The notes beneath the pieces were generated by a model. That model was not told where the DNA came from. It was given only the letters and a program-made list of their open reading frames with translations, and searched no databases. Position numbers and translations under genes: made by a program. Positions 1-64,000 of a stretch of 64,000 nt of DNA are shown one piece after another (within the stretch, counting starts at the first letter, position 1; each line of letters begins with the position of its first letter). Source of the DNA: a virus (Duplodnaviria; Heunggongvirae; Uroviricota; Caudoviricetes); the IMG/VR virus record IMGVR_UViG_3300031920_000341, positions 144,267 to 208,266 of that record; one strand, given 5' to 3'.

Positions 1-331
1 AATATGGTATAAAATATATGCTATAAAGAATGGTATTTATTCTATTGCATTAACAGGAAATATAACACCAATTAATGATGTGGCTGATGTTACAAATATT
101 CTAATGGATGAATTTACAGAAGCATATGTAATGACCTGGGACAATCCAATCGATAGAAGACTTGATTATATTGAAGTGAAAGTAGATGCTCAATTAATAG
201 AAGCAAATTTAGCAGAAGGTAGTTCTAGTAGTGTATATCAAGGACTAGCGAGTAATTTTACATATAAAATTCTTAATGCTGATATTGATAAATATCATCA
301 GTTTTGGATATATACAATAACAAAAACATAA
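1..331 (+). CDS. tail fibre protein, C-terminal fragment (5' end lies outside window)
   Basis: Frame 2 is open from position 2 (IWYKIYAIKNGIYSIALTGNITPINDVADV...). The last ~100 aa are paralogous to the C-terminus of the downstream 1450-aa fibre (...NITPTNDVADVSGLITDEYYDNVVLHWVNPEDRRLDSVEVWVDAQ... vs ...NITPINDVADVTNILMDEFTEAYVMTWDNPIDRRLDYIEVKVDAQ...). Confidence 0.6.
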   Translation, partial: IWYKIYAIKNGIYSIALTGNITPINDVADVTNILMDEFTEAYVMTWDNPIDRRLDYIEVKVDAQLIEANLAEGSSSSVYQGLASNFTYKILNADIDKYHQFWIYTITKT

Positions 332-359
332 ATAATATAAATACAAATAATCGCAATAG

Positions 360-3300
360 ATGTCAGGAACAACAGGATCACAATTAAGAGAAAATTTTAC
401 AGACTTATCATATACTATACTTGATAATGGTATATATGGTGCGCCATCATCATTTGTAAGTAGCCAAGCTATTTGGAGACCTAGTCCAGATTATCTTACT
501 ACCGGTTTATTTTATTATGAAGATGTTGATTATGCATATATCTATTTTGGTTCGTTAGGCGAATATAAAATACCAGCTGATAATACTGGCAATATAAATA
601 ATCCGGCAGTTCTTCAACACTTACAAGTTGGTACTGGTACTATTGTAGAGACAATTCTTGATGAAGATAATATGGTATCTGATTCAGATATAGGCTTAGC
701 AACGCAACAATCAATTAAAGCATATGTTGATACTGCTGTATTAGGTGGAATATCTATACCAGATAATGAAATCGCATTTGGTAATGCAACAGGAACAGGA
801 TTAGATAGTAGTCCTGATCTTGTTTGGTATTCGAATAATTTATATGTTTCTGGTGGATTTACTTTCACAGGAGATACCAATAGTTATTTTTCATATACTT
901 GGGATGGCGAATTATTATTAAAATCTAATAATTTAAATATATTTGAAATAATATTAACTCCTACACAAGAATCACTTAGGTTTAATTCAAATTCAAATCC
1001 TATGATATATGCAAATCAAGATGGATTTGGATTAACAAATTACAGTACCGTAAAAGTAAATGAAATTGTAGATTCAATTACTGGAAGTCCAGTTGGTATT
1101 GGAAGTTGGAGCACTGATGATCAATTAGCAACAGCAGCTGCAATTTATGATTATGTTGAAGGTGAGATAGGTACATTACCTGGCGATATTTATGTTACTG
1201 GTGCTAGTTTCAATACTACAGATGGTATAATAACATTAACAAGAAGTGAATCACAATCAGATGTAACGGTTGATATTGATGGAAGATATGAACCAGAGTT
1301 TACTAAGGGAAATCTTACATCAGGTACAGCACAATTAACATTAACATCTGGAACAGGAACAGGAGTATTAGTAGATACAAGTGTAGAATTAAGCATAGTA
1401 ACAGGTGTAATCGCAAATGGATCAACAGATTTAGTATTATCTGGTGATATTCATTTTGCACTTGCTGATAAAGTAAATATATATCCTACTCCTGATACTG
1501 GTCATGTTGCAATATGGACAGATGGAACAACAATAGAAGGAAATCCTAATTTTACATATGATGCTACTGATGTGACAGTAACATCTGGTAGTATTATAAC
1601 TGATACGTCATTTAAAATTGATGCACTTCAATTATTAATAATAGAAGCAACAACACATGGTGTAACTGATATTATACAAATATCAGATGGTGGATCACAT
1701 GATTTTATTGGTATGAATAGCAATCAAGGTGTTTGGATTGGATCGCCTATAGTAGGTGATCTTCCAGGTTATGGCGATTTGACTATATATGGACAAACTG
1801 GCAGTGATGTATTTTTATCTATTACATCAGAAGATGGTAATGATCAATATATTGATTTTCATGATTATCTTAATGGGTATACATATTCAATTGGCCAAAA
1901 TGTTACTACTAGTAATTTTGAAATAGATTTTGGTTCAGGATTGGATCAAAGTACTTTATTATCAATAGACTCAAGTGGTACTTTAACAATAGCAGAAGCA
2001 TATTCATTTCCAATAGCCGATGGTTCCGCTGATTATGTTTTAGCGACAGATGGTTCAGGAACAGTATCATGGCAATCACTATCGGCAGTTGGTAGCGTAA
2101 TAGGTTCAGGTGTAGCCGGACAAGTTACATATTGGGATACAACAGACTCCATTACGGGTGACATTAGCTTTACTTGGAGTGGAACACTCTTAGATATTTC
2201 GGGTGCGATACAGCTTTCTGTAGGTACATCTGTGAACGAAATAGTAGATTCAATCACCGGAAGTCCAGTTGGAATAGGAAGTTGGAGCACAGATGATCAG
2301 TTAGTAACAGCAGCTGCTATTTATGATTATGTTGAACCAGAGTTTACTAAATACGATCTTACATCAGCAACAACAAATCAATTGACATTAACAAATGGAA
2401 CAGGTGCGATAATGGCAGCAGATGTAGAATTAAGTATAGCGATAGGTGAAATTACAAATGGATCTACACATTTAGTAACATCTGATACTATTTATGATTA
2501 TATTGCAGCAAATACATATTGGACAAGATCATCAACTATACTTTATCCTAAAACAACAGGTGATGATGTTTCTGTACCTGGTACTAGTAGATTATATATT
2601 TATGATACTGGTAATTATATTAATGGTTCAACCACTTCAATTAATTTTTACATAAATTCTGCGATTTTAATATTTAGTGATACAGATATACACCCTAATG
2701 TTAATACATATGATTTAGGTTCTGCTGGTAGTACTACTACATTTAATGCTTTATATCTAACACCAACTACTGATGCAAGTTTAATACCAACAGGTATACA
2801 TTTTTATCTTTATGATAAGTATACTCCAATTGATTCATCAATTTTTGCAGAAACATCAGTAGGAACAGATTTATACATAAAATATCAAGCATATACTGAA
2901 CATATGTTTTATGTATATAGCCATGCAGCTTGGACTAATATTGTAAATATTGGACCAGAAAATGTATATCCAAAAACAAATAATTCACTCAGTTTAGGCT
3001 CATCTACTAATCAATGGTATAATTTATATGTTGATAATATTGGTTATATTGATAATTTGCAATTAACAGCTGGTGCTACTGTAAATGTAATTGAAACTGT
3101 ATTAACAGATGATGATACACGTTTACCAACATCTGGTGCTGTATATGCAGCGATAAGTGGATTTTCTAGTGATAACTTTTACTTAGATGGTGTAACCGTT
3201 AATACTATCAATGATATTGATTTTACAATGACTGGCATTGCTGATATTACTGGCATTGATTTTGGACATGATTTAGAAACGCATGATAATGTAACTATAA

Positions 3301-4712
3301 CATCATTAGCCGATACACATATTTTAAAATATAATGGAACAGTATGGGTAAATGTTGCTGATGAAACCGGATTGAATTATTATGCGGATAGTTTAGGATT
3401 TCTTACAGGTACTGGTGTTTTAACAATAGGTCGTACATCACCATTGGGAGATCTAACACAAGATCTAGATGGAAGATATGCTATTATTTCTGGTACTATG
3501 GCAAGTTCATATGTTGGCGTATGGAACGGTACGCAAACATTAAGTGGAAACAGTGCTCTTATATGGACTCTTGGTGCTTCAAATACTCTTGGTATAAGTG
3601 GCGGTATTAGATTTGATGATACCTTTACGCCAACTGCATATGAACCTAGTATTAGTTGGAATAATGCATTAGGTATATCAATTAATACTGTTGCAACCGC
3701 AACAGTATTGTTTGGAATTTGGGATGAAGGATATTCACAACCATATGTACATATAGATCCAACTCCAGTATTTAATTTAACTATACCATTATCTTTTGGC
3801 GGAACAGCAGTAAGTTCAATTTCAACATCAATATCTACTTCAGATACTACACTTCCAACAGCTGGTGCTGTATATGATGCTATACAACAGACTGCATTAG
3901 GATATGTAAATTATACGGGAACACCTGTAAATAATCAAGTTGCAGTATTTACTGATGTAAATACGATAGAAGGAGTTTCTGGTCTCATTTGGAATGGAGC
4001 ACTATTGGATATTAATGGTGCCATACAGATTGGATTAGGAACCTTTGTAAGCGAAATAGTAGATTCAGTTACTGGAAGTCCAGCTGGTATAGGAAGTTGG
4101 AGTACGGATAATCAATTAGCAACAGCTAAAGCAATATGGGATACAATAGAAATTACATTAGATACACCTAGTACACCAGGTACAATAACACTTACTGAAG
4201 TAGGCGCAACCATAAGAATTGAATTTGTTGGCGATGATACAAATGACAGTTATGAAATATGGGCATCTCAAACATCTTCTTCAACTGGATTTAATTTGAT
4301 TAATATTGTTAAAAACGATGATTTGGTTGGTACGCCGATTGCATTAACATTATATGATAATACATATACAAGACAAAGTCAAATTTGGTATAAGGTTTAT
4401 GCAAGAAGATATGGCGTATATTCAATAGCAGCAACAGCTAACATTACACCAACAAATGATGTAGCAGATGTATCTGGATTAATTACAGATGAGTATTATG
4501 ACAATGTTGTATTACATTGGGTCAATCCAGAAGATCGTAGATTAGATAGTGTTGAAGTATGGGTAGATGCACAGGCAGTTGAATTAGATTTAGATATTAC
4601 CAATGCCACAAAATGTTATGACGGAAAAGATGAAAACTTTCAATATAAAATGTTAACGGCAGATCTTACTAAGTTTCATGAATTTTGGGTTATAACAACA
4701 ACTAAAACATAA
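360..4712 (+). CDS. giant tail fibre protein (1450 aa) with internal phage-fibre repeats
   Basis: Thr/Ser/Gly/Asn-rich beta-rich composition. Three in-frame ~35-aa repeats (VNEIVDSITGSPVGIGSWSTDDQLATAAAIYDYVE) and phage tail-fibre-repeat-like motifs (DEDNMVSDSDIGLATQQSIKAYVD; LPTAGAVYDAI). C-terminal domain shared with the upstream fragment. Confidence 0.75.
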   Translation: MSGTTGSQLRENFTDLSYTILDNGIYGAPSSFVSSQAIWRPSPDYLTTGLFYYEDVDYAYIYFGSLGEYKIPADNTGNINNPAVLQHLQVGTGTIVETILDEDNMVSDSDIGLATQQSIKAYVDTAVLGGISIPDNEIAFGNATGTGLDSSPDLVWYSNNLYVSGGFTFTGDTNSYFSYTWDGELLLKSNNLNIFEIILTPTQESLRFNSNSNPMIYANQDGFGLTNYSTVKVNEIVDSITGSPVGIGSWSTDDQLATAAAIYDYVEGEIGTLPGDIYVTGASFNTTDGIITLTRSESQSDVTVDIDGRYEPEFTKGNLTSGTAQLTLTSGTGTGVLVDTSVELSIVTGVIANGSTDLVLSGDIHFALADKVNIYPTPDTGHVAIWTDGTTIEGNPNFTYDATDVTVTSGSIITDTSFKIDALQLLIIEATTHGVTDIIQISDGGSHDFIGMNSNQGVWIGSPIVGDLPGYGDLTIYGQTGSDVFLSITSEDGNDQYIDFHDYLNGYTYSIGQNVTTSNFEIDFGSGLDQSTLLSIDSSGTLTIAEAYSFPIADGSADYVLATDGSGTVSWQSLSAVGSVIGSGVAGQVTYWDTTDSITGDISFTWSGTLLDISGAIQLSVGTSVNEIVDSITGSPVGIGSWSTDDQLVTAAAIYDYVEPEFTKYDLTSATTNQLTLTNGTGAIMAADVELSIAIGEITNGSTHLVTSDTIYDYIAANTYWTRSSTILYPKTTGDDVSVPGTSRLYIYDTGNYINGSTTSINFYINSAILIFSDTDIHPNVNTYDLGSAGSTTTFNALYLTPTTDASLIPTGIHFYLYDKYTPIDSSIFAETSVGTDLYIKYQAYTEHMFYVYSHAAWTNIVNIGPENVYPKTNNSLSLGSSTNQWYNLYVDNIGYIDNLQLTAGATVNVIETVLTDDDTRLPTSGAVYAAISGFSSDNFYLDGVTVNTINDIDFTMTGIADITGIDFGHDLETHDNVTITSLADTHILKYNGTVWVNVADETGLNYYADSLGFLTGTGVLTIGRTSPLGDLTQDLDGRYAIISGTMASSYVGVWNGTQTLSGNSALIWTLGASNTLGISGGIRFDDTFTPTAYEPSISWNNALGISINTVATATVLFGIWDEGYSQPYVHIDPTPVFNLTIPLSFGGTAVSSISTSISTSDTTLPTAGAVYDAIQQTALGYVNYTGTPVNNQVAVFTDVNTIEGVSGLIWNGALLDINGAIQIGLGTFVSEIVDSVTGSPAGIGSWSTDNQLATAKAIWDTIEITLDTPSTPGTITLTEVGATIRIEFVGDDTNDSYEIWASQTSSSTGFNLINIVKNDDLVGTPIALTLYDNTYTRQSQIWYKVYARRYGVYSIAATANITPTNDVADVSGLITDEYYDNVVLHWVNPEDRRLDSVEVWVDAQAVELDLDITNATKCYDGKDENFQYKMLTADLTKFHEFWVITTTKT
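1054..1165 (+). repeat. dispersed in-frame ~105-bp repeat in fibre gene (copies also at 2230-2340 and 4038-4140)
   Basis: GTAAATGAAATTGTAGATTCAATTACTGGAAGTCCAGTTGGTATTGGAAGTTGGAGCACTGATGATCAATTAGCAACAGCAGCTGCAATTTATGATTATGTTGAA; nucleotide-level similarity, third copy more diverged. Confidence 0.7.
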
Positions 4713-4725
4713 AAATAAACATAAT

Positions 4726-4938
4726 ATGGCTAAGAAGAAATATGATACCGATGAACAAGCAGAAATAGCTATTGAATGTATAATAATCAAAGCAACTTCA
4801 CTAGATTTAGGTCAAGATCAAATTGATAATTATATAGAAGAAATTGAATTTATCTGTAACGAACATAAGTTTGGAAAAGATAAAGAAGATGAATATAAAG
4901 AAAGAGGTATTGAAAAACATAAATTACATTGGCAGTAA
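4726..4938 (+). CDS. hypothetical small acidic protein
   Basis: 70-aa ORF between fibre genes, overlapping next gene by 10 nt; no recognisable motif. Confidence 0.35.
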   Translation: MAKKKYDTDEQAEIAIECIIIKATSLDLGQDQIDNYIEEIEFICNEHKFGKDKEDEYKERGIEKHKLHWQ

Positions 4939-6335
4939 CAGCAACAGTAACGGCAACAAAAATTGATATAACAAGTACAGGGGGTGTAGAAGCAACTTGG
5001 GCAGAATGTGTAACAGCTATAAATACACATACCGCTGGTACTATTACTATGACTGGTTCGCCTAATGAATATACTATTACTGCAGCATCTTATCGTGAAT
5101 TAGAAATTAGTTCTGGTTGTATTGTTAGATTTGAAGAAGGTGATACTATAAATTGGATGTGGGATGCAACAGCAAGTACATATGTTGTTCTTGAGTTTGC
5201 AAATGGTAGTGTTACTACAATAGAACCTAATGTAACATTTGATTTAGGTTCAAATTCTCAACTTTATATGAGAGGTTATGTGTATATGCACGGTTCAGTT
5301 ACAGCAGAAGCTACACTTGGTAATGAAATTATATTCAAACATTATCGATCATGTTATATGCTTCCATATCAAGCTCAATCTTTTGATTATGTAAATTTTG
5401 AAGATCTTACATATGCTGGATATGCATTATATTTTAGTAATTATAGCAATCTAAGTTGGGCTCAATGTGATATGGATCATATTACTTTTAGTAGTACAGT
5501 TGGTAATGTTTATTTTGTTAATGGTGGTATGATACCAACAAATCTTAATTTAACTAATTGGTTTATGGATGGTGGTACCAATGGCTTACTAATATATAGT
5601 CATGCTGGAGTATATTTTGATACATGGACTATAAAAAATACATCTGCCGCTCCGCTTGCTTATGGATCTGGTACTATTATTGGACCGTTATTTTATAATA
5701 GTCCAGGTGTTCGTGTTAAAAACGATCATCAACCATATATTTATTTTAAAGATTGTTTATTTGAAGATAATGATGCTGGGGTTTATAATTATCTTACTCA
5801 ATATCATTCAGTAACAGTATTTGATAATTGTGAATTTAAAGGAACAGGTACACGTATATATGCTACTAACTATGCAACAATGTTTTTAATTAATCCTACA
5901 TATACTGGAGCAAATGCCAATCCTGTAACTTTTAGTTCTACTGGTAATGTATTTATTGCCGAACATCTTACATTAAATGTTACAGCTGAAGGTAGTGCTG
6001 TTGAAGGTGCAGTAATATCAATAATTCAATCAGAAGGCCATATTGTAATTAATGGTACAACAGATAGTAATGGAAAATTACTTAATCCATATGGTAAAGA
6101 GACAGTATTACCGATAAGTCAACAAACAGCAACATCAGTATTTGATTTATGGGCAGATAGTATTGCAGGCGGTAGATATTATACGATAAGCATATATAAA
6201 GAAGGTGTTGGTGCTTATACTGAAGATTTTATATTTACGGGTTCTAAAACAATAAATGCGGTTTTATATCCAGTAGTAGAAACCAATAATGATTATAAGA
6301 GTATAACAACAAAAATAATAGGCGGAATATCATGA
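4929..6335 (+). CDS. tail-associated protein with right-handed beta-helix-like repeats (possible tailspike/depolymerase)
   Basis: 468 aa with repetitive N/G/T-rich segments typical of parallel beta-helix proteins (NVYFVNGGMIPTNLNLTNWFMDGGTNGLLIYSHAGVYFD...). Sits between two fibre genes and is translationally coupled (ATGA overlap with next gene). Confidence 0.4.
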   Translation: MAVTATVTATKIDITSTGGVEATWAECVTAINTHTAGTITMTGSPNEYTITAASYRELEISSGCIVRFEEGDTINWMWDATASTYVVLEFANGSVTTIEPNVTFDLGSNSQLYMRGYVYMHGSVTAEATLGNEIIFKHYRSCYMLPYQAQSFDYVNFEDLTYAGYALYFSNYSNLSWAQCDMDHITFSSTVGNVYFVNGGMIPTNLNLTNWFMDGGTNGLLIYSHAGVYFDTWTIKNTSAAPLAYGSGTIIGPLFYNSPGVRVKNDHQPYIYFKDCLFEDNDAGVYNYLTQYHSVTVFDNCEFKGTGTRIYATNYATMFLINPTYTGANANPVTFSSTGNVFIAEHLTLNVTAEGSAVEGAVISIIQSEGHIVINGTTDSNGKLLNPYGKETVLPISQQTATSVFDLWADSIAGGRYYTISIYKEGVGAYTEDFIFTGSKTINAVLYPVVETNNDYKSITTKIIGGIS

Positions 6336-9300
6336 GTGTAACTACAGGAACAACCGAAAGAGATGCGATACTTCAGTTAGAATCATTAAATTTTTTAACT
6401 GGTGTAACTATTACAGAAATTGAAGATACACTTTCTACAAGTTCTGTTAAAGTTCCTACATCAAATGCAGTAACCGATGCTATTGCAGCCGGCGGCGGCG
6501 GTACAGTTAGTGGAACTGGCGTAGATAATCAAATTGCAGTATGGACAGGTACAAATACAATTGAAGGTACAACTGGATTTATATGGGATGGTACTGATTT
6601 AGGTATTATTCCTACATCAGGTAATGCCTCAATTACATTTGGTGCTGCAGATGATATGGTATTAACTTGGGTATCTGGAAGTGATATATTTACTATTACA
6701 AAAGATGGTGCTGCAGGAGTAGGCGAGTATTTATTGCTTTTATCAATAGGAACTTCATATTTTGGTACTATTTCCAATGATACATATGCATATTATGCAT
6801 ATATTAATACTAATTCAAATGCTACATATGGCAATATATTATTTTATGTTGGTACAAAACAAATTGCTTTATTTCGTAGTGAAGCTACAGGTACTACAAT
6901 AAAAATAGGTTATCCAAGTGAAGAACATATGTATATAGATTCTATATCTGGTGCAATATATTTTAAGAATTTAATAGCTGTTAATATGACTATCACTGAT
7001 AGTGGTATACAATTGGCAACTGGTTCAGTTGTAAATGCAATACTTAACGAAGATGATATGGCATCTGATTTAGATACAGTATTAGCAACGCAACAATCAA
7101 TTAAAGCATATGTAGATGCAGCAACAGCTGGTGTTGGCGTTGGAGATGTAACAGCTGGGACTCAATCTGAAGATCAAGTTGCAGTATGGGATTCAACAGC
7201 AAAGCAAATAGGAGGTACAAGTGGTTTAACATTTAATAGTACAACAAATATATTAACAACGGTTAACTTAACATTAACCAGTAATTTACGATTTAATACT
7301 GGTCAACAAGTAACTTCAATTGGAACATCGATAACAGATAGTGATTCAATACTTCCAACAGCTGGAGCGGTATATGATAAACTCAATATAACAAATAATT
7401 ATATTGTAACAGGAACAGGAACAGGTATACAAGGTGAAAGTAATTTACAATTTGACGGTACCACATTAGATATAACTGGTGATTTAGTAACATCTTCTAC
7501 AATAGAAGCTGGTAGTATTCCTAACATGGCAACTACAGCTGCATTATTTTTAGTTTCAAATTCAGGTGAAATTAATTATAGAACAAAAACTGAAATGCGT
7601 GAAGATCTTGATGTTGCTTGGCCAACAATAGAAGTTTCTATAGAAGCTGAACTTGATGCTGCGATTATTACATTAAATGGATATAATTTTGGTGATATAG
7701 TTATAACAGCTGATTTTACAATTGCTGGAAATAAATCATGGGATTTAACTGGTATAACAATTAGAGGTACACAAAAATCAATAACACTTAATGGGAATAC
7801 TATAACTGTTACTGCCGGAAGTCCAATATTCCAAGATATGACATTTTATGGTAAACCCGCAAATACTAGTTGGGGTGCAGGTTATGATACACAAAATTTA
7901 TTTATTTCAGCCGGAGCTCAACATTGGTTATTTAAAAATGTTGGATTTGCAAATACCGTTGGTAATAATTCATCAACTAATCCGGTAATTGATATAACAT
8001 CGCCACAAGATTGGCAAAGAATGACTTTTATTGATTGTACAGTATCTACTGAAGGAATTGCAACATATACTGGATTTAGTATTGATGAATCAGGAGGAAC
8101 AGTAGGTTATTTATTTATTAATGTAGAAGGACAAAAAATAGATTCATCATTAAAAACAACTTCTCTTTATTATGTAATTACCGGTACAGTGCCAACTAGT
8201 AAGAAATCTTTTTATTCAGATGGCACTGCGTATATTTCAGCTGCTAATACCTATACCGTTAATAATGAAATGACAACTAAACCAGCACAGGCTTCACCGG
8301 CTGCCGGTGATAGATTCTTAATTAGTGATGCTACAACACAACAGTTGAAATATGTGACATATAGTCAAGTTGGCGGTGCAGGAGGCGGTATGGCTGATCC
8401 TATGACTACTGTAGGAGATATTATTATAAGAGATTCAACTAATGCAACAGATAGATTAGCAGTAGGAACAACTGGACAGATATTAACAACAGATGGGACA
8501 GATATTTATTGGGGATCTGGTGCGGGCGCAGGTGATGTAACAGCCGGTACACAAACAGAGGATCAAATTGGAGTATGGACTTCAACAGCAAAAGAAATAG
8601 AAGGTTCCGCTTACTTTAAATTTGATGGTACTACTATGACACTTGGTGGCTTAACTTCAAGTCATGATTATACATTACATATTTATGCTGAAGATTATGA
8701 TGAAAGCTTTAACGATTACCGGGCAAAAATTATATTAGATTCTGCCGCACCTTGGATTGAACTTGATTCATCGACTACTGGTAGTAATACATATGAACAA
8801 GCTGCTGGTATATCAATGGGTGAATCTGGTGTAGGTTCAGCTGCAATGCATTTGGTTTATACTGGTGACGGTAAGGCTATTATTGGAATGGGTGCATTAG
8901 TAAATACAGCATCTGATTTAAGACCAACATATCAATCGATACAATTAATGTATACTAATGATGCAGTTGGTATAGGTAAAGCAGCAAATGCAAGTTATCA
9001 ATTGGGTGTTGGTGGAAATTTACAAATAGATACTGTTACTGCATTATCAAGTGCAGTTGCTTCAACAAAAATAGCTACATTATCTGCTACTGGTGAAGTT
9101 GAATCAGTAACTGCCACATTATTAAGAGATTATATTGGAGATTATTGGACTAATTCAAGTGCAGTTGTATTATTAGATACTGGGTATGATACACTTAGAT
9201 TAACTAGTACATATAAACTTGAATTTTTAGATACTAATATATTTATGCATGCAACCTCAACAGGTTATCTTTCAATTGATGCAGCAACAAGAATTACTTT

Positions 9301-10387
9301 AGATTTTGGTACTGAAACTTTAATTTATACAAATGGACAAATATATCCAACTGGAACTTCACTTCAGTTAGGTACAGATACAAATCCATTTGGTGAAATA
9401 CATACACATGAACCATTATATATTAAACGTGATGCAGGAATAAGTGGACCAATTTTAACAATAGAAGGTCAAATATCTACTGATACATATATTAATATTA
9501 ATAATACAGTGCAATCACAATTATGGCAAATTGGACAAAATACAAGTGATAATTTCTTTATTAAAGATGATACTGGCGGAACGACTCCTTTATATATTGA
9601 TAGTGGATCACCTACAAATTCATTACATTTAAAAAGTACAGAGGTTGTAATTAATGAAGATAGCTTATCTACTATTGATTTTAGAGTAGAAACTGATACT
9701 GCTTCAAATGCTTTATTTATTGATGCTAGCACGAATATTTTATATACTAACATAGATACTCTTTTAGGTTCAGGTAGTGGTGCTAATTATACTGAATTTT
9801 CGGGTTCTACTGGTAAACAATCAATGGAAGGTAATGCACGATCATCTTTTGCTATGTGGCATAATGCTGAAGCAATGCATGTGGATACAGCTGGAGGCGC
9901 ATCATTTACAACATTACTATCATCAAGGGTAGTTGCATTCTCTCCTCCTGCTGATAATACAACAGAAGGATATATATTAACTAGTTTTGTATTACCTTAT
10001 AATAAAAAGGGATATTCAACAAATGAATTTTCATGGTGGGCTCATATGGTTGTTGATAATGCTACAGGAAATGATATACAATGGAAAGTTAGTTATTTAA
10101 TACTTCAACCCGATGATGTTTATAGTGCATTTACGTCATTTACTGATTTATTAGGAACACAAACTGTGGCAAATAGTACAAATGATAGACTATTAGTTGC
10201 CGGCGGTGGTTTTTTTGCGGGATCTAATATACCACCTGGCTCACGTTTAGTTATTAAATTTAGTAGATATGATAATAGAGCAACTGGTTTAACCGATAGT
10301 TATGCAGGTACGGCATATGTATTGGGGCTTGGTATACGATATAATACAGATCAACTAGGTGGAACATATAATACATGGGCATCATAA
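6332..10387 (+). CDS. giant tail fibre protein (1351 aa), modular paralog of 360-4712
   Basis: Shares repeat modules with the upstream fibre (ILNEDDMASDLDTVLATQQSIKAYVDAATAG; SDSILPTAGAVYDKLN; VDNQIAVWTGTNTIEGTTGFIWDGTDL). Internal duplicate GDVTAGTQSEDQVAVWDSTAKQIGGTSG / GDVTAGTQTEDQIGVWTSTAKEIEGSAY. Confidence 0.75.
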   Translation: MSVTTGTTERDAILQLESLNFLTGVTITEIEDTLSTSSVKVPTSNAVTDAIAAGGGGTVSGTGVDNQIAVWTGTNTIEGTTGFIWDGTDLGIIPTSGNASITFGAADDMVLTWVSGSDIFTITKDGAAGVGEYLLLLSIGTSYFGTISNDTYAYYAYINTNSNATYGNILFYVGTKQIALFRSEATGTTIKIGYPSEEHMYIDSISGAIYFKNLIAVNMTITDSGIQLATGSVVNAILNEDDMASDLDTVLATQQSIKAYVDAATAGVGVGDVTAGTQSEDQVAVWDSTAKQIGGTSGLTFNSTTNILTTVNLTLTSNLRFNTGQQVTSIGTSITDSDSILPTAGAVYDKLNITNNYIVTGTGTGIQGESNLQFDGTTLDITGDLVTSSTIEAGSIPNMATTAALFLVSNSGEINYRTKTEMREDLDVAWPTIEVSIEAELDAAIITLNGYNFGDIVITADFTIAGNKSWDLTGITIRGTQKSITLNGNTITVTAGSPIFQDMTFYGKPANTSWGAGYDTQNLFISAGAQHWLFKNVGFANTVGNNSSTNPVIDITSPQDWQRMTFIDCTVSTEGIATYTGFSIDESGGTVGYLFINVEGQKIDSSLKTTSLYYVITGTVPTSKKSFYSDGTAYISAANTYTVNNEMTTKPAQASPAAGDRFLISDATTQQLKYVTYSQVGGAGGGMADPMTTVGDIIIRDSTNATDRLAVGTTGQILTTDGTDIYWGSGAGAGDVTAGTQTEDQIGVWTSTAKEIEGSAYFKFDGTTMTLGGLTSSHDYTLHIYAEDYDESFNDYRAKIILDSAAPWIELDSSTTGSNTYEQAAGISMGESGVGSAAMHLVYTGDGKAIIGMGALVNTASDLRPTYQSIQLMYTNDAVGIGKAANASYQLGVGGNLQIDTVTALSSAVASTKIATLSATGEVESVTATLLRDYIGDYWTNSSAVVLLDTGYDTLRLTSTYKLEFLDTNIFMHATSTGYLSIDAATRITLDFGTETLIYTNGQIYPTGTSLQLGTDTNPFGEIHTHEPLYIKRDAGISGPILTIEGQISTDTYININNTVQSQLWQIGQNTSDNFFIKDDTGGTTPLYIDSGSPTNSLHLKSTEVVINEDSLSTIDFRVETDTASNALFIDASTNILYTNIDTLLGSGSGANYTEFSGSTGKQSMEGNARSSFAMWHNAEAMHVDTAGGASFTTLLSSRVVAFSPPADNTTEGYILTSFVLPYNKKGYSTNEFSWWAHMVVDNATGNDIQWKVSYLILQPDDVYSAFTSFTDLLGTQTVANSTNDRLLVAGGGFFAGSNIPPGSRLVIKFSRYDNRATGLTDSYAGTAYVLGLGIRYNTDQLGGTYNTWAS

Positions 10388-10448
10388 TTTTTAAAATTAA
10401 TTAAAACTTTTGTATTTTGATATGTATAATTAATAAAAATTTATTGAT

Positions 10449-10937
10449 ATGGAAATAACAAACAGTGAATTGATTAATATGCATCAGACATTAATTCAAT
10501 TATCGAAACAAAAATTACCTTTTAATGTTTTAATTGCAAAAAATTTACAACGCGTTGAAAAATTAGTTAATGATTACAGCGATACACGTACAGTACTTGT
10601 TGAACGTTATGCTAAAACAGACGAAGAGGGTAAATTACTTGGTATTGAAAAAACAATTAAAGATGAAGAAAGCAACGTTGTTGTAGAACGTATTAAAGAA
10701 CCTCAAATGATTGATGACATTGAATGGGACGATAAAGAAGCATTCATGAAAGAATTAATGACTTTAAATGAAACTAAAGTAACCCCTGCACTGGATTCAG
10801 TTTCAGTAAAAAAGAGTTTTTATCATATGGCTGCTAATCGTGATTTTACAATTGGCGAATATATGGATACCCAAATTGAACCTGGTATGATTTTATACTT
10901 AGAGAAAATTGGGATGATAACTGATCTCGATCTGTAA
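10449..10937 (+). CDS. hypothetical protein
   Basis: 162-aa ORF followed by an intrinsic terminator; no motif recognised. Confidence 0.4.
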   Translation: MEITNSELINMHQTLIQLSKQKLPFNVLIAKNLQRVEKLVNDYSDTRTVLVERYAKTDEEGKLLGIEKTIKDEESNVVVERIKEPQMIDDIEWDDKEAFMKELMTLNETKVTPALDSVSVKKSFYHMAANRDFTIGEYMDTQIEPGMILYLEKIGMITDLDL

Positions 10938-10960
10938 ATTCCATAATAAATTGATTATGT

Positions 10961-10991
10961 GGCGAATTGTTTTGCAATTCGCCTTTTTTTT
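10961..10991 (+). terminator. intrinsic terminator
   Basis: GGCGAATTG-TTTTG-CAATTCGCC followed by TTTTTTTT. Confidence 0.75.
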
Positions 10992-11018
10992 GATATATAA
11001 TAAAAAGAATGCATATGT

Positions 11019-11813
11019 ATGTCAGACAATGGTGGTAATTTAAAATCAGAACTTGATAACCTGATTGGTAACATGAATAGTGTATTATCAGATGGCGGTA
11101 ACGATCATTTTGATAAAGGTAACAGGAATCTTGATCGTATTAAGACCAGGATGAAAGATATACCCGATTTTGAGGACATTGATAAACAACTTAAGAATAA
11201 ATCGCTTAATGTTGTTAATGCTTTATTTGATTTTTACAATAAATATAATGGTGTAAACAAGAAGGATAAGTTTTACATGCATAGAATGTCATTAGATGCA
11301 TTAAACTTTTCTAATATATTTTATCAAATAAAGACAATTAAGTTAGCAATCAATCTTATCATGGAAGATATGTATATCAGTGGCGTGGATGCAAAATTAG
11401 CAACAGCATTAGCTTCATTGCAAGATAAATTAAGCGAAGCGATTAAAGCACAGGCAAACTTTGTATTATTCATTGAAGATCAATATAAGATTATGGTATT
11501 AGAAGGCGAATCCGAAAAAGAAAAATTACTTATTCAAACAGAACCTGGAGCAATAGCTCAGATAACAGAAGGAACCCAAACACAAACCCAAACACATATA
11601 TCAAAAAATAGTGCATATTTCTTAGCAACCAATACAAAAGATGTAATTAAGCAAATACGAAAAAATGAAGGTGTAGTTCCAATAAAAAGCGATGAACCAA
11701 GTCCACTAACTGATCCTAACAATAAAATAGAGTTGATGAAAGAACTTGATTTTGAGTTAGATGAAGATGAAAAATATGCTACAGACTATGATGGTCTGAT
11801 GGAAATAATCTAA
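11019..11813 (+). CDS. hypothetical protein (terminase small subunit suspected by position only)
   Basis: 264-aa ORF immediately upstream of the terminase large subunit; no recognisable motif. Confidence 0.25.
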   Translation: MSDNGGNLKSELDNLIGNMNSVLSDGGNDHFDKGNRNLDRIKTRMKDIPDFEDIDKQLKNKSLNVVNALFDFYNKYNGVNKKDKFYMHRMSLDALNFSNIFYQIKTIKLAINLIMEDMYISGVDAKLATALASLQDKLSEAIKAQANFVLFIEDQYKIMVLEGESEKEKLLIQTEPGAIAQITEGTQTQTQTHISKNSAYFLATNTKDVIKQIRKNEGVVPIKSDEPSPLTDPNNKIELMKELDFELDEDEKYATDYDGLMEII

Positions 11814-11817
11814 ATTT

Positions 11818-13725
11818 ATGCCAAAAGGAACTTTCGGTGGACGATTCGTAAATGTAAAAACTTCAGCTTTAGCACAAGATGATAATTTCAAGACTTCATC
11901 TGCAACAATATGGAGTACTGAACGTGTAGATAAATTGATTAATGATTATCATGATGGTTTAATTGATATAAAGGGTTCTAAAAATTCGCCATTCTTTTCT
12001 AACGATATACAATTAAGACGTTCTGGTATAACATTCGAATATACACAGGATGAGATGGAAGAACTCAGACGTTGTGCAGAAGATGTTGTATACTTCACTC
12101 AAAAATATGTTTATGTGCTTACTGATGAAGGTCGTGTTAAAATGGAACAACTTCGACCATATCAAAAAGAAATATTACTTGCATTTGTAAAGAACGATAG
12201 GAATATATTAATGGCGGCAAGGCAGATGGGTAAAACAGTAACATCTGCCATATTTATTGTATGGTATTTAATATTTAATTATGATAAGAATGCACTTGTG
12301 GTTGCGGATATTGCAGATACAACAAAAGAAGTAATTGATAAAGTAAAGGAAATTATAAATTACTTACCGTTTTATTTAAAACCAGGTATAAAGGTTAACA
12401 ACGTTAACAGTATGAGGTTTGATAACGGTTCAAGACTTATTGGTAGAAGTACTACAAAGAAAACAGGTATTGGATTTGCTATTAATCTATTATACATGGA
12501 TGAGTTTGCACACATTAATGCAGCATACTTAAAATATTTCTATCGATCGGTATATCCTACAGTAACATCATTTAAGGACTCAAAAGTAATAATAACGTCC
12601 ACACCAAATGGATTGAATATGTTTCATAATCTGTGGGTTGCAGCACTTGAGGGTCAAAGTTCCTATGTGCCATTGAGAGTTGATTATTGGCAATTGCCTA
12701 ATAGAGATGAAGATTGGAAAAATAGAACTATTGCCGATTTAGGCGGATCCCTTGAGGACTTTAAACAAGAATTCGGATTACAATTCTATGCTTCTGATGA
12801 TTTAATACTTGATTCATTAGATTTACATAAGATATATGGAATGAAATCTAAATATGTACAGAAAAATACAAACTTACTATATATTGATGGTGTAAATTAT
12901 TCAAAGTTTTTAGAATTCCATCCTGATTTTCTCGCAAAACACTTTACTCCTGATATGGAAGATTTGAAATTAGATCAAAATCAATATATTCTTTCAATTG
13001 ATACAGCAGATGGGGTAGGTCTTGATTATTCTGTAATAAATATATTTAAAGTTGCGCCATTGCCGTTATATTATTTATTTAAGAATAGATTTTCTGTAAT
13101 AAAGGATAATGATATATTTTCATTAATACAAGTTGGTAAATTTAGAACAAACACAATAAATATAAATGAACTCGCTAATGTAACAAATGCTATTGCATAT
13201 CGTTTATTTAATCAGGATAATGTAAAAATCGTTCTTGAAATGAATCATAAAGGCGATTATATTCATGATAGGTTAAAACATCATGGCGAATATTATATGG
13301 GAATGTTAATATTTAGCAAACATAGCGATAATGCAAAATTATTTGAACCAGGTGTTAAAATTGGTTCAATAAAGAAGAAAAAAGCATATTGCGATAAATT
13401 TAAATATAATTTATCAGTAGATAGAATGATAATAACCGAATATAATACCGTGCAGGAACTTGGTGGCTTAGGTAGAACCAAAGATGGTAATGGAATAAGA
13501 ACTCAATTAGGAAAAGATGACCTTGCAATGACTACAATAAATGCAAGTTCATTTTTTGAATCGCCTCAGTTTAATGAAGTGTGTGAAATTGCATACGAAA
13601 ACATTACTGATAAAGAATATCTTAATATAGTTAAAAAGGAAATAATTGATTTTAATTTGGAACTTCAGAATAGAGATTCGGGCTTAAATAAGTCTATGAT
13701 TCAGGAACTTAACTCAATGAGTTAA
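11818..13725 (+). CDS. terL: terminase large subunit
   Basis: Walker A-like ARQMGKT, Walker B LLYMDEFAHI, ATPase motif III VIITSTPNG, and a C-terminal nuclease-like region with acidic residues (LSIDTADGVGLDYSVINIF). Confidence 0.8.
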   Translation: MPKGTFGGRFVNVKTSALAQDDNFKTSSATIWSTERVDKLINDYHDGLIDIKGSKNSPFFSNDIQLRRSGITFEYTQDEMEELRRCAEDVVYFTQKYVYVLTDEGRVKMEQLRPYQKEILLAFVKNDRNILMAARQMGKTVTSAIFIVWYLIFNYDKNALVVADIADTTKEVIDKVKEIINYLPFYLKPGIKVNNVNSMRFDNGSRLIGRSTTKKTGIGFAINLLYMDEFAHINAAYLKYFYRSVYPTVTSFKDSKVIITSTPNGLNMFHNLWVAALEGQSSYVPLRVDYWQLPNRDEDWKNRTIADLGGSLEDFKQEFGLQFYASDDLILDSLDLHKIYGMKSKYVQKNTNLLYIDGVNYSKFLEFHPDFLAKHFTPDMEDLKLDQNQYILSIDTADGVGLDYSVINIFKVAPLPLYYLFKNRFSVIKDNDIFSLIQVGKFRTNTININELANVTNAIAYRLFNQDNVKIVLEMNHKGDYIHDRLKHHGEYYMGMLIFSKHSDNAKLFEPGVKIGSIKKKKAYCDKFKYNLSVDRMIITEYNTVQELGGLGRTKDGNGIRTQLGKDDLAMTTINASSFFESPQFNEVCEIAYENITDKEYLNIVKKEIIDFNLELQNRDSGLNKSMIQELNSMS

Positions 13726-13729
13726 TATT

Positions 13730-13765
13730 TACTTTTCCGTATGCAATTTTTTTGCTATATTTGTA
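13730..13765 (+). promoter_or_regulatory. bipartite promoter-like element, copy 1 (TACTTTTCCGTATGC-N11-TATATTTGTA)
   Basis: One of 8 copies of a 36-bp element with fixed 11-nt spacer; the downstream half matches the Bacteroidota -7 box TAnnTTTG. Confidence 0.55.
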
Positions 13766-13785
13766 CTATATTTAAAAGTAAAAAA

Positions 13786-14304
13786 ATGGAAACTTTAATA
13801 AAAAAAAGGATATTAGTTGATACCTTTACTTCTGTATTTTTAAAATCAGTATTAATTGCTGATAAAGTAGTTGGAATTACAGTAGAGGAAGATTCAGTTA
13901 AATTTATTGCGGATGGATTTCCTGGCGAGATAAAAAAACAAGAAGGCTCAGGTATAATTTATTTTGAAGTAATATATAAGGATTCTACTATTATAATTTG
14001 TTCGGCCGTTGAATATGAAACGATAAGACCATTTTATATAAATGATTATTCTGAATATATGGATAGGTATGAAATACTTAAATATATAAAAAGACATAAG
14101 AGTGAAAACATTAAAGATTATTTTATGGACTTACTTGAAAAAATGATGGAACATTACAGACAAATTATGGACGATACAGAAGTCTTTGAAAAGATGAACA
14201 AAGCACTTAATATGAGTCCATGTATTGTTCGTTTACCGGAATGCGATAAACTTGTACACAAAATTGGTGATAAATTAACCATTACCACTTATTATATGAA
14301 TTAA
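13786..14304 (+). CDS. hypothetical protein (start moved to METLIKK...)
   Basis: The ORF track starts at 13741, but that ATG lies inside the conserved promoter-like element 13730-13765; the first ATG downstream of it is 13786. Confidence 0.4.
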   Translation: METLIKKRILVDTFTSVFLKSVLIADKVVGITVEEDSVKFIADGFPGEIKKQEGSGIIYFEVIYKDSTIIICSAVEYETIRPFYINDYSEYMDRYEILKYIKRHKSENIKDYFMDLLEKMMEHYRQIMDDTEVFEKMNKALNMSPCIVRLPECDKLVHKIGDKLTITTYYMN

Positions 14305-14320
14305 AAAAAATCAATTATGA

Positions 14321-14959
14321 ATGCAAAAATTAATTCTTCGTAAATCGAAATTTTTATGGTTACTGGATCCAGGACATGGTGGTATCATTAATGGACAGTA
14401 TCAAACAGCAGGAAAAAGAGGTCCAGTTTGGCCAGATGGTCGACAATTATTTGAAGGCGAATTTAATCGTGAAATTGTTAAATTACTTGTTGAGAAATTA
14501 CAAAAAGCTGAAATAGATTTTATAAATCTAGTTCATACTGAACGTGATGTAGCATTAAAGACACGAACAAGAAAAGCCAATGAAATATATAAAACTGACA
14601 GAAGAGCAGTATATCTTTCAATTCATGGTAATGCCGGAGGTGGAACTGGATGGGAAGTTTGGACATCAAAAGGACAGACTAGATCTGATCTTTTGGCTAC
14701 TCGTTTCTTCAAAATAATGAATGATATGTTTCCTAACATGAGATTTAGGGCAGATAATAGTGATGGTGATCCCGATAAGGAAGCTAACTATTGGGTATTG
14801 AGAAAAACACATATGCCAGCTGTGCTGACAGAAAACTTTTTCATGGATACACTTAATCCCGATTGTGAAATTATGATGAGCAAAAAAGGGCAAGAAGCAA
14901 TAGCTGAGGCACATTTTTTAGCAATCATGAATATCGAGACATATGGTATAAATTTTTAA
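14321..14959 (+). CDS. N-acetylmuramoyl-L-alanine amidase (Amidase_3 family endolysin)
   Basis: LLDPGHGG...LSIHGNAGGG...AVLTENFFMD match the zinc-amidase (CwlV/AmiC-like) signature. Confidence 0.85.
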   Translation: MQKLILRKSKFLWLLDPGHGGIINGQYQTAGKRGPVWPDGRQLFEGEFNREIVKLLVEKLQKAEIDFINLVHTERDVALKTRTRKANEIYKTDRRAVYLSIHGNAGGGTGWEVWTSKGQTRSDLLATRFFKIMNDMFPNMRFRADNSDGDPDKEANYWVLRKTHMPAVLTENFFMDTLNPDCEIMMSKKGQEAIAEAHFLAIMNIETYGINF

Positions 14960-14969
14960 TTTTTAATGA

Positions 14970-15608
14970 ATGGATAAACAAGATATTTCGCTAAATATAA
15001 ATGATACAATTCAAGAATTAGCAATCAATTTCCAGAGAAAGGGCGAAAACTGGGAACGCGATTTAAATGAATTGTGCGTAATTTTAATGCCAAAATTACA
15101 ATATTTTATTTGGCGCTACATAAAAGATGAACATACAATTAATGATATTGTGAGTGATACGCTTTTAAAAATGATAAGTAAAATAGATACTTTCAATTAT
15201 TCTTTTAGATTCACAACATGGATATATCGTATTGCAACCAATTTAGCACTTGGCCATATCGATAAAACCAATAAGATAACTGAAATTGATATATCAACAG
15301 TTACAGATAGTATATACAACGAACCTAATTATACATTAGAGAACAATAAATTTGATTTTGATAAGTTGTATCAACTTACTATCGAAGCAATATTTAAAAT
15401 GCCAAATGATATTAATAAAAGTATCATAATCGAGAAGCATATTAATGATCTTAAAGGTTCTGAAATTGCTAATAAATTTGGTATAAATGAAAATACAGTT
15501 AAAACAAAACTTAGAGCGATGCGAAAACGTATACGCACTTATATTAAAGAAAATGATGCTGAACTTTACGGCAAAGTAAAGGAAATATTATACAAAAAAA
15601 TCGACTAA
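14970..15608 (+). CDS. RNA polymerase sigma factor, sigma-70/ECF-like
   Basis: Region 2-like FRFTTWIYRIATNLALGHIDK and region 4 HTH GSEIANKFGINENTVKTKLRAMRKRIRTYI. Confidence 0.75.
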   Translation: MDKQDISLNINDTIQELAINFQRKGENWERDLNELCVILMPKLQYFIWRYIKDEHTINDIVSDTLLKMISKIDTFNYSFRFTTWIYRIATNLALGHIDKTNKITEIDISTVTDSIYNEPNYTLENNKFDFDKLYQLTIEAIFKMPNDINKSIIIEKHINDLKGSEIANKFGINENTVKTKLRAMRKRIRTYIKENDAELYGKVKEILYKKID

Positions 15609-15609
15609 C

Positions 15610-16080
15610 GTGTTTTTAAACCCGATTACAATATTTAAAAAAACAAAAAGAATATTCAAAGAAATTTCATTATATTTTTTCTACAAGGAACAGAAACAAT
15701 TAATGGGTAAAAATGGTGATCTTTCTTTATATAATCTATTTAAGGATTATCTAGGTAATCTTTATATGGTTGTTAATCTTCAACCTGAGCTTAAGCTATA
15801 CAATAACGATGCAGACCTTGAGCGAGAAGAAAAAAAATATGTAGCAAACGAGGTATCAAAATTATTACCTATGTTTGAAAAATATGATACATATGAATTA
15901 ATTAGAATGAAACGTAAAAGATTTGATAGTGGTTTAAAATATGGCTATGGCATTGTTATCAAATATTTTTGGAAAGAAGTTGGTTTTTGGTGGTTACTAT
16001 GGTTAGCCATGTTTTATTCAGGACTTGGTTATGGTATCTATTACTTAATTACAACATATTTACTTAATCCTACATTATAA
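15610..16080 (+). CDS. membrane protein (holin candidate)
   Basis: C-terminal hydrophobic helices FWWLLWLAMFYSGLGYGIYYLITTYLL; located next to the endolysin region. Confidence 0.25.
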   Translation: MFLNPITIFKKTKRIFKEISLYFFYKEQKQLMGKNGDLSLYNLFKDYLGNLYMVVNLQPELKLYNNDADLEREEKKYVANEVSKLLPMFEKYDTYELIRMKRKRFDSGLKYGYGIVIKYFWKEVGFWWLLWLAMFYSGLGYGIYYLITTYLLNPTL

Positions 16081-16142
16081 GAGATTTGCATAAACCTATA
16101 TTGTTATTGTAGATAAATAAAATAGAAAAACAGTATAGTTTA

Positions 16143-16676
16143 ATGGCAACAGTAAATAATGTATGTGATTCCGCTAATGGTATTAAGAAATTAATAATGC
16201 TCGATGGGTGTTTCTCTATTCAATATAGGGAGAAAATACTTGCCGAGCTTTGTTGTTTAGACCTTTTGGCATATCCCTTAGATGGATTTGAAAGAAAATC
16301 AGAAAAGATAAATGCTGATTCTTCTATAATTATATTTGATAATGACTTTGATTTAAGTCCAACAGTTATTAATGATTATGTATATTCTGGTGCTATAATA
16401 TATGTACATTATCCAACATATACTACTGCTGGCGATTTAATCGATGATGCAAATAAAAATGTTATTATACGATTGGGTGATAGAACAACTACATTTGATA
16501 TACCAATTTATAATTTTTATTCACATTTATCTAATCCAATTACAAACGATAATTCAAAGTGGCTTAATAGTTTACAAATAATAAATCAAAATGGTTTTTA
16601 TGTTAATGTTGAGATACTTACTATAAAAATACCGAAAGATGGTGTTGATCTTACTGCAGCAGGTAGTGGGTGTTAA
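16143..16676 (+). CDS. hypothetical protein
   Basis: 177-aa ORF, same strand, tight spacing. Confidence 0.35.
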   Translation: MATVNNVCDSANGIKKLIMLDGCFSIQYREKILAELCCLDLLAYPLDGFERKSEKINADSSIIIFDNDFDLSPTVINDYVYSGAIIYVHYPTYTTAGDLIDDANKNVIIRLGDRTTTFDIPIYNFYSHLSNPITNDNSKWLNSLQIINQNGFYVNVEILTIKIPKDGVDLTAAGSGC

Positions 16677-16691
16677 AAAAATTTTTAAATA

Positions 16692-17087
16692 ATGAGCATT
16701 ACTAACAGTGCAACAAGAGCTATAGAAATAGTAAGAGATGTAGAATATAAACCAGAATGGATTTATGCAAATAGAACATTAGGAGCTGAGGTAGGAGCAA
16801 CAGCAAATGGTGCAGGGATGTATGATAAAGCTCCAATATATGCAATTCATGTTGTTGCTAATGGTTTGACAGCAGGAACACATTTTATTAGAATGTGGTT
16901 TTATGATCAAAGTGATGATAATTATGTTGATATGGATTCAGGTGGTTTTCTAGTTGGACACATATACCCAATATACTTACGCAAATTTACTATCGTGAAC
17001 GCGTCAGGGACGCCTGTAACGGACCAGGATGCTAATTATAGCATGATAGGTTATCAAGCCAAAAATATGCCTTACGAGCTAACATAA
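16692..17087 (+). CDS. hypothetical protein
   Basis: 131-aa ORF. Confidence 0.35.
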   Translation: MSITNSATRAIEIVRDVEYKPEWIYANRTLGAEVGATANGAGMYDKAPIYAIHVVANGLTAGTHFIRMWFYDQSDDNYVDMDSGGFLVGHIYPIYLRKFTIVNASGTPVTDQDANYSMIGYQAKNMPYELT

Positions 17088-17551
17088 TGCCAATCAGAAG
17101 ACCCATAGAAACTTTTAGAAACTTCCATCACCATTTACCTTACACTGGTAGGAACGATTACTTTGGATCTATTAATTCGAGTCCAGGGATGGGCGATGCA
17201 TTTTCAATACGACAACTTTCGCTTAAAGATGCCGCGCCCCCTGCAATAATGACAATGGATGAGTTTGATGTATTAGCTTATAATATTAGAACAAGTCTTG
17301 TTAAGGGTGAACGAATTAAAGCCGTACCAGTTACAGATAGAGAAGGTTCTGCAGTAAGCGGTAGAGTTTATGAAATAAAAATAGATTACGGCAAAAAGAA
17401 TATTCGTATATCCATGAGAACCGATGATATGAAAATAATTGAGATATATCCTGAAACAATATATCGTATTGATAGGGATACATTTGAAAATTTAAATTAT
17501 GTTCCAACCATAAATGAAACAGCAAATTATATAAAAAACATTAAATCGTAA
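17087..17551 (+). CDS. hypothetical protein
   Basis: 154-aa ORF, TAATG overlap with upstream gene. Confidence 0.35.
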   Translation: MPIRRPIETFRNFHHHLPYTGRNDYFGSINSSPGMGDAFSIRQLSLKDAAPPAIMTMDEFDVLAYNIRTSLVKGERIKAVPVTDREGSAVSGRVYEIKIDYGKKNIRISMRTDDMKIIEIYPETIYRIDRDTFENLNYVPTINETANYIKNIKS

Positions 17552-17597
17552 AACCTTTGTATATTTTTTCATAAAATATAAAAATAATACATTTATT

Positions 17598-18638
17598 ATG
17601 CCTAAAGATTTAATTCCTGCAGAGGAAGCAGGAAAGATTTTAGCTGAAAAGGAAGCTAATAATCAAGAAAATTTTCCAGATAAATCATCAAATAAACTTC
17701 CAACTGTGGAAGAATTACATGAGAAAGCTTTAAAGAATAGGGTTGACAAAGATAATAAGCTTAAACCACAAGAAACATCTGAAATACATGGTACTGCAGA
17801 TAATATGTGGAAAGGTATTGTAGTTGATCAAATGCCAACAAAAGGATTATTCTATCCTGATGATATACAAATAACAATTAGACCAGCAATGGTTGAAGAA
17901 ATTCGACATTGGTCGACAATGGATGAATTTGATCCAGTAAGTATTAATGAAAAGATTAATATGATTGTTGAGAAATGTGTTAGAATGCAGGACAATCAAC
18001 GATTAACACATGATTGGAGAGAAATTAAAGAGGTTGATAGACTTTGGCTTGTTATCAGAGTTTATGAATTATCATTCCCAAATAAAGAAAATGTACTTTA
18101 TCTTAAATTTGGTTGTAATCTTCAATGTAAAGGTGATGGTGATTATAAAGAAGATGTACCATTAACAAGTGATATGTTAAATATGTTTGAAGTTCCAGAA
18201 GAAGTAATGCAATATTATGATCCAGCAAGAAAATGTTTTATTGCACATTCTGATAAATTAAATAAGGATATAAAGTTTTATATGCCTTCAATTGGTGTAT
18301 CTCAACATATAAAAAACATAATACAAGAAGGAAGAACCAATAATAAACATGTTGATATTTCTTTTGCTAAAATTGCACCTTATTTATTTAATAAGTTTGC
18401 TGATATTAAAGAAGCAGGAGCATATGAAGAAAAACGTGCCGAATCATATCGTTGGGAAAAGAATGAACTTCTTTTTATTAATGGTATAGCTGATAAATTA
18501 GAAGCTGCGATTAACTTGAACATCAAAAAAGAATGCCCGAAATGTGGCGTAATACTTGAGATGCCATTGTTTTTTCGTGGAGGGTTTACAATCAAGAATT
18601 TTTTCGCTGTTTCAACTGGATTTAATGACCTTATATGA
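17598..18638 (+). CDS. hypothetical tail-module protein
   Basis: 346 aa with CPKCG zinc-ribbon-like motif near the C-terminus. Immediately upstream of an out-of-frame overlapping ORF and of the tape measure gene. Confidence 0.4.
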   Translation: MPKDLIPAEEAGKILAEKEANNQENFPDKSSNKLPTVEELHEKALKNRVDKDNKLKPQETSEIHGTADNMWKGIVVDQMPTKGLFYPDDIQITIRPAMVEEIRHWSTMDEFDPVSINEKINMIVEKCVRMQDNQRLTHDWREIKEVDRLWLVIRVYELSFPNKENVLYLKFGCNLQCKGDGDYKEDVPLTSDMLNMFEVPEEVMQYYDPARKCFIAHSDKLNKDIKFYMPSIGVSQHIKNIIQEGRTNNKHVDISFAKIAPYLFNKFADIKEAGAYEEKRAESYRWEKNELLFINGIADKLEAAINLNIKKECPKCGVILEMPLFFRGGFTIKNFFAVSTGFNDLI

Positions 18639-18891
18639 TATAGAAGATACACTAGCCGAACGTAGACCGGGATTAACACGCGAAGATATTCTTAATATGC
18701 CATTTTATGAATTCACACTCAAGCTTAACATCATTAAAAAGAAAGATGAAGATCGTGAGAAAGAAGAAAACAAAGAAAAGGGCACAAGTTATGATAAGAA
18801 TACCTATAATCCTGAGAAAATGATGAAGCAACAAATGAAAACGGCAAATTATAAACCTAATATAAAGTTGCCAAATAATTTAAAGATGTAG
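18625..18891 (+). CDS. hypothetical protein (overlapping ORF, +1 frame relative to 17598-18638)
   Basis: ORF open from 18556 (TTG); first ATG at 18625 (MTLYDIEDTL...). Lys/Glu-rich. Followed by intrinsic terminator 18903-18931. Confidence 0.35.
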   Translation: MTLYDIEDTLAERRPGLTREDILNMPFYEFTLKLNIIKKKDEDREKEENKEKGTSYDKNTYNPEKMMKQQMKTANYKPNIKLPNNLKM

Positions 18892-18902
18892 TCGGATAAA
18901 TA

Positions 18903-18931
18903 AAAAGGAGAGCGTTTGTCTCTCCTTTTTA
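18903..18931 (+). terminator. intrinsic terminator upstream of tape measure gene
   Basis: AAAAGGAGAG-CGTTTGT-CTCTCCTTTTT. Confidence 0.75.
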
Positions 18932-18946
18932 AAATTATGTGCATAA

Positions 18947-21900
18947 ATGGCAGATTACAGCAAAGAATTATATAGTAAACTATCAAATATTGAGAATCTA
19001 ATGCTCAATTCTGTTAAGGTTTTGCTTGAGGAAAGCGAGAAACAAACCAATGCACTAATTTCAATAACAGATATATTAAGACAAACAAATGAAAAACCAA
19101 CTGAACCTGATGCAACTAAGACATCAGAGGGTGCTGTTGGTTCATTAAAGAATTTATTTACTGATGCATTCACAGAAGGATTCAAAACTTTTGTAGATAT
19201 ACTTCCAGATTTTTTTAAGGGTATAAATGAATTTAGTTCAGCCGATACTGAAGAGTTTACTAAATTTATATCTGACATGAATAAAGCACTTACTTTAGAT
19301 GGTAAATATGATGATCCAAAAAAGATGGGTAAATTTTATAAAGCTGTTGGTGAAACATATGAATTACTCAGTACATCAATAGAAAATTTTTCTCGTGGTT
19401 TAATATTTTTTGCTAAAGCAGAGAAACTAAATGCACCGAAAAATTTTATTAAATTTACTGAAAAATTTTTCGATAAGAAATTTCTTAAAAAACTTGATCC
19501 AAAGAAAGCAAGAAAGGCAGGGTTGGCATATACAGCAATGGGTAATGGTATACTTAGATTTGCAATATCATTGGCTATATCTACGCCATTATTAATAATT
19601 GGATTACCAGCTTTGGCTATTGCATTACCAGTTATGATGGGACTTACTGCTTATTTTACTTGGTTGGGAAAATTTAATAAGGGTATAAAACGCGGTGCAC
19701 GTGCAATGAGAGATATGGGGATTGGAATGATGGCTTTTACTGCATCATTAGCTATGATGCGTTACGTACGTCCCGAGGACCTTGTATTAGCATTAGGAGT
19801 TATTGCCTTGTTTACTGTACTAGTTGGTGCAATAATGCTGCTAAATAAGTTTACTGGTGGTAAAATGAAAGACAGTGCAAAAATGATGATTGCCGCTGGT
19901 ATAGGTTTAGCAACATTTGCTGGTGCAATAATGTTAATGCAATTTATTCCAGAAGGATCTATTAGTACCTCATTTAAAGTAATTGGAATATTTGTTTTAT
20001 TTATGGGGGCAATGATGTTAATATCTAAACTCGGTAAAGGTAAAATGAAAGATAATGCTAAAGCATTATTAATGGCAACAGTATCTATAGGTATATTAGC
20101 TGGAGCTATTATGTTATATAAATTTGTTGATACAGAAGATCTGATAAAAGCAGGATTATCAATAACAGTATTGAGTTTAGTATTATTTGTATTAAGTAAA
20201 CAAAAAAATGTTAAAAAATCAGCAGCTGCTTTATTAATTACATCAATATCACTTGGTATACTTGCTTATACTATACAAATGTTTGAGGATGTAGAATATA
20301 GTCAAATTTTTAAAGCTGGTGTAGCATTAGCTGTAATAGGACTTGCCATGAGAACTATTGGAAAAGGTTCAACGAAAATCCTCAAAGGTACATTGGCATT
20401 AACTGCTGTTAGTGCATCATTATATGTTTTAGGTTTAAGTATTAGAGAATGGAAGAAACAAAATATTGGTTGGGAAGATATAGGTATAATTGGTGCAACA
20501 GTAGCTATGTTAGGTGTAATATATTTCATAGCTGGAAAAGCTTGGACTTCAATTCTTAAAGGATCATTAGCAATGGCAGCTGTTGGTGCTTCAATGTGGG
20601 TCATTGGTTGGGGAATTAGTGAATGGAAGAAACAAGGTTTAGAATGGGAAGATATAGCAATAATTGGTGCAACTGTTGTTGGTCTTGGTGTAGCATATGC
20701 AATAGCAGGACTAGCAATTGCTCCAATATTATTAGGATCATTAGCAATGACTGCCGTAGGAGCATCAATGTGGGTTATTGGCTGGGGAATTAGCAAATGG
20801 AAGAAACAAGGTTTAGAATGGGAAGATGTGGGTATAATCGGTGCAACAGTAGCTATGTTAGGTGTAGAATATGCGATAGCAGGATTAGCAATTGTTCCAA
20901 TAGCATTAGGTGCATTGGCAATGGCAGCAATAGGCGTATCAATGTGGGTACTTGGTTGGGGAATTAATAAATGGAACTCACATGAATTAGATATGGAAGA
21001 TGTAGGTGTAATTGGCGCAACAGTAGCTATGCTAGGTGTAGAATATGCGATAGCAGGATTAGCAATTATTCCAATAGCGGCTGGAGCAGTAGCAATGGCA
21101 CTTGCTGGAGCATCATTGTGGGTTGTTGGTTGGGGATTAGGTAAATTTCTTGAAGCAGCCGGAGGTTGGGACGAAGATGATAGTAAGAGTTTAGAATTAG
21201 CAATGCTTAGTATAAAAGCCGCATTTGGCGGTGGAGGTGGTTTATTATCATCATTATGGGCAACAGCTACTGGTGTTGTTGATACAGTTGCAATTGCAGC
21301 AAATGCAGCAGGTATTTTAATAGGCGCTGCAACATTATATGAAGTATCTGATAGTTTAAAAGAAATTAAAACATTAAACTGGACAGAAGAAGATAGTTTA
21401 TCAATAGAAATGGCTGTTGCTACCTTAAAATCAGCATTTGGCGGAGGACAAAGTTTCCTTAAGAGTATGGGTAATTTTGTTAGTGGTGTTATTGATACAG
21501 GATCAGCAGCAACACAAATGAATACATTAGAAAGATCAGCTGAATCATTAGTAACAATAAAAGAAAGTTTAGAAAGAGCACGTGGATTAAACTGGACCGA
21601 AAAGGATAGTAAATCAGTAGAATTAGCTGTAGCTTCAGTTAAAGCTGTTTTCGGTGGTGGTAAAGGTATAACTGGTGCTATAGGTAATTTTATTGTTAGT
21701 AGTCTGGATAAAAAAACCGCTAAAAACGAATTTGAATCTTTAAGAGGTACTGGTGATGAAATAATGCAATTAGTTGAAATAATGGGTAGTATTCAGGATT
21801 TACAAAAAAGTAAATTTACAATTGAAGATTCACAAAGATACCTTACTGGTGTAGTAAAAGCATTCACTGGTCCATTTGATGGTGGAAAATTAAAAGCACG

Positions 21901-22384
21901 TGATGCTGAAACTATTACTGGTTCTTACCGTAAAATGATAGAGGACGTTGTTAAGTTAGCTAAGCATGAAAGTAAACTTGGCAAAGTCGCAAGTCATATG
22001 GAAAGCATAAGTAACTCCATGATTGATGTGGTTAGTGCGTTTGATAAATTATCTAGTGATAAGTTAACAAGAAGCAAAGAATTCTTTGATTCACTTGTTG
22101 CAATGGAAAAGATTAATGCCGATACATTTAAGGCAAAATTAGATTCTACAAAGGAACTTGTACAAAGCCTAGAGACAGCTAGTAATAGTAATCCGGTTGT
22201 AGCATCTAATGCGGCACAAAATGATGAAACATCTAAACGTATTGAAATATTAGAAAATGGACTTACTATAATGCAAGAAATGATGGCTGCGATACATGGA
22301 ACATTGGAAACCATTAGTACTACATTACAAAGCAATACGCTTAAGGTTGACGTTGTAAGCATGGATCAGGATATAAATTTATAA
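18947..22384 (+). CDS. tape measure protein (probable)
   Basis: 1145 aa with N- and C-terminal coiled-coil segments, a central series of hydrophobic Gly/Ala-rich helix repeats (4 exact-period 58-aa repeats ...EWKKQGLEWEDIAIIGATV...GASMWVIGWGIS...) and a second repeat family (NWTEEDSLSIEMAVATLKSAFGGG x3). Architecture typical of tape measure proteins. Confidence 0.55.
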   Translation: MADYSKELYSKLSNIENLMLNSVKVLLEESEKQTNALISITDILRQTNEKPTEPDATKTSEGAVGSLKNLFTDAFTEGFKTFVDILPDFFKGINEFSSADTEEFTKFISDMNKALTLDGKYDDPKKMGKFYKAVGETYELLSTSIENFSRGLIFFAKAEKLNAPKNFIKFTEKFFDKKFLKKLDPKKARKAGLAYTAMGNGILRFAISLAISTPLLIIGLPALAIALPVMMGLTAYFTWLGKFNKGIKRGARAMRDMGIGMMAFTASLAMMRYVRPEDLVLALGVIALFTVLVGAIMLLNKFTGGKMKDSAKMMIAAGIGLATFAGAIMLMQFIPEGSISTSFKVIGIFVLFMGAMMLISKLGKGKMKDNAKALLMATVSIGILAGAIMLYKFVDTEDLIKAGLSITVLSLVLFVLSKQKNVKKSAAALLITSISLGILAYTIQMFEDVEYSQIFKAGVALAVIGLAMRTIGKGSTKILKGTLALTAVSASLYVLGLSIREWKKQNIGWEDIGIIGATVAMLGVIYFIAGKAWTSILKGSLAMAAVGASMWVIGWGISEWKKQGLEWEDIAIIGATVVGLGVAYAIAGLAIAPILLGSLAMTAVGASMWVIGWGISKWKKQGLEWEDVGIIGATVAMLGVEYAIAGLAIVPIALGALAMAAIGVSMWVLGWGINKWNSHELDMEDVGVIGATVAMLGVEYAIAGLAIIPIAAGAVAMALAGASLWVVGWGLGKFLEAAGGWDEDDSKSLELAMLSIKAAFGGGGGLLSSLWATATGVVDTVAIAANAAGILIGAATLYEVSDSLKEIKTLNWTEEDSLSIEMAVATLKSAFGGGQSFLKSMGNFVSGVIDTGSAATQMNTLERSAESLVTIKESLERARGLNWTEKDSKSVELAVASVKAVFGGGKGITGAIGNFIVSSLDKKTAKNEFESLRGTGDEIMQLVEIMGSIQDLQKSKFTIEDSQRYLTGVVKAFTGPFDGGKLKARDAETITGSYRKMIEDVVKLAKHESKLGKVASHMESISNSMIDVVSAFDKLSSDKLTRSKEFFDSLVAMEKINADTFKAKLDSTKELVQSLETASNSNPVVASNAAQNDETSKRIEILENGLTIMQEMMAAIHGTLETISTTLQSNTLKVDVVSMDQDINL
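20450..21145 (+). repeat. 4 x 174-bp in-frame tandem repeat inside tape measure gene
   Basis: Units begin TGGAAGAAACAA at 20450, 20624, 20798 and TGGAACTCACAT at 20972; exact 174-bp period, ~80% identity; each encodes a 58-aa hydrophobic module. Confidence 0.8.
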
Positions 22385-22392
22385 TATAAAGC

Positions 22393-22752
22393 ATGGAAAA
22401 AAACATAAAACAAACCGTAATTAGCTTAATTGATGATTACAATAGAACAAATTATCGACTTGATTTAATTGAGCGTGATGTTAATGTTCTTAAACAAAGT
22501 TTAGTTAAAATTTCAAGTATTCTAAATGATTCTGAAATTATGAATTCAGCTGAAATTTTAAATGCAAACATTAATGATGTAGAACGTAAAATTACCGTAC
22601 TTGAAAATGAAAAAACAGAAACTGTTGAAATATTAGAAAAACTTCGAGATAAGGAATACAAACTTATGGTAATTTTAAGATCTGATCCTAATCATAATGA
22701 AACGGAGTTTCAAGAAAGTATATTAGTTATGCTTAATGAACAAAAAAAATAA
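22393..22752 (+). CDS. hypothetical coiled-coil protein
   Basis: 119 aa. Confidence 0.35.
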   Translation: MEKNIKQTVISLIDDYNRTNYRLDLIERDVNVLKQSLVKISSILNDSEIMNSAEILNANINDVERKITVLENEKTETVEILEKLRDKEYKLMVILRSDPNHNETEFQESILVMLNEQKK

Positions 22753-22758
22753 TAAAGC

Positions 22759-23568
22759 ATGGTATTATCATTAATTTTAAATAAAGCATGGACATTCATA
22801 ACAAAGAAAGGCGGATGGAAAATATTAGTTGCAATAGGTATATTTTTACTTATTATGTGGAATGTTAATTTAAGACGTTCCAATAATGAAAAAGATGATG
22901 TTATTGAAACACAAAAAACCGAATACTCTCAAAATATGAGAGCACTTACAGAAGAAATGTCACTTGTTACAAATAAGTTAGGTGAAGTAGAAGCTAATAG
23001 TGAAGTATACATGGCTTCACAAGAAGACCTTATTGCATTGAACAGTGATTTATCAGATGAAATCAAGAAAGTTAAAGGTGATGTTATATCAGTAATAAAA
23101 TCATCTGTTGCTAGTGCAATAGATTCACTTAAAATACAAAATGAGATAAATTTATATAATGATAGTACATTTGGATTAGCATTTAATAGCTCAATGGAAG
23201 ATAATGGATTTAAATATACAATAAAAGGCGAAAGTAAATTTGGTGCAAGTATAATTGATAATAAAATTAATATTGTACCTGGTTTAACCGAGATACATCA
23301 AAATACATTTGAGATGGGTATCACATACGGATTCAAAGAAGAAGACGACCACTATAAAGTATTTGCAACATCACCATCTAGTTATGTAATAATCAATGAA
23401 TTAGAAGGTGCTCTTATATTAGATAAGAAGAAAGAAATTAAGAGAGTTAAACCATTAATTGTATTTGGTCCTAGTGTAGGTTGGTCATATTTGCCTATGG
23501 AAAATGTGCATGGTTTATCATTTGGTGTAACGGCTACTGTAAATTTGTTTGGAATGATTTACAAATAA
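22759..23568 (+). CDS. hypothetical membrane-anchored protein
   Basis: N-terminal TM helix WKILVAIGIFLLIMW. Confidence 0.35.
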   Translation: MVLSLILNKAWTFITKKGGWKILVAIGIFLLIMWNVNLRRSNNEKDDVIETQKTEYSQNMRALTEEMSLVTNKLGEVEANSEVYMASQEDLIALNSDLSDEIKKVKGDVISVIKSSVASAIDSLKIQNEINLYNDSTFGLAFNSSMEDNGFKYTIKGESKFGASIIDNKINIVPGLTEIHQNTFEMGITYGFKEEDDHYKVFATSPSSYVIINELEGALILDKKKEIKRVKPLIVFGPSVGWSYLPMENVHGLSFGVTATVNLFGMIYK

Positions 23569-23590
23569 ATAAAAATAAACAAATTATACA

Positions 23591-25486
23591 ATGCTCGAGA
23601 GCCGATTTATAAGACTTACTGATTATTGTGTAGTCGAATTTCAATTTTCTAATGTAGATTCACCGATTTTGACGTCTGCTGATATTGTATTTGTACAAAA
23701 TGAGCATATGAATATCCATCAGATATTCAATGATAATAATTCTACAACAAATAATATACAAGATAATACAGCCGTTCCCATTGGGGAAAATAAGTTCATG
23801 TATATTGATGAAGAAAAGATTCCTGATTACATAGATGCCGATTCAAAATTACATAAGACTGAACTTGGCGAATTAATATTTGCTTATGATAAAGTAAGGG
23901 TTCATTTTGTGACCGGATTTGCATTTACTGAATATGAAGCATTGATATTTGGTGTAAAGAATCAAGAGAATGATGGTAAGTATAATTTATTTACAAGTAT
24001 ACTGTTAACTGAATCTATTGCTGATGGTATATTAACATTTAACCCTAAACCTTTATTTCTTACAGATGTAATATACGATAGATATATTGATGTTATAATT
24101 CCTTCAATTAAGAAAATAAATAAAGATTACTATAATGATGCATTTGTTCAAGCTGACCAGCTTGGTGCAAAAATAACAACTGATCTTGATAATAGTTATA
24201 ATGGATTTTCTGATAATTCACCCATTATTTTAACAATGGATGAAGCAACATCTAAGAAAACCATTTATATTGATAGTATACCATATGATCAATATACCGT
24301 AGAAAATCATAGTGAAGTTTCACTTGAACAGTATAATGAATTTGATTCATTAGGTGGACATATCTCTGAATCAGAAGATGGTGATTATATTGAAGTTTAT
24401 GCTACATATAATGGTGGCTTTCCTGGTGAGTTAATGAGTTATCTTAATTCAAAGAATCCACATGATGATTGGATTATAATACACCAACTATCTTTATTTG
24501 AGCAAATTGGCAGTAGCTTTCTTAATACAAATAAAATGATGTTCTATCAAGAAGATTCTTATGATGAACCTTATCTTATTAGACCTGTATTAAAATATGC
24601 ACATAATGCTTTAAGTTTTTCATATGATTATATTATAAGATTGGTTAATCAAAGAGACGGCACGCAAATAATAAGAAGTGCATCGTTCAGTTCAACTAAT
24701 CCAAAGAAATATGGTAAGAATATTGTACCAATACAATTAGTTACTAATATTGTACCACATCGTGTATATAATAAATTGATAAAGAAAAGTTTTGAATCTG
24801 ATTTAATGTATATTCCAGATGAAACTCTTAATCCACCAATTTCAAAAAGCATACCAGTTGGTACATCTACTGTAACAAAAATATTTTTACCAATGTTTGT
24901 TTCAAATGCAAATGTAACTGTTTCTGATATTAATATAAATGTAAACAATACTGATGATTCTGAAACATTAATTTATGGACAGAATGAATTACATGTAATA
25001 TTAAATCCGTTTGATAACGTATTTCGTTTTTATTTCTTTGAAAAGAAAGATGATCAAATGTCTCCATTTAATCTTAATGTAAGCGATAATTATAAATTAG
25101 TATTTATGAATGGTTCTGAAGAAGTTTCGGTTAATCGTACAATATATACTACAACAGATGTTATAGTAGATACTACACATAATATAAAGGGTGAATTGAT
25201 TTTTGTATTTCCATCTGAAAGTGCTAAGAAAATTCTTAATTCGGATAATAGGAATTTTTATATAACAACTTCAACAGCAGAAAATGTTGAAACGGTATTT
25301 TATCATGGAGTATGGAATCCAGTAGAGGAGAGTAATTATGTTAAACAATTAAAGCAACAAAAAAAGGACGATGCTTTAGTTCTTGAAGAAACAATTGAAA
25401 CAGAAAATGATACTGGGTCAACAATAGATCCAGCAGTTTTAAATCAATCTATTGAAATAGCAGGTGATATTTCGGCTGGCGCTTAA
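23591..25486 (+). CDS. hypothetical structural protein
   Basis: 631-aa ORF in the morphogenesis region. Confidence 0.35.
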   Translation: MLESRFIRLTDYCVVEFQFSNVDSPILTSADIVFVQNEHMNIHQIFNDNNSTTNNIQDNTAVPIGENKFMYIDEEKIPDYIDADSKLHKTELGELIFAYDKVRVHFVTGFAFTEYEALIFGVKNQENDGKYNLFTSILLTESIADGILTFNPKPLFLTDVIYDRYIDVIIPSIKKINKDYYNDAFVQADQLGAKITTDLDNSYNGFSDNSPIILTMDEATSKKTIYIDSIPYDQYTVENHSEVSLEQYNEFDSLGGHISESEDGDYIEVYATYNGGFPGELMSYLNSKNPHDDWIIIHQLSLFEQIGSSFLNTNKMMFYQEDSYDEPYLIRPVLKYAHNALSFSYDYIIRLVNQRDGTQIIRSASFSSTNPKKYGKNIVPIQLVTNIVPHRVYNKLIKKSFESDLMYIPDETLNPPISKSIPVGTSTVTKIFLPMFVSNANVTVSDININVNNTDDSETLIYGQNELHVILNPFDNVFRFYFFEKKDDQMSPFNLNVSDNYKLVFMNGSEEVSVNRTIYTTTDVIVDTTHNIKGELIFVFPSESAKKILNSDNRNFYITTSTAENVETVFYHGVWNPVEESNYVKQLKQQKKDDALVLEETIETENDTGSTIDPAVLNQSIEIAGDISAGA

Positions 25487-25489
25487 TTT

Positions 25490-28336
25490 TTGCAGAAAGT
25501 CTTGGAAATAAATAATAAAAAATATAAAACTACAATGGTTTATGAAGTTTTGAAAACAGTTGGCACTTTAATAGCAGAGAATGACTCGTTATCTATGTCA
25601 CAAAATATTTCTCTTATCCTACAGAATGCAGGATTAAGAGCACAAGCAAAGCATCCAGAAGAAGAAATTCTGAATGAATTAAAAAATCAAATGGCAGCAA
25701 TTAACGAACAACTTAATAATGATATAGTCAAATCGATTGTTGAATTAGTTGAGGGTAAGATCATTGAAATGCAAAGACCTAATAAGTATAAAAATTATGA
25801 TATCATGTTAAATGAATATAACATGAATGATGTTGTAGTTAGACTTAAAGAATCTAGCGGTTACGCTGATCCAATATTAAAGGGGTTTGTTGATAATATG
25901 ACAACACAACTTAGTTATGCTAAAGTTCCACATTTCAAATATATTCCAGTTGTTCTTGACGGACTAAAGAATTTTGAAAATATTTCAGAAGTTAAATCTG
26001 AAACAGAAAAAATGCGTAAATATGTTGCTGATAATCATAAGAATTTACTTATTCTTGAAACAATATATGAACTTGATCGTACACCAGGTATAACATATTC
26101 ACCTCATATTGAAATGCTAAAAGAAGCATTGTTTACAAAGAATGTAAGTGCAGCAAGACTAACTAGTGGCTATAATAGTCTTCTTAAGACTCCTATTATT
26201 GAAAATCTAATAAAAGGTATAGCAAACGTAGAAAGTACTGAGATGGATACTGGTATGGATTCATTTACTGGTTCAAACAATCCGTATGTTAAAGTTAATT
26301 CATATGTTGGACCAGTTCTTAAAGAAGGTAAATCAATTACTATATTCTTTGATAATAACTATTTTAAAATTGCCGAATCAAACAAAGATATTAATGTTGA
26401 TGATTATACAAGTATAATTGAAAACAAAGAAGATCTATTTATTGGTGTAATGAATGAGAATAATGTTAATGAAAGTTATGTATCATTGGTTAAATCATTC
26501 AATAAATTACCGGCTAAATTTACAAATGAAGGTATTATATTTGATTTCAAACGTTTCACGACTGAATTCAAACTAAACGAAGATAATAAACTTGATATCT
26601 ATCTTAACAATACTAAGATTGATGAAGGACTTGATGATAAACTCGTAAGTAAATTATCGTTGTTACATCCATCAATTAAAAATAGTTTCAGAGCAGTACT
26701 TGAGAATATGGAAAATATTTTTTCTATTGATTTCGTGAAATTTGTTATTAACGAAAGAGTTAATGCCGAAACACCAGGTAATGGAATTTGTACAATTCGT
26801 GCCAATGAAACATTTGTTGTATATGAATATACCAATCAGTTACAGCGTAAGCTTTATAAGATGGACGATTATCAATATACTAACTATTTAATGGAAAACT
26901 ATAGGGTTGATGCATCTAATATTTTTAATGTTAAATTAACTGAGCGTGTTGAAGCAATTAAGTCATTAAGTACAAAACAAACTAAACTTACTAATGATAT
27001 TAGTGTACTTGAATCAAATGTTGATAAAATCAATAAAACATTAAATACTGATATACAAGAAAAACATCATGAAACATTAGTTACTCTTAAAGATGAAATT
27101 GAAGCTCTTATAATTAAAACCAATGAAGAGTTACTTGTATGTAAAGATGAATTATTAAAAGCATTACAACCTGAAAATTTAAATGAAGGCGATATTAATG
27201 CTGGCGATAGTGTAAAACTAACCGATGGTACTCTTGGTAGAGTTGTAAGCACAGCACCTGGTTTAGGTAAATATGTTATTGTAACCGAAAATGGAGAATC
27301 AAAAACAATCACTAATGAAGAGATTGATTTTAATACAAGTGATGTTAAATCCGAAGAAGAAACAGATGAAACAGAAGAAGAAGAAGATCCAGAAATAAAT
27401 CGTGAAGAAATAGTTGCTGAAAGTAAATCTTGGGATGAAGTAAAAGATAAACAGCATGATGCTAGTGGTTGTGATAAACCAGAAGAATGCACTTGGACTA
27501 TGACAAAAGGTACATATTATCCTGATAAAAAAGATGAAGATAAAAAGGATGATGATGAAGAAGAAGTTAACGAAAATGAAGAAGCTGCTACAGAAGTACC
27601 CGATGAAAATCAACCTACACAAGATAATGAAGCACAAGCTCCAGAACAAGTAGAAGGTGAATCAACTAATAATGATGATGCTAATGTTGATAATGATGAT
27701 GAGGAGTTAGATGATGAAGAAGGTGTAACTAAAATTGAAGAAGCACGAGTAGGAGCATCTACTAACATAACGAAAAAACATGGCAATAAAGTAAAAGAAG
27801 TTTCTAAAGAAGGTGAATTATTATTAGTAACAGTTACACTAACAGGTGAGAACGCTAAGAAATTCACATCGGTAGCTAAGAATTTACAAAAAGCCAAACG
27901 TGAACTTGATGCAGCAAAGGCAAAAGCCGATGAGGCAGATGCTAAAGTAAGATCCATGTTATCTGGAATGTTTTCAGTAGCAGATCAATTTGCAACAAGA
28001 ATAACAAAAACAGAAAGTATTACAGCTAAATTAAATAAAATGACTTCGGCCGAACGAGTTGATTATAAAAAGGTTGTAGATAAACTATCAATACAGAGTG
28101 CTAAGCTAGCTAAAATGGTTACTGAATTTAAAGGTGAATGTACAACAGGTGCAGGTAAATTTAAGAAAGAAGTGTTAAGATTAGATGTAAGTGAATCAAA
28201 GGTATCAGATGCGTTGAAACAACTTAAAGAAAAGATTAAGGAATATGTTACATCAATTAAAACTAAGGTTACAGAGTTCTTTGGAACATATGACACAGAG
28301 TTAAGTGCAATTAGTGCAGATATTTCAAAATTATAA
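25490..28336 (+). CDS. large hypothetical protein with coiled-coil segments and a poly-acidic tract
   Basis: 948 aa; D/E-rich low-complexity region (aa ~620-750); followed by intrinsic terminator 28363-28395. Confidence 0.4.
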   Translation: MQKVLEINNKKYKTTMVYEVLKTVGTLIAENDSLSMSQNISLILQNAGLRAQAKHPEEEILNELKNQMAAINEQLNNDIVKSIVELVEGKIIEMQRPNKYKNYDIMLNEYNMNDVVVRLKESSGYADPILKGFVDNMTTQLSYAKVPHFKYIPVVLDGLKNFENISEVKSETEKMRKYVADNHKNLLILETIYELDRTPGITYSPHIEMLKEALFTKNVSAARLTSGYNSLLKTPIIENLIKGIANVESTEMDTGMDSFTGSNNPYVKVNSYVGPVLKEGKSITIFFDNNYFKIAESNKDINVDDYTSIIENKEDLFIGVMNENNVNESYVSLVKSFNKLPAKFTNEGIIFDFKRFTTEFKLNEDNKLDIYLNNTKIDEGLDDKLVSKLSLLHPSIKNSFRAVLENMENIFSIDFVKFVINERVNAETPGNGICTIRANETFVVYEYTNQLQRKLYKMDDYQYTNYLMENYRVDASNIFNVKLTERVEAIKSLSTKQTKLTNDISVLESNVDKINKTLNTDIQEKHHETLVTLKDEIEALIIKTNEELLVCKDELLKALQPENLNEGDINAGDSVKLTDGTLGRVVSTAPGLGKYVIVTENGESKTITNEEIDFNTSDVKSEEETDETEEEEDPEINREEIVAESKSWDEVKDKQHDASGCDKPEECTWTMTKGTYYPDKKDEDKKDDDEEEVNENEEAATEVPDENQPTQDNEAQAPEQVEGESTNNDDANVDNDDEELDDEEGVTKIEEARVGASTNITKKHGNKVKEVSKEGELLLVTVTLTGENAKKFTSVAKNLQKAKRELDAAKAKADEADAKVRSMLSGMFSVADQFATRITKTESITAKLNKMTSAERVDYKKVVDKLSIQSAKLAKMVTEFKGECTTGAGKFKKEVLRLDVSESKVSDALKQLKEKIKEYVTSIKTKVTEFFGTYDTELSAISADISKL

Positions 28337-28362
28337 TTATTTTTCATTTTATATTATTTTTA

Positions 28363-28395
28363 GGGCCCAGGCATATGTTTGGGCCTTTTACTTTT
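28363..28395 (+). terminator. intrinsic terminator
   Basis: GGGCCCA-GGCATATGTT-TGGGCC followed by TTTTACTTTT. Confidence 0.65.
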
Positions 28396-28436
28396 ATTGT
28401 TGTTCTATTCCATGATATATAAAAATAAATGTTCAA

Positions 28437-29192
28437 ATGAAACAATATAAAAGAAATTGTCCTACTTGTAGTAAAGAATTAAATTATAAATCAAGGAGTG
28501 CATATTATATGGCAAATAAAAATGAAACAAATTGTAAATCATGTGGTGTAAAAAATCAATATAAAGATAATTTAACAAAAAATAAAGGTAAAAATAATGG
28601 GAGATTTGGCAAATCTTGTTATTCAATATGGGTAGATAAATATGGTAAAGTAGAAGCAGATATTAAATTACAAGAACTTAAAAAAAAACAAAGTATTAAT
28701 ACAAGTGGTATAAATAATCCAATGTATGGTAAAACATGTAGTAATAAATCTGGTGGAGGATGGTCAGGTAGATATAAACATTTATTTTTTAGAAGTTTAA
28801 CTGAATTATTTTTTATATTGGAGTTTGAAAAGCATAATATTATTGATAATTTAAAAAATGCAGAAACCAAAGAATATTATGTAAAATATAAGTATAAGGA
28901 TAAAATAAAAACATATAGACCTGATTTTGTATATGAAAATTGTATTTATGAAATTAAAAGTTTTAGATTTCCAGATACTGAAATTACATTAATAAAACAT
29001 GATTCAGCTGAAAACTATTTTAATAAAATTGGGTATAATTATAAAGTAATAAAAAATGATTTTTCAATATATAATTTTGTAAGACATACTTTAATTCGTT
29101 TAGTTAAAGAAAATATAGTTATATTAAATGAGTTAACTATTAAAAAATTAATAAAATATGCAGAACAGTCTAGATTTAAAATTGATATTTAA
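28437..29192 (+). CDS. zinc-ribbon protein with PD-(D/E)XK-like nuclease motif (homing-endonuclease-like)
   Basis: N-terminal CPTCS...CKSCG zinc ribbon; C-terminal YRPDFVYENCIYEIKSF resembles a PD...E.K nuclease core. Paralogous architecture to 60714-61571. Confidence 0.35.
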   Translation: MKQYKRNCPTCSKELNYKSRSAYYMANKNETNCKSCGVKNQYKDNLTKNKGKNNGRFGKSCYSIWVDKYGKVEADIKLQELKKKQSINTSGINNPMYGKTCSNKSGGGWSGRYKHLFFRSLTELFFILEFEKHNIIDNLKNAETKEYYVKYKYKDKIKTYRPDFVYENCIYEIKSFRFPDTEITLIKHDSAENYFNKIGYNYKVIKNDFSIYNFVRHTLIRLVKENIVILNELTIKKLIKYAEQSRFKIDI

Positions 29193-29706
29193 TAAAATTC
29201 CAACAGTAAATGAAATGAAACAAATACATACAAATATTTTATTGGATACATGTTCTAATTTTAAAGAACTAATGGAATTTATTCCACAAGATCTTTCAGA
29301 TTATATTAAAACATTAAAAAATGTACAACAGGATCCAGAATGGCATCCTGAGGGAAATGTGTACAATCACATAGAAATTGTTGTAAATAAAGCATTTAAA
29401 TATGACATTGATCTTATTTTAGCAGCACTATTTCATGACACAGCTAAGGATCGTACAACATACACTGATGATGAAGGAAGAGTTCGTTCACCTGGTCACG
29501 AAGAGTATTCTTTAGAAGTTGTTGATATGTATGAAGGCTGGATTAAAGAAATGGGTGCAGATTTTGGTATTGTACGTAATTTAGTGAAATATCATATGAT
29601 TATTAAGTTCCCAAATCAAATGGGTAGAAAACTTAAAAGTTTTTTAGAAAATAGTGATTTTTATGATAAATTAATACTATTCAGTAAATGTGACAAGATG
29701 ACATAA
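29158..29706 (+). CDS. HD-domain phosphohydrolase
   Basis: HPEGNVYNHIEIV...ALFHDTAKD = H...HD metal-binding signature. True start may be the internal ATG at 29215 (the ORF overlaps the upstream gene by 35 nt). Confidence 0.55.
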   Translation: MQNSLDLKLIFNKIPTVNEMKQIHTNILLDTCSNFKELMEFIPQDLSDYIKTLKNVQQDPEWHPEGNVYNHIEIVVNKAFKYDIDLILAALFHDTAKDRTTYTDDEGRVRSPGHEEYSLEVVDMYEGWIKEMGADFGIVRNLVKYHMIIKFPNQMGRKLKSFLENSDFYDKLILFSKCDKMT

Positions 29707-29724
29707 TTGTATGACATTATGTCT

Positions 29725-29760
29725 TACTTTTCTGTTTAATATATTATTCATATATTTGTA
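29725..29760 (+). promoter_or_regulatory. bipartite promoter-like element, copy 2 (TACTTTTCTGTTTAA-N11-TATATTTGTA)
   Basis: Same element, 28 nt upstream of ATG 29788. Confidence 0.55.
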
Positions 29761-29787
29761 CTTTTAAATTAATAAAAATTTATAATA

Positions 29788-30159
29788 ATGGAAAACATTT
29801 TTAGCGATGAGTTTAAAACTCTATTTACGCCATTTTTTAATCAATTATATGAAACACTACCACTCGCACGTGTTACATTTGAAAAAGAAGATGAGCATGG
29901 TATTATTGAATTTATATTACCTGGTTTTGAAAAAGACAATTTTTCTTTAACTTTACAAAATAACAGGAAATTAATTGTTGAATACAATAAACCAAATGAT
30001 TCTGAAAACGAATGGGATTTTTCATTCAAGAAAGTATATTCAATTAGTTTTGATATAGATTCTAAGAATGTTCGTGTTGGATTTGTTAATGGAATATTTT
30101 CTATTGAATTTAATGGTATTGATGCAGATATTATATCAGTAGACTTACCAATGGGTTAA
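29788..30159 (+). CDS. hypothetical protein
   Basis: Preceded by promoter-like element 29725-29760 and followed by bidirectional terminator 30164-30190. Confidence 0.4.
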   Translation: MENIFSDEFKTLFTPFFNQLYETLPLARVTFEKEDEHGIIEFILPGFEKDNFSLTLQNNRKLIVEYNKPNDSENEWDFSFKKVYSISFDIDSKNVRVGFVNGIFSIEFNGIDADIISVDLPMG

Positions 30160-30163
30160 AATA

Positions 30164-30190
30164 AAAAGAGGGACACATGTCCCTCTTTTC
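30164..30190. terminator. bidirectional intrinsic terminator between convergent genes
   Basis: AAAAAGAGGGAC-ACATG-GTCCCTCTTTTC: palindromic stem flanked by an A-run and a T-run, between plus-strand gene (ends 30159) and minus-strand gene (ends 30208). Confidence 0.7.
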
Positions 30191-30207
30191 TTACATTACT
30201 ATGATTA

Positions 30208-30567
30208 TTATAAAAGTGCACCAAATGTAGACTTGCCATTTATTATAGCATTTATAACTACAGCATACTTATGTTCTCCGTCTTTAATTTTATTAACGGC
30301 ATAATCAATTGCATAATTACGAGCTAATTCACAATATGTATTAGTTTGATCAACAAGAGCATTTGTGTATACCTTTGGTTCAAATCCATATGAAAATAAC
30401 TGTTCGGTTAATGACATACCAAAATTATATGAGCCCAATACTTCACCTGTACTAGTTAATAGTACCATACTCATTTGATATATTAGCGCTTCGATTTCAT
30501 TACTAATACTTAATATATCATCAGAATAATTTGGATCAGTTTCTGGTCTAATAAAAAATTCTTGCAT
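30208..30567 (-). CDS. hypothetical protein
   Basis: 119 aa, first gene (3'-most) of a minus-strand three-gene cassette. Confidence 0.4.
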   Translation of the reverse strand: MQEFFIRPETDPNYSDDILSISNEIEALIYQMSMVLLTSTGEVLGSYNFGMSLTEQLFSYGFEPKVYTNALVDQTNTYCELARNYAIDYAVNKIKDGEHKYAVVINAIINGKSTFGALL

Positions 30568-30580
30568 TGTTGTTTATATT

Positions 30581-31363
30581 TTAATCCTCATTGTCAAAAT
30601 CAAATTTAGGTATATCACCCTTTTTAGCAGAAGCAATCGCTGCTCTTTCCATGTCGGCATCACTTTTAACTAATTCTTTTTCTTCAGCTGCTGCATGTTT
30701 ATTTGCTGCTTTCCTTTCTTCTTTTTCTGTACTAAAAATATCATCTTTTTTAGCAGTATTACGTTTTTCAGCAGTAGTAGGAACTACATCTATATCAAAC
30801 CATAAAAGATATGGGCCTAATGGTTGATAAGGTTCAGCAAGTTCTTTCTTTTCAACTTTATCCCGAGCAATACTTTTATTTAAAACATCTCTATCTGATT
30901 TAGCAATAATATTAGGTTCTGGTAACATTGATTCATGATCAAGTTCCTTTTCAAATTCTTCATCGCTTTCGGGACGTTTATCAACAAATGTTAAACTTAT
31001 ATCCCAATCTGATATTTTTTCTATGAATTGTTCAACAGGATCATTAGTTAATGGTTCATGAAAACTAAGTTCATAATCAGCTATGTTATTTGTTTTAACA
31101 TATACTGTTGATGGAATACCAGTTTCTGGTTCAAATGTATGTTGTTTAACATTATATAATACTCCAGTATCATTACGACCTTTCAACATTCCATATATTT
31201 CATGTTTTATTTGTGCAACATCTTTTTCTGTAAAAAGTGGCGTTGAATCTTCAGTATCATCAATTTGAATTTCTTCTTCATTTAATTTAACTCTAAATTC
31301 ACCAAACGTATAAGGTTTATTATTTTCATTAAGAAAATCAATTTTATTAAGAAACTTATTCAT
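30581..31363 (-). CDS. hypothetical acidic protein with Lys/Glu-rich C-terminus
   Basis: 260 aa, minus strand, tightly spaced with neighbours. Confidence 0.4.
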   Translation of the reverse strand: MNKFLNKIDFLNENNKPYTFGEFRVKLNEEEIQIDDTEDSTPLFTEKDVAQIKHEIYGMLKGRNDTGVLYNVKQHTFEPETGIPSTVYVKTNNIADYELSFHEPLTNDPVEQFIEKISDWDISLTFVDKRPESDEEFEKELDHESMLPEPNIIAKSDRDVLNKSIARDKVEKKELAEPYQPLGPYLLWFDIDVVPTTAEKRNTAKKDDIFSTEKEERKAANKHAAAEEKELVKSDADMERAAIASAKKGDIPKFDFDNED

Positions 31364-31412
31364 AGTAAATGTATGTTTTTTTTATTTATTTTAATTTTTA
31401 GTATTAGAAACA

Positions 31413-32147
31413 TTACCAACGTTCTAGGAACATAAAGTCTGGTGTATTTTCTCCAACAAACATTTCTTCAACTTTAGCCATTTCTGTTTCGGCTTTTGTC
31501 ATCATTCTATCATATCTTAGCTTAACGCCACCCGGTAATTCAAATTCAAATGCTTCAAGCATTTCATTAAGTCTTAACTTAGCCTTTGCTCTAACATACC
31601 TTTGATATAGTTCATCATTATATAATGCTTCTGGTTCAATTGTTTTATATGTATCTATAACAACATTAACAAGAGGAGTCCTACCTTTGATTGCAAGAAG
31701 TCTTGTATTTTTATTATAATCAAATGCCATAGTATCAAGAACTAAATTCTTAGTTAAATCAAGAAATGAAAAAACAGCCGTTCTATACATTATACTCTCA
31801 CCCATAAATGGAGTAAGGAATATTTCTGATCCGACAAATTTTTGTTCTGAGAAGTCACGGTCAATTGTAGCAAATACCGAACCACCTTTTATTTCTTTAC
31901 ATTCAGTAACCATACGAATACAATCAGGTAGTTGAATTTGCCTGTGCTTTCTAAAATATTCGGTTCTAAACATTTCAAGTGGAAGCACCATATATTTGGG
32001 TTCAACAGAATGTCTCCAATTATCATAAAAAAATTCACGGGCAATTGTTAGGATACGTCCTATTTCTTTTTCATTAAGACTAAAGGGTAATGCGCCAGAA
32101 AAAGTAAGCTCATCATTTATATCTTTTATTAATTCTTGTTCGACCAT
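31413..32147 (-). CDS. hypothetical protein
   Basis: 244 aa, minus strand; divergent from the plus-strand genes starting at 32240. Confidence 0.4.
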   Translation of the reverse strand: MVEQELIKDINDELTFSGALPFSLNEKEIGRILTIAREFFYDNWRHSVEPKYMVLPLEMFRTEYFRKHRQIQLPDCIRMVTECKEIKGGSVFATIDRDFSEQKFVGSEIFLTPFMGESIMYRTAVFSFLDLTKNLVLDTMAFDYNKNTRLLAIKGRTPLVNVVIDTYKTIEPEALYNDELYQRYVRAKAKLRLNEMLEAFEFELPGGVKLRYDRMMTKAETEMAKVEEMFVGENTPDFMFLERW

Positions 32148-32239
32148 TGAAACAAATCTTTTTATTATTTATTCCTAATAAGTATCTGATATATGAAACT
32201 AATATTAAGTTTTTGATATAATTTAAAAAAATAATCATT

Positions 32240-32653
32240 ATGAATAGAGAAGACTGGAATAAAGCACATAAAGTATGTCCAAAATGTAATAATACAAAAA
32301 TAGCACAAACACTTGCTGGTCCTATAGAAATGGATGGAGTATATTTTGATGATATAAATAAAGCATGGTGTAATGAATGTGGTTGGAGAGGTATGGCAAT
32401 GGATTTAAAGCCAGATCCAAGCGAATCTAAAGAAATGAAAACAGCACAGACCGAACAACCAGTTAGAACCATAGAAGATGAAAAAGTTATATATGCTGCT
32501 ATACCTGATGTCATAGAAACTTTTACTACAATACAAAAAGCGGTTACTTCCGCATTACCACATGAATCTACAATAAAATATACTGATGAAATTTTTATGC
32601 AAATAAAGAAAACGTTAGCAAAAATAGAATCAACTCACCGTAACCAATCATAA
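32240..32653 (+). CDS. hypothetical zinc-ribbon protein
   Basis: CPKCNN...CNECG. Confidence 0.4.
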   Translation: MNREDWNKAHKVCPKCNNTKIAQTLAGPIEMDGVYFDDINKAWCNECGWRGMAMDLKPDPSESKEMKTAQTEQPVRTIEDEKVIYAAIPDVIETFTTIQKAVTSALPHESTIKYTDEIFMQIKKTLAKIESTHRNQS

Positions 32654-32655
32654 TA

Positions 32656-32691
32656 TACTTTTCTGTTTCATTTAAATTGCGTTAATTTGCT
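32656..32691 (+). promoter_or_regulatory. bipartite promoter-like element, copy 3 (TACTTTTCTGTTTCA-N11-TTAATTTGCT)
   Basis: Same element upstream of ATG 32699. Confidence 0.5.
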
Positions 32692-32698
32692 TTTAATT

Positions 32699-32905
32699 AT
32701 GGAAAAAGGAATCCAATATATTAGCAGCCAACGTGGATATGATAAGAACATTAAAGTTAATGTGAAACATATTACAAATGATAAGATTGCCGTAGAATTT
32801 TTATCGGTAACTTCGTTTTGTTGGATAGGTTGGTATAAGTGGTATTTTAGAAATGAATTTGATAATGTATTTGAAACAACTATAGGTACAATTCCAGATA
32901 AATAA
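32699..32905 (+). CDS. hypothetical small protein
   Basis: First ATG after promoter-like element 32656-32691 (the ORF track's TTG start at 32687 lies inside the element). Confidence 0.35.
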   Translation: MEKGIQYISSQRGYDKNIKVNVKHITNDKIAVEFLSVTSFCWIGWYKWYFRNEFDNVFETTIGTIPDK

Positions 32906-32921
32906 TAATAAATGAATTGTA

Positions 32922-33140
32922 ATGAGTAAAGATGATCAAAGTTGGAAACAAAGGAGAACAGAATTTTGTGCACATTTTGTGAACAAAAAGGATACTGATA
33001 TGCATATGTTAATAGTTCCCAGTTCAGCAAATTTAGATTGTTATCACGTTATTATTGAATTTAAAGATGATGATAGTAATATGGAATTTAATTACATGTG
33101 CGGAAATGAAATTGAGAAAAATTATGGTATTTTATTATAA
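32922..33140 (+). CDS. hypothetical small protein
   Basis: 72 aa. Confidence 0.35.
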   Translation: MSKDDQSWKQRRTEFCAHFVNKKDTDMHMLIVPSSANLDCYHVIIEFKDDDSNMEFNYMCGNEIEKNYGILL

Positions 33141-33176
33141 TACTTTTCTGTTTCGAAATAAAAACATATATTTGCA
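33141..33176 (+). promoter_or_regulatory. bipartite promoter-like element, copy 4 (TACTTTTCTGTTTCG-N11-TATATTTGCA)
   Basis: Same element, directly abutting ATG 33177. Confidence 0.5.
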
Positions 33177-33746
33177 ATGACAAATAGAATAAAAGATTTA
33201 CGTTCTTTAAATGAAGAAGTAGAAGTACAGGATACACAAGAATCTGCTCCAGTTGAAGGTGGTTCATTAGTAACAGAAATTATTAATGCTAATCCAGCAG
33301 AAGGATATACTTTATCATCAACTGATGATGGATTAAGTGTTCAAACTTCAACAGGATATACATTTACAATGTCAAATGGCGTACTTGATTTTTATAAACA
33401 ACTCTTTGATGATGGAGCAGAACATGTCAATAGCTACAATAGACATCTTGAAACAGTTGAAACTGCATTATCTACAAATGATTTAAAAGAAGTTGCTCGT
33501 TTATATAAAGTAATTGCAAAATCGTTAGCACCAATTGAAATTAAACCTGATTTATATGCTATACCTGCAATACTCTTAAGAGATGAATCAATTCAGTTTG
33601 AAGAATATAACAAACTTTTTAATGCTTATGCAAAAGAAAATTATGATTTGGATGAAGCAACATCAAGTAAGTTATCAGCAGCAGTTAATAATGGAATTGG
33701 TTACTATAAATTTATCCTACTTCTTTTTGAACATTTAGATAAGTAA
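33177..33746 (+). CDS. hypothetical protein
   Basis: 189 aa; ATG directly abuts promoter-like element 33141-33176. Confidence 0.4.
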   Translation: MTNRIKDLRSLNEEVEVQDTQESAPVEGGSLVTEIINANPAEGYTLSSTDDGLSVQTSTGYTFTMSNGVLDFYKQLFDDGAEHVNSYNRHLETVETALSTNDLKEVARLYKVIAKSLAPIEIKPDLYAIPAILLRDESIQFEEYNKLFNAYAKENYDLDEATSSKLSAAVNNGIGYYKFILLLFEHLDK

Positions 33747-33798
33747 AACTAAAAATTAATATTCAATATAATATAAACTATAATTTAAAACTATTATT

Positions 33799-33996
33799 AT
33801 GATTATAATTAAAATTTTATCATTATTATTTATTGTGTTTGCCTCATATATGATACTTGACTGGATTATACCAGCACTTATCGGTAGACAACCATTTGCT
33901 TTAATGCGTTATGTTTTTAAAGGAAAAGATATTGATGAAGAAATTAAAGACTTTGAATCCCAACAAATGAATAATCAACCTAAAAAAGAAAATTAG
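33799..33996 (+). CDS. small membrane protein
   Basis: IIIKILSLLFIVFASYMILDWIIPALIG hydrophobic N-terminus. Confidence 0.35.
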   Translation: MIIIKILSLLFIVFASYMILDWIIPALIGRQPFALMRYVFKGKDIDEEIKDFESQQMNNQPKKEN

Positions 33997-34051
33997 GTAT
34001 TATTATATCAATTAAATTATTTCAATTAATGTTTAACTAAAATTTTTAACA

Positions 34052-35281
34052 ATGAACAATCCAAATTTAAGCAGAACTAAAAAAAGTTCTGGAATGCTTT
34101 TTGCCATTATCGGGGTGGTATTTTTAATCTTCGGTGCGATTGCCCTAAACATGTCTATGGTAAACGTAGACGCAGATGAAATTGTAGTAACACAGGATCC
34201 ATATGATGGAGAACTACATTTCTATTTCTCACCAGGCCTTCAATTTACAAGGTTCGGCCAGGTAACACGATATACGAAAGAGAGTCCCTATTGGTTTTCT
34301 TCACAAGAAGATCAAGGTACAGATGCAGATCAATCAATTCGTATTAGATTCTCAGATGGTGGACATGCTAAAATATCCGGTTCTTTTAGGTGGAAATTAC
34401 CACTTGGTGAAGAAGCAATGCGTAATGTGCATACATTATATGGAAGTCAATTTAACGTAGAACAAGAATTAATTCGACCAGTTATTGAAAAAGCGGTATA
34501 TATGACTGGCCCGTTGATGTCTTCTAAAGAATCATATTCCGAAAAACGTAATGACCTATTATCTTATATAGAAGATCAAACAACAAATGGTGTATACAAA
34601 ACTAAAACAGAAGAAAAACGTGGAATTGATATTTTATCCGGTACTGAAAAAACATTTACCATTGTAACTATTAATGAAGATAAAGATGGAAATCAATTAA
34701 GGCAAGAGGTATCACCCTTTAAAACCTTTAATATTACATCTTATAACTATTCCATTAATACAATTACATATGATGCAACCGTTGAAACACAAATTAAGAC
34801 TCAACAGGAAGCCATGATGGCAGTTCAGACATCTATTGCAGAAGCAAAGAAAGCGGAACAGAATGCAATTAAAGTTGAAAAAGAAGGCCAAGCTAATGCA
34901 GCAAAGGCCAAGTGGGCACAAGAGGAGCTTAACTATAAAGAAATTGCTCTTGCTGAAAAAGATGTTATCGTAAGTGAAAATAAGATGAAATCTGCCGAAT
35001 TTTTCAAGAAAGAACAGATTCTTATAGGTGAAGGTGAAGCTGCACGTAAACGACTTGTAATGCAAGCTGATGGTGCTTTAGAAAAGAAACTTAAAACTTA
35101 TGAAAGAGTTATGGGACAGGCATTCAAAGCAATGGCAGAATATAGAGGAAACTGGGTACCTACTACAGTTATCGGTGCTGATGGTTCCGGTGGTGGATAT
35201 AATGGTGCACAAACTATGATTGATGCATTATCAGTAAAAACATTAAATGATCTTGCACTCGACATGAGAGTTAAAAAATAA
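34052..35281 (+). CDS. SPFH/band-7 (prohibitin/HflKC-like) domain membrane protein
   Basis: N-terminal TM anchor, central band-7-like region, Ala/Lys/Glu/Gln-rich coiled-coil tail (QQEAMMAVQTSIAEAKKAEQNAIKVEKEGQANAAKAKWAQEE); terminator 35321-35351. Confidence 0.55.
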   Translation: MNNPNLSRTKKSSGMLFAIIGVVFLIFGAIALNMSMVNVDADEIVVTQDPYDGELHFYFSPGLQFTRFGQVTRYTKESPYWFSSQEDQGTDADQSIRIRFSDGGHAKISGSFRWKLPLGEEAMRNVHTLYGSQFNVEQELIRPVIEKAVYMTGPLMSSKESYSEKRNDLLSYIEDQTTNGVYKTKTEEKRGIDILSGTEKTFTIVTINEDKDGNQLRQEVSPFKTFNITSYNYSINTITYDATVETQIKTQQEAMMAVQTSIAEAKKAEQNAIKVEKEGQANAAKAKWAQEELNYKEIALAEKDVIVSENKMKSAEFFKKEQILIGEGEAARKRLVMQADGALEKKLKTYERVMGQAFKAMAEYRGNWVPTTVIGADGSGGGYNGAQTMIDALSVKTLNDLALDMRVKK

Positions 35282-35320
35282 ACAGCCAATTTACATTTTT
35301 TATTATTGTCAAAAAAGACC

Positions 35321-35351
35321 GGCGTAAACCGGTCTTTTTTAGTTTAAAAAT
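35321..35351 (+). terminator. intrinsic terminator
   Basis: AAAAAAGACCGG-CGTAAA-CCGGTCTTTTTT. Confidence 0.8.
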
Positions 35352-35400
35352 TAAAACTAATTCTTATTTTTTCATATAATATTAAACTTAAATTTATTAT

Positions 35401-36429
35401 ATGAATTCATTAGACAAGCAATATTTACAATCATTAGAAACAATTCTCAATACTGGTAATAAAAGAGGTGATAGAACAGGAACTGGTACAATAAGTATAT
35501 TTGATTATACAATAGATCATAATATACAAGAGGGTTTCCCATTACTTACAACTAAACGAGTTTGGTTTAAAGGTGTTTTACATGAATTGTTATGGTTTTT
35601 ATCTGGTGATATGAATATTAAATATCTTGTTAAGAATAATGTTAATATATGGAATGATTGGCCATATAAGAAGTATACTGAAAATGTAGCTAATCCATTA
35701 TCAATGGAAGAGTATGTTAAGAAAATTATTGAAGATGATGATTTTGCAAAACAATATGGTGATGTCGGTCGTATATATGGTGCACAGTGGTTAAATTGGA
35801 CGGATACGACAGAGCGTGTTAATGGAGATGAAACTATACGTAAGCGTATTGGATTAAATCAAATAGATAACTTGATACATACGCTTAAAACTAACCCAGA
35901 GGATAGACGAATGATTGTTACTGCATGGAACCCTGCTGAAATTAAAGAAGCTGCACTTCCAAGTTGTCATTATAATTTTCAATGTTATTCTGAAGAACTT
36001 ACCGATCAAGAACGTGTTAATATAATAAACGAAAGATTTAATAATAAATGTAAAGTTAATCCAGAAACATTGCAAGACTTAGAAGCTTTTGGTATTCCAA
36101 AACGTAAATTATCATTGAAATGGGCGGGTCGTTCAATTGATTCCTTTTTAGGTGGACCGTTTGATATAGCATCATATGGATTATTTTTAATAATGCTTGC
36201 ACAAGTAACAAATCATATTCCACATAGATTAATTAGTACATTTGGTGATTATCATATTTATATGAATCATATAAATCAAGTGAAACAGCAATTACAAAAT
36301 GAAGGGCATGATTTACCAATCGTAAAAATTAATCCTGATATAAAATCAATTTATGATTTTAAGTATAAAGATTTTGAATTAATTAATTATAAACATGATG
36401 GTACAATAAAAGCACCAATTAGTGTTTAA
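35401..36429 (+). CDS. thyA: thymidylate synthase
   Basis: RTGTGTISIFDYTIDHN...GFPLLTTKRVWFKGVLHELLWFLSGDMN and active-site ALPSCHYNFQCY. Carries insertions in the small domain, as in some Gram-positive/phage ThyA. Confidence 0.9.
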   Translation: MNSLDKQYLQSLETILNTGNKRGDRTGTGTISIFDYTIDHNIQEGFPLLTTKRVWFKGVLHELLWFLSGDMNIKYLVKNNVNIWNDWPYKKYTENVANPLSMEEYVKKIIEDDDFAKQYGDVGRIYGAQWLNWTDTTERVNGDETIRKRIGLNQIDNLIHTLKTNPEDRRMIVTAWNPAEIKEAALPSCHYNFQCYSEELTDQERVNIINERFNNKCKVNPETLQDLEAFGIPKRKLSLKWAGRSIDSFLGGPFDIASYGLFLIMLAQVTNHIPHRLISTFGDYHIYMNHINQVKQQLQNEGHDLPIVKINPDIKSIYDFKYKDFELINYKHDGTIKAPISV

Positions 36430-36522
36430 TCAATATATTTATAATTTTTAAATTTAATATTTGGTGATTTTATTCTATGTTGTATTGTTGTATAATATAA
36501 AAAGGACATATCTATTTAAGAA

Positions 36523-36795
36523 ATGATATCATACAGTAATAAAGAAATAGAGAAATACAAAAGAATTCCGAATCATGCATATGATACATATTCATTTGAT
36601 ATTGTATATACTCATGAAGATGGAACTAAAGAGATTTGTAAATGTGAATCAACAGAAGATGAAGATGGATTAAAAACATGGGAGTTAGGAATGTTTACAA
36701 CAAAAGCAGGTGAAGATATTTTAGCCGTATTTGGCGGAAGAATTATTAATAAACAAGTAAAAAAATTAAAGAAAAATGGCAAATACAAAAAGTAG
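36523..36795 (+). CDS. hypothetical protein
   Basis: 90 aa. Confidence 0.35.
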   Translation: MISYSNKEIEKYKRIPNHAYDTYSFDIVYTHEDGTKEICKCESTEDEDGLKTWELGMFTTKAGEDILAVFGGRIINKQVKKLKKNGKYKK

Positions 36796-36961
36796 TGGAA
36801 TAGGTTTTGCTGGATTATTAGCAATAGTATTTATAGTATTAAAATTAGTAGGCACTATTACATGGTCCTGGTGGTGGATATTAAGTCCAATTTGGATTCC
36901 TAGTATAATTGGATTATCAATTTTTATTCTTATACTAGTTATAGCAGGTTTATTAGATTAA
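36776..36961 (+). CDS. small membrane protein
   Basis: Two hydrophobic helices (GFAGLLAIVFIVLKLVG...SIFILILVIAGLL). Confidence 0.35.
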   Translation: MANTKSSGIGFAGLLAIVFIVLKLVGTITWSWWWILSPIWIPSIIGLSIFILILVIAGLLD

Positions 36962-36983
36962 TTTAATTTAAATTTAATAAAGC

Positions 36984-37415
36984 ATGAGTTATAATACATA
37001 TGATGAAAATCAAACAATACCTACACCATTACCTCCTCTTTCAGAAAGAGATAAGGAAATATATATTTTAAAGAATAAGATTAAGGTATACATAGCAAGT
37101 CCATATACAAATGGTGATGTTGCAGTGAACGTAAAAAATCAGATAGATATTACCGATCAGTTAATGGATCTTGGATTTATACCATTTACTCCATTATACA
37201 GTCATTTTCAGCATATGGCTCATCCAAGATCATATCAAGAGTGGATTGAATATGGTAAGGCATGGGTTGTTATGTGTGATGCGCTTTATCGAATTCCCAG
37301 TGAGCTTATAAGTATTGGTGCAGACGATGAAGTAGAACTTGCACATGATTATGATATTCCTGTATTTTATGATATTGATTATATGGTTAAATACTTTAAA
37401 AAAATGGATAAATAA
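36984..37415 (+). CDS. hypothetical protein (nucleoside 2-deoxyribosyltransferase-like fold suspected)
   Basis: KVYIASPYTNGD...AWVVMCDALYRIPSELISIGADDEVELAH; weak resemblance only. Confidence 0.3.
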   Translation: MSYNTYDENQTIPTPLPPLSERDKEIYILKNKIKVYIASPYTNGDVAVNVKNQIDITDQLMDLGFIPFTPLYSHFQHMAHPRSYQEWIEYGKAWVVMCDALYRIPSELISIGADDEVELAHDYDIPVFYDIDYMVKYFKKMDK

Positions 37416-37663
37416 TGGACATTAAACACATATCGGAAGAAGATTTTAAAGAAATTATTATTACTGTTGATGATGAATTATATCATATAGCAAATAGTAT
37501 ACATAAGCATATTCCTAAAATGAAATATGAAGTCAATGAATTTCCAATTATGTGTTCATCAGATGGACAGAAATTATTTATTTCTAAATCATTTCCACGT
37601 GAAGTCGGTGAGAAAGATACACATAGATTTAAAATAACTATTGAAAAAATACCTTATGAATAA
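37415..37663 (+). CDS. hypothetical protein
   Basis: 82 aa, TAATG-coupled. Confidence 0.35.
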   Translation: MDIKHISEEDFKEIIITVDDELYHIANSIHKHIPKMKYEVNEFPIMCSSDGQKLFISKSFPREVGEKDTHRFKITIEKIPYE

Positions 37664-38028
37664 TGGATATTAAACAAACAAGTAAAGAAATACATGAGAA
37701 TGCTATTGATAAAGGATTTTGGTCAGAAGGTCAAAATATAGGCGAGAAACTTATGTTAATTGTATCTGAACTTGGTGAAGCAATGGCAGCACATCGTAAA
37801 GATAAATTTGCTTTTACTAAATTTGATCTATCTGAAATAACAGATATAAAATTATTTATACAAATTTTTGAAAATACAATAAAAGATACATTTGAAGATG
37901 AACTTGCTGATGCTATTATAGTATTACTTGATTTAGCATATGCAATGGGTATTGATATAGAAAAGCATATAATTCTAAAGAACAAGTATAATAAAACAAG
38001 AGAACATTTACACAGTAAAAAATATTAA
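37663..38028 (+). CDS. mazG: MazG-like nucleoside triphosphate pyrophosphohydrolase
   Basis: EKLMLIVSELGEAMAAHRK and EDELADAIIVLLDLAYAMGIDIEKHIILKNKYNKTR match the MazG EExxE/D signatures. Confidence 0.8.
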   Translation: MDIKQTSKEIHENAIDKGFWSEGQNIGEKLMLIVSELGEAMAAHRKDKFAFTKFDLSEITDIKLFIQIFENTIKDTFEDELADAIIVLLDLAYAMGIDIEKHIILKNKYNKTREHLHSKKY

Positions 38029-38088
38029 TATAGCTAGTCTAAAAATTGGTGACTATTTTAAAGAAAAATACGAAAACCCAGACGTACA

Positions 38089-38277
38089 ATGAATACATAC
38101 ACATCAAAACCGTATGATATATATGGACAGTTCAAACATGGTGGAGAAACCTGGATCCTCATTGAGGTAGATGGATACATGTTAAAAGGAATTAGTATTA
38201 CGCCACTTGGAAAAATTCATAAATTACATATTCATAAATTACAGGTTTATGATTTAATATATTTAACCGAAGAATAA
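38089..38277 (+). CDS. hypothetical protein
   Basis: 62 aa. Confidence 0.3.
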   Translation: MNTYTSKPYDIYGQFKHGGETWILIEVDGYMLKGISITPLGKIHKLHIHKLQVYDLIYLTEE

Positions 38278-38283
38278 TTAATT

Positions 38284-38496
38284 ATGAAAATAATATCATA
38301 TAGTAGAGAAGATCTACTTAATTTTATAAGCATAGATTATATTTCTAGTATACCTTATTGGCATACTCAATCAGATTTAAACGAACTATTGAATAAAGTG
38401 GCTGATTCACAAAATTTAGATATTAGTAGATGTAGTAATCTTAAGATTATACATCCTAAGAACATGTCACCAAGGTTTCAATTTCAATATGAATAA
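38284..38496 (+). CDS. hypothetical protein
   Basis: 70 aa. Confidence 0.3.
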   Translation: MKIISYSREDLLNFISIDYISSIPYWHTQSDLNELLNKVADSQNLDISRCSNLKIIHPKNMSPRFQFQYE

Positions 38497-38661
38497 TAAA
38501 TTTTGAATATATAATTAAAATAATCCAGTTCAATGAGACGAACAAATATTTCTTTACGATTGCGCACTGCACGAATTCGTCCATTGGGATTAATTTTACG
38601 ATGTAGGTAATTCCCATACTTTTCCATTTCAATTTAATTTTGTATATTTGTAAAATAATTT

Positions 38662-38734
38662 GGGTTTGTCGTCCAATTGAATAGGATTCCAGATTACGGA
38701 TCTGGGGATACGGGTTTGAATCCTGTCAAGCTCA
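38662..38734 (+). tRNA. tRNA-Arg (anticodon ACG) with non-canonical D/T loops
   Basis: Manual fold: acceptor GGGTTTG/CAAGCTC (5 Watson-Crick + 2 GU), D stem GTCC/GGAT, anticodon stem CCAGA/TCTGG with loop TTACGGA, T stem ACGGG/CCTGT with loop TTTGAAT. D loop AATTGAATA has A19 and the T loop has U56 (covarying replacement of G19:C56). TATATTTGTA box lies 8 nt upstream. Confidence 0.45.
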
Positions 38735-38749
38735 CTAAAATAAAAGATT

Positions 38750-39484
38750 ATGCTGATAGTTAGTAAATTTCATGATTATTATGATTCATCAATGGGAGTT
38801 CATGGTATTGATAAAACAATTGTATATGAACGACATACTAAAATGAAACATTTTAATAAACATGGAGATACTGTTGATTGGGATAAAAAGAATTCGGTCT
38901 TTGACATATTTGAAGAAAAATATAAAGCAAATTTTGGCCAAAGATATAGACCAGGTATTTTATCATATGATGATAATCATAATGGTGAATATTTTATAGT
39001 TGGATTTTGTGGTTATACATATCTTGGATTTAGATATAAACCATATTTGAAAGATCCTATATATTATTATGGCGAAGATATTTTAAAGTTCTTTAATCGT
39101 TATAAAAAAAGAAGACTTCATAAGAATCCTTCAAAATCAGACTTAAATAATATAAGCATACAATTCAATAAAGTAAAGAATTGGATTAATCTTATTCATG
39201 GCGCAGAGGTTATTGAGCAGTTTAGAGAATATAATACGCCTATATTTATAGAAATGAAAAATGCTATTGAAATTAATCCTAAACTTTTAGATTGGAGGTT
39301 TGTTGATGTATTTTCAAGTTATGCTGCATTTCAGCTCATACAATCATTTATAAGCGGTGTGCTAGGTACAAACGAGAATAAAGTATTAGATGTTGATGAG
39401 AAGCATCGTATAGCTCAACATGGTATGGATAAATGGTCATTTAGGAATCCTGACCCGCCTAAACGTAAACAAAAGAAAAAATGA
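38750..39484 (+). CDS. hypothetical protein with basic C-terminus
   Basis: 244 aa, ends PPKRKQKKK. Confidence 0.35.
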   Translation: MLIVSKFHDYYDSSMGVHGIDKTIVYERHTKMKHFNKHGDTVDWDKKNSVFDIFEEKYKANFGQRYRPGILSYDDNHNGEYFIVGFCGYTYLGFRYKPYLKDPIYYYGEDILKFFNRYKKRRLHKNPSKSDLNNISIQFNKVKNWINLIHGAEVIEQFREYNTPIFIEMKNAIEINPKLLDWRFVDVFSSYAAFQLIQSFISGVLGTNENKVLDVDEKHRIAQHGMDKWSFRNPDPPKRKQKKK

Positions 39485-39572
39485 AAATATACGTAATGTG
39501 TTATTATCTTTTAACGTTTACCTATTATTGTGTTTACTTATTGTAGATATATAATATAAATATAACACTATA

Positions 39573-40214
39573 ATGGATATAAAAAATCGTTGGTCAAAAC
39601 AAAATTTAGAACAATTAGTAAATGAATGTTCAACATTAACTGAAGTTTTAAATAAAATGAATGTATCAAAAAGTTCATTTAAAAAATTAAAAATAAAATT
39701 AAATGAACATGAAATTGATTATTCTAAATTTTATATAAGTAAAACTAAATATGAAAAAAATAATTTAATTGTTGTTATTAAAACTTCATATTCATTACGT
39801 GAAGTTTTATATAAATTAAAAGTAAAACAAGTAGGTGGTAATTATAAAACATTAAAAAAATATATTGAATTATATAATATAAATATATCACATTTTACTG
39901 GACAAGGATATAATGTTGGAGATAAATTTAAACAATTTTCAAGTAATAAAATAGATTTAAATGATATTTTAATTAATAATTCAACTTATACAAATACAAC
40001 AAGATTAAAAAAGAGATTAATAAAAAAAGAACTGCTTAAAAATAAATGTTATGAATGTGGGATTGATCCAAAATGGAATAATAAAATTTTAGTTTTACAA
40101 TTAGATCATATTAATGGAATTAATAATGATAATAGATTAAAAAATCTAAGAATACTTTGTCCTAATTGTCATTCGCAAACTAAAACATTTTGTGGATCAA
40201 ATAATAAAAAATAA
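39573..40214 (+). CDS. HNH homing endonuclease
   Basis: CYECG...LQLDHINGINNDNRLKNLRILCPNCHS = HNH motif. Immediately upstream of tRNA-Leu. Confidence 0.75.
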   Translation: MDIKNRWSKQNLEQLVNECSTLTEVLNKMNVSKSSFKKLKIKLNEHEIDYSKFYISKTKYEKNNLIVVIKTSYSLREVLYKLKVKQVGGNYKTLKKYIELYNINISHFTGQGYNVGDKFKQFSSNKIDLNDILINNSTYTNTTRLKKRLIKKELLKNKCYECGIDPKWNNKILVLQLDHINGINNDNRLKNLRILCPNCHSQTKTFCGSNNKK

Positions 40215-40215
40215 T

Positions 40216-40299
40216 GCTTCAATGTCGGAATTGGTTATACGAGATGGACTTAAAATTCATTGTCCTTGTGGCGTGTGAGTTCGAATCTCACTTGGAGTA
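40216..40299 (+). tRNA. tRNA-Leu (anticodon TAA), type II
   Basis: Acceptor GCTTCAA/TTGGAGT (5 Watson-Crick + 2 GU), 3-bp D stem TCG/CGA with 12-nt loop containing GG, anticodon stem ATGGA/TTCAT with loop CTTAAAA, 14-nt variable arm, T arm GTGAG-TTCGAAT-CTCAC, discriminator A. Confidence 0.7.
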
Positions 40300-40306
40300 C
40301 TAAATT

Positions 40307-40339
40307 AGAGTGGGAGTTCGACTCTCCTCTGAGCTACAG
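40307..40339 (+). other. orphan tRNA 3'-half-like fragment (T arm + 3' acceptor strand)
   Basis: GGGAG-TTCGACT-CTCCT-CTGAGCT-A has a canonical T loop and a 7-nt 3' acceptor-like strand but no matching 5' half; lies 8 nt after tRNA-Leu. Confidence 0.4.
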
Positions 40340-40374
40340 CATTAGAATTAGTATTAACATTTAAAAAATAAAAA

Positions 40375-40740
40375 ATGAACATTAGAAATTTTAAAATTGG
40401 TGATTGTATTTACAGAACAGCTCCAGCAGATCAAGACGGAAGTTACATGAATGAAAAAATGATTTTTGTTGGGATTAAGAATGGTATTATTCATTTAATT
40501 AAAGGAGAAGAAGAAAGATATTCATTAGGTATTGGACGTTTAGTTGAGGTTGGAATTAAAAGAGGTTGGGATGAAAATTGGGAATTATGGGAAAGTACTG
40601 AAGAAATGTATGATACTGCAATTGAAGTATTAATGGAAAAAAGAAAACAAAAAACAAAACAACGTATTGCTGATATGAAAAAATCAATTGAAGTGAAAAC
40701 AAATAAATTAATTTCAGCAATTATAATTAAATTACGCTGA
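40375..40740 (+). CDS. hypothetical protein
   Basis: 121 aa between two tRNA genes. Confidence 0.35.
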   Translation: MNIRNFKIGDCIYRTAPADQDGSYMNEKMIFVGIKNGIIHLIKGEEERYSLGIGRLVEVGIKRGWDENWELWESTEEMYDTAIEVLMEKRKQKTKQRIADMKKSIEVKTNKLISAIIIKLR

Positions 40741-40750
40741 ATTAATATAA

Positions 40751-40824
40751 AGGCACGTAGCTCAGTCTGGTAGAGCAATTCTCTGATAAGGAATAGGTCG
40801 GCAGTTCGAATCTGCCCGTCCCTA
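40751..40824 (+). tRNA. tRNA-Ile (anticodon GAT)
   Basis: AGGCACG-TA-GCTC-AGTCTGGTA-GAGC-A-ATTCT-CTGATAA-GGAAT-AGGTC-GGCAG-TTCGAAT-CTGCC-CGTCCCT-A; one C:C mismatch in the acceptor stem. Confidence 0.7.
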
Positions 40825-41192
40825 CGTAGATTGCTGTAGTTTCACCTGTTATTGCACCAGGAAAGAAAAGGCAGTAAGGGATTTATAGAGATACCAAAGG
40901 TTATGCAAGCCACTCTTAGTAAGAAAGTAGTTCTAATCCCCTATAAGGGAGACAGCTTAAAAGCAGTGTTGCGAAAGTTATGTTAAGGCATAAATCACTG
41001 ATCTTGTTGAAACTATTACTTATGATTTAAAATAATATACATATATGTTTAGTAAATTAAAACTTAAAAATGTATTACATAGAACCTGAAGATCAAACAT
41101 CTATTTCTGCTTATATAATCTGGGAAGAATGTGAAAATTTTATAATAAGTGTTTATACAGTAGTGGATAAATAATAAAAATATCAATTTGTT

Positions 41193-42185
41193 ATGTTTAG
41201 TCCATCAAAATATACTTGGCGATTCTTTGATTCAGAAAAAAAAATGATGTTAGAACAACCATTAGGTTGGGAAAATCAAAATAGTAATCATGAGGGTGAT
41301 GCGCTTTGGCGTACTGGGTTATCATATATTGCATATAAGGAACAAGTATTAAAAGAAGGAATACTTGGTTGTTATCGTAAATTTACTCAGATTAATAAAG
41401 AAGGAAAGTATTGGTATCAATCAATGCGATGTACTGGACGATATCGTGAAGATGATGTTAGCAGAGATCAAAATATTATAGCATTAAGTTCTCTATACAT
41501 TAATGGCGATATGGATGAATTTAATGAAATAGTAAATCATCTACCGTATAGATTAAGTCGTAGATTTATAATGGGACCAGCTATGTGGCTATGGTTAAAG
41601 GTATTAACTACAGGAAATAAATTATATCTTGTATTATATTCTTTAATTACCATGATTGAACTTATTATATCTACTTTGATTACAAAATCGGTTAATGTTC
41701 TTCTTAAAACAACAAAGGAATATACAGAAGAAGAATTAACACATGTTAATAATTCAACTGGGTTTTGGCATAAGAGAGATGGTAAAGAATGGGTATGGTT
41801 GGTTGAAGACGGTGTATCTGATGGTAAGAAGATGTATGGCACATATATGAAAAAATTAGATGATAATAAATTTTTAAAATTATTGGATAAAATGAAGCAT
41901 CCAGCATATGCGCTTCATTTAACAGGATGGATAGTTTACTGTCTTCCAAATGGATTTTGGAAAAAATCATTAAATAAATTACTATGGTGGGCATCTGAGA
42001 AGAATAATCTTTTATTGAAGAAACTTGTTGGTAAAGATATATCGCAACAAGAAATTGATAATTATAATCCAAGCTATGGATTTAGATGGTCGATTAGATT
42101 TGATGGAACAGAATATATTGATTTATTACAAGGAGAAGATGCTATTTACAATGTAATTGATAAAGATATATTAATGGCTTTATAG
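41193..42185 (+). CDS. hypothetical protein
   Basis: 330 aa. Confidence 0.4.
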   Translation: MFSPSKYTWRFFDSEKKMMLEQPLGWENQNSNHEGDALWRTGLSYIAYKEQVLKEGILGCYRKFTQINKEGKYWYQSMRCTGRYREDDVSRDQNIIALSSLYINGDMDEFNEIVNHLPYRLSRRFIMGPAMWLWLKVLTTGNKLYLVLYSLITMIELIISTLITKSVNVLLKTTKEYTEEELTHVNNSTGFWHKRDGKEWVWLVEDGVSDGKKMYGTYMKKLDDNKFLKLLDKMKHPAYALHLTGWIVYCLPNGFWKKSLNKLLWWASEKNNLLLKKLVGKDISQQEIDNYNPSYGFRWSIRFDGTEYIDLLQGEDAIYNVIDKDILMAL

Positions 42186-42247
42186 ATCAATGGATAGATC
42201 GTGGATCTCCTAAATCTGAGATATGGGTTCGAATCCTATTGGGGTTA
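42176..42247 (+). tRNA. tRNA-like element, anticodon CCT (Arg) with GU-rich acceptor stem
   Basis: Good D arm (GATC-AATGGATA-GATC), anticodon arm (TGGAT-CTCCTAA-ATCTG) and T arm (ATGGG-TTCGAAT-CCTAT). The acceptor GGCTTTA/TGGGGTT pairs only through 5 G-U wobbles + 2 Watson-Crick pairs, and it overlaps the last 10 nt of the upstream ORF. Confidence 0.3.
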
Positions 42248-42496
42248 CTAGTAATATTAATAAATATAATAATTATGAGAATATTAGCAATTAATACAAA
42301 GAAAAAATTTATTGGAAATGCACCTCTTGATGCATATAAATATAATCATATTCCAAATAAAGGAGATTCTATTTTATTTGGAAGTAAAAAATATAAAGTA
42401 ATTTCACGATATTTTCAATATCGTGATGATGAATTAGAAATAGTAAATGTTTATGTTAGACAATTAAGATGGTATGATTATTTTAATTGTTTATAA
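42239..42496 (+). CDS. hypothetical protein
   Basis: 85 aa. Confidence 0.3.
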   Translation: MGLLVILINIIIMRILAINTKKKFIGNAPLDAYKYNHIPNKGDSILFGSKKYKVISRYFQYRDDELEIVNVYVRQLRWYDYFNCL

Positions 42497-42508
42497 AAAA
42501 GAAACTAT

Positions 42509-42868
42509 ATGAGAATAAGTTTTGATTTTGATAGTACTCTTGAAATGATACCAGTCCAGTTATATGCACAAAATTTAGTTAAACTTGGTTTTGATGTATG
42601 GGTTACAACTCGAAGAGGTGAAGATTGGAATAATGAAGATTTAAAACGTGTTATTGAAAAAGTCGGTATACCATTTGAAAATGTTGTATTTCTTAATCTT
42701 AAAAATAAGTATACATTTTTTGAAGGTAGGAATGATTACCTTTGGCATATTGATGATGATCCAGATGATCTTATATTAATGAGCCAATGGACAAATGTAA
42801 TTGGAATAGATGTATATAGTGATTATCAATATCAATGTAATAAATTATTAGATGAAACCAACAAATAA
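42509..42868 (+). CDS. HAD-superfamily phosphatase-like protein (small, nucleotidase-like)
   Basis: Motif I ISFDFDSTL (DxDxT), motif II VWVTT, motif IV LWHIDDDPDD. Confidence 0.55.
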   Translation: MRISFDFDSTLEMIPVQLYAQNLVKLGFDVWVTTRRGEDWNNEDLKRVIEKVGIPFENVVFLNLKNKYTFFEGRNDYLWHIDDDPDDLILMSQWTNVIGIDVYSDYQYQCNKLLDETNK

Positions 42869-43070
42869 ACAAAAAGAAGTAGCTAAGATTATAAAAGATC
42901 AAGCAAGTTTCTGGGGTAGTACAAATGATATTAATTCACCAACACATCATTGTGATATAGATGAATGTGTTGGCAATGCTGTTTTTTTTGAAATAATAAC
43001 AAAACAAGAAGCAAATGAATTAGAAATCAAATTAAGGGATTTATTTGTATTTGTAAAAAAATTACAATAA
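42852..43070 (+). CDS. hypothetical protein
   Basis: 72 aa. Confidence 0.3.
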   Translation: MKPTNKQKEVAKIIKDQASFWGSTNDINSPTHHCDIDECVGNAVFFEIITKQEANELEIKLRDLFVFVKKLQ

Positions 43071-43462
43071 TGAAACAAGTTATAGTCGTAAGGAAAGATC
43101 TGGAAATGAGTCCAGGCAAAATGGGTATTCAAATGGCACACGCCGCAGTGAAATCATTTAAATTACATATGAAGAATCAAGGTAAACTTCATGGTGGCAT
43201 GGATTGTATTAACTATGTAGAAAATACAGATCTTGTTGAATGGAATATGACCGGTGAAGCTAAGATCGGTGTATGGTGTAAGAATATTAATCAATTTGAA
43301 AAAATACTAGTAGATGCACGAGATGCAGGAATAAATGTAGCAATGATTATTGATGAAGGTCGTACTGAATTAAAACCAAATACAATAACATGTATGGCAC
43401 TTGGCCCAGCAGAAGATAAATTAATGAATTCAATTACAGGTAAATTACAATTAATAAAATAA
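43070..43462 (+). CDS. peptidyl-tRNA hydrolase, PTH2 family
   Basis: MKQVIVVRKDLEMSPGKMGIQMAHAAV matches the PTH2 N-terminal signature (VVRxDLxMxxGKxxAQxxHA); ~130 aa, the typical PTH2 size. Confidence 0.75.
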   Translation: MKQVIVVRKDLEMSPGKMGIQMAHAAVKSFKLHMKNQGKLHGGMDCINYVENTDLVEWNMTGEAKIGVWCKNINQFEKILVDARDAGINVAMIIDEGRTELKPNTITCMALGPAEDKLMNSITGKLQLIK

Positions 43463-43473
43463 AATAAAATATT

Positions 43474-43683
43474 ATGTGGGCAAACCGAATTACTTTAGAA
43501 CGATTTATACATCACGATGCAGCAAAGGTGAAAATACAAAGCAAATTAGATGAAAAAGGTGCAACTGATGAATGGATAACAGATTTACACATATTTGCAG
43601 ATGGTGGATATGTTGGATATAAGGTAACATTATCAGATAAATCGTGTTTTACAATTTTTGATAATGGAAAAGAAATTAAATAA
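43474..43683 (+). CDS. hypothetical protein
   Basis: 69 aa. Confidence 0.3.
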   Translation: MWANRITLERFIHHDAAKVKIQSKLDEKGATDEWITDLHIFADGGYVGYKVTLSDKSCFTIFDNGKEIK

Positions 43684-44510
43684 TGATAAATACACCATTT
43701 AATTATACTGGAAGCAAATATAATTTGCTTGAATATATTTTACCTGAGTTAGATTACAGCAAACCATTCTTTGTTGATTTATTTGCAGGTGGCGGTTCAG
43801 TATATACTAATGTTGTAGATCAATATACCAATATACTTGTTAATGATATAATAGTTGATTTAATTGGAATACACAAAGGACTTATTGATAGTGATGATAT
43901 TATTGAAGCAACTAAATCTATTTGTCCGGACAAAAATAATCCTGAACAGTTTTTATCATTAAGAGAAAATTATAATAAAAACCCAACACCAGAAAAGCTA
44001 TGGGCATTAATGTTATCTTCTACAAATAATATGATGAGATTTTCAGGCGGCAAGAACGGTAAGCCATTTAAATATAATCAAACATTTGGTAAACGTACAT
44101 GGAATTCTAACACTGATACTAAAGTTATTAAATTTGTAAATCACATTAGATTATATAAAGATAATATTCACTTTAGCTCAAAACACTTTGCCGATATACC
44201 AATTGAAACAAATGATTTTATGGTTTATATCGATAGTCCATATACAGGAAGTGATGCAGGATATAATTGTTATTGGAATAATGATGATGATTTAAAACTT
44301 TATAATTATATTAAAAAGTTAGATTCAGTCGGTGCATCATTTATGATATCTGGAATACTAGGTGAACATAAAAAAGGAATACGTTGGGAATTGATTGATA
44401 AGTTAATTGCAGATGGTTACAAGTATAAATTAATCGATTTCAATTACAATAAAGTTGCTAGAAAGAAAGAAGAAAAAAATTCAAATGAAATAATTATAAT
44501 GAATTATTAA
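43683..44510 (+). CDS. dam: DNA adenine methyltransferase, Dam/D12 class
   Basis: N-terminal NYTGSKYNLLEYIL and FFVDLFAGGGSV (SAM-binding FxGxG); catalytic YIDSPY (DPPY variant). Confidence 0.8.
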   Translation: MINTPFNYTGSKYNLLEYILPELDYSKPFFVDLFAGGGSVYTNVVDQYTNILVNDIIVDLIGIHKGLIDSDDIIEATKSICPDKNNPEQFLSLRENYNKNPTPEKLWALMLSSTNNMMRFSGGKNGKPFKYNQTFGKRTWNSNTDTKVIKFVNHIRLYKDNIHFSSKHFADIPIETNDFMVYIDSPYTGSDAGYNCYWNNDDDLKLYNYIKKLDSVGASFMISGILGEHKKGIRWELIDKLIADGYKYKLIDFNYNKVARKKEEKNSNEIIIMNY

Positions 44511-44511
44511 G

Positions 44512-44584
44512 AAGAGTTACCTAAGTGGTTAAGGGGGCCGTCTGCAAAACGGTTATTCAAGGGTTCGAATCCCTTACTCTTCTC
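44512..44584 (+). tRNA. tRNA-Cys (anticodon GCA)
   Basis: Perfect 7-bp acceptor GAAGAGT/ACTCTTC, anticodon stem GCCGT/ACGGT with loop CTGCAAA, T arm AAGGG-TTCGAAT-CCCTT, discriminator U73 (Cys identity element). Confidence 0.85.
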
Positions 44585-44638
44585 TGGTGCTGACAATTCT
44601 TACTTTTATGTTTCAATTATATTTCTTATATTTGTATT

Positions 44639-45727
44639 ATGAAAAAAATAATTATTTTTGAATGCGATATTTGCAGAAATCAATATAGAGTTGAAAATCA
44701 TGATAGTATTGAAAAAGCAAAGATAGAGTGTGAAGCATGTGAAGCACGTGGATATGCTGATCCAAATCGTATTGATCATTATGTAATTAATCAAATAATA
44801 GATGGTGGTATTAGAATGACATTTTGTAATTTACCTTTTAGTGTTAATAAGCACCATCTAAGAGCTACATCATGGGCGGCCAGAGATCAATTTTTTAAAA
44901 ACACAGAAAATAAAATTATTCCAACAATAAATGATAATTATGGTGAAATGGTTTGTGCTGGTGGAAATGATAGTTTTATAGAAGCTATGTCTAATGTAGA
45001 ATTTTACAAAAGCAAAAAGGTTGTTGAATTTGGACCACACTTTTTAAGAATGGTTAGATATATGAGAAGCATTGGTTTACCTGCAAAATATTGGAATGGC
45101 GAAAGTGTTGTAATATATGATAAAGAACTTCCAACCAATGAAGAAGATTTTCTTCCACAAACAGAAGAACAGAAAGAAGAAGCAATTAGAAGTAAAACCA
45201 TGATAATTGTTGAACCTGTACTTAAACCTACAATAAAAGATTACAAAATACTTAAGGTAGACTTAGAAGAATTAGAAAAGTATAAAAAGGAAGGGTACAG
45301 TATATTTAAGCGAAGAGCAATATATTTTACCGATTATTCATATAGTGAAAAGGTACAATATGAAGAATTAGAAGGTATACTTAATAAATTTAGAAGACGT
45401 GGTAAAATAATCTTTGATAAGGATATAAAAATAACAAATTCACCACCATTCGATATGTCATTTCAAATATTATTTTTTGATTACGGCGGCGTAATGGGAG
45501 TTGGCGCAGATGATATGATATTTTCACATTGTAAACATCTTGTGCTTGATGCCAAAAAGAATCCACATAAGGATTATATCATAACAAGTGCATTTTCTAG
45601 CTTTGTTGGTTACATGAAAGAAGCAATGGAAGAATTTGGTTATTATACTGGAGATGATGTTCAAGAAAACATATATTTTGGAATTAATAATTATTTAAAG
45701 AAAAATAATTTATTTAAAGAAAAATAA
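44639..45727 (+). CDS. hypothetical protein with N-terminal Cys-rich zinc-finger-like motifs
   Basis: CDICRNQ...CEACEARG; C-terminal FFDYGGVMGVGADD weakly HAD-like. Confidence 0.35.
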   Translation: MKKIIIFECDICRNQYRVENHDSIEKAKIECEACEARGYADPNRIDHYVINQIIDGGIRMTFCNLPFSVNKHHLRATSWAARDQFFKNTENKIIPTINDNYGEMVCAGGNDSFIEAMSNVEFYKSKKVVEFGPHFLRMVRYMRSIGLPAKYWNGESVVIYDKELPTNEEDFLPQTEEQKEEAIRSKTMIIVEPVLKPTIKDYKILKVDLEELEKYKKEGYSIFKRRAIYFTDYSYSEKVQYEELEGILNKFRRRGKIIFDKDIKITNSPPFDMSFQILFFDYGGVMGVGADDMIFSHCKHLVLDAKKNPHKDYIITSAFSSFVGYMKEAMEEFGYYTGDDVQENIYFGINNYLKKNNLFKEK

Positions 45728-45728
45728 T

Positions 45729-46547
45729 ATGAAAGCAAATAATATGACAATTAGTGTGCCAACAGGACCTTGTGATAAATGTCCTTATTGTATTTCTAAA
45801 ATGACGCCTAGCGTTGAAACCAATATTGAAAATTTTTGGGGTAATTTTGATAAAGCAATGGCATATGCTGACAAAGCTGGTGTTACTACTGTATTGATTA
45901 CCGGTAAAGGTGAACCAATTGATAATATTGAACAGTTACAAACAGTTGTTAATGATTTGGCTAGACTTTCTTTTATTGTTGAATTGCAAACCAAACTTGT
46001 AACAAATAAAGATCTTAAAACAATAAAGGATGGTGATTTATATAATGTAGATGTATTTGCCATTTCAGTTGATAACATGAATCAATTATCGAAAATATAT
46101 AAACTTCATACTTATTATCCTAATGCTGTTATACGTATTACTTTTAATGTCAATGACAAGCTAAGCGGGTTTCTTGATAATCCACTTATCATGGATAAAA
46201 TGTTTGAGGACCTTAAAAATAATGGTGTACGTCAGGTGACATTCAGACTACTTACAATTCCAAATCACAGATTAAATACATATGAATCAGATGAAGTTGC
46301 TGATTATATAAAAAAATATACAACAATTGATATATTTAGTAGAATTTCATTATATGTAAAACCACATCGTGTAATACGTACACTTAATTTCGGTCCTGTT
46401 GTTTTTGATGTTAATGGAATATCTGTAACAGTTATGGATTATTGTATACAGGATAAAGAATCTGGAGATAATATAAGAAGTTTAATTTATCATTCTGATG
46501 GTCACATGTATACATCGTGGTCCAGTCTGGCAAGCATAATTTGGTAA
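45729..46547 (+). CDS. radical-SAM-like protein with non-canonical cysteine motif
   Basis: GPCDKCPYC (CxxCxxC rather than CxxxCxxC) followed by TGKGEPIDN resembling the radical-SAM GGEP motif. Confidence 0.35.
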   Translation: MKANNMTISVPTGPCDKCPYCISKMTPSVETNIENFWGNFDKAMAYADKAGVTTVLITGKGEPIDNIEQLQTVVNDLARLSFIVELQTKLVTNKDLKTIKDGDLYNVDVFAISVDNMNQLSKIYKLHTYYPNAVIRITFNVNDKLSGFLDNPLIMDKMFEDLKNNGVRQVTFRLLTIPNHRLNTYESDEVADYIKKYTTIDIFSRISLYVKPHRVIRTLNFGPVVFDVNGISVTVMDYCIQDKESGDNIRSLIYHSDGHMYTSWSSLASIIW

Positions 46548-46548
46548 T

Positions 46549-46791
46549 ATGAGTAACATAAAAAAATCCAATAGGCAAACAGCAAACTTTGAAATACTTA
46601 ATGAGTTATCAGAGTATTTTACTAAATATCCCGATATTAGGTTTAATCAAGCATTATTCAATTTAAATGTACTAGAAGTTATTAATTCAAGAATCAATGG
46701 ACCTTATGTTGTAGATAATCATCATGAGGAACCTAACATAACACTTAAAAAAATAAAAGATACAAAAGAAAAATTTGCTAAACAGAAATAA
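46549..46791 (+). CDS. hypothetical protein
   Basis: 80 aa. Confidence 0.3.
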   Translation: MSNIKKSNRQTANFEILNELSEYFTKYPDIRFNQALFNLNVLEVINSRINGPYVVDNHHEEPNITLKKIKDTKEKFAKQK

Positions 46792-47044
46792 TATGGATCA
46801 TTTTGGAATAATTAAAGCATCTTGTGGAGTATGTTGTTCAAAAATTATACTTTGTCCTAATTGTGAAATTTCAACATTGAAAACAAATAGATTGAAACTA
46901 GAACTTCAATCTGAAATATCAGGAAAATTGAATATGTGGCCAGGTAATGGTGGATTTAAATATTCTGATCTATATGACACACTTAGTGAATTAATGAAAC
47001 ATAAGAAAAACTATCAAATAGTAAACTATGAAACAACACCTTGA
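46775..47044 (+). CDS. hypothetical Cys-rich small protein
   Basis: CGVCCSKIILCPNC. Confidence 0.3.
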   Translation: MLNRNNMDHFGIIKASCGVCCSKIILCPNCEISTLKTNRLKLELQSEISGKLNMWPGNGGFKYSDLYDTLSELMKHKKNYQIVNYETTP

Positions 47045-47070
47045 TAGTACAGAATTAATATACAAATAAT

Positions 47071-47421
47071 ATGGACACACAAAAATATTTTGATGAATTA
47101 GATAAGCTTCAAGAATACATGGGAATGTATATTCAATTATTGCCACATCTTGTTGAATATGGCGGTATGAGATTACATAGACCATATTTACCCACACTTG
47201 AATATTTCAATGAATTTTATGACAATCCTAGTTATTCTTTAGCAAAGGCACACTTTAAAGATTCTATTGTTAAATATCCTTCTGGTACAATTGCTATGTA
47301 CCATGGCCATGGATTAGGGATTCCTGATGGTATTAAAAATAGATTATGTAATTATTGGATGGGTATTAAATTTTATACAAAAAATAACGTAAACGGAAAA
47401 TATGAAAACACCACACCCTGA
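47071..47421 (+). CDS. hypothetical protein
   Basis: 116 aa. Confidence 0.35.
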   Translation: MDTQKYFDELDKLQEYMGMYIQLLPHLVEYGGMRLHRPYLPTLEYFNEFYDNPSYSLAKAHFKDSIVKYPSGTIAMYHGHGLGIPDGIKNRLCNYWMGIKFYTKNNVNGKYENTTP

Positions 47422-47524
47422 CAGGATAGAAGCTAAACCTTATACAGGATTTAATATGGTTTTTGCCGAGCGTTTATTTAATTATGAACCTAAAGGATTA
47501 CATATAAATGAACTTGATCGTAAT

Positions 47525-47992
47525 ATGTTAAAGCAGATGAGATTTGATCTTATTTATTTACGTATGGCAGATGAATGGTCAAAAAATTCTTGTTGTACAA
47601 GAAAGAAAGTTGGATCGATTATTGTAAATGATAATAAGATAATATCCGATGGTTATAATGGAATGCCAAGCGGTTTTGAAAATCAATGCGAAGAACTTGT
47701 GTCTGGTAAAACTAAATGGAATGTACTGCATGCTGAAGCAAATGCTTTAATGAAATTGACGCAATCTAGTGATTCTGCAGAAGGATCCACAGTGTATCTA
47801 ACTTTTTCTCCTTGTAGAGAATGTAGCAAGCTCATGCACCAGGCAGGTATAAAACGTTTAGTATTTACTAGGACACATTCTAATGTTGATGGACTTCACT
47901 TTTTACATGATGCCGGAATTGAAATATGGAGATATCCTCATCCAGATTTTAATGAGTTTGATAAACTAAATAAAATGATTAATGAAAAATAA
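47525..47992 (+). CDS. dCMP deaminase
   Basis: VLHAEANAL (HxE zinc ligand/catalytic Glu) and SPCRECSKLM (PCxxC). ORF is open from 47402, but homology begins near MLKQMRFDLIYLRMADEW, so start set at 47525. Confidence 0.8.
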   Translation: MLKQMRFDLIYLRMADEWSKNSCCTRKKVGSIIVNDNKIISDGYNGMPSGFENQCEELVSGKTKWNVLHAEANALMKLTQSSDSAEGSTVYLTFSPCRECSKLMHQAGIKRLVFTRTHSNVDGLHFLHDAGIEIWRYPHPDFNEFDKLNKMINEK

Positions 47993-48020
47993 TATCTTAT
48001 TGTAACATAGTTTCATATTT

Positions 48021-48052
48021 AAAAAGGACGCATTTAATGCGTCCTTTCTTTA
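48021..48052 (+). terminator. intrinsic terminator
   Basis: AGGACGCAT-TTA-ATGCGTCCT followed by TTCTTT; a second palindrome (48082-48108, ACGCA...TGCGT) may terminate the convergent minus-strand gene. Confidence 0.65.
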
Positions 48053-48131
48053 TTTAAGCAACTTATACTCTGGAAATGAAAAAACGCACCAGGGGTCTCC
48101 TAATGCGTCATAAAATGAAAATTTGTGTATG

Positions 48132-48407
48132 TTATTTAGTAACCATATTGGCAAAAGATAAATTACTTTCAAATACATCAATATAAAGTTCATACTCACT
48201 TTCTTCAGTAAAAGCAATTAAATCTTTTTTTAAGAATTCACAAAACGCAGTTAACAATTCCTTTCGGTTGCTAACATGTTGTATACGTAATTGTTTTTTT
48301 AGTGCCTTTATATGTTTTTTGTGGTCAGAATAATATACATATTCACCATTTTTGTCTGTTACAGTACTATCTCCTGTTAAACTTGTAATTCTTTTTATTT
48401 TATCCAT
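48132..48407 (-). CDS. hypothetical protein
   Basis: 91 aa, minus strand. Confidence 0.35.
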   Translation of the reverse strand: MDKIKRITSLTGDSTVTDKNGEYVYYSDHKKHIKALKKQLRIQHVSNRKELLTAFCEFLKKDLIAFTEESEYELYIDVFESNLSFANMVTK

Positions 48408-48418
48408 CTTAATTTACT

Positions 48419-49369
48419 TTATTTACTATTATTGGATAGTTCTAACTCTTTTGCTAAAAAATACTTTCCTAATTCAATTTTTTCTTTAAGTGTAGCAGAT
48501 TTTAGTATTTCTTGTTTTTGTAGTTCAAGTTCTGTATTTAATTTTATTTGCTCTTGTTTTTTATTTTCCATTTCCAATAATAAATTAATAGTCTGTTCTA
48601 TTTTGGGATTTGCATTTAATGTATATGAAACACTGTCTACATGCATTCCAAGTGAATGTGGTACAAGATTACAATCACGCTTAGGATTTCCCTTTTTGTT
48701 TTTATCTAATGTATATATTGTTTTATTCGATTCAATAAAAGAATGAAATTGAAGTTTACCATTAATAAGTTGATCATTTAATAAACCTGTTATTATATCC
48801 ATTGTTTCTTGTTTTTTGTTTATAACATCAGATAATGATACGATTGGTGGCATTGAGTGTATAATATTTATTAATACTTTTTCTTGATGCTGTCGTATAT
48901 GTATTGCTTCGGTAAAATTCAATAATGTTTCTGGTGATGCTTTATCTAAATTATATGTAACTTTAGCATCCAATGATATAATTATACCATCTTGTGTTTT
49001 AAGTGGTAAACTTTTAAATTCATATGTGGTTGATTTTTGAAATGGAATAATATCATATAATCCAATATATGCTTGTGCTTTATTCCAAAATGTAATTGAA
49101 TCAATTTTTGAATAATCTTGATAGTGTCCTTTACCAATAAGGAATACATATCCTTCATTTGGTTGTGGATATTTCTTTTCTACTTTAACATGGAAATATA
49201 CTAGCATTAAAAACACTGATATAGCCACAAGTAATTTAACCAAAGTAAAACCTTTCTTACTTGCTGGTTCATTAAATCCATTTAGATTATAACGTTCATC
49301 TTTTATTGTTTTCATTTTTTTATTATTAAACATGTATATTATAAATTGAAAATTCAAATTTAGAAACAT
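48419..49369 (-). CDS. hypothetical membrane-anchored protein
   Basis: 316 aa, N-terminal hydrophobic anchor LVKLLVAISVFLMLVYF. Confidence 0.4.
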   Translation of the reverse strand: MFLNLNFQFIIYMFNNKKMKTIKDERYNLNGFNEPASKKGFTLVKLLVAISVFLMLVYFHVKVEKKYPQPNEGYVFLIGKGHYQDYSKIDSITFWNKAQAYIGLYDIIPFQKSTTYEFKSLPLKTQDGIIISLDAKVTYNLDKASPETLLNFTEAIHIRQHQEKVLINIIHSMPPIVSLSDVINKKQETMDIITGLLNDQLINGKLQFHSFIESNKTIYTLDKNKKGNPKRDCNLVPHSLGMHVDSVSYTLNANPKIEQTINLLLEMENKKQEQIKLNTELELQKQEILKSATLKEKIELGKYFLAKELELSNNSK

Positions 49370-49525
49370 CTGAAAGTAATTTATAAGGTGGCACTTGAGG
49401 TGTTGGAGATAATATTAATTCATTTACTCCACTACTAAAAGTATATGTAATATCCTCATAAAAAACATTTGAAATAATTTTTCTATTTTTTTCCATTTTT
49501 AATTATTATAAAACAAAGATACGAG

Positions 49526-50179
49526 ATGATTACGAAACAGAAAAGTAATATAAATAACAAAAAGCATTATTACTATATGTCTAAGATATTCCAGCTCCCA
49601 TTATTTGAAAGCTATGCGCCAAAAGTATTATTAATTGTAGATGTACAAAAACCATTTAAAGAATTCTTTCCATGTGAATATCTTAAAAAATTAAAATGGT
49701 ATGCTGGACAGTTTGAAACAGTATATCAAATCTGGGACGAAACTGAGGCAGAAGCACCTAGTTATCAATTTCATAATGAAGTACAAACAATAGTGAAACA
49801 ATACGGTGGAGACGTTGATGAATCTGATATGGAAAATATGACAGATGAATCAGCAGTAATTTTTAAACAAGAAGAATATGATTATAATACTAAGTTTGAT
49901 TTAAAAGATGGTGGTGCAATATATTATATTGGAAATGGCGGTGAAGGACCAGGTCATGAATGGTTTAGAGTATCAAAAGAATATATAGAATTTCTTAATG
50001 AATTAAAAAGACTTAATGCAGAAATCATATTGGTTGGCGGCGGTAAATTTGAATGTATATATGATGTTGAAATATCATTACTTGATGCTGATATAACTTT
50101 TAATTATAACGATCAATTAGTATACAATGCGAATAGTGGTTGTGATCAAAATCAGGATGAAGAAATTATTCAGGATTAA
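49526..50179 (+). CDS. hypothetical protein
   Basis: 217 aa. Confidence 0.35.
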   Translation: MITKQKSNINNKKHYYYMSKIFQLPLFESYAPKVLLIVDVQKPFKEFFPCEYLKKLKWYAGQFETVYQIWDETEAEAPSYQFHNEVQTIVKQYGGDVDESDMENMTDESAVIFKQEEYDYNTKFDLKDGGAIYYIGNGGEGPGHEWFRVSKEYIEFLNELKRLNAEIILVGGGKFECIYDVEISLLDADITFNYNDQLVYNANSGCDQNQDEEIIQD

Positions 50180-50678
50180 AATCATTTAAGTTTTTATCGT
50201 CCAATGAGTGTACTACAAGTTTGGTCATTATCATATTTAATAAATTAATATCATTTTGATTATTTCCAATTTCACTTAATGTTTTTAATCGTTTAATCTC
50301 AGGTAAGCTATTAATAAGCGTATTTTTTAAATTATGCGCGATATGTATTTTGCTATCGCCTTTTATTTTTAAACCATAAAATTCTTCAATATCCTTACCA
50401 TTTAAAATTTCAAATGTACTGTTAGCTACGGGATCACCGATATCTTCACATATAACATAATACATTTGTTCAGAATTTGGATCGCTTGTATTTGGCGTTG
50501 GCAATGGAATTAACATTAATACTAATGCTTTATCATCATTACGAGTTAACCATATTTCCATATTCCTAAAGCTAACTGATTGATAACGTGCCCATTTAAT
50601 TTTATCAGTATTAATTGGCGGTATATTTGCTTTATCAATTACATTAAAAAATTTTTCCATGTCATATTTTATGCTCAT
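50166..50678 (-). CDS. hypothetical protein
   Basis: 170 aa minus strand. Confidence 0.35.
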   Translation of the reverse strand: MSIKYDMEKFFNVIDKANIPPINTDKIKWARYQSVSFRNMEIWLTRNDDKALVLMLIPLPTPNTSDPNSEQMYYVICEDIGDPVANSTFEILNGKDIEEFYGLKIKGDSKIHIAHNLKNTLINSLPEIKRLKTLSEIGNNQNDINLLNMIMTKLVVHSLDDKNLNDFNPE

Positions 50679-50868
50679 TTAATATTTCTTTTATTTTTGA
50701 TATTTTATTTGTTAAATCTTTAAGATATTGTTTTTTGCCTTTTGTCATTTTGTCATAACTCCATTGACGTTCAAGTTTATCATGTGATTCTATTATCATT
50801 TTAAGATAATCTGGTAATACAGATATTTCAAAATAAGTTCCAGCAATTTTAATTCGTTCAGTATTCAT
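50662..50868 (-). CDS. hypothetical protein
   Basis: 68 aa minus strand, overlaps downstream minus gene by 17 nt. Confidence 0.3.
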   Translation of the reverse strand: MNTERIKIAGTYFEISVLPDYLKMIIESHDKLERQWSYDKMTKGKKQYLKDLTNKISKIKEILNEHKI

Positions 50869-50982
50869 TTTAATTTTATATAAAACTTTAAATTAGTTTT
50901 AATGCAAAGATAATTAATTTATTTGATAAGGAAAAGTAAACTTTAATAAAATTTTTGATATAATGATAAAACATTTCAACTT

Positions 50983-52080
50983 ATGCAAAAAGAATATACA
51001 GGAGATATTATTATCGGGATCAGTGGTAAATTATGTTCAGGAAAAGACACGGTAGCAGATTATTTGATTAAACGTATGGGTCATATAAATTTCACAAAGG
51101 AATCATTTGCACTAAATCTTAAAAAGATTATAGCAACAACATGTGGTACTGATTTAGAAACACAAATGACACAAGAAGGTAAAAATCAAGTTTGTCCAAT
51201 TTTCAATAAAACATATGGTACAATGCAGCAAGAAATTGGCGGTACCGTATTAAGAAGGTATGATGAAGATTATTGGTTAAAGTCTTTATTCGCAAAGCAT
51301 AAGACTGGTCAGAGTTGGATAATTTCTGATGTAAGATATCCTAATGAAGCAAACTACATTAAAAGTATAGGTGGAATATTAATTAGAGTTGAGGGTGATC
51401 CTGGTAAAATTAGAGCAAGTTCTACACGAGATATGACACATTCTTCTGAAATATCACTTGATAATTATGATTTCTTTGATATAACATGGCAGAACGAACC
51501 GCCAATCGGTAATTTATCTAAATTAGTTGGTGAGGTTGATAAATTAATACAACGTCGTCAACCTACTTATAAACCTAAATTTATGTTAAAGGCTATTGTC
51601 GCAATAGATGAAGCTAATGGTATCGGCAAAGATAATAAATTATTGGCTAAATTACCCAATGATATGAAACATTTTGTTAATTTAACAAAAGGCCATACTG
51701 TAATAATGGGCAGGAAAACCCATGAATCAATTGGATTTCCATTAAGTGAGCGGGTTAATATAATTTTAACACGAGATAAAAAATTCAAAGCAGATGGTTG
51801 TTTAGTCGTACATACGATTAAAGATGCTTTAACATTGGCTAGAAAATATCCAGTTGATTGTTATGTTATGGGCGGAGCAGAAATATATGAACAGATGCTA
51901 CCGTACTGCAATGAAATAGAAGCAACGGTAATACATTCAGTATTTGAAGCTGATGTATTTTTCCCACAACTTAATATATTAGAATGGGAATTAATAGGTG
52001 CAGCAGGTAACGAAGTTGATGAAAGAAATAAGTGGCCACATACGTTTGAAACATACGAAAGAATTAGTAGCTCATTTTAA
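50983..52080 (+). CDS. bifunctional deoxynucleoside monophosphate kinase (T4 gp1-like) / dihydrofolate reductase fusion
   Basis: N-terminal half: P-loop GISGKLCSGKDTVADYL, YWLKSLFA and IISDVRYPNEANYIK resemble T4 dNMP kinase (SGVKRSGKDTTADFI, YWVKLFA, IVPDTRQDHEMD). C-terminal half: classic DHFR IVAIDEANGIGKDNKLLAKLPNDMKHF...VIMGRKTHESIGFPLSERVNIILTRD. Single uninterrupted 365-aa frame. Confidence 0.75.
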   Translation: MQKEYTGDIIIGISGKLCSGKDTVADYLIKRMGHINFTKESFALNLKKIIATTCGTDLETQMTQEGKNQVCPIFNKTYGTMQQEIGGTVLRRYDEDYWLKSLFAKHKTGQSWIISDVRYPNEANYIKSIGGILIRVEGDPGKIRASSTRDMTHSSEISLDNYDFFDITWQNEPPIGNLSKLVGEVDKLIQRRQPTYKPKFMLKAIVAIDEANGIGKDNKLLAKLPNDMKHFVNLTKGHTVIMGRKTHESIGFPLSERVNIILTRDKKFKADGCLVVHTIKDALTLARKYPVDCYVMGGAEIYEQMLPYCNEIEATVIHSVFEADVFFPQLNILEWELIGAAGNEVDERNKWPHTFETYERISSSF

Positions 52081-52082
52081 AT

Positions 52083-52118
52083 TACTTTTTGATTTCATAA
52101 TTTTTCCGTATATTCGCG
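52083..52118 (+). promoter_or_regulatory. bipartite promoter-like element, copy 5 (TACTTTTTGATTTCA-N11-TATATTCGCG)
   Basis: Most divergent copy; upstream of ATG 52146. Confidence 0.45.
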
Positions 52119-52145
52119 TATAAATAAAAAATAAATAAAAACTTT

Positions 52146-52874
52146 ATGATTTCGAAAATACTAAAAATAGTAATATTTCTGGGATTTTTTATAATAAATC
52201 CAGGGCCCAAAATTAATGATGCTCAAGTTGTGGACAACTGGCATCCTCCTAAAGAAACTGTTAAACAAGAAATTGTTAAACCAGAGGTAATTGAAACTAA
52301 ATTTGTATTCAATATACCAAAGAAAAAATCACATCAAGCATTTTTACGATCGATGGGATTTAGAGAATCAACAAATCGATATGACACGATAAACAAATAC
52401 GGTTATCTTGGAAAGTATCAATTTTCAGAAAGAACACTTAAAGGGCTCGGCATAAACACCGAGCCTCAACTCTTTTTAAAGGATAGAGACTTACAAGAGT
52501 ATGCAATGCATAAGTATTTGAAACTCAATAGAAAGATACTCAGTAATATTATAAATCGATATAATGATACAATACTTTATATTAATGAGCGAGAGATACC
52601 AGATACATTAATTTTAGTTACACATGAACTCATTAATGATACATTATTGATAAGTGATACTGCTTATGCATATACTACAAAGATAATAGTAGATACTCTT
52701 TATTTAACTGAAAGCGGGATTCTTGCCGCTGCACACTTAGGTGGCGCAGGTAATGTTAAGAAGTTTTTTAAAGAACTTGATAATAATGATAAATATAATC
52801 CTAAAGATAAATTTGGTACTAGTCTAACTGATTATATGTTAAGGTTTTCTGGATATTCATTAGCACTACGATAA
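52146..52874 (+). CDS. hypothetical secreted/membrane protein, lytic-transglycosylase-like motif
   Basis: N-terminal hydrophobic segment; FRESTNRYDTINKYGYLGKYQF resembles the GH23 E-S...G-L-M-Q catalytic region. Preceded by promoter-like element 52083-52118. Confidence 0.3.
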   Translation: MISKILKIVIFLGFFIINPGPKINDAQVVDNWHPPKETVKQEIVKPEVIETKFVFNIPKKKSHQAFLRSMGFRESTNRYDTINKYGYLGKYQFSERTLKGLGINTEPQLFLKDRDLQEYAMHKYLKLNRKILSNIINRYNDTILYINEREIPDTLILVTHELINDTLLISDTAYAYTTKIIVDTLYLTESGILAAAHLGGAGNVKKFFKELDNNDKYNPKDKFGTSLTDYMLRFSGYSLALR

Positions 52875-52947
52875 TATTTTTTATTTAAGTAAAACTATAA
52901 CGTATTTTTGAATAAAATATATATATTGATAAAATAATGTATTATGA

Positions 52948-53856
52948 ATGGATTATTGTATATATCATTCACGAGATTTAGATGGGTTCAGCTCAGCGGC
53001 AATTGTGAAAAGAACATGGAATAAATGTGAATTAATTGGATATGATTATGGTGATGAACTTCCAGAAATACCTGATGGTAAAAATGTAATAATGGTAGAT
53101 ATATCATTAGCAAAAAAAGATAAAGATAAAGACAATCCAATGGAATTTATGATTGACCTTGCAAATAGGTGCAATCAGTTAGTTTGGATTGATCACCATA
53201 AATCTGCCATATTGGATTATGAAAACAGTAAAGATCAATTTCCTGATACATTCAGAGCATTTGTTAAATCAGGTGTAGCTGCATGTGAATTAACATGGGA
53301 AACACTTAATGCCGGTAAAAAAATGCCACTTGCAATAAAATGGCTAGGTATTTATGATACATTTAGAAAAGAAGAAGCTGGTGATACATGGGATACTGGT
53401 GTTATGCCATTTCAATATGGTTTAAGGGTTGCATGTAATGGACCTGAAGAATTTCCAAAAGAACTTTTTGATAATAATTCTTCAGCTCTTATACCTTATG
53501 TGGAAATGGGTAAAATTATATTAAAATATAATGATCAGTTCAATAAGAATTATGCTAAGTCTAGACAAGTGATTCAATTTGCTGGGTTAAATTGTGTTAC
53601 AATGAATACACCAATGAAAGCATCAACATCATTTGATTATGCATTTTCAAATACCGAAAATGATTTTATGATGGCATATAATAGAACTAAAGATATGTGG
53701 AATATAAGTTTTTATTCTGATGGCGATAAGGTTGATTGTAGTTTAATCGCTAAGCATTTTGGTGGTGGTGGACATGCTGGAGCATCTGGTTGTATGATGG
53801 ATGATAAAACTTTACTTGGTGTATTAAATGGCGAATTCACCGAAGCACTATTTTAA
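52948..53856 (+). CDS. DHH-family phosphoesterase (NrnA/RecJ-like)
   Basis: Motif I YHSRDLDGFSSAAI, motif II IMVDISL, motif III WIDHHKS, DHHA1 GGGGHAGASG. Confidence 0.75.
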   Translation: MDYCIYHSRDLDGFSSAAIVKRTWNKCELIGYDYGDELPEIPDGKNVIMVDISLAKKDKDKDNPMEFMIDLANRCNQLVWIDHHKSAILDYENSKDQFPDTFRAFVKSGVAACELTWETLNAGKKMPLAIKWLGIYDTFRKEEAGDTWDTGVMPFQYGLRVACNGPEEFPKELFDNNSSALIPYVEMGKIILKYNDQFNKNYAKSRQVIQFAGLNCVTMNTPMKASTSFDYAFSNTENDFMMAYNRTKDMWNISFYSDGDKVDCSLIAKHFGGGGHAGASGCMMDDKTLLGVLNGEFTEALF

Positions 53857-53886
53857 TATTAAATATATAAAAGAAAACAACATTCA

Positions 53887-54351
53887 ATGAATAATTTTAA
53901 ACAATCAGGAATAAATATTGGATATTATTATGTTATTGCTATTAGTTTTGTATTGTTATTATTGGGATTATTAATAATAAATCCAAGTAAAAGAACTATT
54001 GAAGATGAACTTATAAAATTTGACATATATCATACTGAATCTATTTGTATTAATACCGATAATAATAATATAAAGAAAATTACATATATTATTGATGCTA
54101 CTGTTAAATTTAGATGTTATCTTAGTGATACTACATTAATACCACAATATAAAGAATTTGTCACTAATGATATGCGAATGAAAATAAAGGATGGACTCAG
54201 AGAATTGTATAACAATAAAGATAAAGATCATAATGAAATAGAACTTATACATACATTTGATAATGTTTTGCCATATTTAAAAATAAATCGCATATATACA
54301 GAATTAATAGAAGTATATAAATTAACTATTGATTCAACATATAATAAATAA
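53887..54351 (+). CDS. hypothetical membrane protein
   Basis: N-terminal TM YYYVIAISFVLLLLGLLII. Confidence 0.35.
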   Translation: MNNFKQSGINIGYYYVIAISFVLLLLGLLIINPSKRTIEDELIKFDIYHTESICINTDNNNIKKITYIIDATVKFRCYLSDTTLIPQYKEFVTNDMRMKIKDGLRELYNNKDKDHNEIELIHTFDNVLPYLKINRIYTELIEVYKLTIDSTYNK

Positions 54352-54784
54352 TGTAATGTCACAAAAAGCTGGAATATTTATAATACACGATAATCAAATC
54401 TTAGTTGGACATCCTACAAGACATCCGCAGGATTTTCTTAGTATTCCCAAAGGCAAGATTGATAAAGGGGAAGATTCCGTTGGGGCAATGCTAAGAGAAT
54501 TAGAAGAAGAAACATCATATCTACTTGAGGACTTTGATACAGACATGGCACCAGAATATGTTGGTAGGTTTGTCTATAGAAACAAGAAACACGCATTACA
54601 TGTTTTTTATATTATAATTAACAGTAAACCAGAAAAGGAAGCTGTATGTACTTCTATTGTTGATAATGATCCAACTTTCTTAGAAGTTGATTGGTATACG
54701 TGGATATCATTCGAAGATGTACCAAAATATTGCCATGAGGCTCAAATAAGCGCATTTAAGGCACTTTTAAATAAAATCAAATAA
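54329..54784 (+). CDS. NUDIX hydrolase
   Basis: Nudix box GKIDKGEDSVGAMLRELEEETS (Gx5Ex7REUxEExGU). Confidence 0.8.
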   Translation: MIQHIINNVMSQKAGIFIIHDNQILVGHPTRHPQDFLSIPKGKIDKGEDSVGAMLRELEEETSYLLEDFDTDMAPEYVGRFVYRNKKHALHVFYIIINSKPEKEAVCTSIVDNDPTFLEVDWYTWISFEDVPKYCHEAQISAFKALLNKIK

Positions 54785-54787
54785 AGT

Positions 54788-55129
54788 ATGTTTAAAAAAT
54801 TAGTTAAGGCAATAGAGTTAATGTATGTGAATCAAATAATGAAAAAATTTGGTACACATTTACATGAGCTTGATAATATAATGAGTAAGCAATGGAATAA
54901 ATTAGGGGAAGGTGAAGAACTTGAGAAAGTCAATGAGTTTATTAAATTACATAAATCATATGATTTACCGGCATATAAAAAAATGCTAAGTAGTATACCA
55001 ATTAATCTTAACATATATCAATTATTTGCATTCTATATTAATACTATTGAATTTGGAATTAATCCAAATTCATTAACATCATTGTATAGAGGAATAAACA
55101 TGATATTACATTATAAAGAAGGCGAATAA
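54788..55129 (+). CDS. hypothetical protein
   Basis: 113 aa. Confidence 0.35.
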   Translation: MFKKLVKAIELMYVNQIMKKFGTHLHELDNIMSKQWNKLGEGEELEKVNEFIKLHKSYDLPAYKKMLSSIPINLNIYQLFAFYINTIEFGINPNSLTSLYRGINMILHYKEGE

Positions 55130-55148
55130 ATAACAATAAATCAAAACA

Positions 55149-55526
55149 ATGGAACCTGATGTAATAAATCAAACAATTAAAACTAATATTGGTAATACAA
55201 TTTTTAGAACTAAATTGGGAAAAGTTATAGATACTGGAAAATATGATCATCCCAGTATGCTTAAGTTTATTGTTAATTTACAATCAATGAGCGAGATATT
55301 AAGTCAATATGGTTATAGTGTTGATTTTATGAATATACAGAATAAATTAGTATGCAGTATATTTAATTCAAAAGAAGAGGAAAATGAATATAGTCTTTAT
55401 TTTGACTATGATGATAATGTTGCTGGAATATTTGATACTGCACTTAACGTAATTCTTCCTGTTGATAGTGATATTGATCTTTTATTTAATATGTTTACAA
55501 GTGGATATCTAAAAATTTTACCATAA
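55149..55526 (+). CDS. hypothetical protein
   Basis: 125 aa. Confidence 0.35.
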   Translation: MEPDVINQTIKTNIGNTIFRTKLGKVIDTGKYDHPSMLKFIVNLQSMSEILSQYGYSVDFMNIQNKLVCSIFNSKEEENEYSLYFDYDDNVAGIFDTALNVILPVDSDIDLLFNMFTSGYLKILP

Positions 55527-55545
55527 TAAATTAAATTAATAAAGT

Positions 55546-55776
55546 ATGATTTTAATTAAAATTACAGAAAAAGGCGAAAAGGGTGCTTGGCACAATAAAT
55601 ATGTTGACAACCTCTTTCTTGCTACACCCAATGGTGACGACTTCGCCATAAATTTTCTATCTAATCTTGATAGCGATAAACTTAATAACTTCAGTGGAAA
55701 ATATATTCCTCGTTCAAGTTGTTTAGTAATGCAAAAGCCAAAGCAATTTGGTGTAACTGGTATCGTAAATAAGTAG
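55546..55776 (+). CDS. hypothetical protein
   Basis: 76 aa. Confidence 0.3.
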   Translation: MILIKITEKGEKGAWHNKYVDNLFLATPNGDDFAINFLSNLDSDKLNNFSGKYIPRSSCLVMQKPKQFGVTGIVNK

Positions 55777-55778
55777 AT

Positions 55779-56759
55779 ATGAAAAAAGTAAAGGCAATTG
55801 TATTATTCAGTGGAGGGCTGGATAGCATGCTCGTGGCAAAAATGTTATATGAGCAGAATATAGAAGTAATACTTTTATATATTGATAATGGTTTTGAATC
55901 TAATGATCGATCAGATGAATTTAAAATTTTTGCTAAAAGTATTAATTCTAAATTAATTATTGAAAATGTTATTGATGATTTCTGCAGTACTGTACTTATT
56001 AATCCAACAAAAGGATATGGCAAAGCCATGAATCCTTGTATTGATTGCCATGGATATATGATCAACATAGCAAGTAAGATAGCCGAGCAAGAAGGTGCTA
56101 GCTTTATTGCAACAGGTGAAGTTATCGGTCAACGTCCTATGTCTCAAACCAGAGATGCAATGTTAATGGTTGACAATTTATCAAATTCTAAAGTTCCTAT
56201 AGTTCGTCCGCTATCAGCAAAGATAATGGATGAAACTAAAGTAGAAACCGATGGTATAATAGATAGAGAAAAGTTTGAAGGCATAGCAGGAAGAACAAGA
56301 ACAAGACAAATTGAATTGGCTGAATCATTAGGATTAAATAATTATCCTAATCCAGCGGGTGGATGTTTACTTACAGAAGTTAAATTTGCTAATAAACTTT
56401 CAAATGCTTTAAAGGTAACAAAATACATAAATAGTGATGATATTACGGTTGTAAGACACGGTAGAATGTTTCAAGTTGGAAATGCTTTATTTGTGTTAGG
56501 AAGAAATAAAGAAGATAATGAAGCACTTAGGAAATTAAATAAGAATAAGTATTTGGTGATAGAACCACCAGTTGAGAGAGGTCCAGTTGCTGTAGTATCA
56601 GGTGAATTTGATTTAGATGAAGCATTAGTAATGGCTTCTATTATGTTAAGGTATTGTGATATTGATCAAAATATTGCACATCAAGTTAAGTTTACTGAAT
56701 TTATATTTGATGTATTACCAATGAGCGAAAAAGAAATTGAGGGTTATAAACTAACGTAA
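55779..56759 (+). CDS. PP-loop ATP pyrophosphatase, ThiI-like (putative sulfurtransferase / nucleic-acid-modification enzyme)
   Basis: PP-loop SGGLDS at the N-terminus; ATGEVIGQRPMSQTRDAMLMVDN...PIVRPL aligns with the ThiI GESLGQVASQT...IRPL block; PCIDCH cysteine pair. Confidence 0.55.
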   Translation: MKKVKAIVLFSGGLDSMLVAKMLYEQNIEVILLYIDNGFESNDRSDEFKIFAKSINSKLIIENVIDDFCSTVLINPTKGYGKAMNPCIDCHGYMINIASKIAEQEGASFIATGEVIGQRPMSQTRDAMLMVDNLSNSKVPIVRPLSAKIMDETKVETDGIIDREKFEGIAGRTRTRQIELAESLGLNNYPNPAGGCLLTEVKFANKLSNALKVTKYINSDDITVVRHGRMFQVGNALFVLGRNKEDNEALRKLNKNKYLVIEPPVERGPVAVVSGEFDLDEALVMASIMLRYCDIDQNIAHQVKFTEFIFDVLPMSEKEIEGYKLT

Positions 56760-56765
56760 TAAACA

Positions 56766-57137
56766 ATGACAGCAATAGAAGATTTATCAGAAATCAAATT
56801 TGAACATTCAGAACGTATACATAAAATTCTTATTCATAAGAGACATAATAAAGATATACAAAAATGGATGAGAAAATTAGGGGTTATTGTAAGAAATGAA
56901 ACTAAAATAGATAATAATGTTAAATTAATTTTTTATTGCAGTAAAATTCAATATGATACAATACTTGAAATATTAGAAGTATATTTAGTTAAGCCAAAAC
57001 AATTACCCTTAATAGATATAATGGTATCTTCAGCTAGTATGATTGAATCTTTTGGACTTGACGATATCTGGGATAATACTAAAAATAAGTTAGCCAATCT
57101 ATTATTTTATATGGTTGGTCCAAAAAAATCTAAATAA
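56766..57137 (+). CDS. hypothetical protein
   Basis: 123 aa. Confidence 0.35.
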   Translation: MTAIEDLSEIKFEHSERIHKILIHKRHNKDIQKWMRKLGVIVRNETKIDNNVKLIFYCSKIQYDTILEILEVYLVKPKQLPLIDIMVSSASMIESFGLDDIWDNTKNKLANLLFYMVGPKKSK

Positions 57138-57426
57138 AATGAGTGTACAAAACGGACGTGTCCTTGTTCATCTAAAATTTGATCAACATGACTCAACATC
57201 AGAAGGAACAGTATTAAAAATAAATACACATAGTATTACAATAAAATGTGCAATGGATACAATACTTAGTTTCGATGCAAAAACAGGTAAAGCAAAAGGA
57301 GGAAACCATTGGGTAAATCCACTTGAAGCACAACGTGCATACCAGTTAGGAATTGATAATGCAGTTGATAATGTAGCAAGAGCAAAAGCTGGCAAGAAAA
57401 GACCAGGTACAATAATTCACGATTAA
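57115..57426 (+). CDS. hypothetical protein
   Basis: 103 aa. Confidence 0.35.
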   Translation: MVQKNLNKMSVQNGRVLVHLKFDQHDSTSEGTVLKINTHSITIKCAMDTILSFDAKTGKAKGGNHWVNPLEAQRAYQLGIDNAVDNVARAKAGKKRPGTIIHD

Positions 57427-57437
57427 AATTTAAAGAT

Positions 57438-57728
57438 ATGGTACAATTAGACGCAAAAAAAGAAAATGGGAATATAATAATAACTGAAGATAGTTTTGAT
57501 CATTTACTAAATTGCTTAGACAATCAGAAGTTTATTCCTGAGTATGACAAACAAACCGAGGATCATAAAACAATGTTCCAGGATTATATTGATGATTTCA
57601 ATATTCAATGTAGAAACCTATTACATAATGGTGGATACTATCCAATAGCAAATCAACTTAAATTATTTGAAGATGAATCAGATAAAGCATTTGATGCATT
57701 ATTTGATGCAGTACAAAAAGAACTTTAA
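57438..57728 (+). CDS. hypothetical protein
   Basis: 96 aa. Confidence 0.35.
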   Translation: MVQLDAKKENGNIIITEDSFDHLLNCLDNQKFIPEYDKQTEDHKTMFQDYIDDFNIQCRNLLHNGGYYPIANQLKLFEDESDKAFDALFDAVQKEL

Positions 57729-57739
57729 TATTTACAGAT

Positions 57740-58045
57740 ATGGAATTTTATAGATACGAATGGATAGGGTTAGAATCAGCAAGAGATTCACTTCCTATTA
57801 TTAAGTTAAAACTAAGGATATTTAAATTACTTAGAGAGACTGAAAAGGGTTATTGGATTGATTTGGAATATAAAGATAGATGGATTTCTAAAACTTCAAC
57901 AAAACGGTATGCTTACCCTACCAAAAAAGAAGCATTAAATAATTTTATAATAAGAACAAAACGTAGATTGCAGTTTGTTGAAGCTACAATACATGGTTGT
58001 AAACAATCACTACGTTTAGCAGATATTGAATTAAATAAAATTTAA
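57740..58045 (+). CDS. hypothetical protein
   Basis: 101 aa. Confidence 0.35.
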   Translation: MEFYRYEWIGLESARDSLPIIKLKLRIFKLLRETEKGYWIDLEYKDRWISKTSTKRYAYPTKKEALNNFIIRTKRRLQFVEATIHGCKQSLRLADIELNKI

Positions 58046-58046
58046 T

Positions 58047-58082
58047 GACTTTTCTGTTTCATTTGCTTTTAGTATATTTGTA
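58047..58082 (+). promoter_or_regulatory. bipartite promoter-like element, copy 6 (GACTTTTCTGTTTCA-N11-TATATTTGTA)
   Basis: Upstream of ATG 58100. Confidence 0.55.
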
Positions 58083-58099
58083 TCGTAATTAAAATATTA

Positions 58100-58267
58100 T
58101 GACAAAAACAGGAAAAAGACGTAAAAAAGATAAGCGTCTCAATAAAATCACAGTATCTGGCTATTCTATTCACTGGTCTAGTGAATGGTCAATACGTAGT
58201 AAACTTGCCAAACATTATAAAAGACTTCAAAGTTTATTGTTTAATCAAAAAGAGGAAGGATATTAAT
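58100..58267 (+). CDS. hypothetical small basic protein
   Basis: 55-aa ORF (MTKTGKRRKKDKRLNKITVSGYSIHW...), first ATG 18 nt after promoter-like element 58047-58082; not in the ORF track (<60 aa). Confidence 0.35.
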
Positions 58268-58477
58268 ATGTTTAGTTCAGGAAGTCATATTCATTCACTT
58301 ATATCAATGACATATATGTTTGATGATATTAGAGAAAAGAATAAAGAGAAGTGTGATGAAATCGTAAACGAATATTGGGCAATAAGTAAATGGCCACGTA
58401 AGAAAAAGAAAAGACGAAGAAAAGAATTAAAAATAGATTATTCTATATTTTCTTGGGATTTATTTGGAAATTATTAA
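58268..58477 (+). CDS. hypothetical protein (start adjusted to MFSSGSHIH)
   Basis: ORF-track entry 58181-58477 overlaps the 55-aa ORF; first in-frame ATG after the latter's stop is 58268; basic C-terminus KKKKRRRK. Confidence 0.3.
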   Translation: MFSSGSHIHSLISMTYMFDDIREKNKEKCDEIVNEYWAISKWPRKKKKRRRKELKIDYSIFSWDLFGNY

Positions 58478-58519
58478 TTATAAAAATCTAATGATAAATA
58501 ATTAAAATAATTATGTACT

Positions 58520-58900
58520 ATGTCAGAAAATTTTAAAGTACCAATGTTTGAAGAATTTGATATGAAACCAATTGAAAATTTGATGGATGATGAAATTGAA
58601 AAGTTAAACAAAATAAAAGATACAGAACCAGAAACAGATATTGAAATAGAATCAGAAACCGATATCGATGAACCAGAAACCGAGTCTAATATAGAAGCAG
58701 ATATCGATGCAGCAATGCAATTATATCTTGATCTTAGAGATAGACTAGGCGAAATACAAGATACAATTGAAAATTCACCAAAAGAAGCATGGGTTGCATT
58801 ACATAATCATATGACAGAAATGTATAATGAAACACCTAGTGATCAATTCGATGAATTAGATGAATTGGTACTTCAGTTTTTAACTAAAAAAATTGGTTAA
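58520..58900 (+). CDS. hypothetical acidic protein
   Basis: 126 aa with TEPETDIEIESETDIDEPETESNIEADID acidic repeat. Confidence 0.35.
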   Translation: MSENFKVPMFEEFDMKPIENLMDDEIEKLNKIKDTEPETDIEIESETDIDEPETESNIEADIDAAMQLYLDLRDRLGEIQDTIENSPKEAWVALHNHMTEMYNETPSDQFDELDELVLQFLTKKIG

Positions 58901-59279
58901 TATGTATAGTTTTCAAATCCCATTGTTTGAATCATGGGAAGATGTTAATGATAAAATAAAAGACATACAAGATAACCTATCAAGTTATGTCCCACCTTTT
59001 ACTTATGCTGATTATACAACTGATGCCGATAAAAAGAATGATGGTTCAGGCGATTATAGCGTATGGATAGAATACAATGAAGCACCTCTCGATACCATTA
59101 CAAAACTTAATGATTCAGAATTTTATAATAAAATGATAGAACATTTTAATGTTTGGGTAACTGAAAATAAATTTGAACTGTACGATATTGAAATATTGAG
59201 TACACATAATTCAATATCATATTCAATCACTATGGCAACCGGTACACGAAAACTTAAAAGAGCAACAGGTAGAAGATAA
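58893..59279 (+). CDS. hypothetical protein
   Basis: 128 aa. Confidence 0.35.
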   Translation: MVNMYSFQIPLFESWEDVNDKIKDIQDNLSSYVPPFTYADYTTDADKKNDGSGDYSVWIEYNEAPLDTITKLNDSEFYNKMIEHFNVWVTENKFELYDIEILSTHNSISYSITMATGTRKLKRATGRR

Positions 59280-59304
59280 TTTAATTCAATAAATATTTAA
59301 TATT

Positions 59305-59610
59305 ATGACAGAAGACCAAAAAGATGCTATTATAGATATAGAAAAAATAAATGAAAAATTATACGATAAGTATGAAAAAGATAATAACATAGATAATTTA
59401 CCTATTGTTAGTATTACGATTGCAGATGTATATTTTTTTATTGCAATATCTATATCCGATGAATTTGACGGACAAGAAATAAAAATTTTTAATTCTGAAA
59501 ATAATGATAGAATATATTATGAAAAATCCAATACATATGAAACATTCTATAAGTTAATTAAAAGAAAATTTTTAGATATTAAAAATGAAATTAATAATGT
59601 AACGTTGTAA
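59305..59610 (+). CDS. hypothetical protein
   Basis: 101 aa. Confidence 0.35.
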   Translation: MTEDQKDAIIDIEKINEKLYDKYEKDNNIDNLPIVSITIADVYFFIAISISDEFDGQEIKIFNSENNDRIYYEKSNTYETFYKLIKRKFLDIKNEINNVTL

Positions 59611-59622
59611 AATATTAATTTT

Positions 59623-59658
59623 TACTTTTCTGTTTCAAAATAAAGTAGTATGTTTGCA
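59623..59658 (+). promoter_or_regulatory. bipartite promoter-like element, copy 7 (TACTTTTCTGTTTCA-N11-TATGTTTGCA)
   Basis: Upstream of micro-ORF 59767 and the tRNA cluster. Confidence 0.5.
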
Positions 59659-59766
59659 TCATAATTAATTAACTAATAAAATAAAAAGAAAAAAGTAAAA
59701 CTTTTTAGAATATATAAATATAATTATAACTCGCTGCAAATAGCAGCAACGAAAATTTAACTAAAG

Positions 59767-59880
59767 ATGAAACAAATTTTAAACATACAAGTAACGAAAG
59801 CAACTAAAAGAACACCCGATTTTAATTATGAAGGTGATCCAAGTTGTAATACCCGTGGTAAAAAATCTGTTTGCATGTAA
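59767..59880 (+). CDS. hypothetical micro-protein (37 aa)
   Basis: MKQILNIQVTKATKRTPDFNYEGDPSCNTRGKKSVCM; lies between promoter-like element 59623-59658 and strong terminator 59904-59934; could instead be a non-coding leader. Confidence 0.2.
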   Translation: MKQILNIQVTKATKRTPDFNYEGDPSCNTRGKKSVCM

Positions 59881-59903
59881 ACAATGTTTAACTTAACAGG
59901 ACT

Positions 59904-59934
59904 AAGCCTCGGGATTCAATCTCGAGGCTTTTTT
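59904..59934 (+). terminator. strong intrinsic terminator upstream of tRNA cluster
   Basis: AAGCCTCGGGA-TTCAA-TCTCGAGGCTT followed by TTTTTTC; 11-bp stem including one GU. Confidence 0.8.
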
Positions 59935-59946
59935 CATTTATAATAT

Positions 59947-60023
59947 CGAGGTATTGGGGAGCCAGGCCACCCCGCTTGCTTTGGGAGCAAGAGAACTCGT
60001 AAGTTCGAATCTTACTACCTCGA
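59947..60023 (+). tRNA. tRNA-Pro (anticodon TGG)
   Basis: Perfect acceptor CGAGGTA/TACCTCG, D arm GGGG-(10 nt)-CCCC, anticodon stem CTTGC/GCAAG with loop TTTGGGA, 7-nt variable region, T arm GTAAG-TTCGAAT-CTTAC. Confidence 0.7.
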
Positions 60024-60064
60024 CTTAATAATTAAAACGATCTTTGACGTCTTGAAAGAAAAAC

Positions 60065-60136
60065 GCCGGTGTAGCTCAGTGGTCGAGCGGAACGCTGTTA
60101 ACGTTAGGGTCGGGAGTTCGAATCTCTCCACCGGCG
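60065..60136 (+). tRNA. tRNA-Asn (anticodon GTT)
   Basis: Perfect acceptor GCCGGTG/CACCGGC, D arm GCTC-AGTGGTC-GAGC, anticodon loop CTGTTAA, T arm GGGAG-TTCGAAT-CTCTC. Confidence 0.8.
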
Positions 60137-60151
60137 CAATACAATTTAAAT

Positions 60152-60234
60152 GCCTCCTTGGCTCAGTGGTCGACAGCGCCTGCCTTGTAAGCAGGATTCT
60201 TAGGAACGCGTAGGTTCGAATCCTACAGGAGGCT
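60152..60234 (+). tRNA. type-II (long variable arm) tRNA with anticodon TGT (nominally Thr; Ser-like body)
   Basis: Perfect acceptor GCCTCCT/AGGAGGC, Ser-like D arm GCT-CAGTGGTCGAC-AGC, perfect anticodon stem CCTGC/GCAGG with loop CTTGTAA, 14-nt variable arm ATTCTTAGGAACGC, T arm GTAGG-TTCGAAT-CCTAC, discriminator U. Confidence 0.6.
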
Positions 60235-60442
60235 CACAAACCTTTAGTGTAGATTGATCGTCTTGCTATTGGGGCAATCTTTAGGGGTAGGAGACAACAG
60301 TATTGAATTCAGTTACTGAACGTATGGATTTCTGGTAAAACAAGAATGACAAAATTATGGACAGTACCGAGATTCACTTGATTTGGGAAGGAATCAGTAC
60401 AGTGTAAGTTTAAGGCTTACGTAGATTGCCAGCGCTAAAAAT

Positions 60443-60561
60443 GAAGGGGTAGCATTAGCTGGTTATGTTCAGGGACGTCTGATCACCCGGCTGGAAAGCA
60501 ACGCGAGTAGTACGCTTGCGCTTCTACGGAAGTGATGTTGGTTCGAGTCCGGCTCCCTTCA
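60443..60561 (+). ncRNA. 119-nt tRNA-like RNA with expanded central domain
   Basis: Acceptor GAAGGGG/TCCCTTC (extendable to 8 bp), D arm GCAT-TAGCTGGTT-ATGT, canonical T arm GTTGG-TTCGAGT-CCGGC. Between D and T arms lie ~67 nt forming at least two extra hairpins (GCAACGCG-AGUAGUA-CGCUUGC and CUUC-UACG-GAAG tetraloop); no standard 7-nt anticodon loop. Packed 5 nt upstream of tRNA-Lys. Confidence 0.4.
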
Positions 60562-60566
60562 CAAAT

Positions 60567-60640
60567 AGGCCCGTAGCTCAGTTGGTCAGAGCACCTGACT
60601 TTTAATCAGGGCGTCGAGGATTCGAATTCCTCCGGGCCTA
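60567..60640 (+). tRNA. tRNA-Lys (anticodon TTT)
   Basis: Perfect acceptor AGGCCCG/CGGGCCT, D arm GCTC-AGTTGGTCA-GAGC, anticodon stem CCTGA/TCAGG with loop CTTTTAA, T arm GAGGA-TTCGAAT-TCCTC. Confidence 0.85.
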
Positions 60641-60713
60641 CATGTTTTTATTTGTAAATCAGGTTCGATTATATTTTATTCGGCATAATTTAGATATATA
60701 AAAATAAAAGCAT

Positions 60714-61571
60714 ATGACATATACTGAAATATCTAAATTAGTAAAAAATGGTATAGAATACAATGATTTAGCTAATAAATTAAATATATCAATTGATGCA
60801 TTGTATAGTAGACTAAATAGACATGGTATTAAAAAACCAAAACAAAAAACTACAATAGATAAAATATGTTTAAATTGCGGTAAAAAATTTACGGTTAAAA
60901 TAAGTAGTGATAAAAAATATAATCATAAATTTTGCAATAAATCATGTTCTGCTACATATAATAATAAAAAAAGAGGTGCGCGATCAAAAGAAACAAAAGA
61001 AAAGATATCAAATTCATTAGCAAAGAATAATAAAATAATAAAAATATGTTTAAATTGCAGTAATGAATTTTTAACAAGAAATCATAAAAGAAAATTTTGT
61101 TCACGTACATGTTCAGATAAAGGAAGTAAAAAATTTGGTTGGATTAATATGCATAAGACAATGACATTTCAAAAATGGTCTGATATTAATAAAAAGGCAT
61201 ATGCTGAAGGTAGAAATTATGTAGCAGGAGGAACAACGAAATGGTATGATTATAAGAATATTAGAGTACAAGGAACTTATGAATTAAGAACATGTTATCT
61301 TTTAGATGAAATGAAAAGAATTTTTGTAATAAATGATTGGGAATATACAAATGATAGATTTAAATATTTAGATGTAGACAATAAGCAAAGAACATATTTA
61401 GTTGATTTTAAAATTTTTAATACAGATGGAACTTTTTATTATTTAGAAATAAAAGGTTATGAAAAAGATAATGATAAACTAAAGTGGCAAGCAGTACGTA
61501 ATAAAGGATATGAATTAATTGTTTGGTTTAATAAAGATATAATAAAAAATGAGAAAAAATATTTAAAATAA
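60714..61571 (+). CDS. zinc-ribbon protein with PD-(D/E)XK-like motif (homing-endonuclease-like), downstream of tRNA cluster
   Basis: Two CxxC...C(x)C zinc-ribbon units (CLNCGKKF...CNKSCS; CLNCSNEF...CSRTCSD) and C-terminal YLVDFKIFNTDGTFYYLEIKG resembling D...E.K; same architecture as 28437-29192. Confidence 0.35.
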   Translation: MTYTEISKLVKNGIEYNDLANKLNISIDALYSRLNRHGIKKPKQKTTIDKICLNCGKKFTVKISSDKKYNHKFCNKSCSATYNNKKRGARSKETKEKISNSLAKNNKIIKICLNCSNEFLTRNHKRKFCSRTCSDKGSKKFGWINMHKTMTFQKWSDINKKAYAEGRNYVAGGTTKWYDYKNIRVQGTYELRTCYLLDEMKRIFVINDWEYTNDRFKYLDVDNKQRTYLVDFKIFNTDGTFYYLEIKGYEKDNDKLKWQAVRNKGYELIVWFNKDIIKNEKKYLK

Positions 61572-61908
61572 AATCGTTCATTGTGCCCAGTGGTTGGGAA
61601 CGGGGCTGTCACCCTCGTAAAATTAACGGATCGTAACCGTTATGGACGGCAACATCAACGAAGATAGAGCAGAGACTCTTGACCCATCGTTCTGACTGGA
61701 CGGTGGGAACAAGTACATGTCGTGTGTATGATTGTGATAAGTTGTTATTTTTGATAAATAATAAGGGTTAATATATTATACTTTAAATATAAAAATCTGG
61801 TTTAGGGTTTAATATATTGCTCATTAAATTGTAAGTCGGTACCTGGCGTGCGTTGTTGCCGTCGACCTTCCGTTGTAGTTCATAGTCCTTCCCAGCAACG
61901 GGAGGTGG

Positions 61909-61944
61909 TACTTTTCGGTTTCATTTATAAATTGTATATTTGTA
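61909..61944 (+). promoter_or_regulatory. bipartite promoter-like element, copy 8 (TACTTTTCGGTTTCA-N11-TATATTTGTA)
   Basis: Upstream of micro-ORF 61972, at the 3' edge of a GC-rich structured island. Confidence 0.55.
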
Positions 61945-61971
61945 TCATACGAATTTTAAATTAACTAAAAA

Positions 61972-62091
61972 ATGAAATATACTTTATGTGACGAGATTTT
62001 AAGTGAATTAGGTGAGATAGAAAGATATGAAGATGTAAAAAAAGCAATGATGAATATGTTCTTTTTTGGACAAGTAGATGGTAGTAAATAA
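61972..62091 (+). CDS. hypothetical micro-protein (39 aa)
   Basis: MKYTLCDEILSELGEIERYEDVKKAMMNMFFFGQVDGSK; first ATG 28 nt after promoter-like element 61909-61944. Confidence 0.25.
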   Translation: MKYTLCDEILSELGEIERYEDVKKAMMNMFFFGQVDGSK

Positions 62092-62175
62092 TTTTTTATT
62101 GTTTATAACGTTACGAGGCTATGACCAGTAGCGGATTACAAAGAGATAAATTTTCAAACTAAAAGAATTTTTGAT

Positions 62176-62460
62176 ATGAGTACAAAACTTAAAAATACCA
62201 CTAAACCAGCTATTGGTTATGAGCCTGTGTTAGCAGCTTTTAAAAATGGGCGGCTAAAAGAGTGGTTCTATTTATTGCAAAACGGACACCCATTTCTATT
62301 GAAAGAAGAGGCTGATATAATTTTAGAAACAAGATTGAATGACAAAGCAAGTAAATGGATGAATGACATTCAAATACAGGTGTTAGTTAAAATGAGAGTG
62401 AAAGCAATGTATAAAAAGAAATACCCTGATGCAAAACGATGGTCGTTAGCCCATTTTTAA
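62176..62460 (+). CDS. hypothetical protein
   Basis: 94 aa. Confidence 0.35.
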   Translation: MSTKLKNTTKPAIGYEPVLAAFKNGRLKEWFYLLQNGHPFLLKEEADIILETRLNDKASKWMNDIQIQVLVKMRVKAMYKKKYPDAKRWSLAHF

Positions 62461-62522
62461 TTGCTGCTAACGTTTAGTATATGGTTAGTTTTTAGGCGAT
62501 TTAATAACGAAAAATAAATAAG

Positions 62523-62738
62523 ATGAAAGTAGTAGAAGAATTTGAATACCAAGGATATATGAGTCAAGAAGCACAGAAGTTTTTTGAAGGTAAATTAATT
62601 ACAGAAGAACGTGATGGATGTGCCGTAGTTGGAAGTTTTGTAAAGTTAGCAAATGGAAATACTCATTTGCCTTCAAAAAGCGACAAGTTTAAAAAGTATG
62701 AAAATGGTAGTGTAACGGTGACTTCAATTTACCGATAA
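62523..62738 (+). CDS. hypothetical protein
   Basis: 71 aa. Confidence 0.3.
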   Translation: MKVVEEFEYQGYMSQEAQKFFEGKLITEERDGCAVVGSFVKLANGNTHLPSKSDKFKKYENGSVTVTSIYR

Positions 62739-62931
62739 TGTTAGCCTAAAAATTAACTATATACAGTGTTGTAAAATCGTTTTAATGTTTTACAACGCTT
62801 AGTATATGATTTCGGTGGCGATTGATTGCAGAACTTTTCACATACCGACAAACTAATAAAACTGCACAGTGGTTCAAAAAGACACGCTAACGCTACTGAA
62901 TTATATACATTGTTAGGGTGCGTTTTTAATT

Positions 62932-63120
62932 ATGAAACATTTTGATAAAAAAGTGACTGAAATTATTGATGGTGCTAAATGCCCATTACCATTAGAGGTA
63001 ATACCCAACTATATGGGCATAAACTTAGTATCTGTTGAAAGTATTGAATGGAGTGAATTTGATGATGGGCAGATTGATAAGCTGACAATTAATTTTATAC
63101 CCGAAGTAAAGGGTGAATAA
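62932..63120 (+). CDS. hypothetical protein
   Basis: 62 aa. Confidence 0.3.
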   Translation: MKHFDKKVTEIIDGAKCPLPLEVIPNYMGINLVSVESIEWSEFDDGQIDKLTINFIPEVKGE

Positions 63121-63188
63121 CTAAAGTTTAGGGTGTATTACGAGTTAATGCACCCTAACGTTTAGAATATGAATTTTAAAATTACGAC

Positions 63189-63329
63189 ATGATAGGAATA
63201 GTAACATTAATAGGAACATTAACAGTGATAATTATTCATAGTGGATTGAAAGATATTACTATTGAATTGAGGTACAAAAACAAGTTGATAGAAGAACAAA
63301 ATGAAATATTAAAAACAGAACGTAAGTAA
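63189..63329 (+). CDS. hypothetical small membrane protein (46 aa)
   Basis: MIGIVTLIGTLTVIIIHSG... hydrophobic N-terminus then charged coil; follows hairpin/motif element 63128-63171. Confidence 0.25.
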   Translation: MIGIVTLIGTLTVIIIHSGLKDITIELRYKNKLIEEQNEILKTERK

Positions 63330-63486
63330 TTTTATTATTTATATTCTGTGTTAGGCAATCGTTTTAATGTTGCCCTAACGGTTTGTATAAGATTTGAAGG
63401 GCAAACCACTAATGATAATTAAGAGAGTAAAAGGCTATATTGCCCTTTTAATTTTATACTTTGTTATAGCCAGTTAATTATTAGAT

Positions 63487-63630
63487 ATGAAAATACCACA
63501 TGTACCAAAACACGACAGAGCAAACATATACGGATACAATAACAAGAAATGGTGTAAGTGCGAAAAATGTAAGGCACTAAGAGAACGCCATAAAAAGATA
63601 TATAAATGCCGATGGTTTAATTGGCTATAA
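63487..63630 (+). CDS. hypothetical Cys-rich micro-protein (47 aa)
   Basis: MKIPHVPKHDRANIYGYNNKKWCKCEKCKALRERHKKIYKCRWFNWL; end coordinate approximate. Confidence 0.2.
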   Translation: MKIPHVPKHDRANIYGYNNKKWCKCEKCKALRERHKKIYKCRWFNWL

Positions 63631-63686
63631 CGGTTTAGGTATGGCAATGTAATTTTACGAAAAAATAAGTACTAAAAAATAATAAG

Positions 63687-63998
63687 ATGAATTTAGCAGA
63701 AAAATATAAAGAATTAACAGGTAAAGATGCTATATATTATGATGGCATAGGTGATGCTTTAAGTAGTGATTATATAGATTGGCTGGAACAGTGTGCAGTA
63801 AAATTATTTGCTATACCTGTTGTTATTAACTGGGTGGCTGTTAAAGATGAAGTGCCGCCCGAAAGAATACCAATTATTATTTGGGGAAAAGGAACTATAT
63901 ATGAAGAATCAGTTTATACTAAAAAACACGGTTTTGCTGGCAGATTTGATTACGATGTTACCCATTGGACACTAATGCCTTCGCCACCTTGTTTATAA
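63687..63998 (+). CDS. hypothetical protein
   Basis: 103 aa, stop codon at window end. Confidence 0.35.
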   Translation: MNLAEKYKELTGKDAIYYDGIGDALSSDYIDWLEQCAVKLFAIPVVINWVAVKDEVPPERIPIIIWGKGTIYEESVYTKKHGFAGRFDYDVTHWTLMPSPPCL

Positions 63999-64000
63999 CG

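Follow-up and report, generated by a model that had tools for sequence, protein, structure and literature searches.

The window, i.e. the whole 64,000-nt stretch of phage DNA analysed here, ends in a row of small genes. As outlined in the list below, seven (T/C)AAC|G cores divide positions 62110–63999 into six units of 221–368 nt, here called cassettes, with one ORF each. Every cassette has two inverted-repeat brackets, X and Y, with the single ORF in the loop of one of them. All ORFs of the array are sense to the folding strand, and no family match was obtained for the array cargo; the 103-aa ORF showed a sub-threshold match to DUF551, beginning 3' of the TGTT at 63818.

61935..61942, + strand: candidate −7 box TATATTTG, 30 nt ahead of the first ORF, matching the Bacteroidota consensus
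61972–62091, + strand: first ORF (39 aa), preceding J0
62100..62110, + strand: junction core J0, TGTTTATAAC|G, after the 39-aa ORF; same word at 63990–64000
62110..62471, + strand: cassette 1, TGTTAGCAGC...GCTGCTAACG (unconstrained MFE fold)
62116–62132/62209–62226, + strand: Y bracket of cassette 1
62176–62460, + strand: ORF of cassette 1 (94 aa), starting in the Y loop and running through bracket arms
62229–62251/62449–62471, + strand: X bracket of cassette 1
62468..62472, + strand: junction core J1, TAAC|G (first element of the first-pass annotation)
62472..62796, + strand: cassette 2 (fold, bracket scan, inverted-repeat search, model alignment)
62477–62497/62744–62764, + strand: Y bracket of cassette 2, 21 pairs with 2 G·T, enclosing the 71-aa ORF
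62523–62738, + strand: ORF of cassette 2 (71 aa), inside the Y loop
62767–62776/62788–62797, + strand: X bracket of cassette 2, empty loop TCGTTTTAATG (second noted hairpin)
62793..62797, + strand: junction core J2, CAAC|G (the noted variant element)
62797..63158, + strand: cassette 3 (fold, bracket scan, alignment, inverted-repeat search)
62802–62820/62891–62908, + strand: Y bracket of cassette 3, enclosing a conserved non-coding domain
62911–62920/63150–63159, + strand: X bracket of cassette 3, TGTTAGGGTG/CACCCTAACG, enclosing the 62-aa ORF
62932–63120, + strand: ORF of cassette 3 (62 aa), inside the X loop
63155..63159, + strand: junction core J3, TAAC|G; homology to viral contig L018 stops at 63160
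63159..63379, + strand: cassette 4 (bracket scan with a Y stem of 12; model alignment)
~63163–63174 with 63337–63348, + strand: weak Y bracket of cassette 4, GAATATGAAT/ATTTATATTC, enclosing the 46-aa ORF
63189–63329, + strand: ORF of cassette 4 (46 aa), inside the weak Y bracket
63349–63358/63370–63380, + strand: X bracket of cassette 4, empty loop TCGTTTTAATG (fourth noted hairpin)
63376..63380, + strand: junction core J4, TAAC|G
63380..63631, + strand: cassette 5 (inverted-repeat search, fold, bracket scan)
63385–63404/63440–63459, + strand: Y bracket of cassette 5, enclosing a non-coding domain
63461–63477/63617–63633, + strand: X bracket of cassette 5, 17 pairs, enclosing the 47-aa ORF
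63487–63630, + strand: ORF of cassette 5 (47 aa), ended by the core's own TAA
63628..63632, + strand: junction core J5, TAAC|G (fifth noted element)
63632..63999, + strand: cassette 6 (fold)
63637–63658/63798–63818, + strand: Y bracket of cassette 6
63687–63998, + strand: ORF of cassette 6 (103 aa), starting in the Y loop and continuing past it
63996..64000, + strand: junction core J6, TAAC|G

The stop codon of the 94-aa ORF (TAA, 62458–62460) lies just 5' of the 3' core of its X bracket. In cassette 3 a duplicate of the 5' arm makes a local hairpin (63128–63140/63146–63158), which is the third hairpin noted before; the Y stem of cassette 4 is short and absent from the MFE fold, and the X bracket of cassette 6 is degenerate. 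The array carries on past the window end, with GTTTGTGTAAGG... in the 24 nt known beyond 64000. An exact metagenome scan for the sequence beyond the window found nothing, and an exact-protein look-up for a longer sequence led to one 4.4-kb contig.

The first-pass annotation had described five intergenic elements with a conserved core, four of them preceded by hairpins and two of these with identical loops. All five cores are present where it had placed them (CTAACGTTTAGTATATG at 62467–62483, ACAACGCTTAGTATATG at 62793–62809, CTAACGTTTAGAATATG at 63155–63171, CTAACGGTTTGTATAAG at 63376–63392 and ATAACGGTTTAGGTATG at 63628–63644), and two further cores, TGTTTATAACG at 62100–62110 and 63990–64000, add to them. 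Likewise, all four inverted repeats exist, as seen in an inverted-repeat search or, for the one at 63351, in the model alignment, where its one-base bulge is visible; the loop TCGTTTTAATG indeed occurs at both 62777–62787 and 63359–63369. The two best of these hairpins, the second and the fourth, correspond to X brackets whose 11-nt loop is empty. For the first hairpin (62444–62478) the repeat exists, but an unconstrained fold prefers a distant partner over the local 7-nt arm, pairing 62449–62471 with 62229–62251 (21 pairs across 243 nt). No local hairpin was found at the fifth element (63628–63644), where GGCTATAACGG pairs with TGTTATAGCC at 63462, spanning the 47-aa ORF. The expected over-representation of the short motif was not borne out for the motif alone within the window; its exact copies all lie within the final 2 kb. 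A scan of viral contigs with the short motif gave single chance-like matches only, the 30 kb around a short match in a published 735-kb phage hold neither array nor recombinase, and a literature search with the loop sequence TCGTTTTAATG returned only a primer.

Homology of the window to three viral contigs (L018, L004, L142) begins near J2, and the region of cassette 3 (62785–63160) is 81% identical to L018. Furthermore, 62752–62935 shares 87.5% identity with an unrelated viral contig (L132), covering the non-coding part of cassette 3, and 31 nt are identical to Cellulophaga phage phi39:1.

Bracket anatomy and the folding strand

The X bracket consists of TGTT plus six variable nucleotides in its 5' arm and the six complementary nucleotides plus AACG in its 3' arm (12–22 pairs), the Y bracket of GTATA.../...TATAC (14–24 pairs). 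The loop of the bracket without the ORF is filled by the 11-nt TCGTTTTAATG or by a non-coding domain of ~70 nt. In X brackets the start codon lies ~5 nt 3' of the 5' arm and the stop codon within the 3' arm; some Y domains contain GNRA-closed hairpins. This anatomy is far above chance: the array holds 5 X and 2 Y brackets, compared to means of 0.2 and 0.015 in 200 dinucleotide shuffles, and no Y bracket was found on either strand of the remaining 62 kb of the window. The long-range brackets were also recovered by an unconstrained fold of the 2-kb array.

Across the related loci, perfect complementarity between TGTT+6 and a downstream 6+AACG was observed 139 times versus 2.8 expected at gaps of 101–300 nt, 43 times versus 4.0 at 301–600 nt and 41 times versus 5.1 at 601–1000 nt. 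In the reverse order (6+AACG, then TGTT+6) an excess was seen solely at gaps of 101–300 nt (18 versus 2.8 expected), which is the length of the non-coding body, with values near chance at longer gaps. For Y stems of at least 18 pairs, 251 pairs were counted versus ~1 expected. The arms of some cassettes are up to 1.5 kb apart, and identical bracket words enclose unrelated ORFs, methyltransferases among them.

A scan which fixed just the loop, AACG and TATA and left the stems unconstrained returned 78 viral loci, and in ~65 of these the stems are complementary yet different. This unfiltered scan is the fair test, since the 99% pairing in one alignment (A3) is biased by its pre-filter for ≥8/9 pairs; likewise, the E-values that structure model R2 gives for the two window hairpins follow by construction, its alignment having included both. 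Covariation, which the first-pass annotation had suggested looking for in aligned copies, is present. Together with the arm complementarity (the 139 cases above) and strand-specific wobble pairs it backs two earlier claims, i.e. that stem complementarity is under selection and that the conserved core is a recognition site.

The wobble pairs also reveal which strand folds. G·T/T·G pairs and A·C/C·A mismatches stand at 998:35 in Y brackets and at 678:34 in X brackets, and with wobble pairs exceeding A·C mismatches 20–28:1 it follows that one strand folds. In bacterial loci whose ORFs are antisense to the sites the wobble bias is the same (88:6), so it is the site, not the mRNA, to which the constraint is tied. 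Phage ORFs lie mostly on the folding strand, with 83 sense versus 5 antisense in X cassettes and 35 versus 1 in Y cassettes, and sites and genes are co-oriented in 126 of 142 cases. The stems therefore fold in the mRNA as well and may have a role in RNA.

Related arrays, their recombinase and breakpoints at the core

The same architecture was found in hundreds of cassettes, on several hundred public Bacteroidota-type phage contigs and on some bacterial contigs; the cassette system together with its own recombinase was seen in at least 233 viral contigs. Related arrays are accompanied by a 267-aa Xer/IntI-like tyrosine recombinase. Among the best 80 of 233 loci of the recombinase scan, which were the ones studied, 57 of 59 recombinase-fetched loci have arrays (at least two brackets, typically 5–25, within 3 kb upstream of the recombinase) immediately upstream and in the same orientation; within this same set brackets lie downstream in just 3 of 77 loci, and none were found upstream in the opposite orientation. 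For comparison, the recombinase was present in 0 of 119 control viral loci.

The related arrays end in a conserved ...YAAC|TATTATATA sequence, ~50–60 nt ahead of the start codon of the recombinase. The window stops before any such site, and no recombinase was seen in its 64 kb because the array runs off the end; the window is consequently linked to the recombinase through homology of the sites alone, from which we infer that its phage would carry the gene beyond the window end. Arrays and sites also occur in phages lacking a recombinase, namely X/Y arrays in Polaribacter phage P12002L and sites in Cellulophaga phage phi39:1.

Comparison of related arrays points to cassette movement. Two contigs whose recombinase genes are 87% identical (L335 and L348) carry blocks of 99.9–100% identity at different array positions, and these shared blocks stop exactly at TAAC(G), with unrelated sequence past it. 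More generally, the ends of blocks of at least 95% identity cluster at TAAC|G in this comparative analysis: 16 of 32 left and 12 of 27 right ends (59 in total) are no more than a few bases away from the core, and as a control 10 of 59 random points fell within 15 nt of it. The rearrangements seen are changes of position in direct orientation. A flank-based search for filled versus empty slots yielded two pairs only, and the recombinase-anchored set was more informative.

Gene swapping versus gene switching

In our view a large phage with a Bacteroidota-type host probably carries an integron-like array of gene cassettes, which begins with 62100–64000. Its hairpins and cores resemble integron-like recombination sites and therefore probably mark gene swapping, not gene switching; they are taken as DNA recombination sites because a recombinase adjoins the arrays, the junction to it is conserved and homology breaks at TAAC|G. 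Points that count against this reading are the recombinase-free window, the missing IntI insertion, phage ORFs on the folding strand and in Y loops, phages with sites only, and the negative IntI1 result with P12002L_attC1. (T/C)AAC|G is thereby best read as both recombination-site core and cassette boundary, at which recombination would take place. In a cassette excised as a circle, stacking of the two stems would produce a single long, imperfect hairpin whose internal loop holds the core; attC sites have this geometry, with AAC/GTT in the R box, a spacer that stays unpaired, a second stem and a variable end. The small Xer/IntI-like tyrosine recombinase, encoded directly after the arrays in related phages, would act on these cassettes by cutting, presumably within TAAC on the folded strand, which would lead to cassette excision, insertion and reordering. 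The array is probably transcribed as a single transcript from a host-type promoter at ~61935. No further + strand TAnnTTTG follows the box at 61935–61942 within the window, and this box may be the sole promoter of the array; it is a weak candidate, as TAnnTTTG shows no over-representation across the window (129 occurrences versus 116 expected).

It is unlikely that the brackets act in RNA only. According to such a reading, each cistron of a polycistronic early mRNA is closed by a long helix, which either is cut by a double-strand RNase, e.g. RNase III, or masks the start codon and so limits translation to nascent RNA, and cassette turnover is a by-product of ordinary recombination. The strong wobble bias towards one strand, which in phages is the coding strand, would fit, but the same bias is seen where ORFs are antisense to the sites; the co-orientation of sites and genes, the placement of start and stop codons in X brackets, the GNRA-closed hairpins and the 17–21-pair helices of the fold are also in line with it, whereas the strict recombinase association of fixed polarity, the conserved junction at the recombinase gene and the TAAC|G breakpoints without flanking homology are not. 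Rfam gave no match to the elements either: tRNAs only were found in the window at gathering score, and nothing credible between 61500 and 64000 at E up to 10, and a ribozyme, riboswitch or known sRNA was rejected on this ground.

Even less probable are regulatory cassettes that shuffle genes by homologous recombination between copies, in the manner of the PeSLs of T4-type phages, which combine a terminator hairpin with an early promoter (PMC2839356, PMC4122927). The two have in common conserved small intergenic elements among small accessory genes, serving as points of gene exchange; in the phage array these elements are better conserved than the genes themselves. PeSLs, however, are sigma-70-type promoters plus terminators acting via homologous recombination. 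In the phage array no TAnnTTTG box was found in the junctions (+ strand, 61943–64000), which speaks against a promoter there, a sigma-70 scan of the window was at chance, and none of the four hairpins was called in a terminator scan or has a T run. Furthermore, the stems covary and vary around a fixed loop, the breakpoints coincide with a core of 5 nt that is flanked on one side by unrelated sequence, and the arrays are linked to a dedicated recombinase.

Shufflon-like inversion, by which the inverted repeats would flip each ORF, is hardly tenable: inverted repeats flank every ORF, a tyrosine recombinase is close by in relatives and a few antisense ORFs lie inside brackets, but antisense phage cassettes amount to just 5 of 88 (X) and 1 of 36 (Y), the rearrangements kept their direct orientation and the variable arms differ among cassettes. 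No more plausible is the proposal of the first-pass annotation, based on intergenic hairpins with conserved loop and flank, that terminator/anti-terminator units or protein-bound operators regulate each gene, since the terminator and promoter signals are lacking as described, the hairpin arms are ends of brackets that span far longer distances in other cassettes, and the elements are shared by phages that differ widely and by bacterial chromosomes. From that proposal the notion of each small gene as a cassette is retained, and individual regulation is dropped.

Several other candidates were rejected. A CRISPR-repeat mimic (GTTG...CAAC) is countered by a genome scan without closely spaced repeat arrays and by stems that differ inside one phage, a leader peptide from the loop ATG by frames and stops that are not conserved, and a MITE by terminal repeats that covary rather than stay conserved. 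An attenuator with alternative pairings lost its basis, since the 'third hairpin' represents core pairing between adjacent cassettes.

Integrons have been described as devices of bacteria, and for phages the reports to date amount, to our knowledge, only to borrowed integron fragments and a small number of predicted attC clusters. We see about an even chance that Bacteroidota phages, including jumbo phages like that of the window, possess an integron analogue of their own, in which a short Xer-like recombinase lacking the IntI domain is combined with TAAC|TATTATATA as primary site and with two-stem 'dumbbell' cassettes folding on the coding strand. If so, the same stems would be both DNA recombination sites and mRNA enclosures of each cistron, and the system would be an engine by which phages shuffle small accessory genes (perhaps anti-defence genes) among themselves, with sites common to phage arrays and chromosomal immunity-gene arrays. 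Such a phage cassette system with its own recombinase would be new and would explain the exchange of small accessory genes across the phages of a major bacterial phylum. In practical terms, TAAC|G cores with paired brackets would offer a simple rule for real micro-genes, including the 46- and 47-aa ORFs, the cassettes a pool for searches for anti-defence functions, and the recombinase with its folded site a new pair to study; phage arrays would thereby be connected with the recombinase-associated immunity arrays of Bacteroidota.

Comparison with known systems

The closest comparison is with integrons, whose attC sites, attI and gene cassettes are reviewed in PMC8618304. As in integrons, most cassettes carry a single ORF, some lack one, and a tyrosine recombinase of the Xer/IntI branch flanks such arrays on one side. 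A candidate counterpart of attI is the conserved YAAC|TATTATATA junction beside the recombinase gene of related loci. The sites are of attC-type architecture: palindromic, imperfect hairpins whose R boxes carry conserved AAC/GTT triplets and which also comprise a spacer that stays unpaired, a second stem and a variable end. Each cassette begins with sequence complementary to the start of its own 3' site (62911/63150 and 63462/63623 in the window), and, judging from comparative evidence, the exchange point would lie in the AAC nearest the 5' end of the strand that folds. The order on the folding strand, i.e. array, putative primary site and a recombinase pointing away, would in our reading be the bottom-strand view of the integron order.

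The differences are as follows. With 267 aa and without the IntI-specific insertion, the recombinase of the related arrays is not an integron integrase in the strict sense, for which the additional IntI domain is diagnostic: it aligns to residues 37–180 and 259–308 of VchIntIA only, has 30 residues where IntI4 has 78 and scores 155 bits with the NCBIfam integron-integrase model, whose cut-off is 265. The cassette-specific complementarity comprises 12–22 pairs here versus ~7, the second long bracket can hold an ORF, and Y-loop ORFs are without integron counterpart. Phage ORFs lie on the folding strand, whereas those of integron cassettes are antisense to the recombined bottom strand; conserved wobble positions are found instead of the known extrahelical bases, and the carriers are phages, with some contigs exceeding 250 kb. 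With seven cores and no recombinase in 64 kb the window may hold a CALIN (at least two attC sites, no integrase nearby), but its array is cut by the window end.

No experimental work on the phage array system was found in the literature. According to the excerpted text of Qi et al. 2023 (PMC9892861), a sequence of P12002L was predicted as attC by an independent attC predictor, two sites were predicted in one phage of this host group, and P12002L_attC1 gave no verified recombinants with IntI1. As given in that excerpt, the P12002L_attC1 oligo (TGCTAACG-GCTAC-GGCTAAACGG-TCGTTTTAATG-CCGTTTTAGCC-AT-TGTTAGGC) is a member of the array-site family, identical in architecture and with the same 11-nt loop; the excerpt describes no cognate recombinase, primary site or double-bracket cassette.

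The second relative is rAID-1 (Ross et al. 2019, bioRxiv 10.1101/471110), in which a XerD-like recombinase of Bacteroidales is followed by co-oriented, low-GC small genes and whose intergenic repeats were called reminiscent of integrons. Two bacterial relatives of the phage arrays (L310 and L237) share this layout, and a CdiI-type immunity gene is part of the chromosomal array of a Formosa (L203). The window has no upstream recombinase and its cargo no family match, so that the rAID-1 layout is not found there. rAID-1 is chromosomal, has immunity genes as cargo and its genes run away from the recombinase, whereas the genes of the phage arrays run towards it.

The array and the phage that carries it

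The five motif cores, four inverted repeats and two identical loops described by the first-pass annotation at 62440-63690 were all found in place in the window sequence. Over-representation of the motif was not borne out, as the short core is not enriched in the window; its exact copies all lie within the last 2 kb. Two further cores were located at 62100-62110 and 63990-64000, and the resulting seven cores delimit six units within 62110-63999, each 221-368 nt long and holding one ORF. The units are built from two inverted repeats, denoted X bracket (TGTT + 6 nt.../...6 nt + AACG) and Y bracket (GTATA.../...TATAC). Five X and two Y brackets were observed in the array versus 0.2 and 0.015, respectively, in shuffles of the array, and no Y bracket occurs in the remainder of the window. 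Furthermore, the long-range bracket helices were recovered by an unconstrained fold of 61950-64024. The array runs off the end of the window, which stops inside it.

The large terminase encoded in the window shares 30-36% identity with its counterparts in Lak megaphages, Sphingomonas phage PAU and Tenacibaculum phage PTm1. With this kinship, 10 tRNA genes, a G+C content of ~30% and no close relative among the deposited phages searched, the window is part of a large phage, whose host is probably a member of the Bacteroidota. Almost all genes lie on the + strand. The following features were noted:

Features of the window
360-10387: ORFs of 1450 and 1351 aa, no PHROG match and no credible Pfam match
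18947-22384: 1145-aa ORF, no family match; near-identical segments at 20689, 20863 and 21037 (spacing 174 nt) suggest a tandem 58-aa repeat; window maximum for G+C content and GC skew
50053-50120: weak hairpin-model match (18.5 bits, E ~0.09) near the end of ORF 49526-50179, probably chance
59947-61650: tRNA cluster of five genes (Pro, Asn, Thr, Lys, Asp)
60714-61571: 285-aa HNH-endonuclease-like ORF between tRNA-Lys and tRNA-Asp
61575-61650: tRNA-Asp, called by ARAGORN, not by the Rfam tRNA model
~61651-61720 and ~61830-61915: G+C-rich, structured-looking stretches between tRNA-Asp and the candidate array promoter; no tRNA or Rfam call in 61651-61930
61887-61917: terminator-like hairpins ahead of the array
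62176-62460 and 63687-63998: ORFs of 94 and 103 aa, whose reading frames open in a Y loop and extend over bracket arms into the bracket that follows; in the 103-aa ORF a sub-threshold DUF551 match begins directly past the arm, as though an N-terminal extension had been added to an older cassette ORF

Related elements and the anatomy of a cassette

A scan of viral contigs in which only the loop, AACG and TATA were held constant returned 78 loci. About 65 of them exhibit the layout ...TATAnnnn-TGTT-[6 nt]-TCGTTTTAATG-[6 complementary nt]-AACG-nnnn-GTATA..., in combination with a wide variety of stems. Unrelated contigs, in which the flanking genes differ, match entire non-coding stretches of the window at 70-87% identity. 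Relatives include Cellulophaga phages phi39:1 and phi19:1 and Polaribacter phage P12002L. A genome scan gave at least 56 true copies; most lie on contigs of Bacteroidota, and one on the complete chromosome of Formosa sp. A9. No Rfam family matches the elements. In phi39:1 (L199, 888-975) the small terminase gene is directly preceded by a pair of successive hairpins that share the CGTTTTAATG loop; this 28.7-kb phage has no array and no annotated recombinase, and the hairpins are solitary sites. In four viral contigs (L127, L159, L183, L196) some hairpins combine an arm of one standard stem with an arm of another and are consequently non-complementary, as though two sites were fused inside the conserved loop.

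Consensus folding of the aligned 180-nt element that follows hairpin 2 yielded the hairpin and an 18-pair helix. The compensatory stem changes claimed initially were seen in 17 of the 29 pairs of this structure, next to fixed G.U positions. In the Formosa locus the two hairpin arms are separated by whole genes, and this split holds generally: for TGTT+6 and the 6+AACG that follows it 101-300 nt away, 139 cases of perfect complementarity were counted (expected 2.8), an excess extending to gaps of 1 kb. The reverse order exceeds chance only at body lengths of 101-300 nt (18 vs 2.8). The 'hairpin' of the first-pass annotation is an X bracket with only leader plus trailer in its loop.

X stems extend to 12-22 pairs, and 242 of ~330 carry T.G at position 1 and G.T at position 12. 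Their ORFs start a few bases past the 5' arm and stop (TAA) inside the 3' arm or the core itself. Y brackets begin with GTATA 3-4 nt past AACG, end with TATAC 0-2 nt ahead of the next TGTT and enclose a 60-150-nt non-coding domain or an ORF; Y stems of at least 18 pairs were observed 251 times (~1 expected). X and Y brackets alternate strictly. The detector tolerates one mismatch and no bulges; it thus overlooks a number of true stems, and X brackets arising by chance pass it at a rate of ~0.16 per kb. ORFs were called mechanically and locus orientation was taken from a sequence profile.

DNA methyltransferases are the commonest large cargo of X brackets (L123, L178, L129 and other viral loci), and several of their genes occur in the P12002L array. 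In the Formosa sp. A9 locus (L203), which adjoins an IS21 element, ORFs at 4380-6190 are antisense to the sites, a CdiI_3 immunity protein among them, and the Y domains hold hairpins with GCGA and GCAA tetraloops.

Recombinase and probable exchange of cassettes

Clustering of the larger proteins of the loci unveiled a 267-aa tyrosine recombinase, encoded immediately past the arrays. It is closest to XerA, XerC/D and integron integrases, scoring under their cut-offs, and is without the IntI insertion. When loci were fetched via this protein alone and the best 80 of 233 relatives kept, a co-oriented array was present in the 3 kb upstream of the gene in 57 of 59 cases; downstream arrays occurred in only 3 of 77. 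None of 119 control viral loci encodes the protein, and no recombinase was found within the 64 kb of the window, where the array is cut by the end. At the junction, the final core is followed by T-ATTATATATA, replacing G-nnn-GTATA, ~50-60 nt 5' of the recombinase start codon, which we read as a putative primary (attI-like) site.

Arrays adjoining recombinases 92% identical have almost nothing in common. Two loci, L335 and L348, whose recombinase genes are only 87% identical, have blocks of 960 and 1828 nt in common that are 99.9-100% identical, occupy different array positions and stop at TAAC(G), with unrelated sequence past them. Over all loci, blocks at least 95% identical end at a core in 16 of 32 cases on the left and 12 of 27 on the right. 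The most probable reading is an integron-like cassette array with attC-like sites; all functional readings of the arrays derive from sequence comparison.

Folding strand and comparison with known systems

Wobble pairs outnumber A.C mismatches by 998:35 in Y and by 678:34 in X brackets; consequently, a single strand is under selection to fold. As this is the coding strand in phages, a role of the brackets in RNA was the initial reading. However, in bacterial loci whose ORFs run antisense to the sites, it is the site that the bias follows (88:6), which argues against a purely mRNA role.

On the integron bottom strand a 5'-proximal AA|C is followed by the array, the primary site and a recombinase pointing away, and the phage array, viewed along its folding strand, would fit this geometry. 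In the literature covered, which includes only a minority of subscription journals, the phage system itself is not described. P12002L has X/Y arrays, and no recombinase was found in it. Qi et al. 2023 (PMC9892861) predicted attC sites in this phage; their attC1 oligo belongs to the present family, has an identical loop and gave no verified recombinants with IntI1. Ross et al. 2019 (bioRxiv 10.1101/471110) described rAID-1 arrays, in which a XerD-like recombinase is combined with integron-like repeats. This layout is fitted by the bacterial relatives; in loci L310 and L237 the recombinase is followed by co-oriented ORFs, and a CdiI-type immunity gene is among the cargo of the Formosa array (L203).
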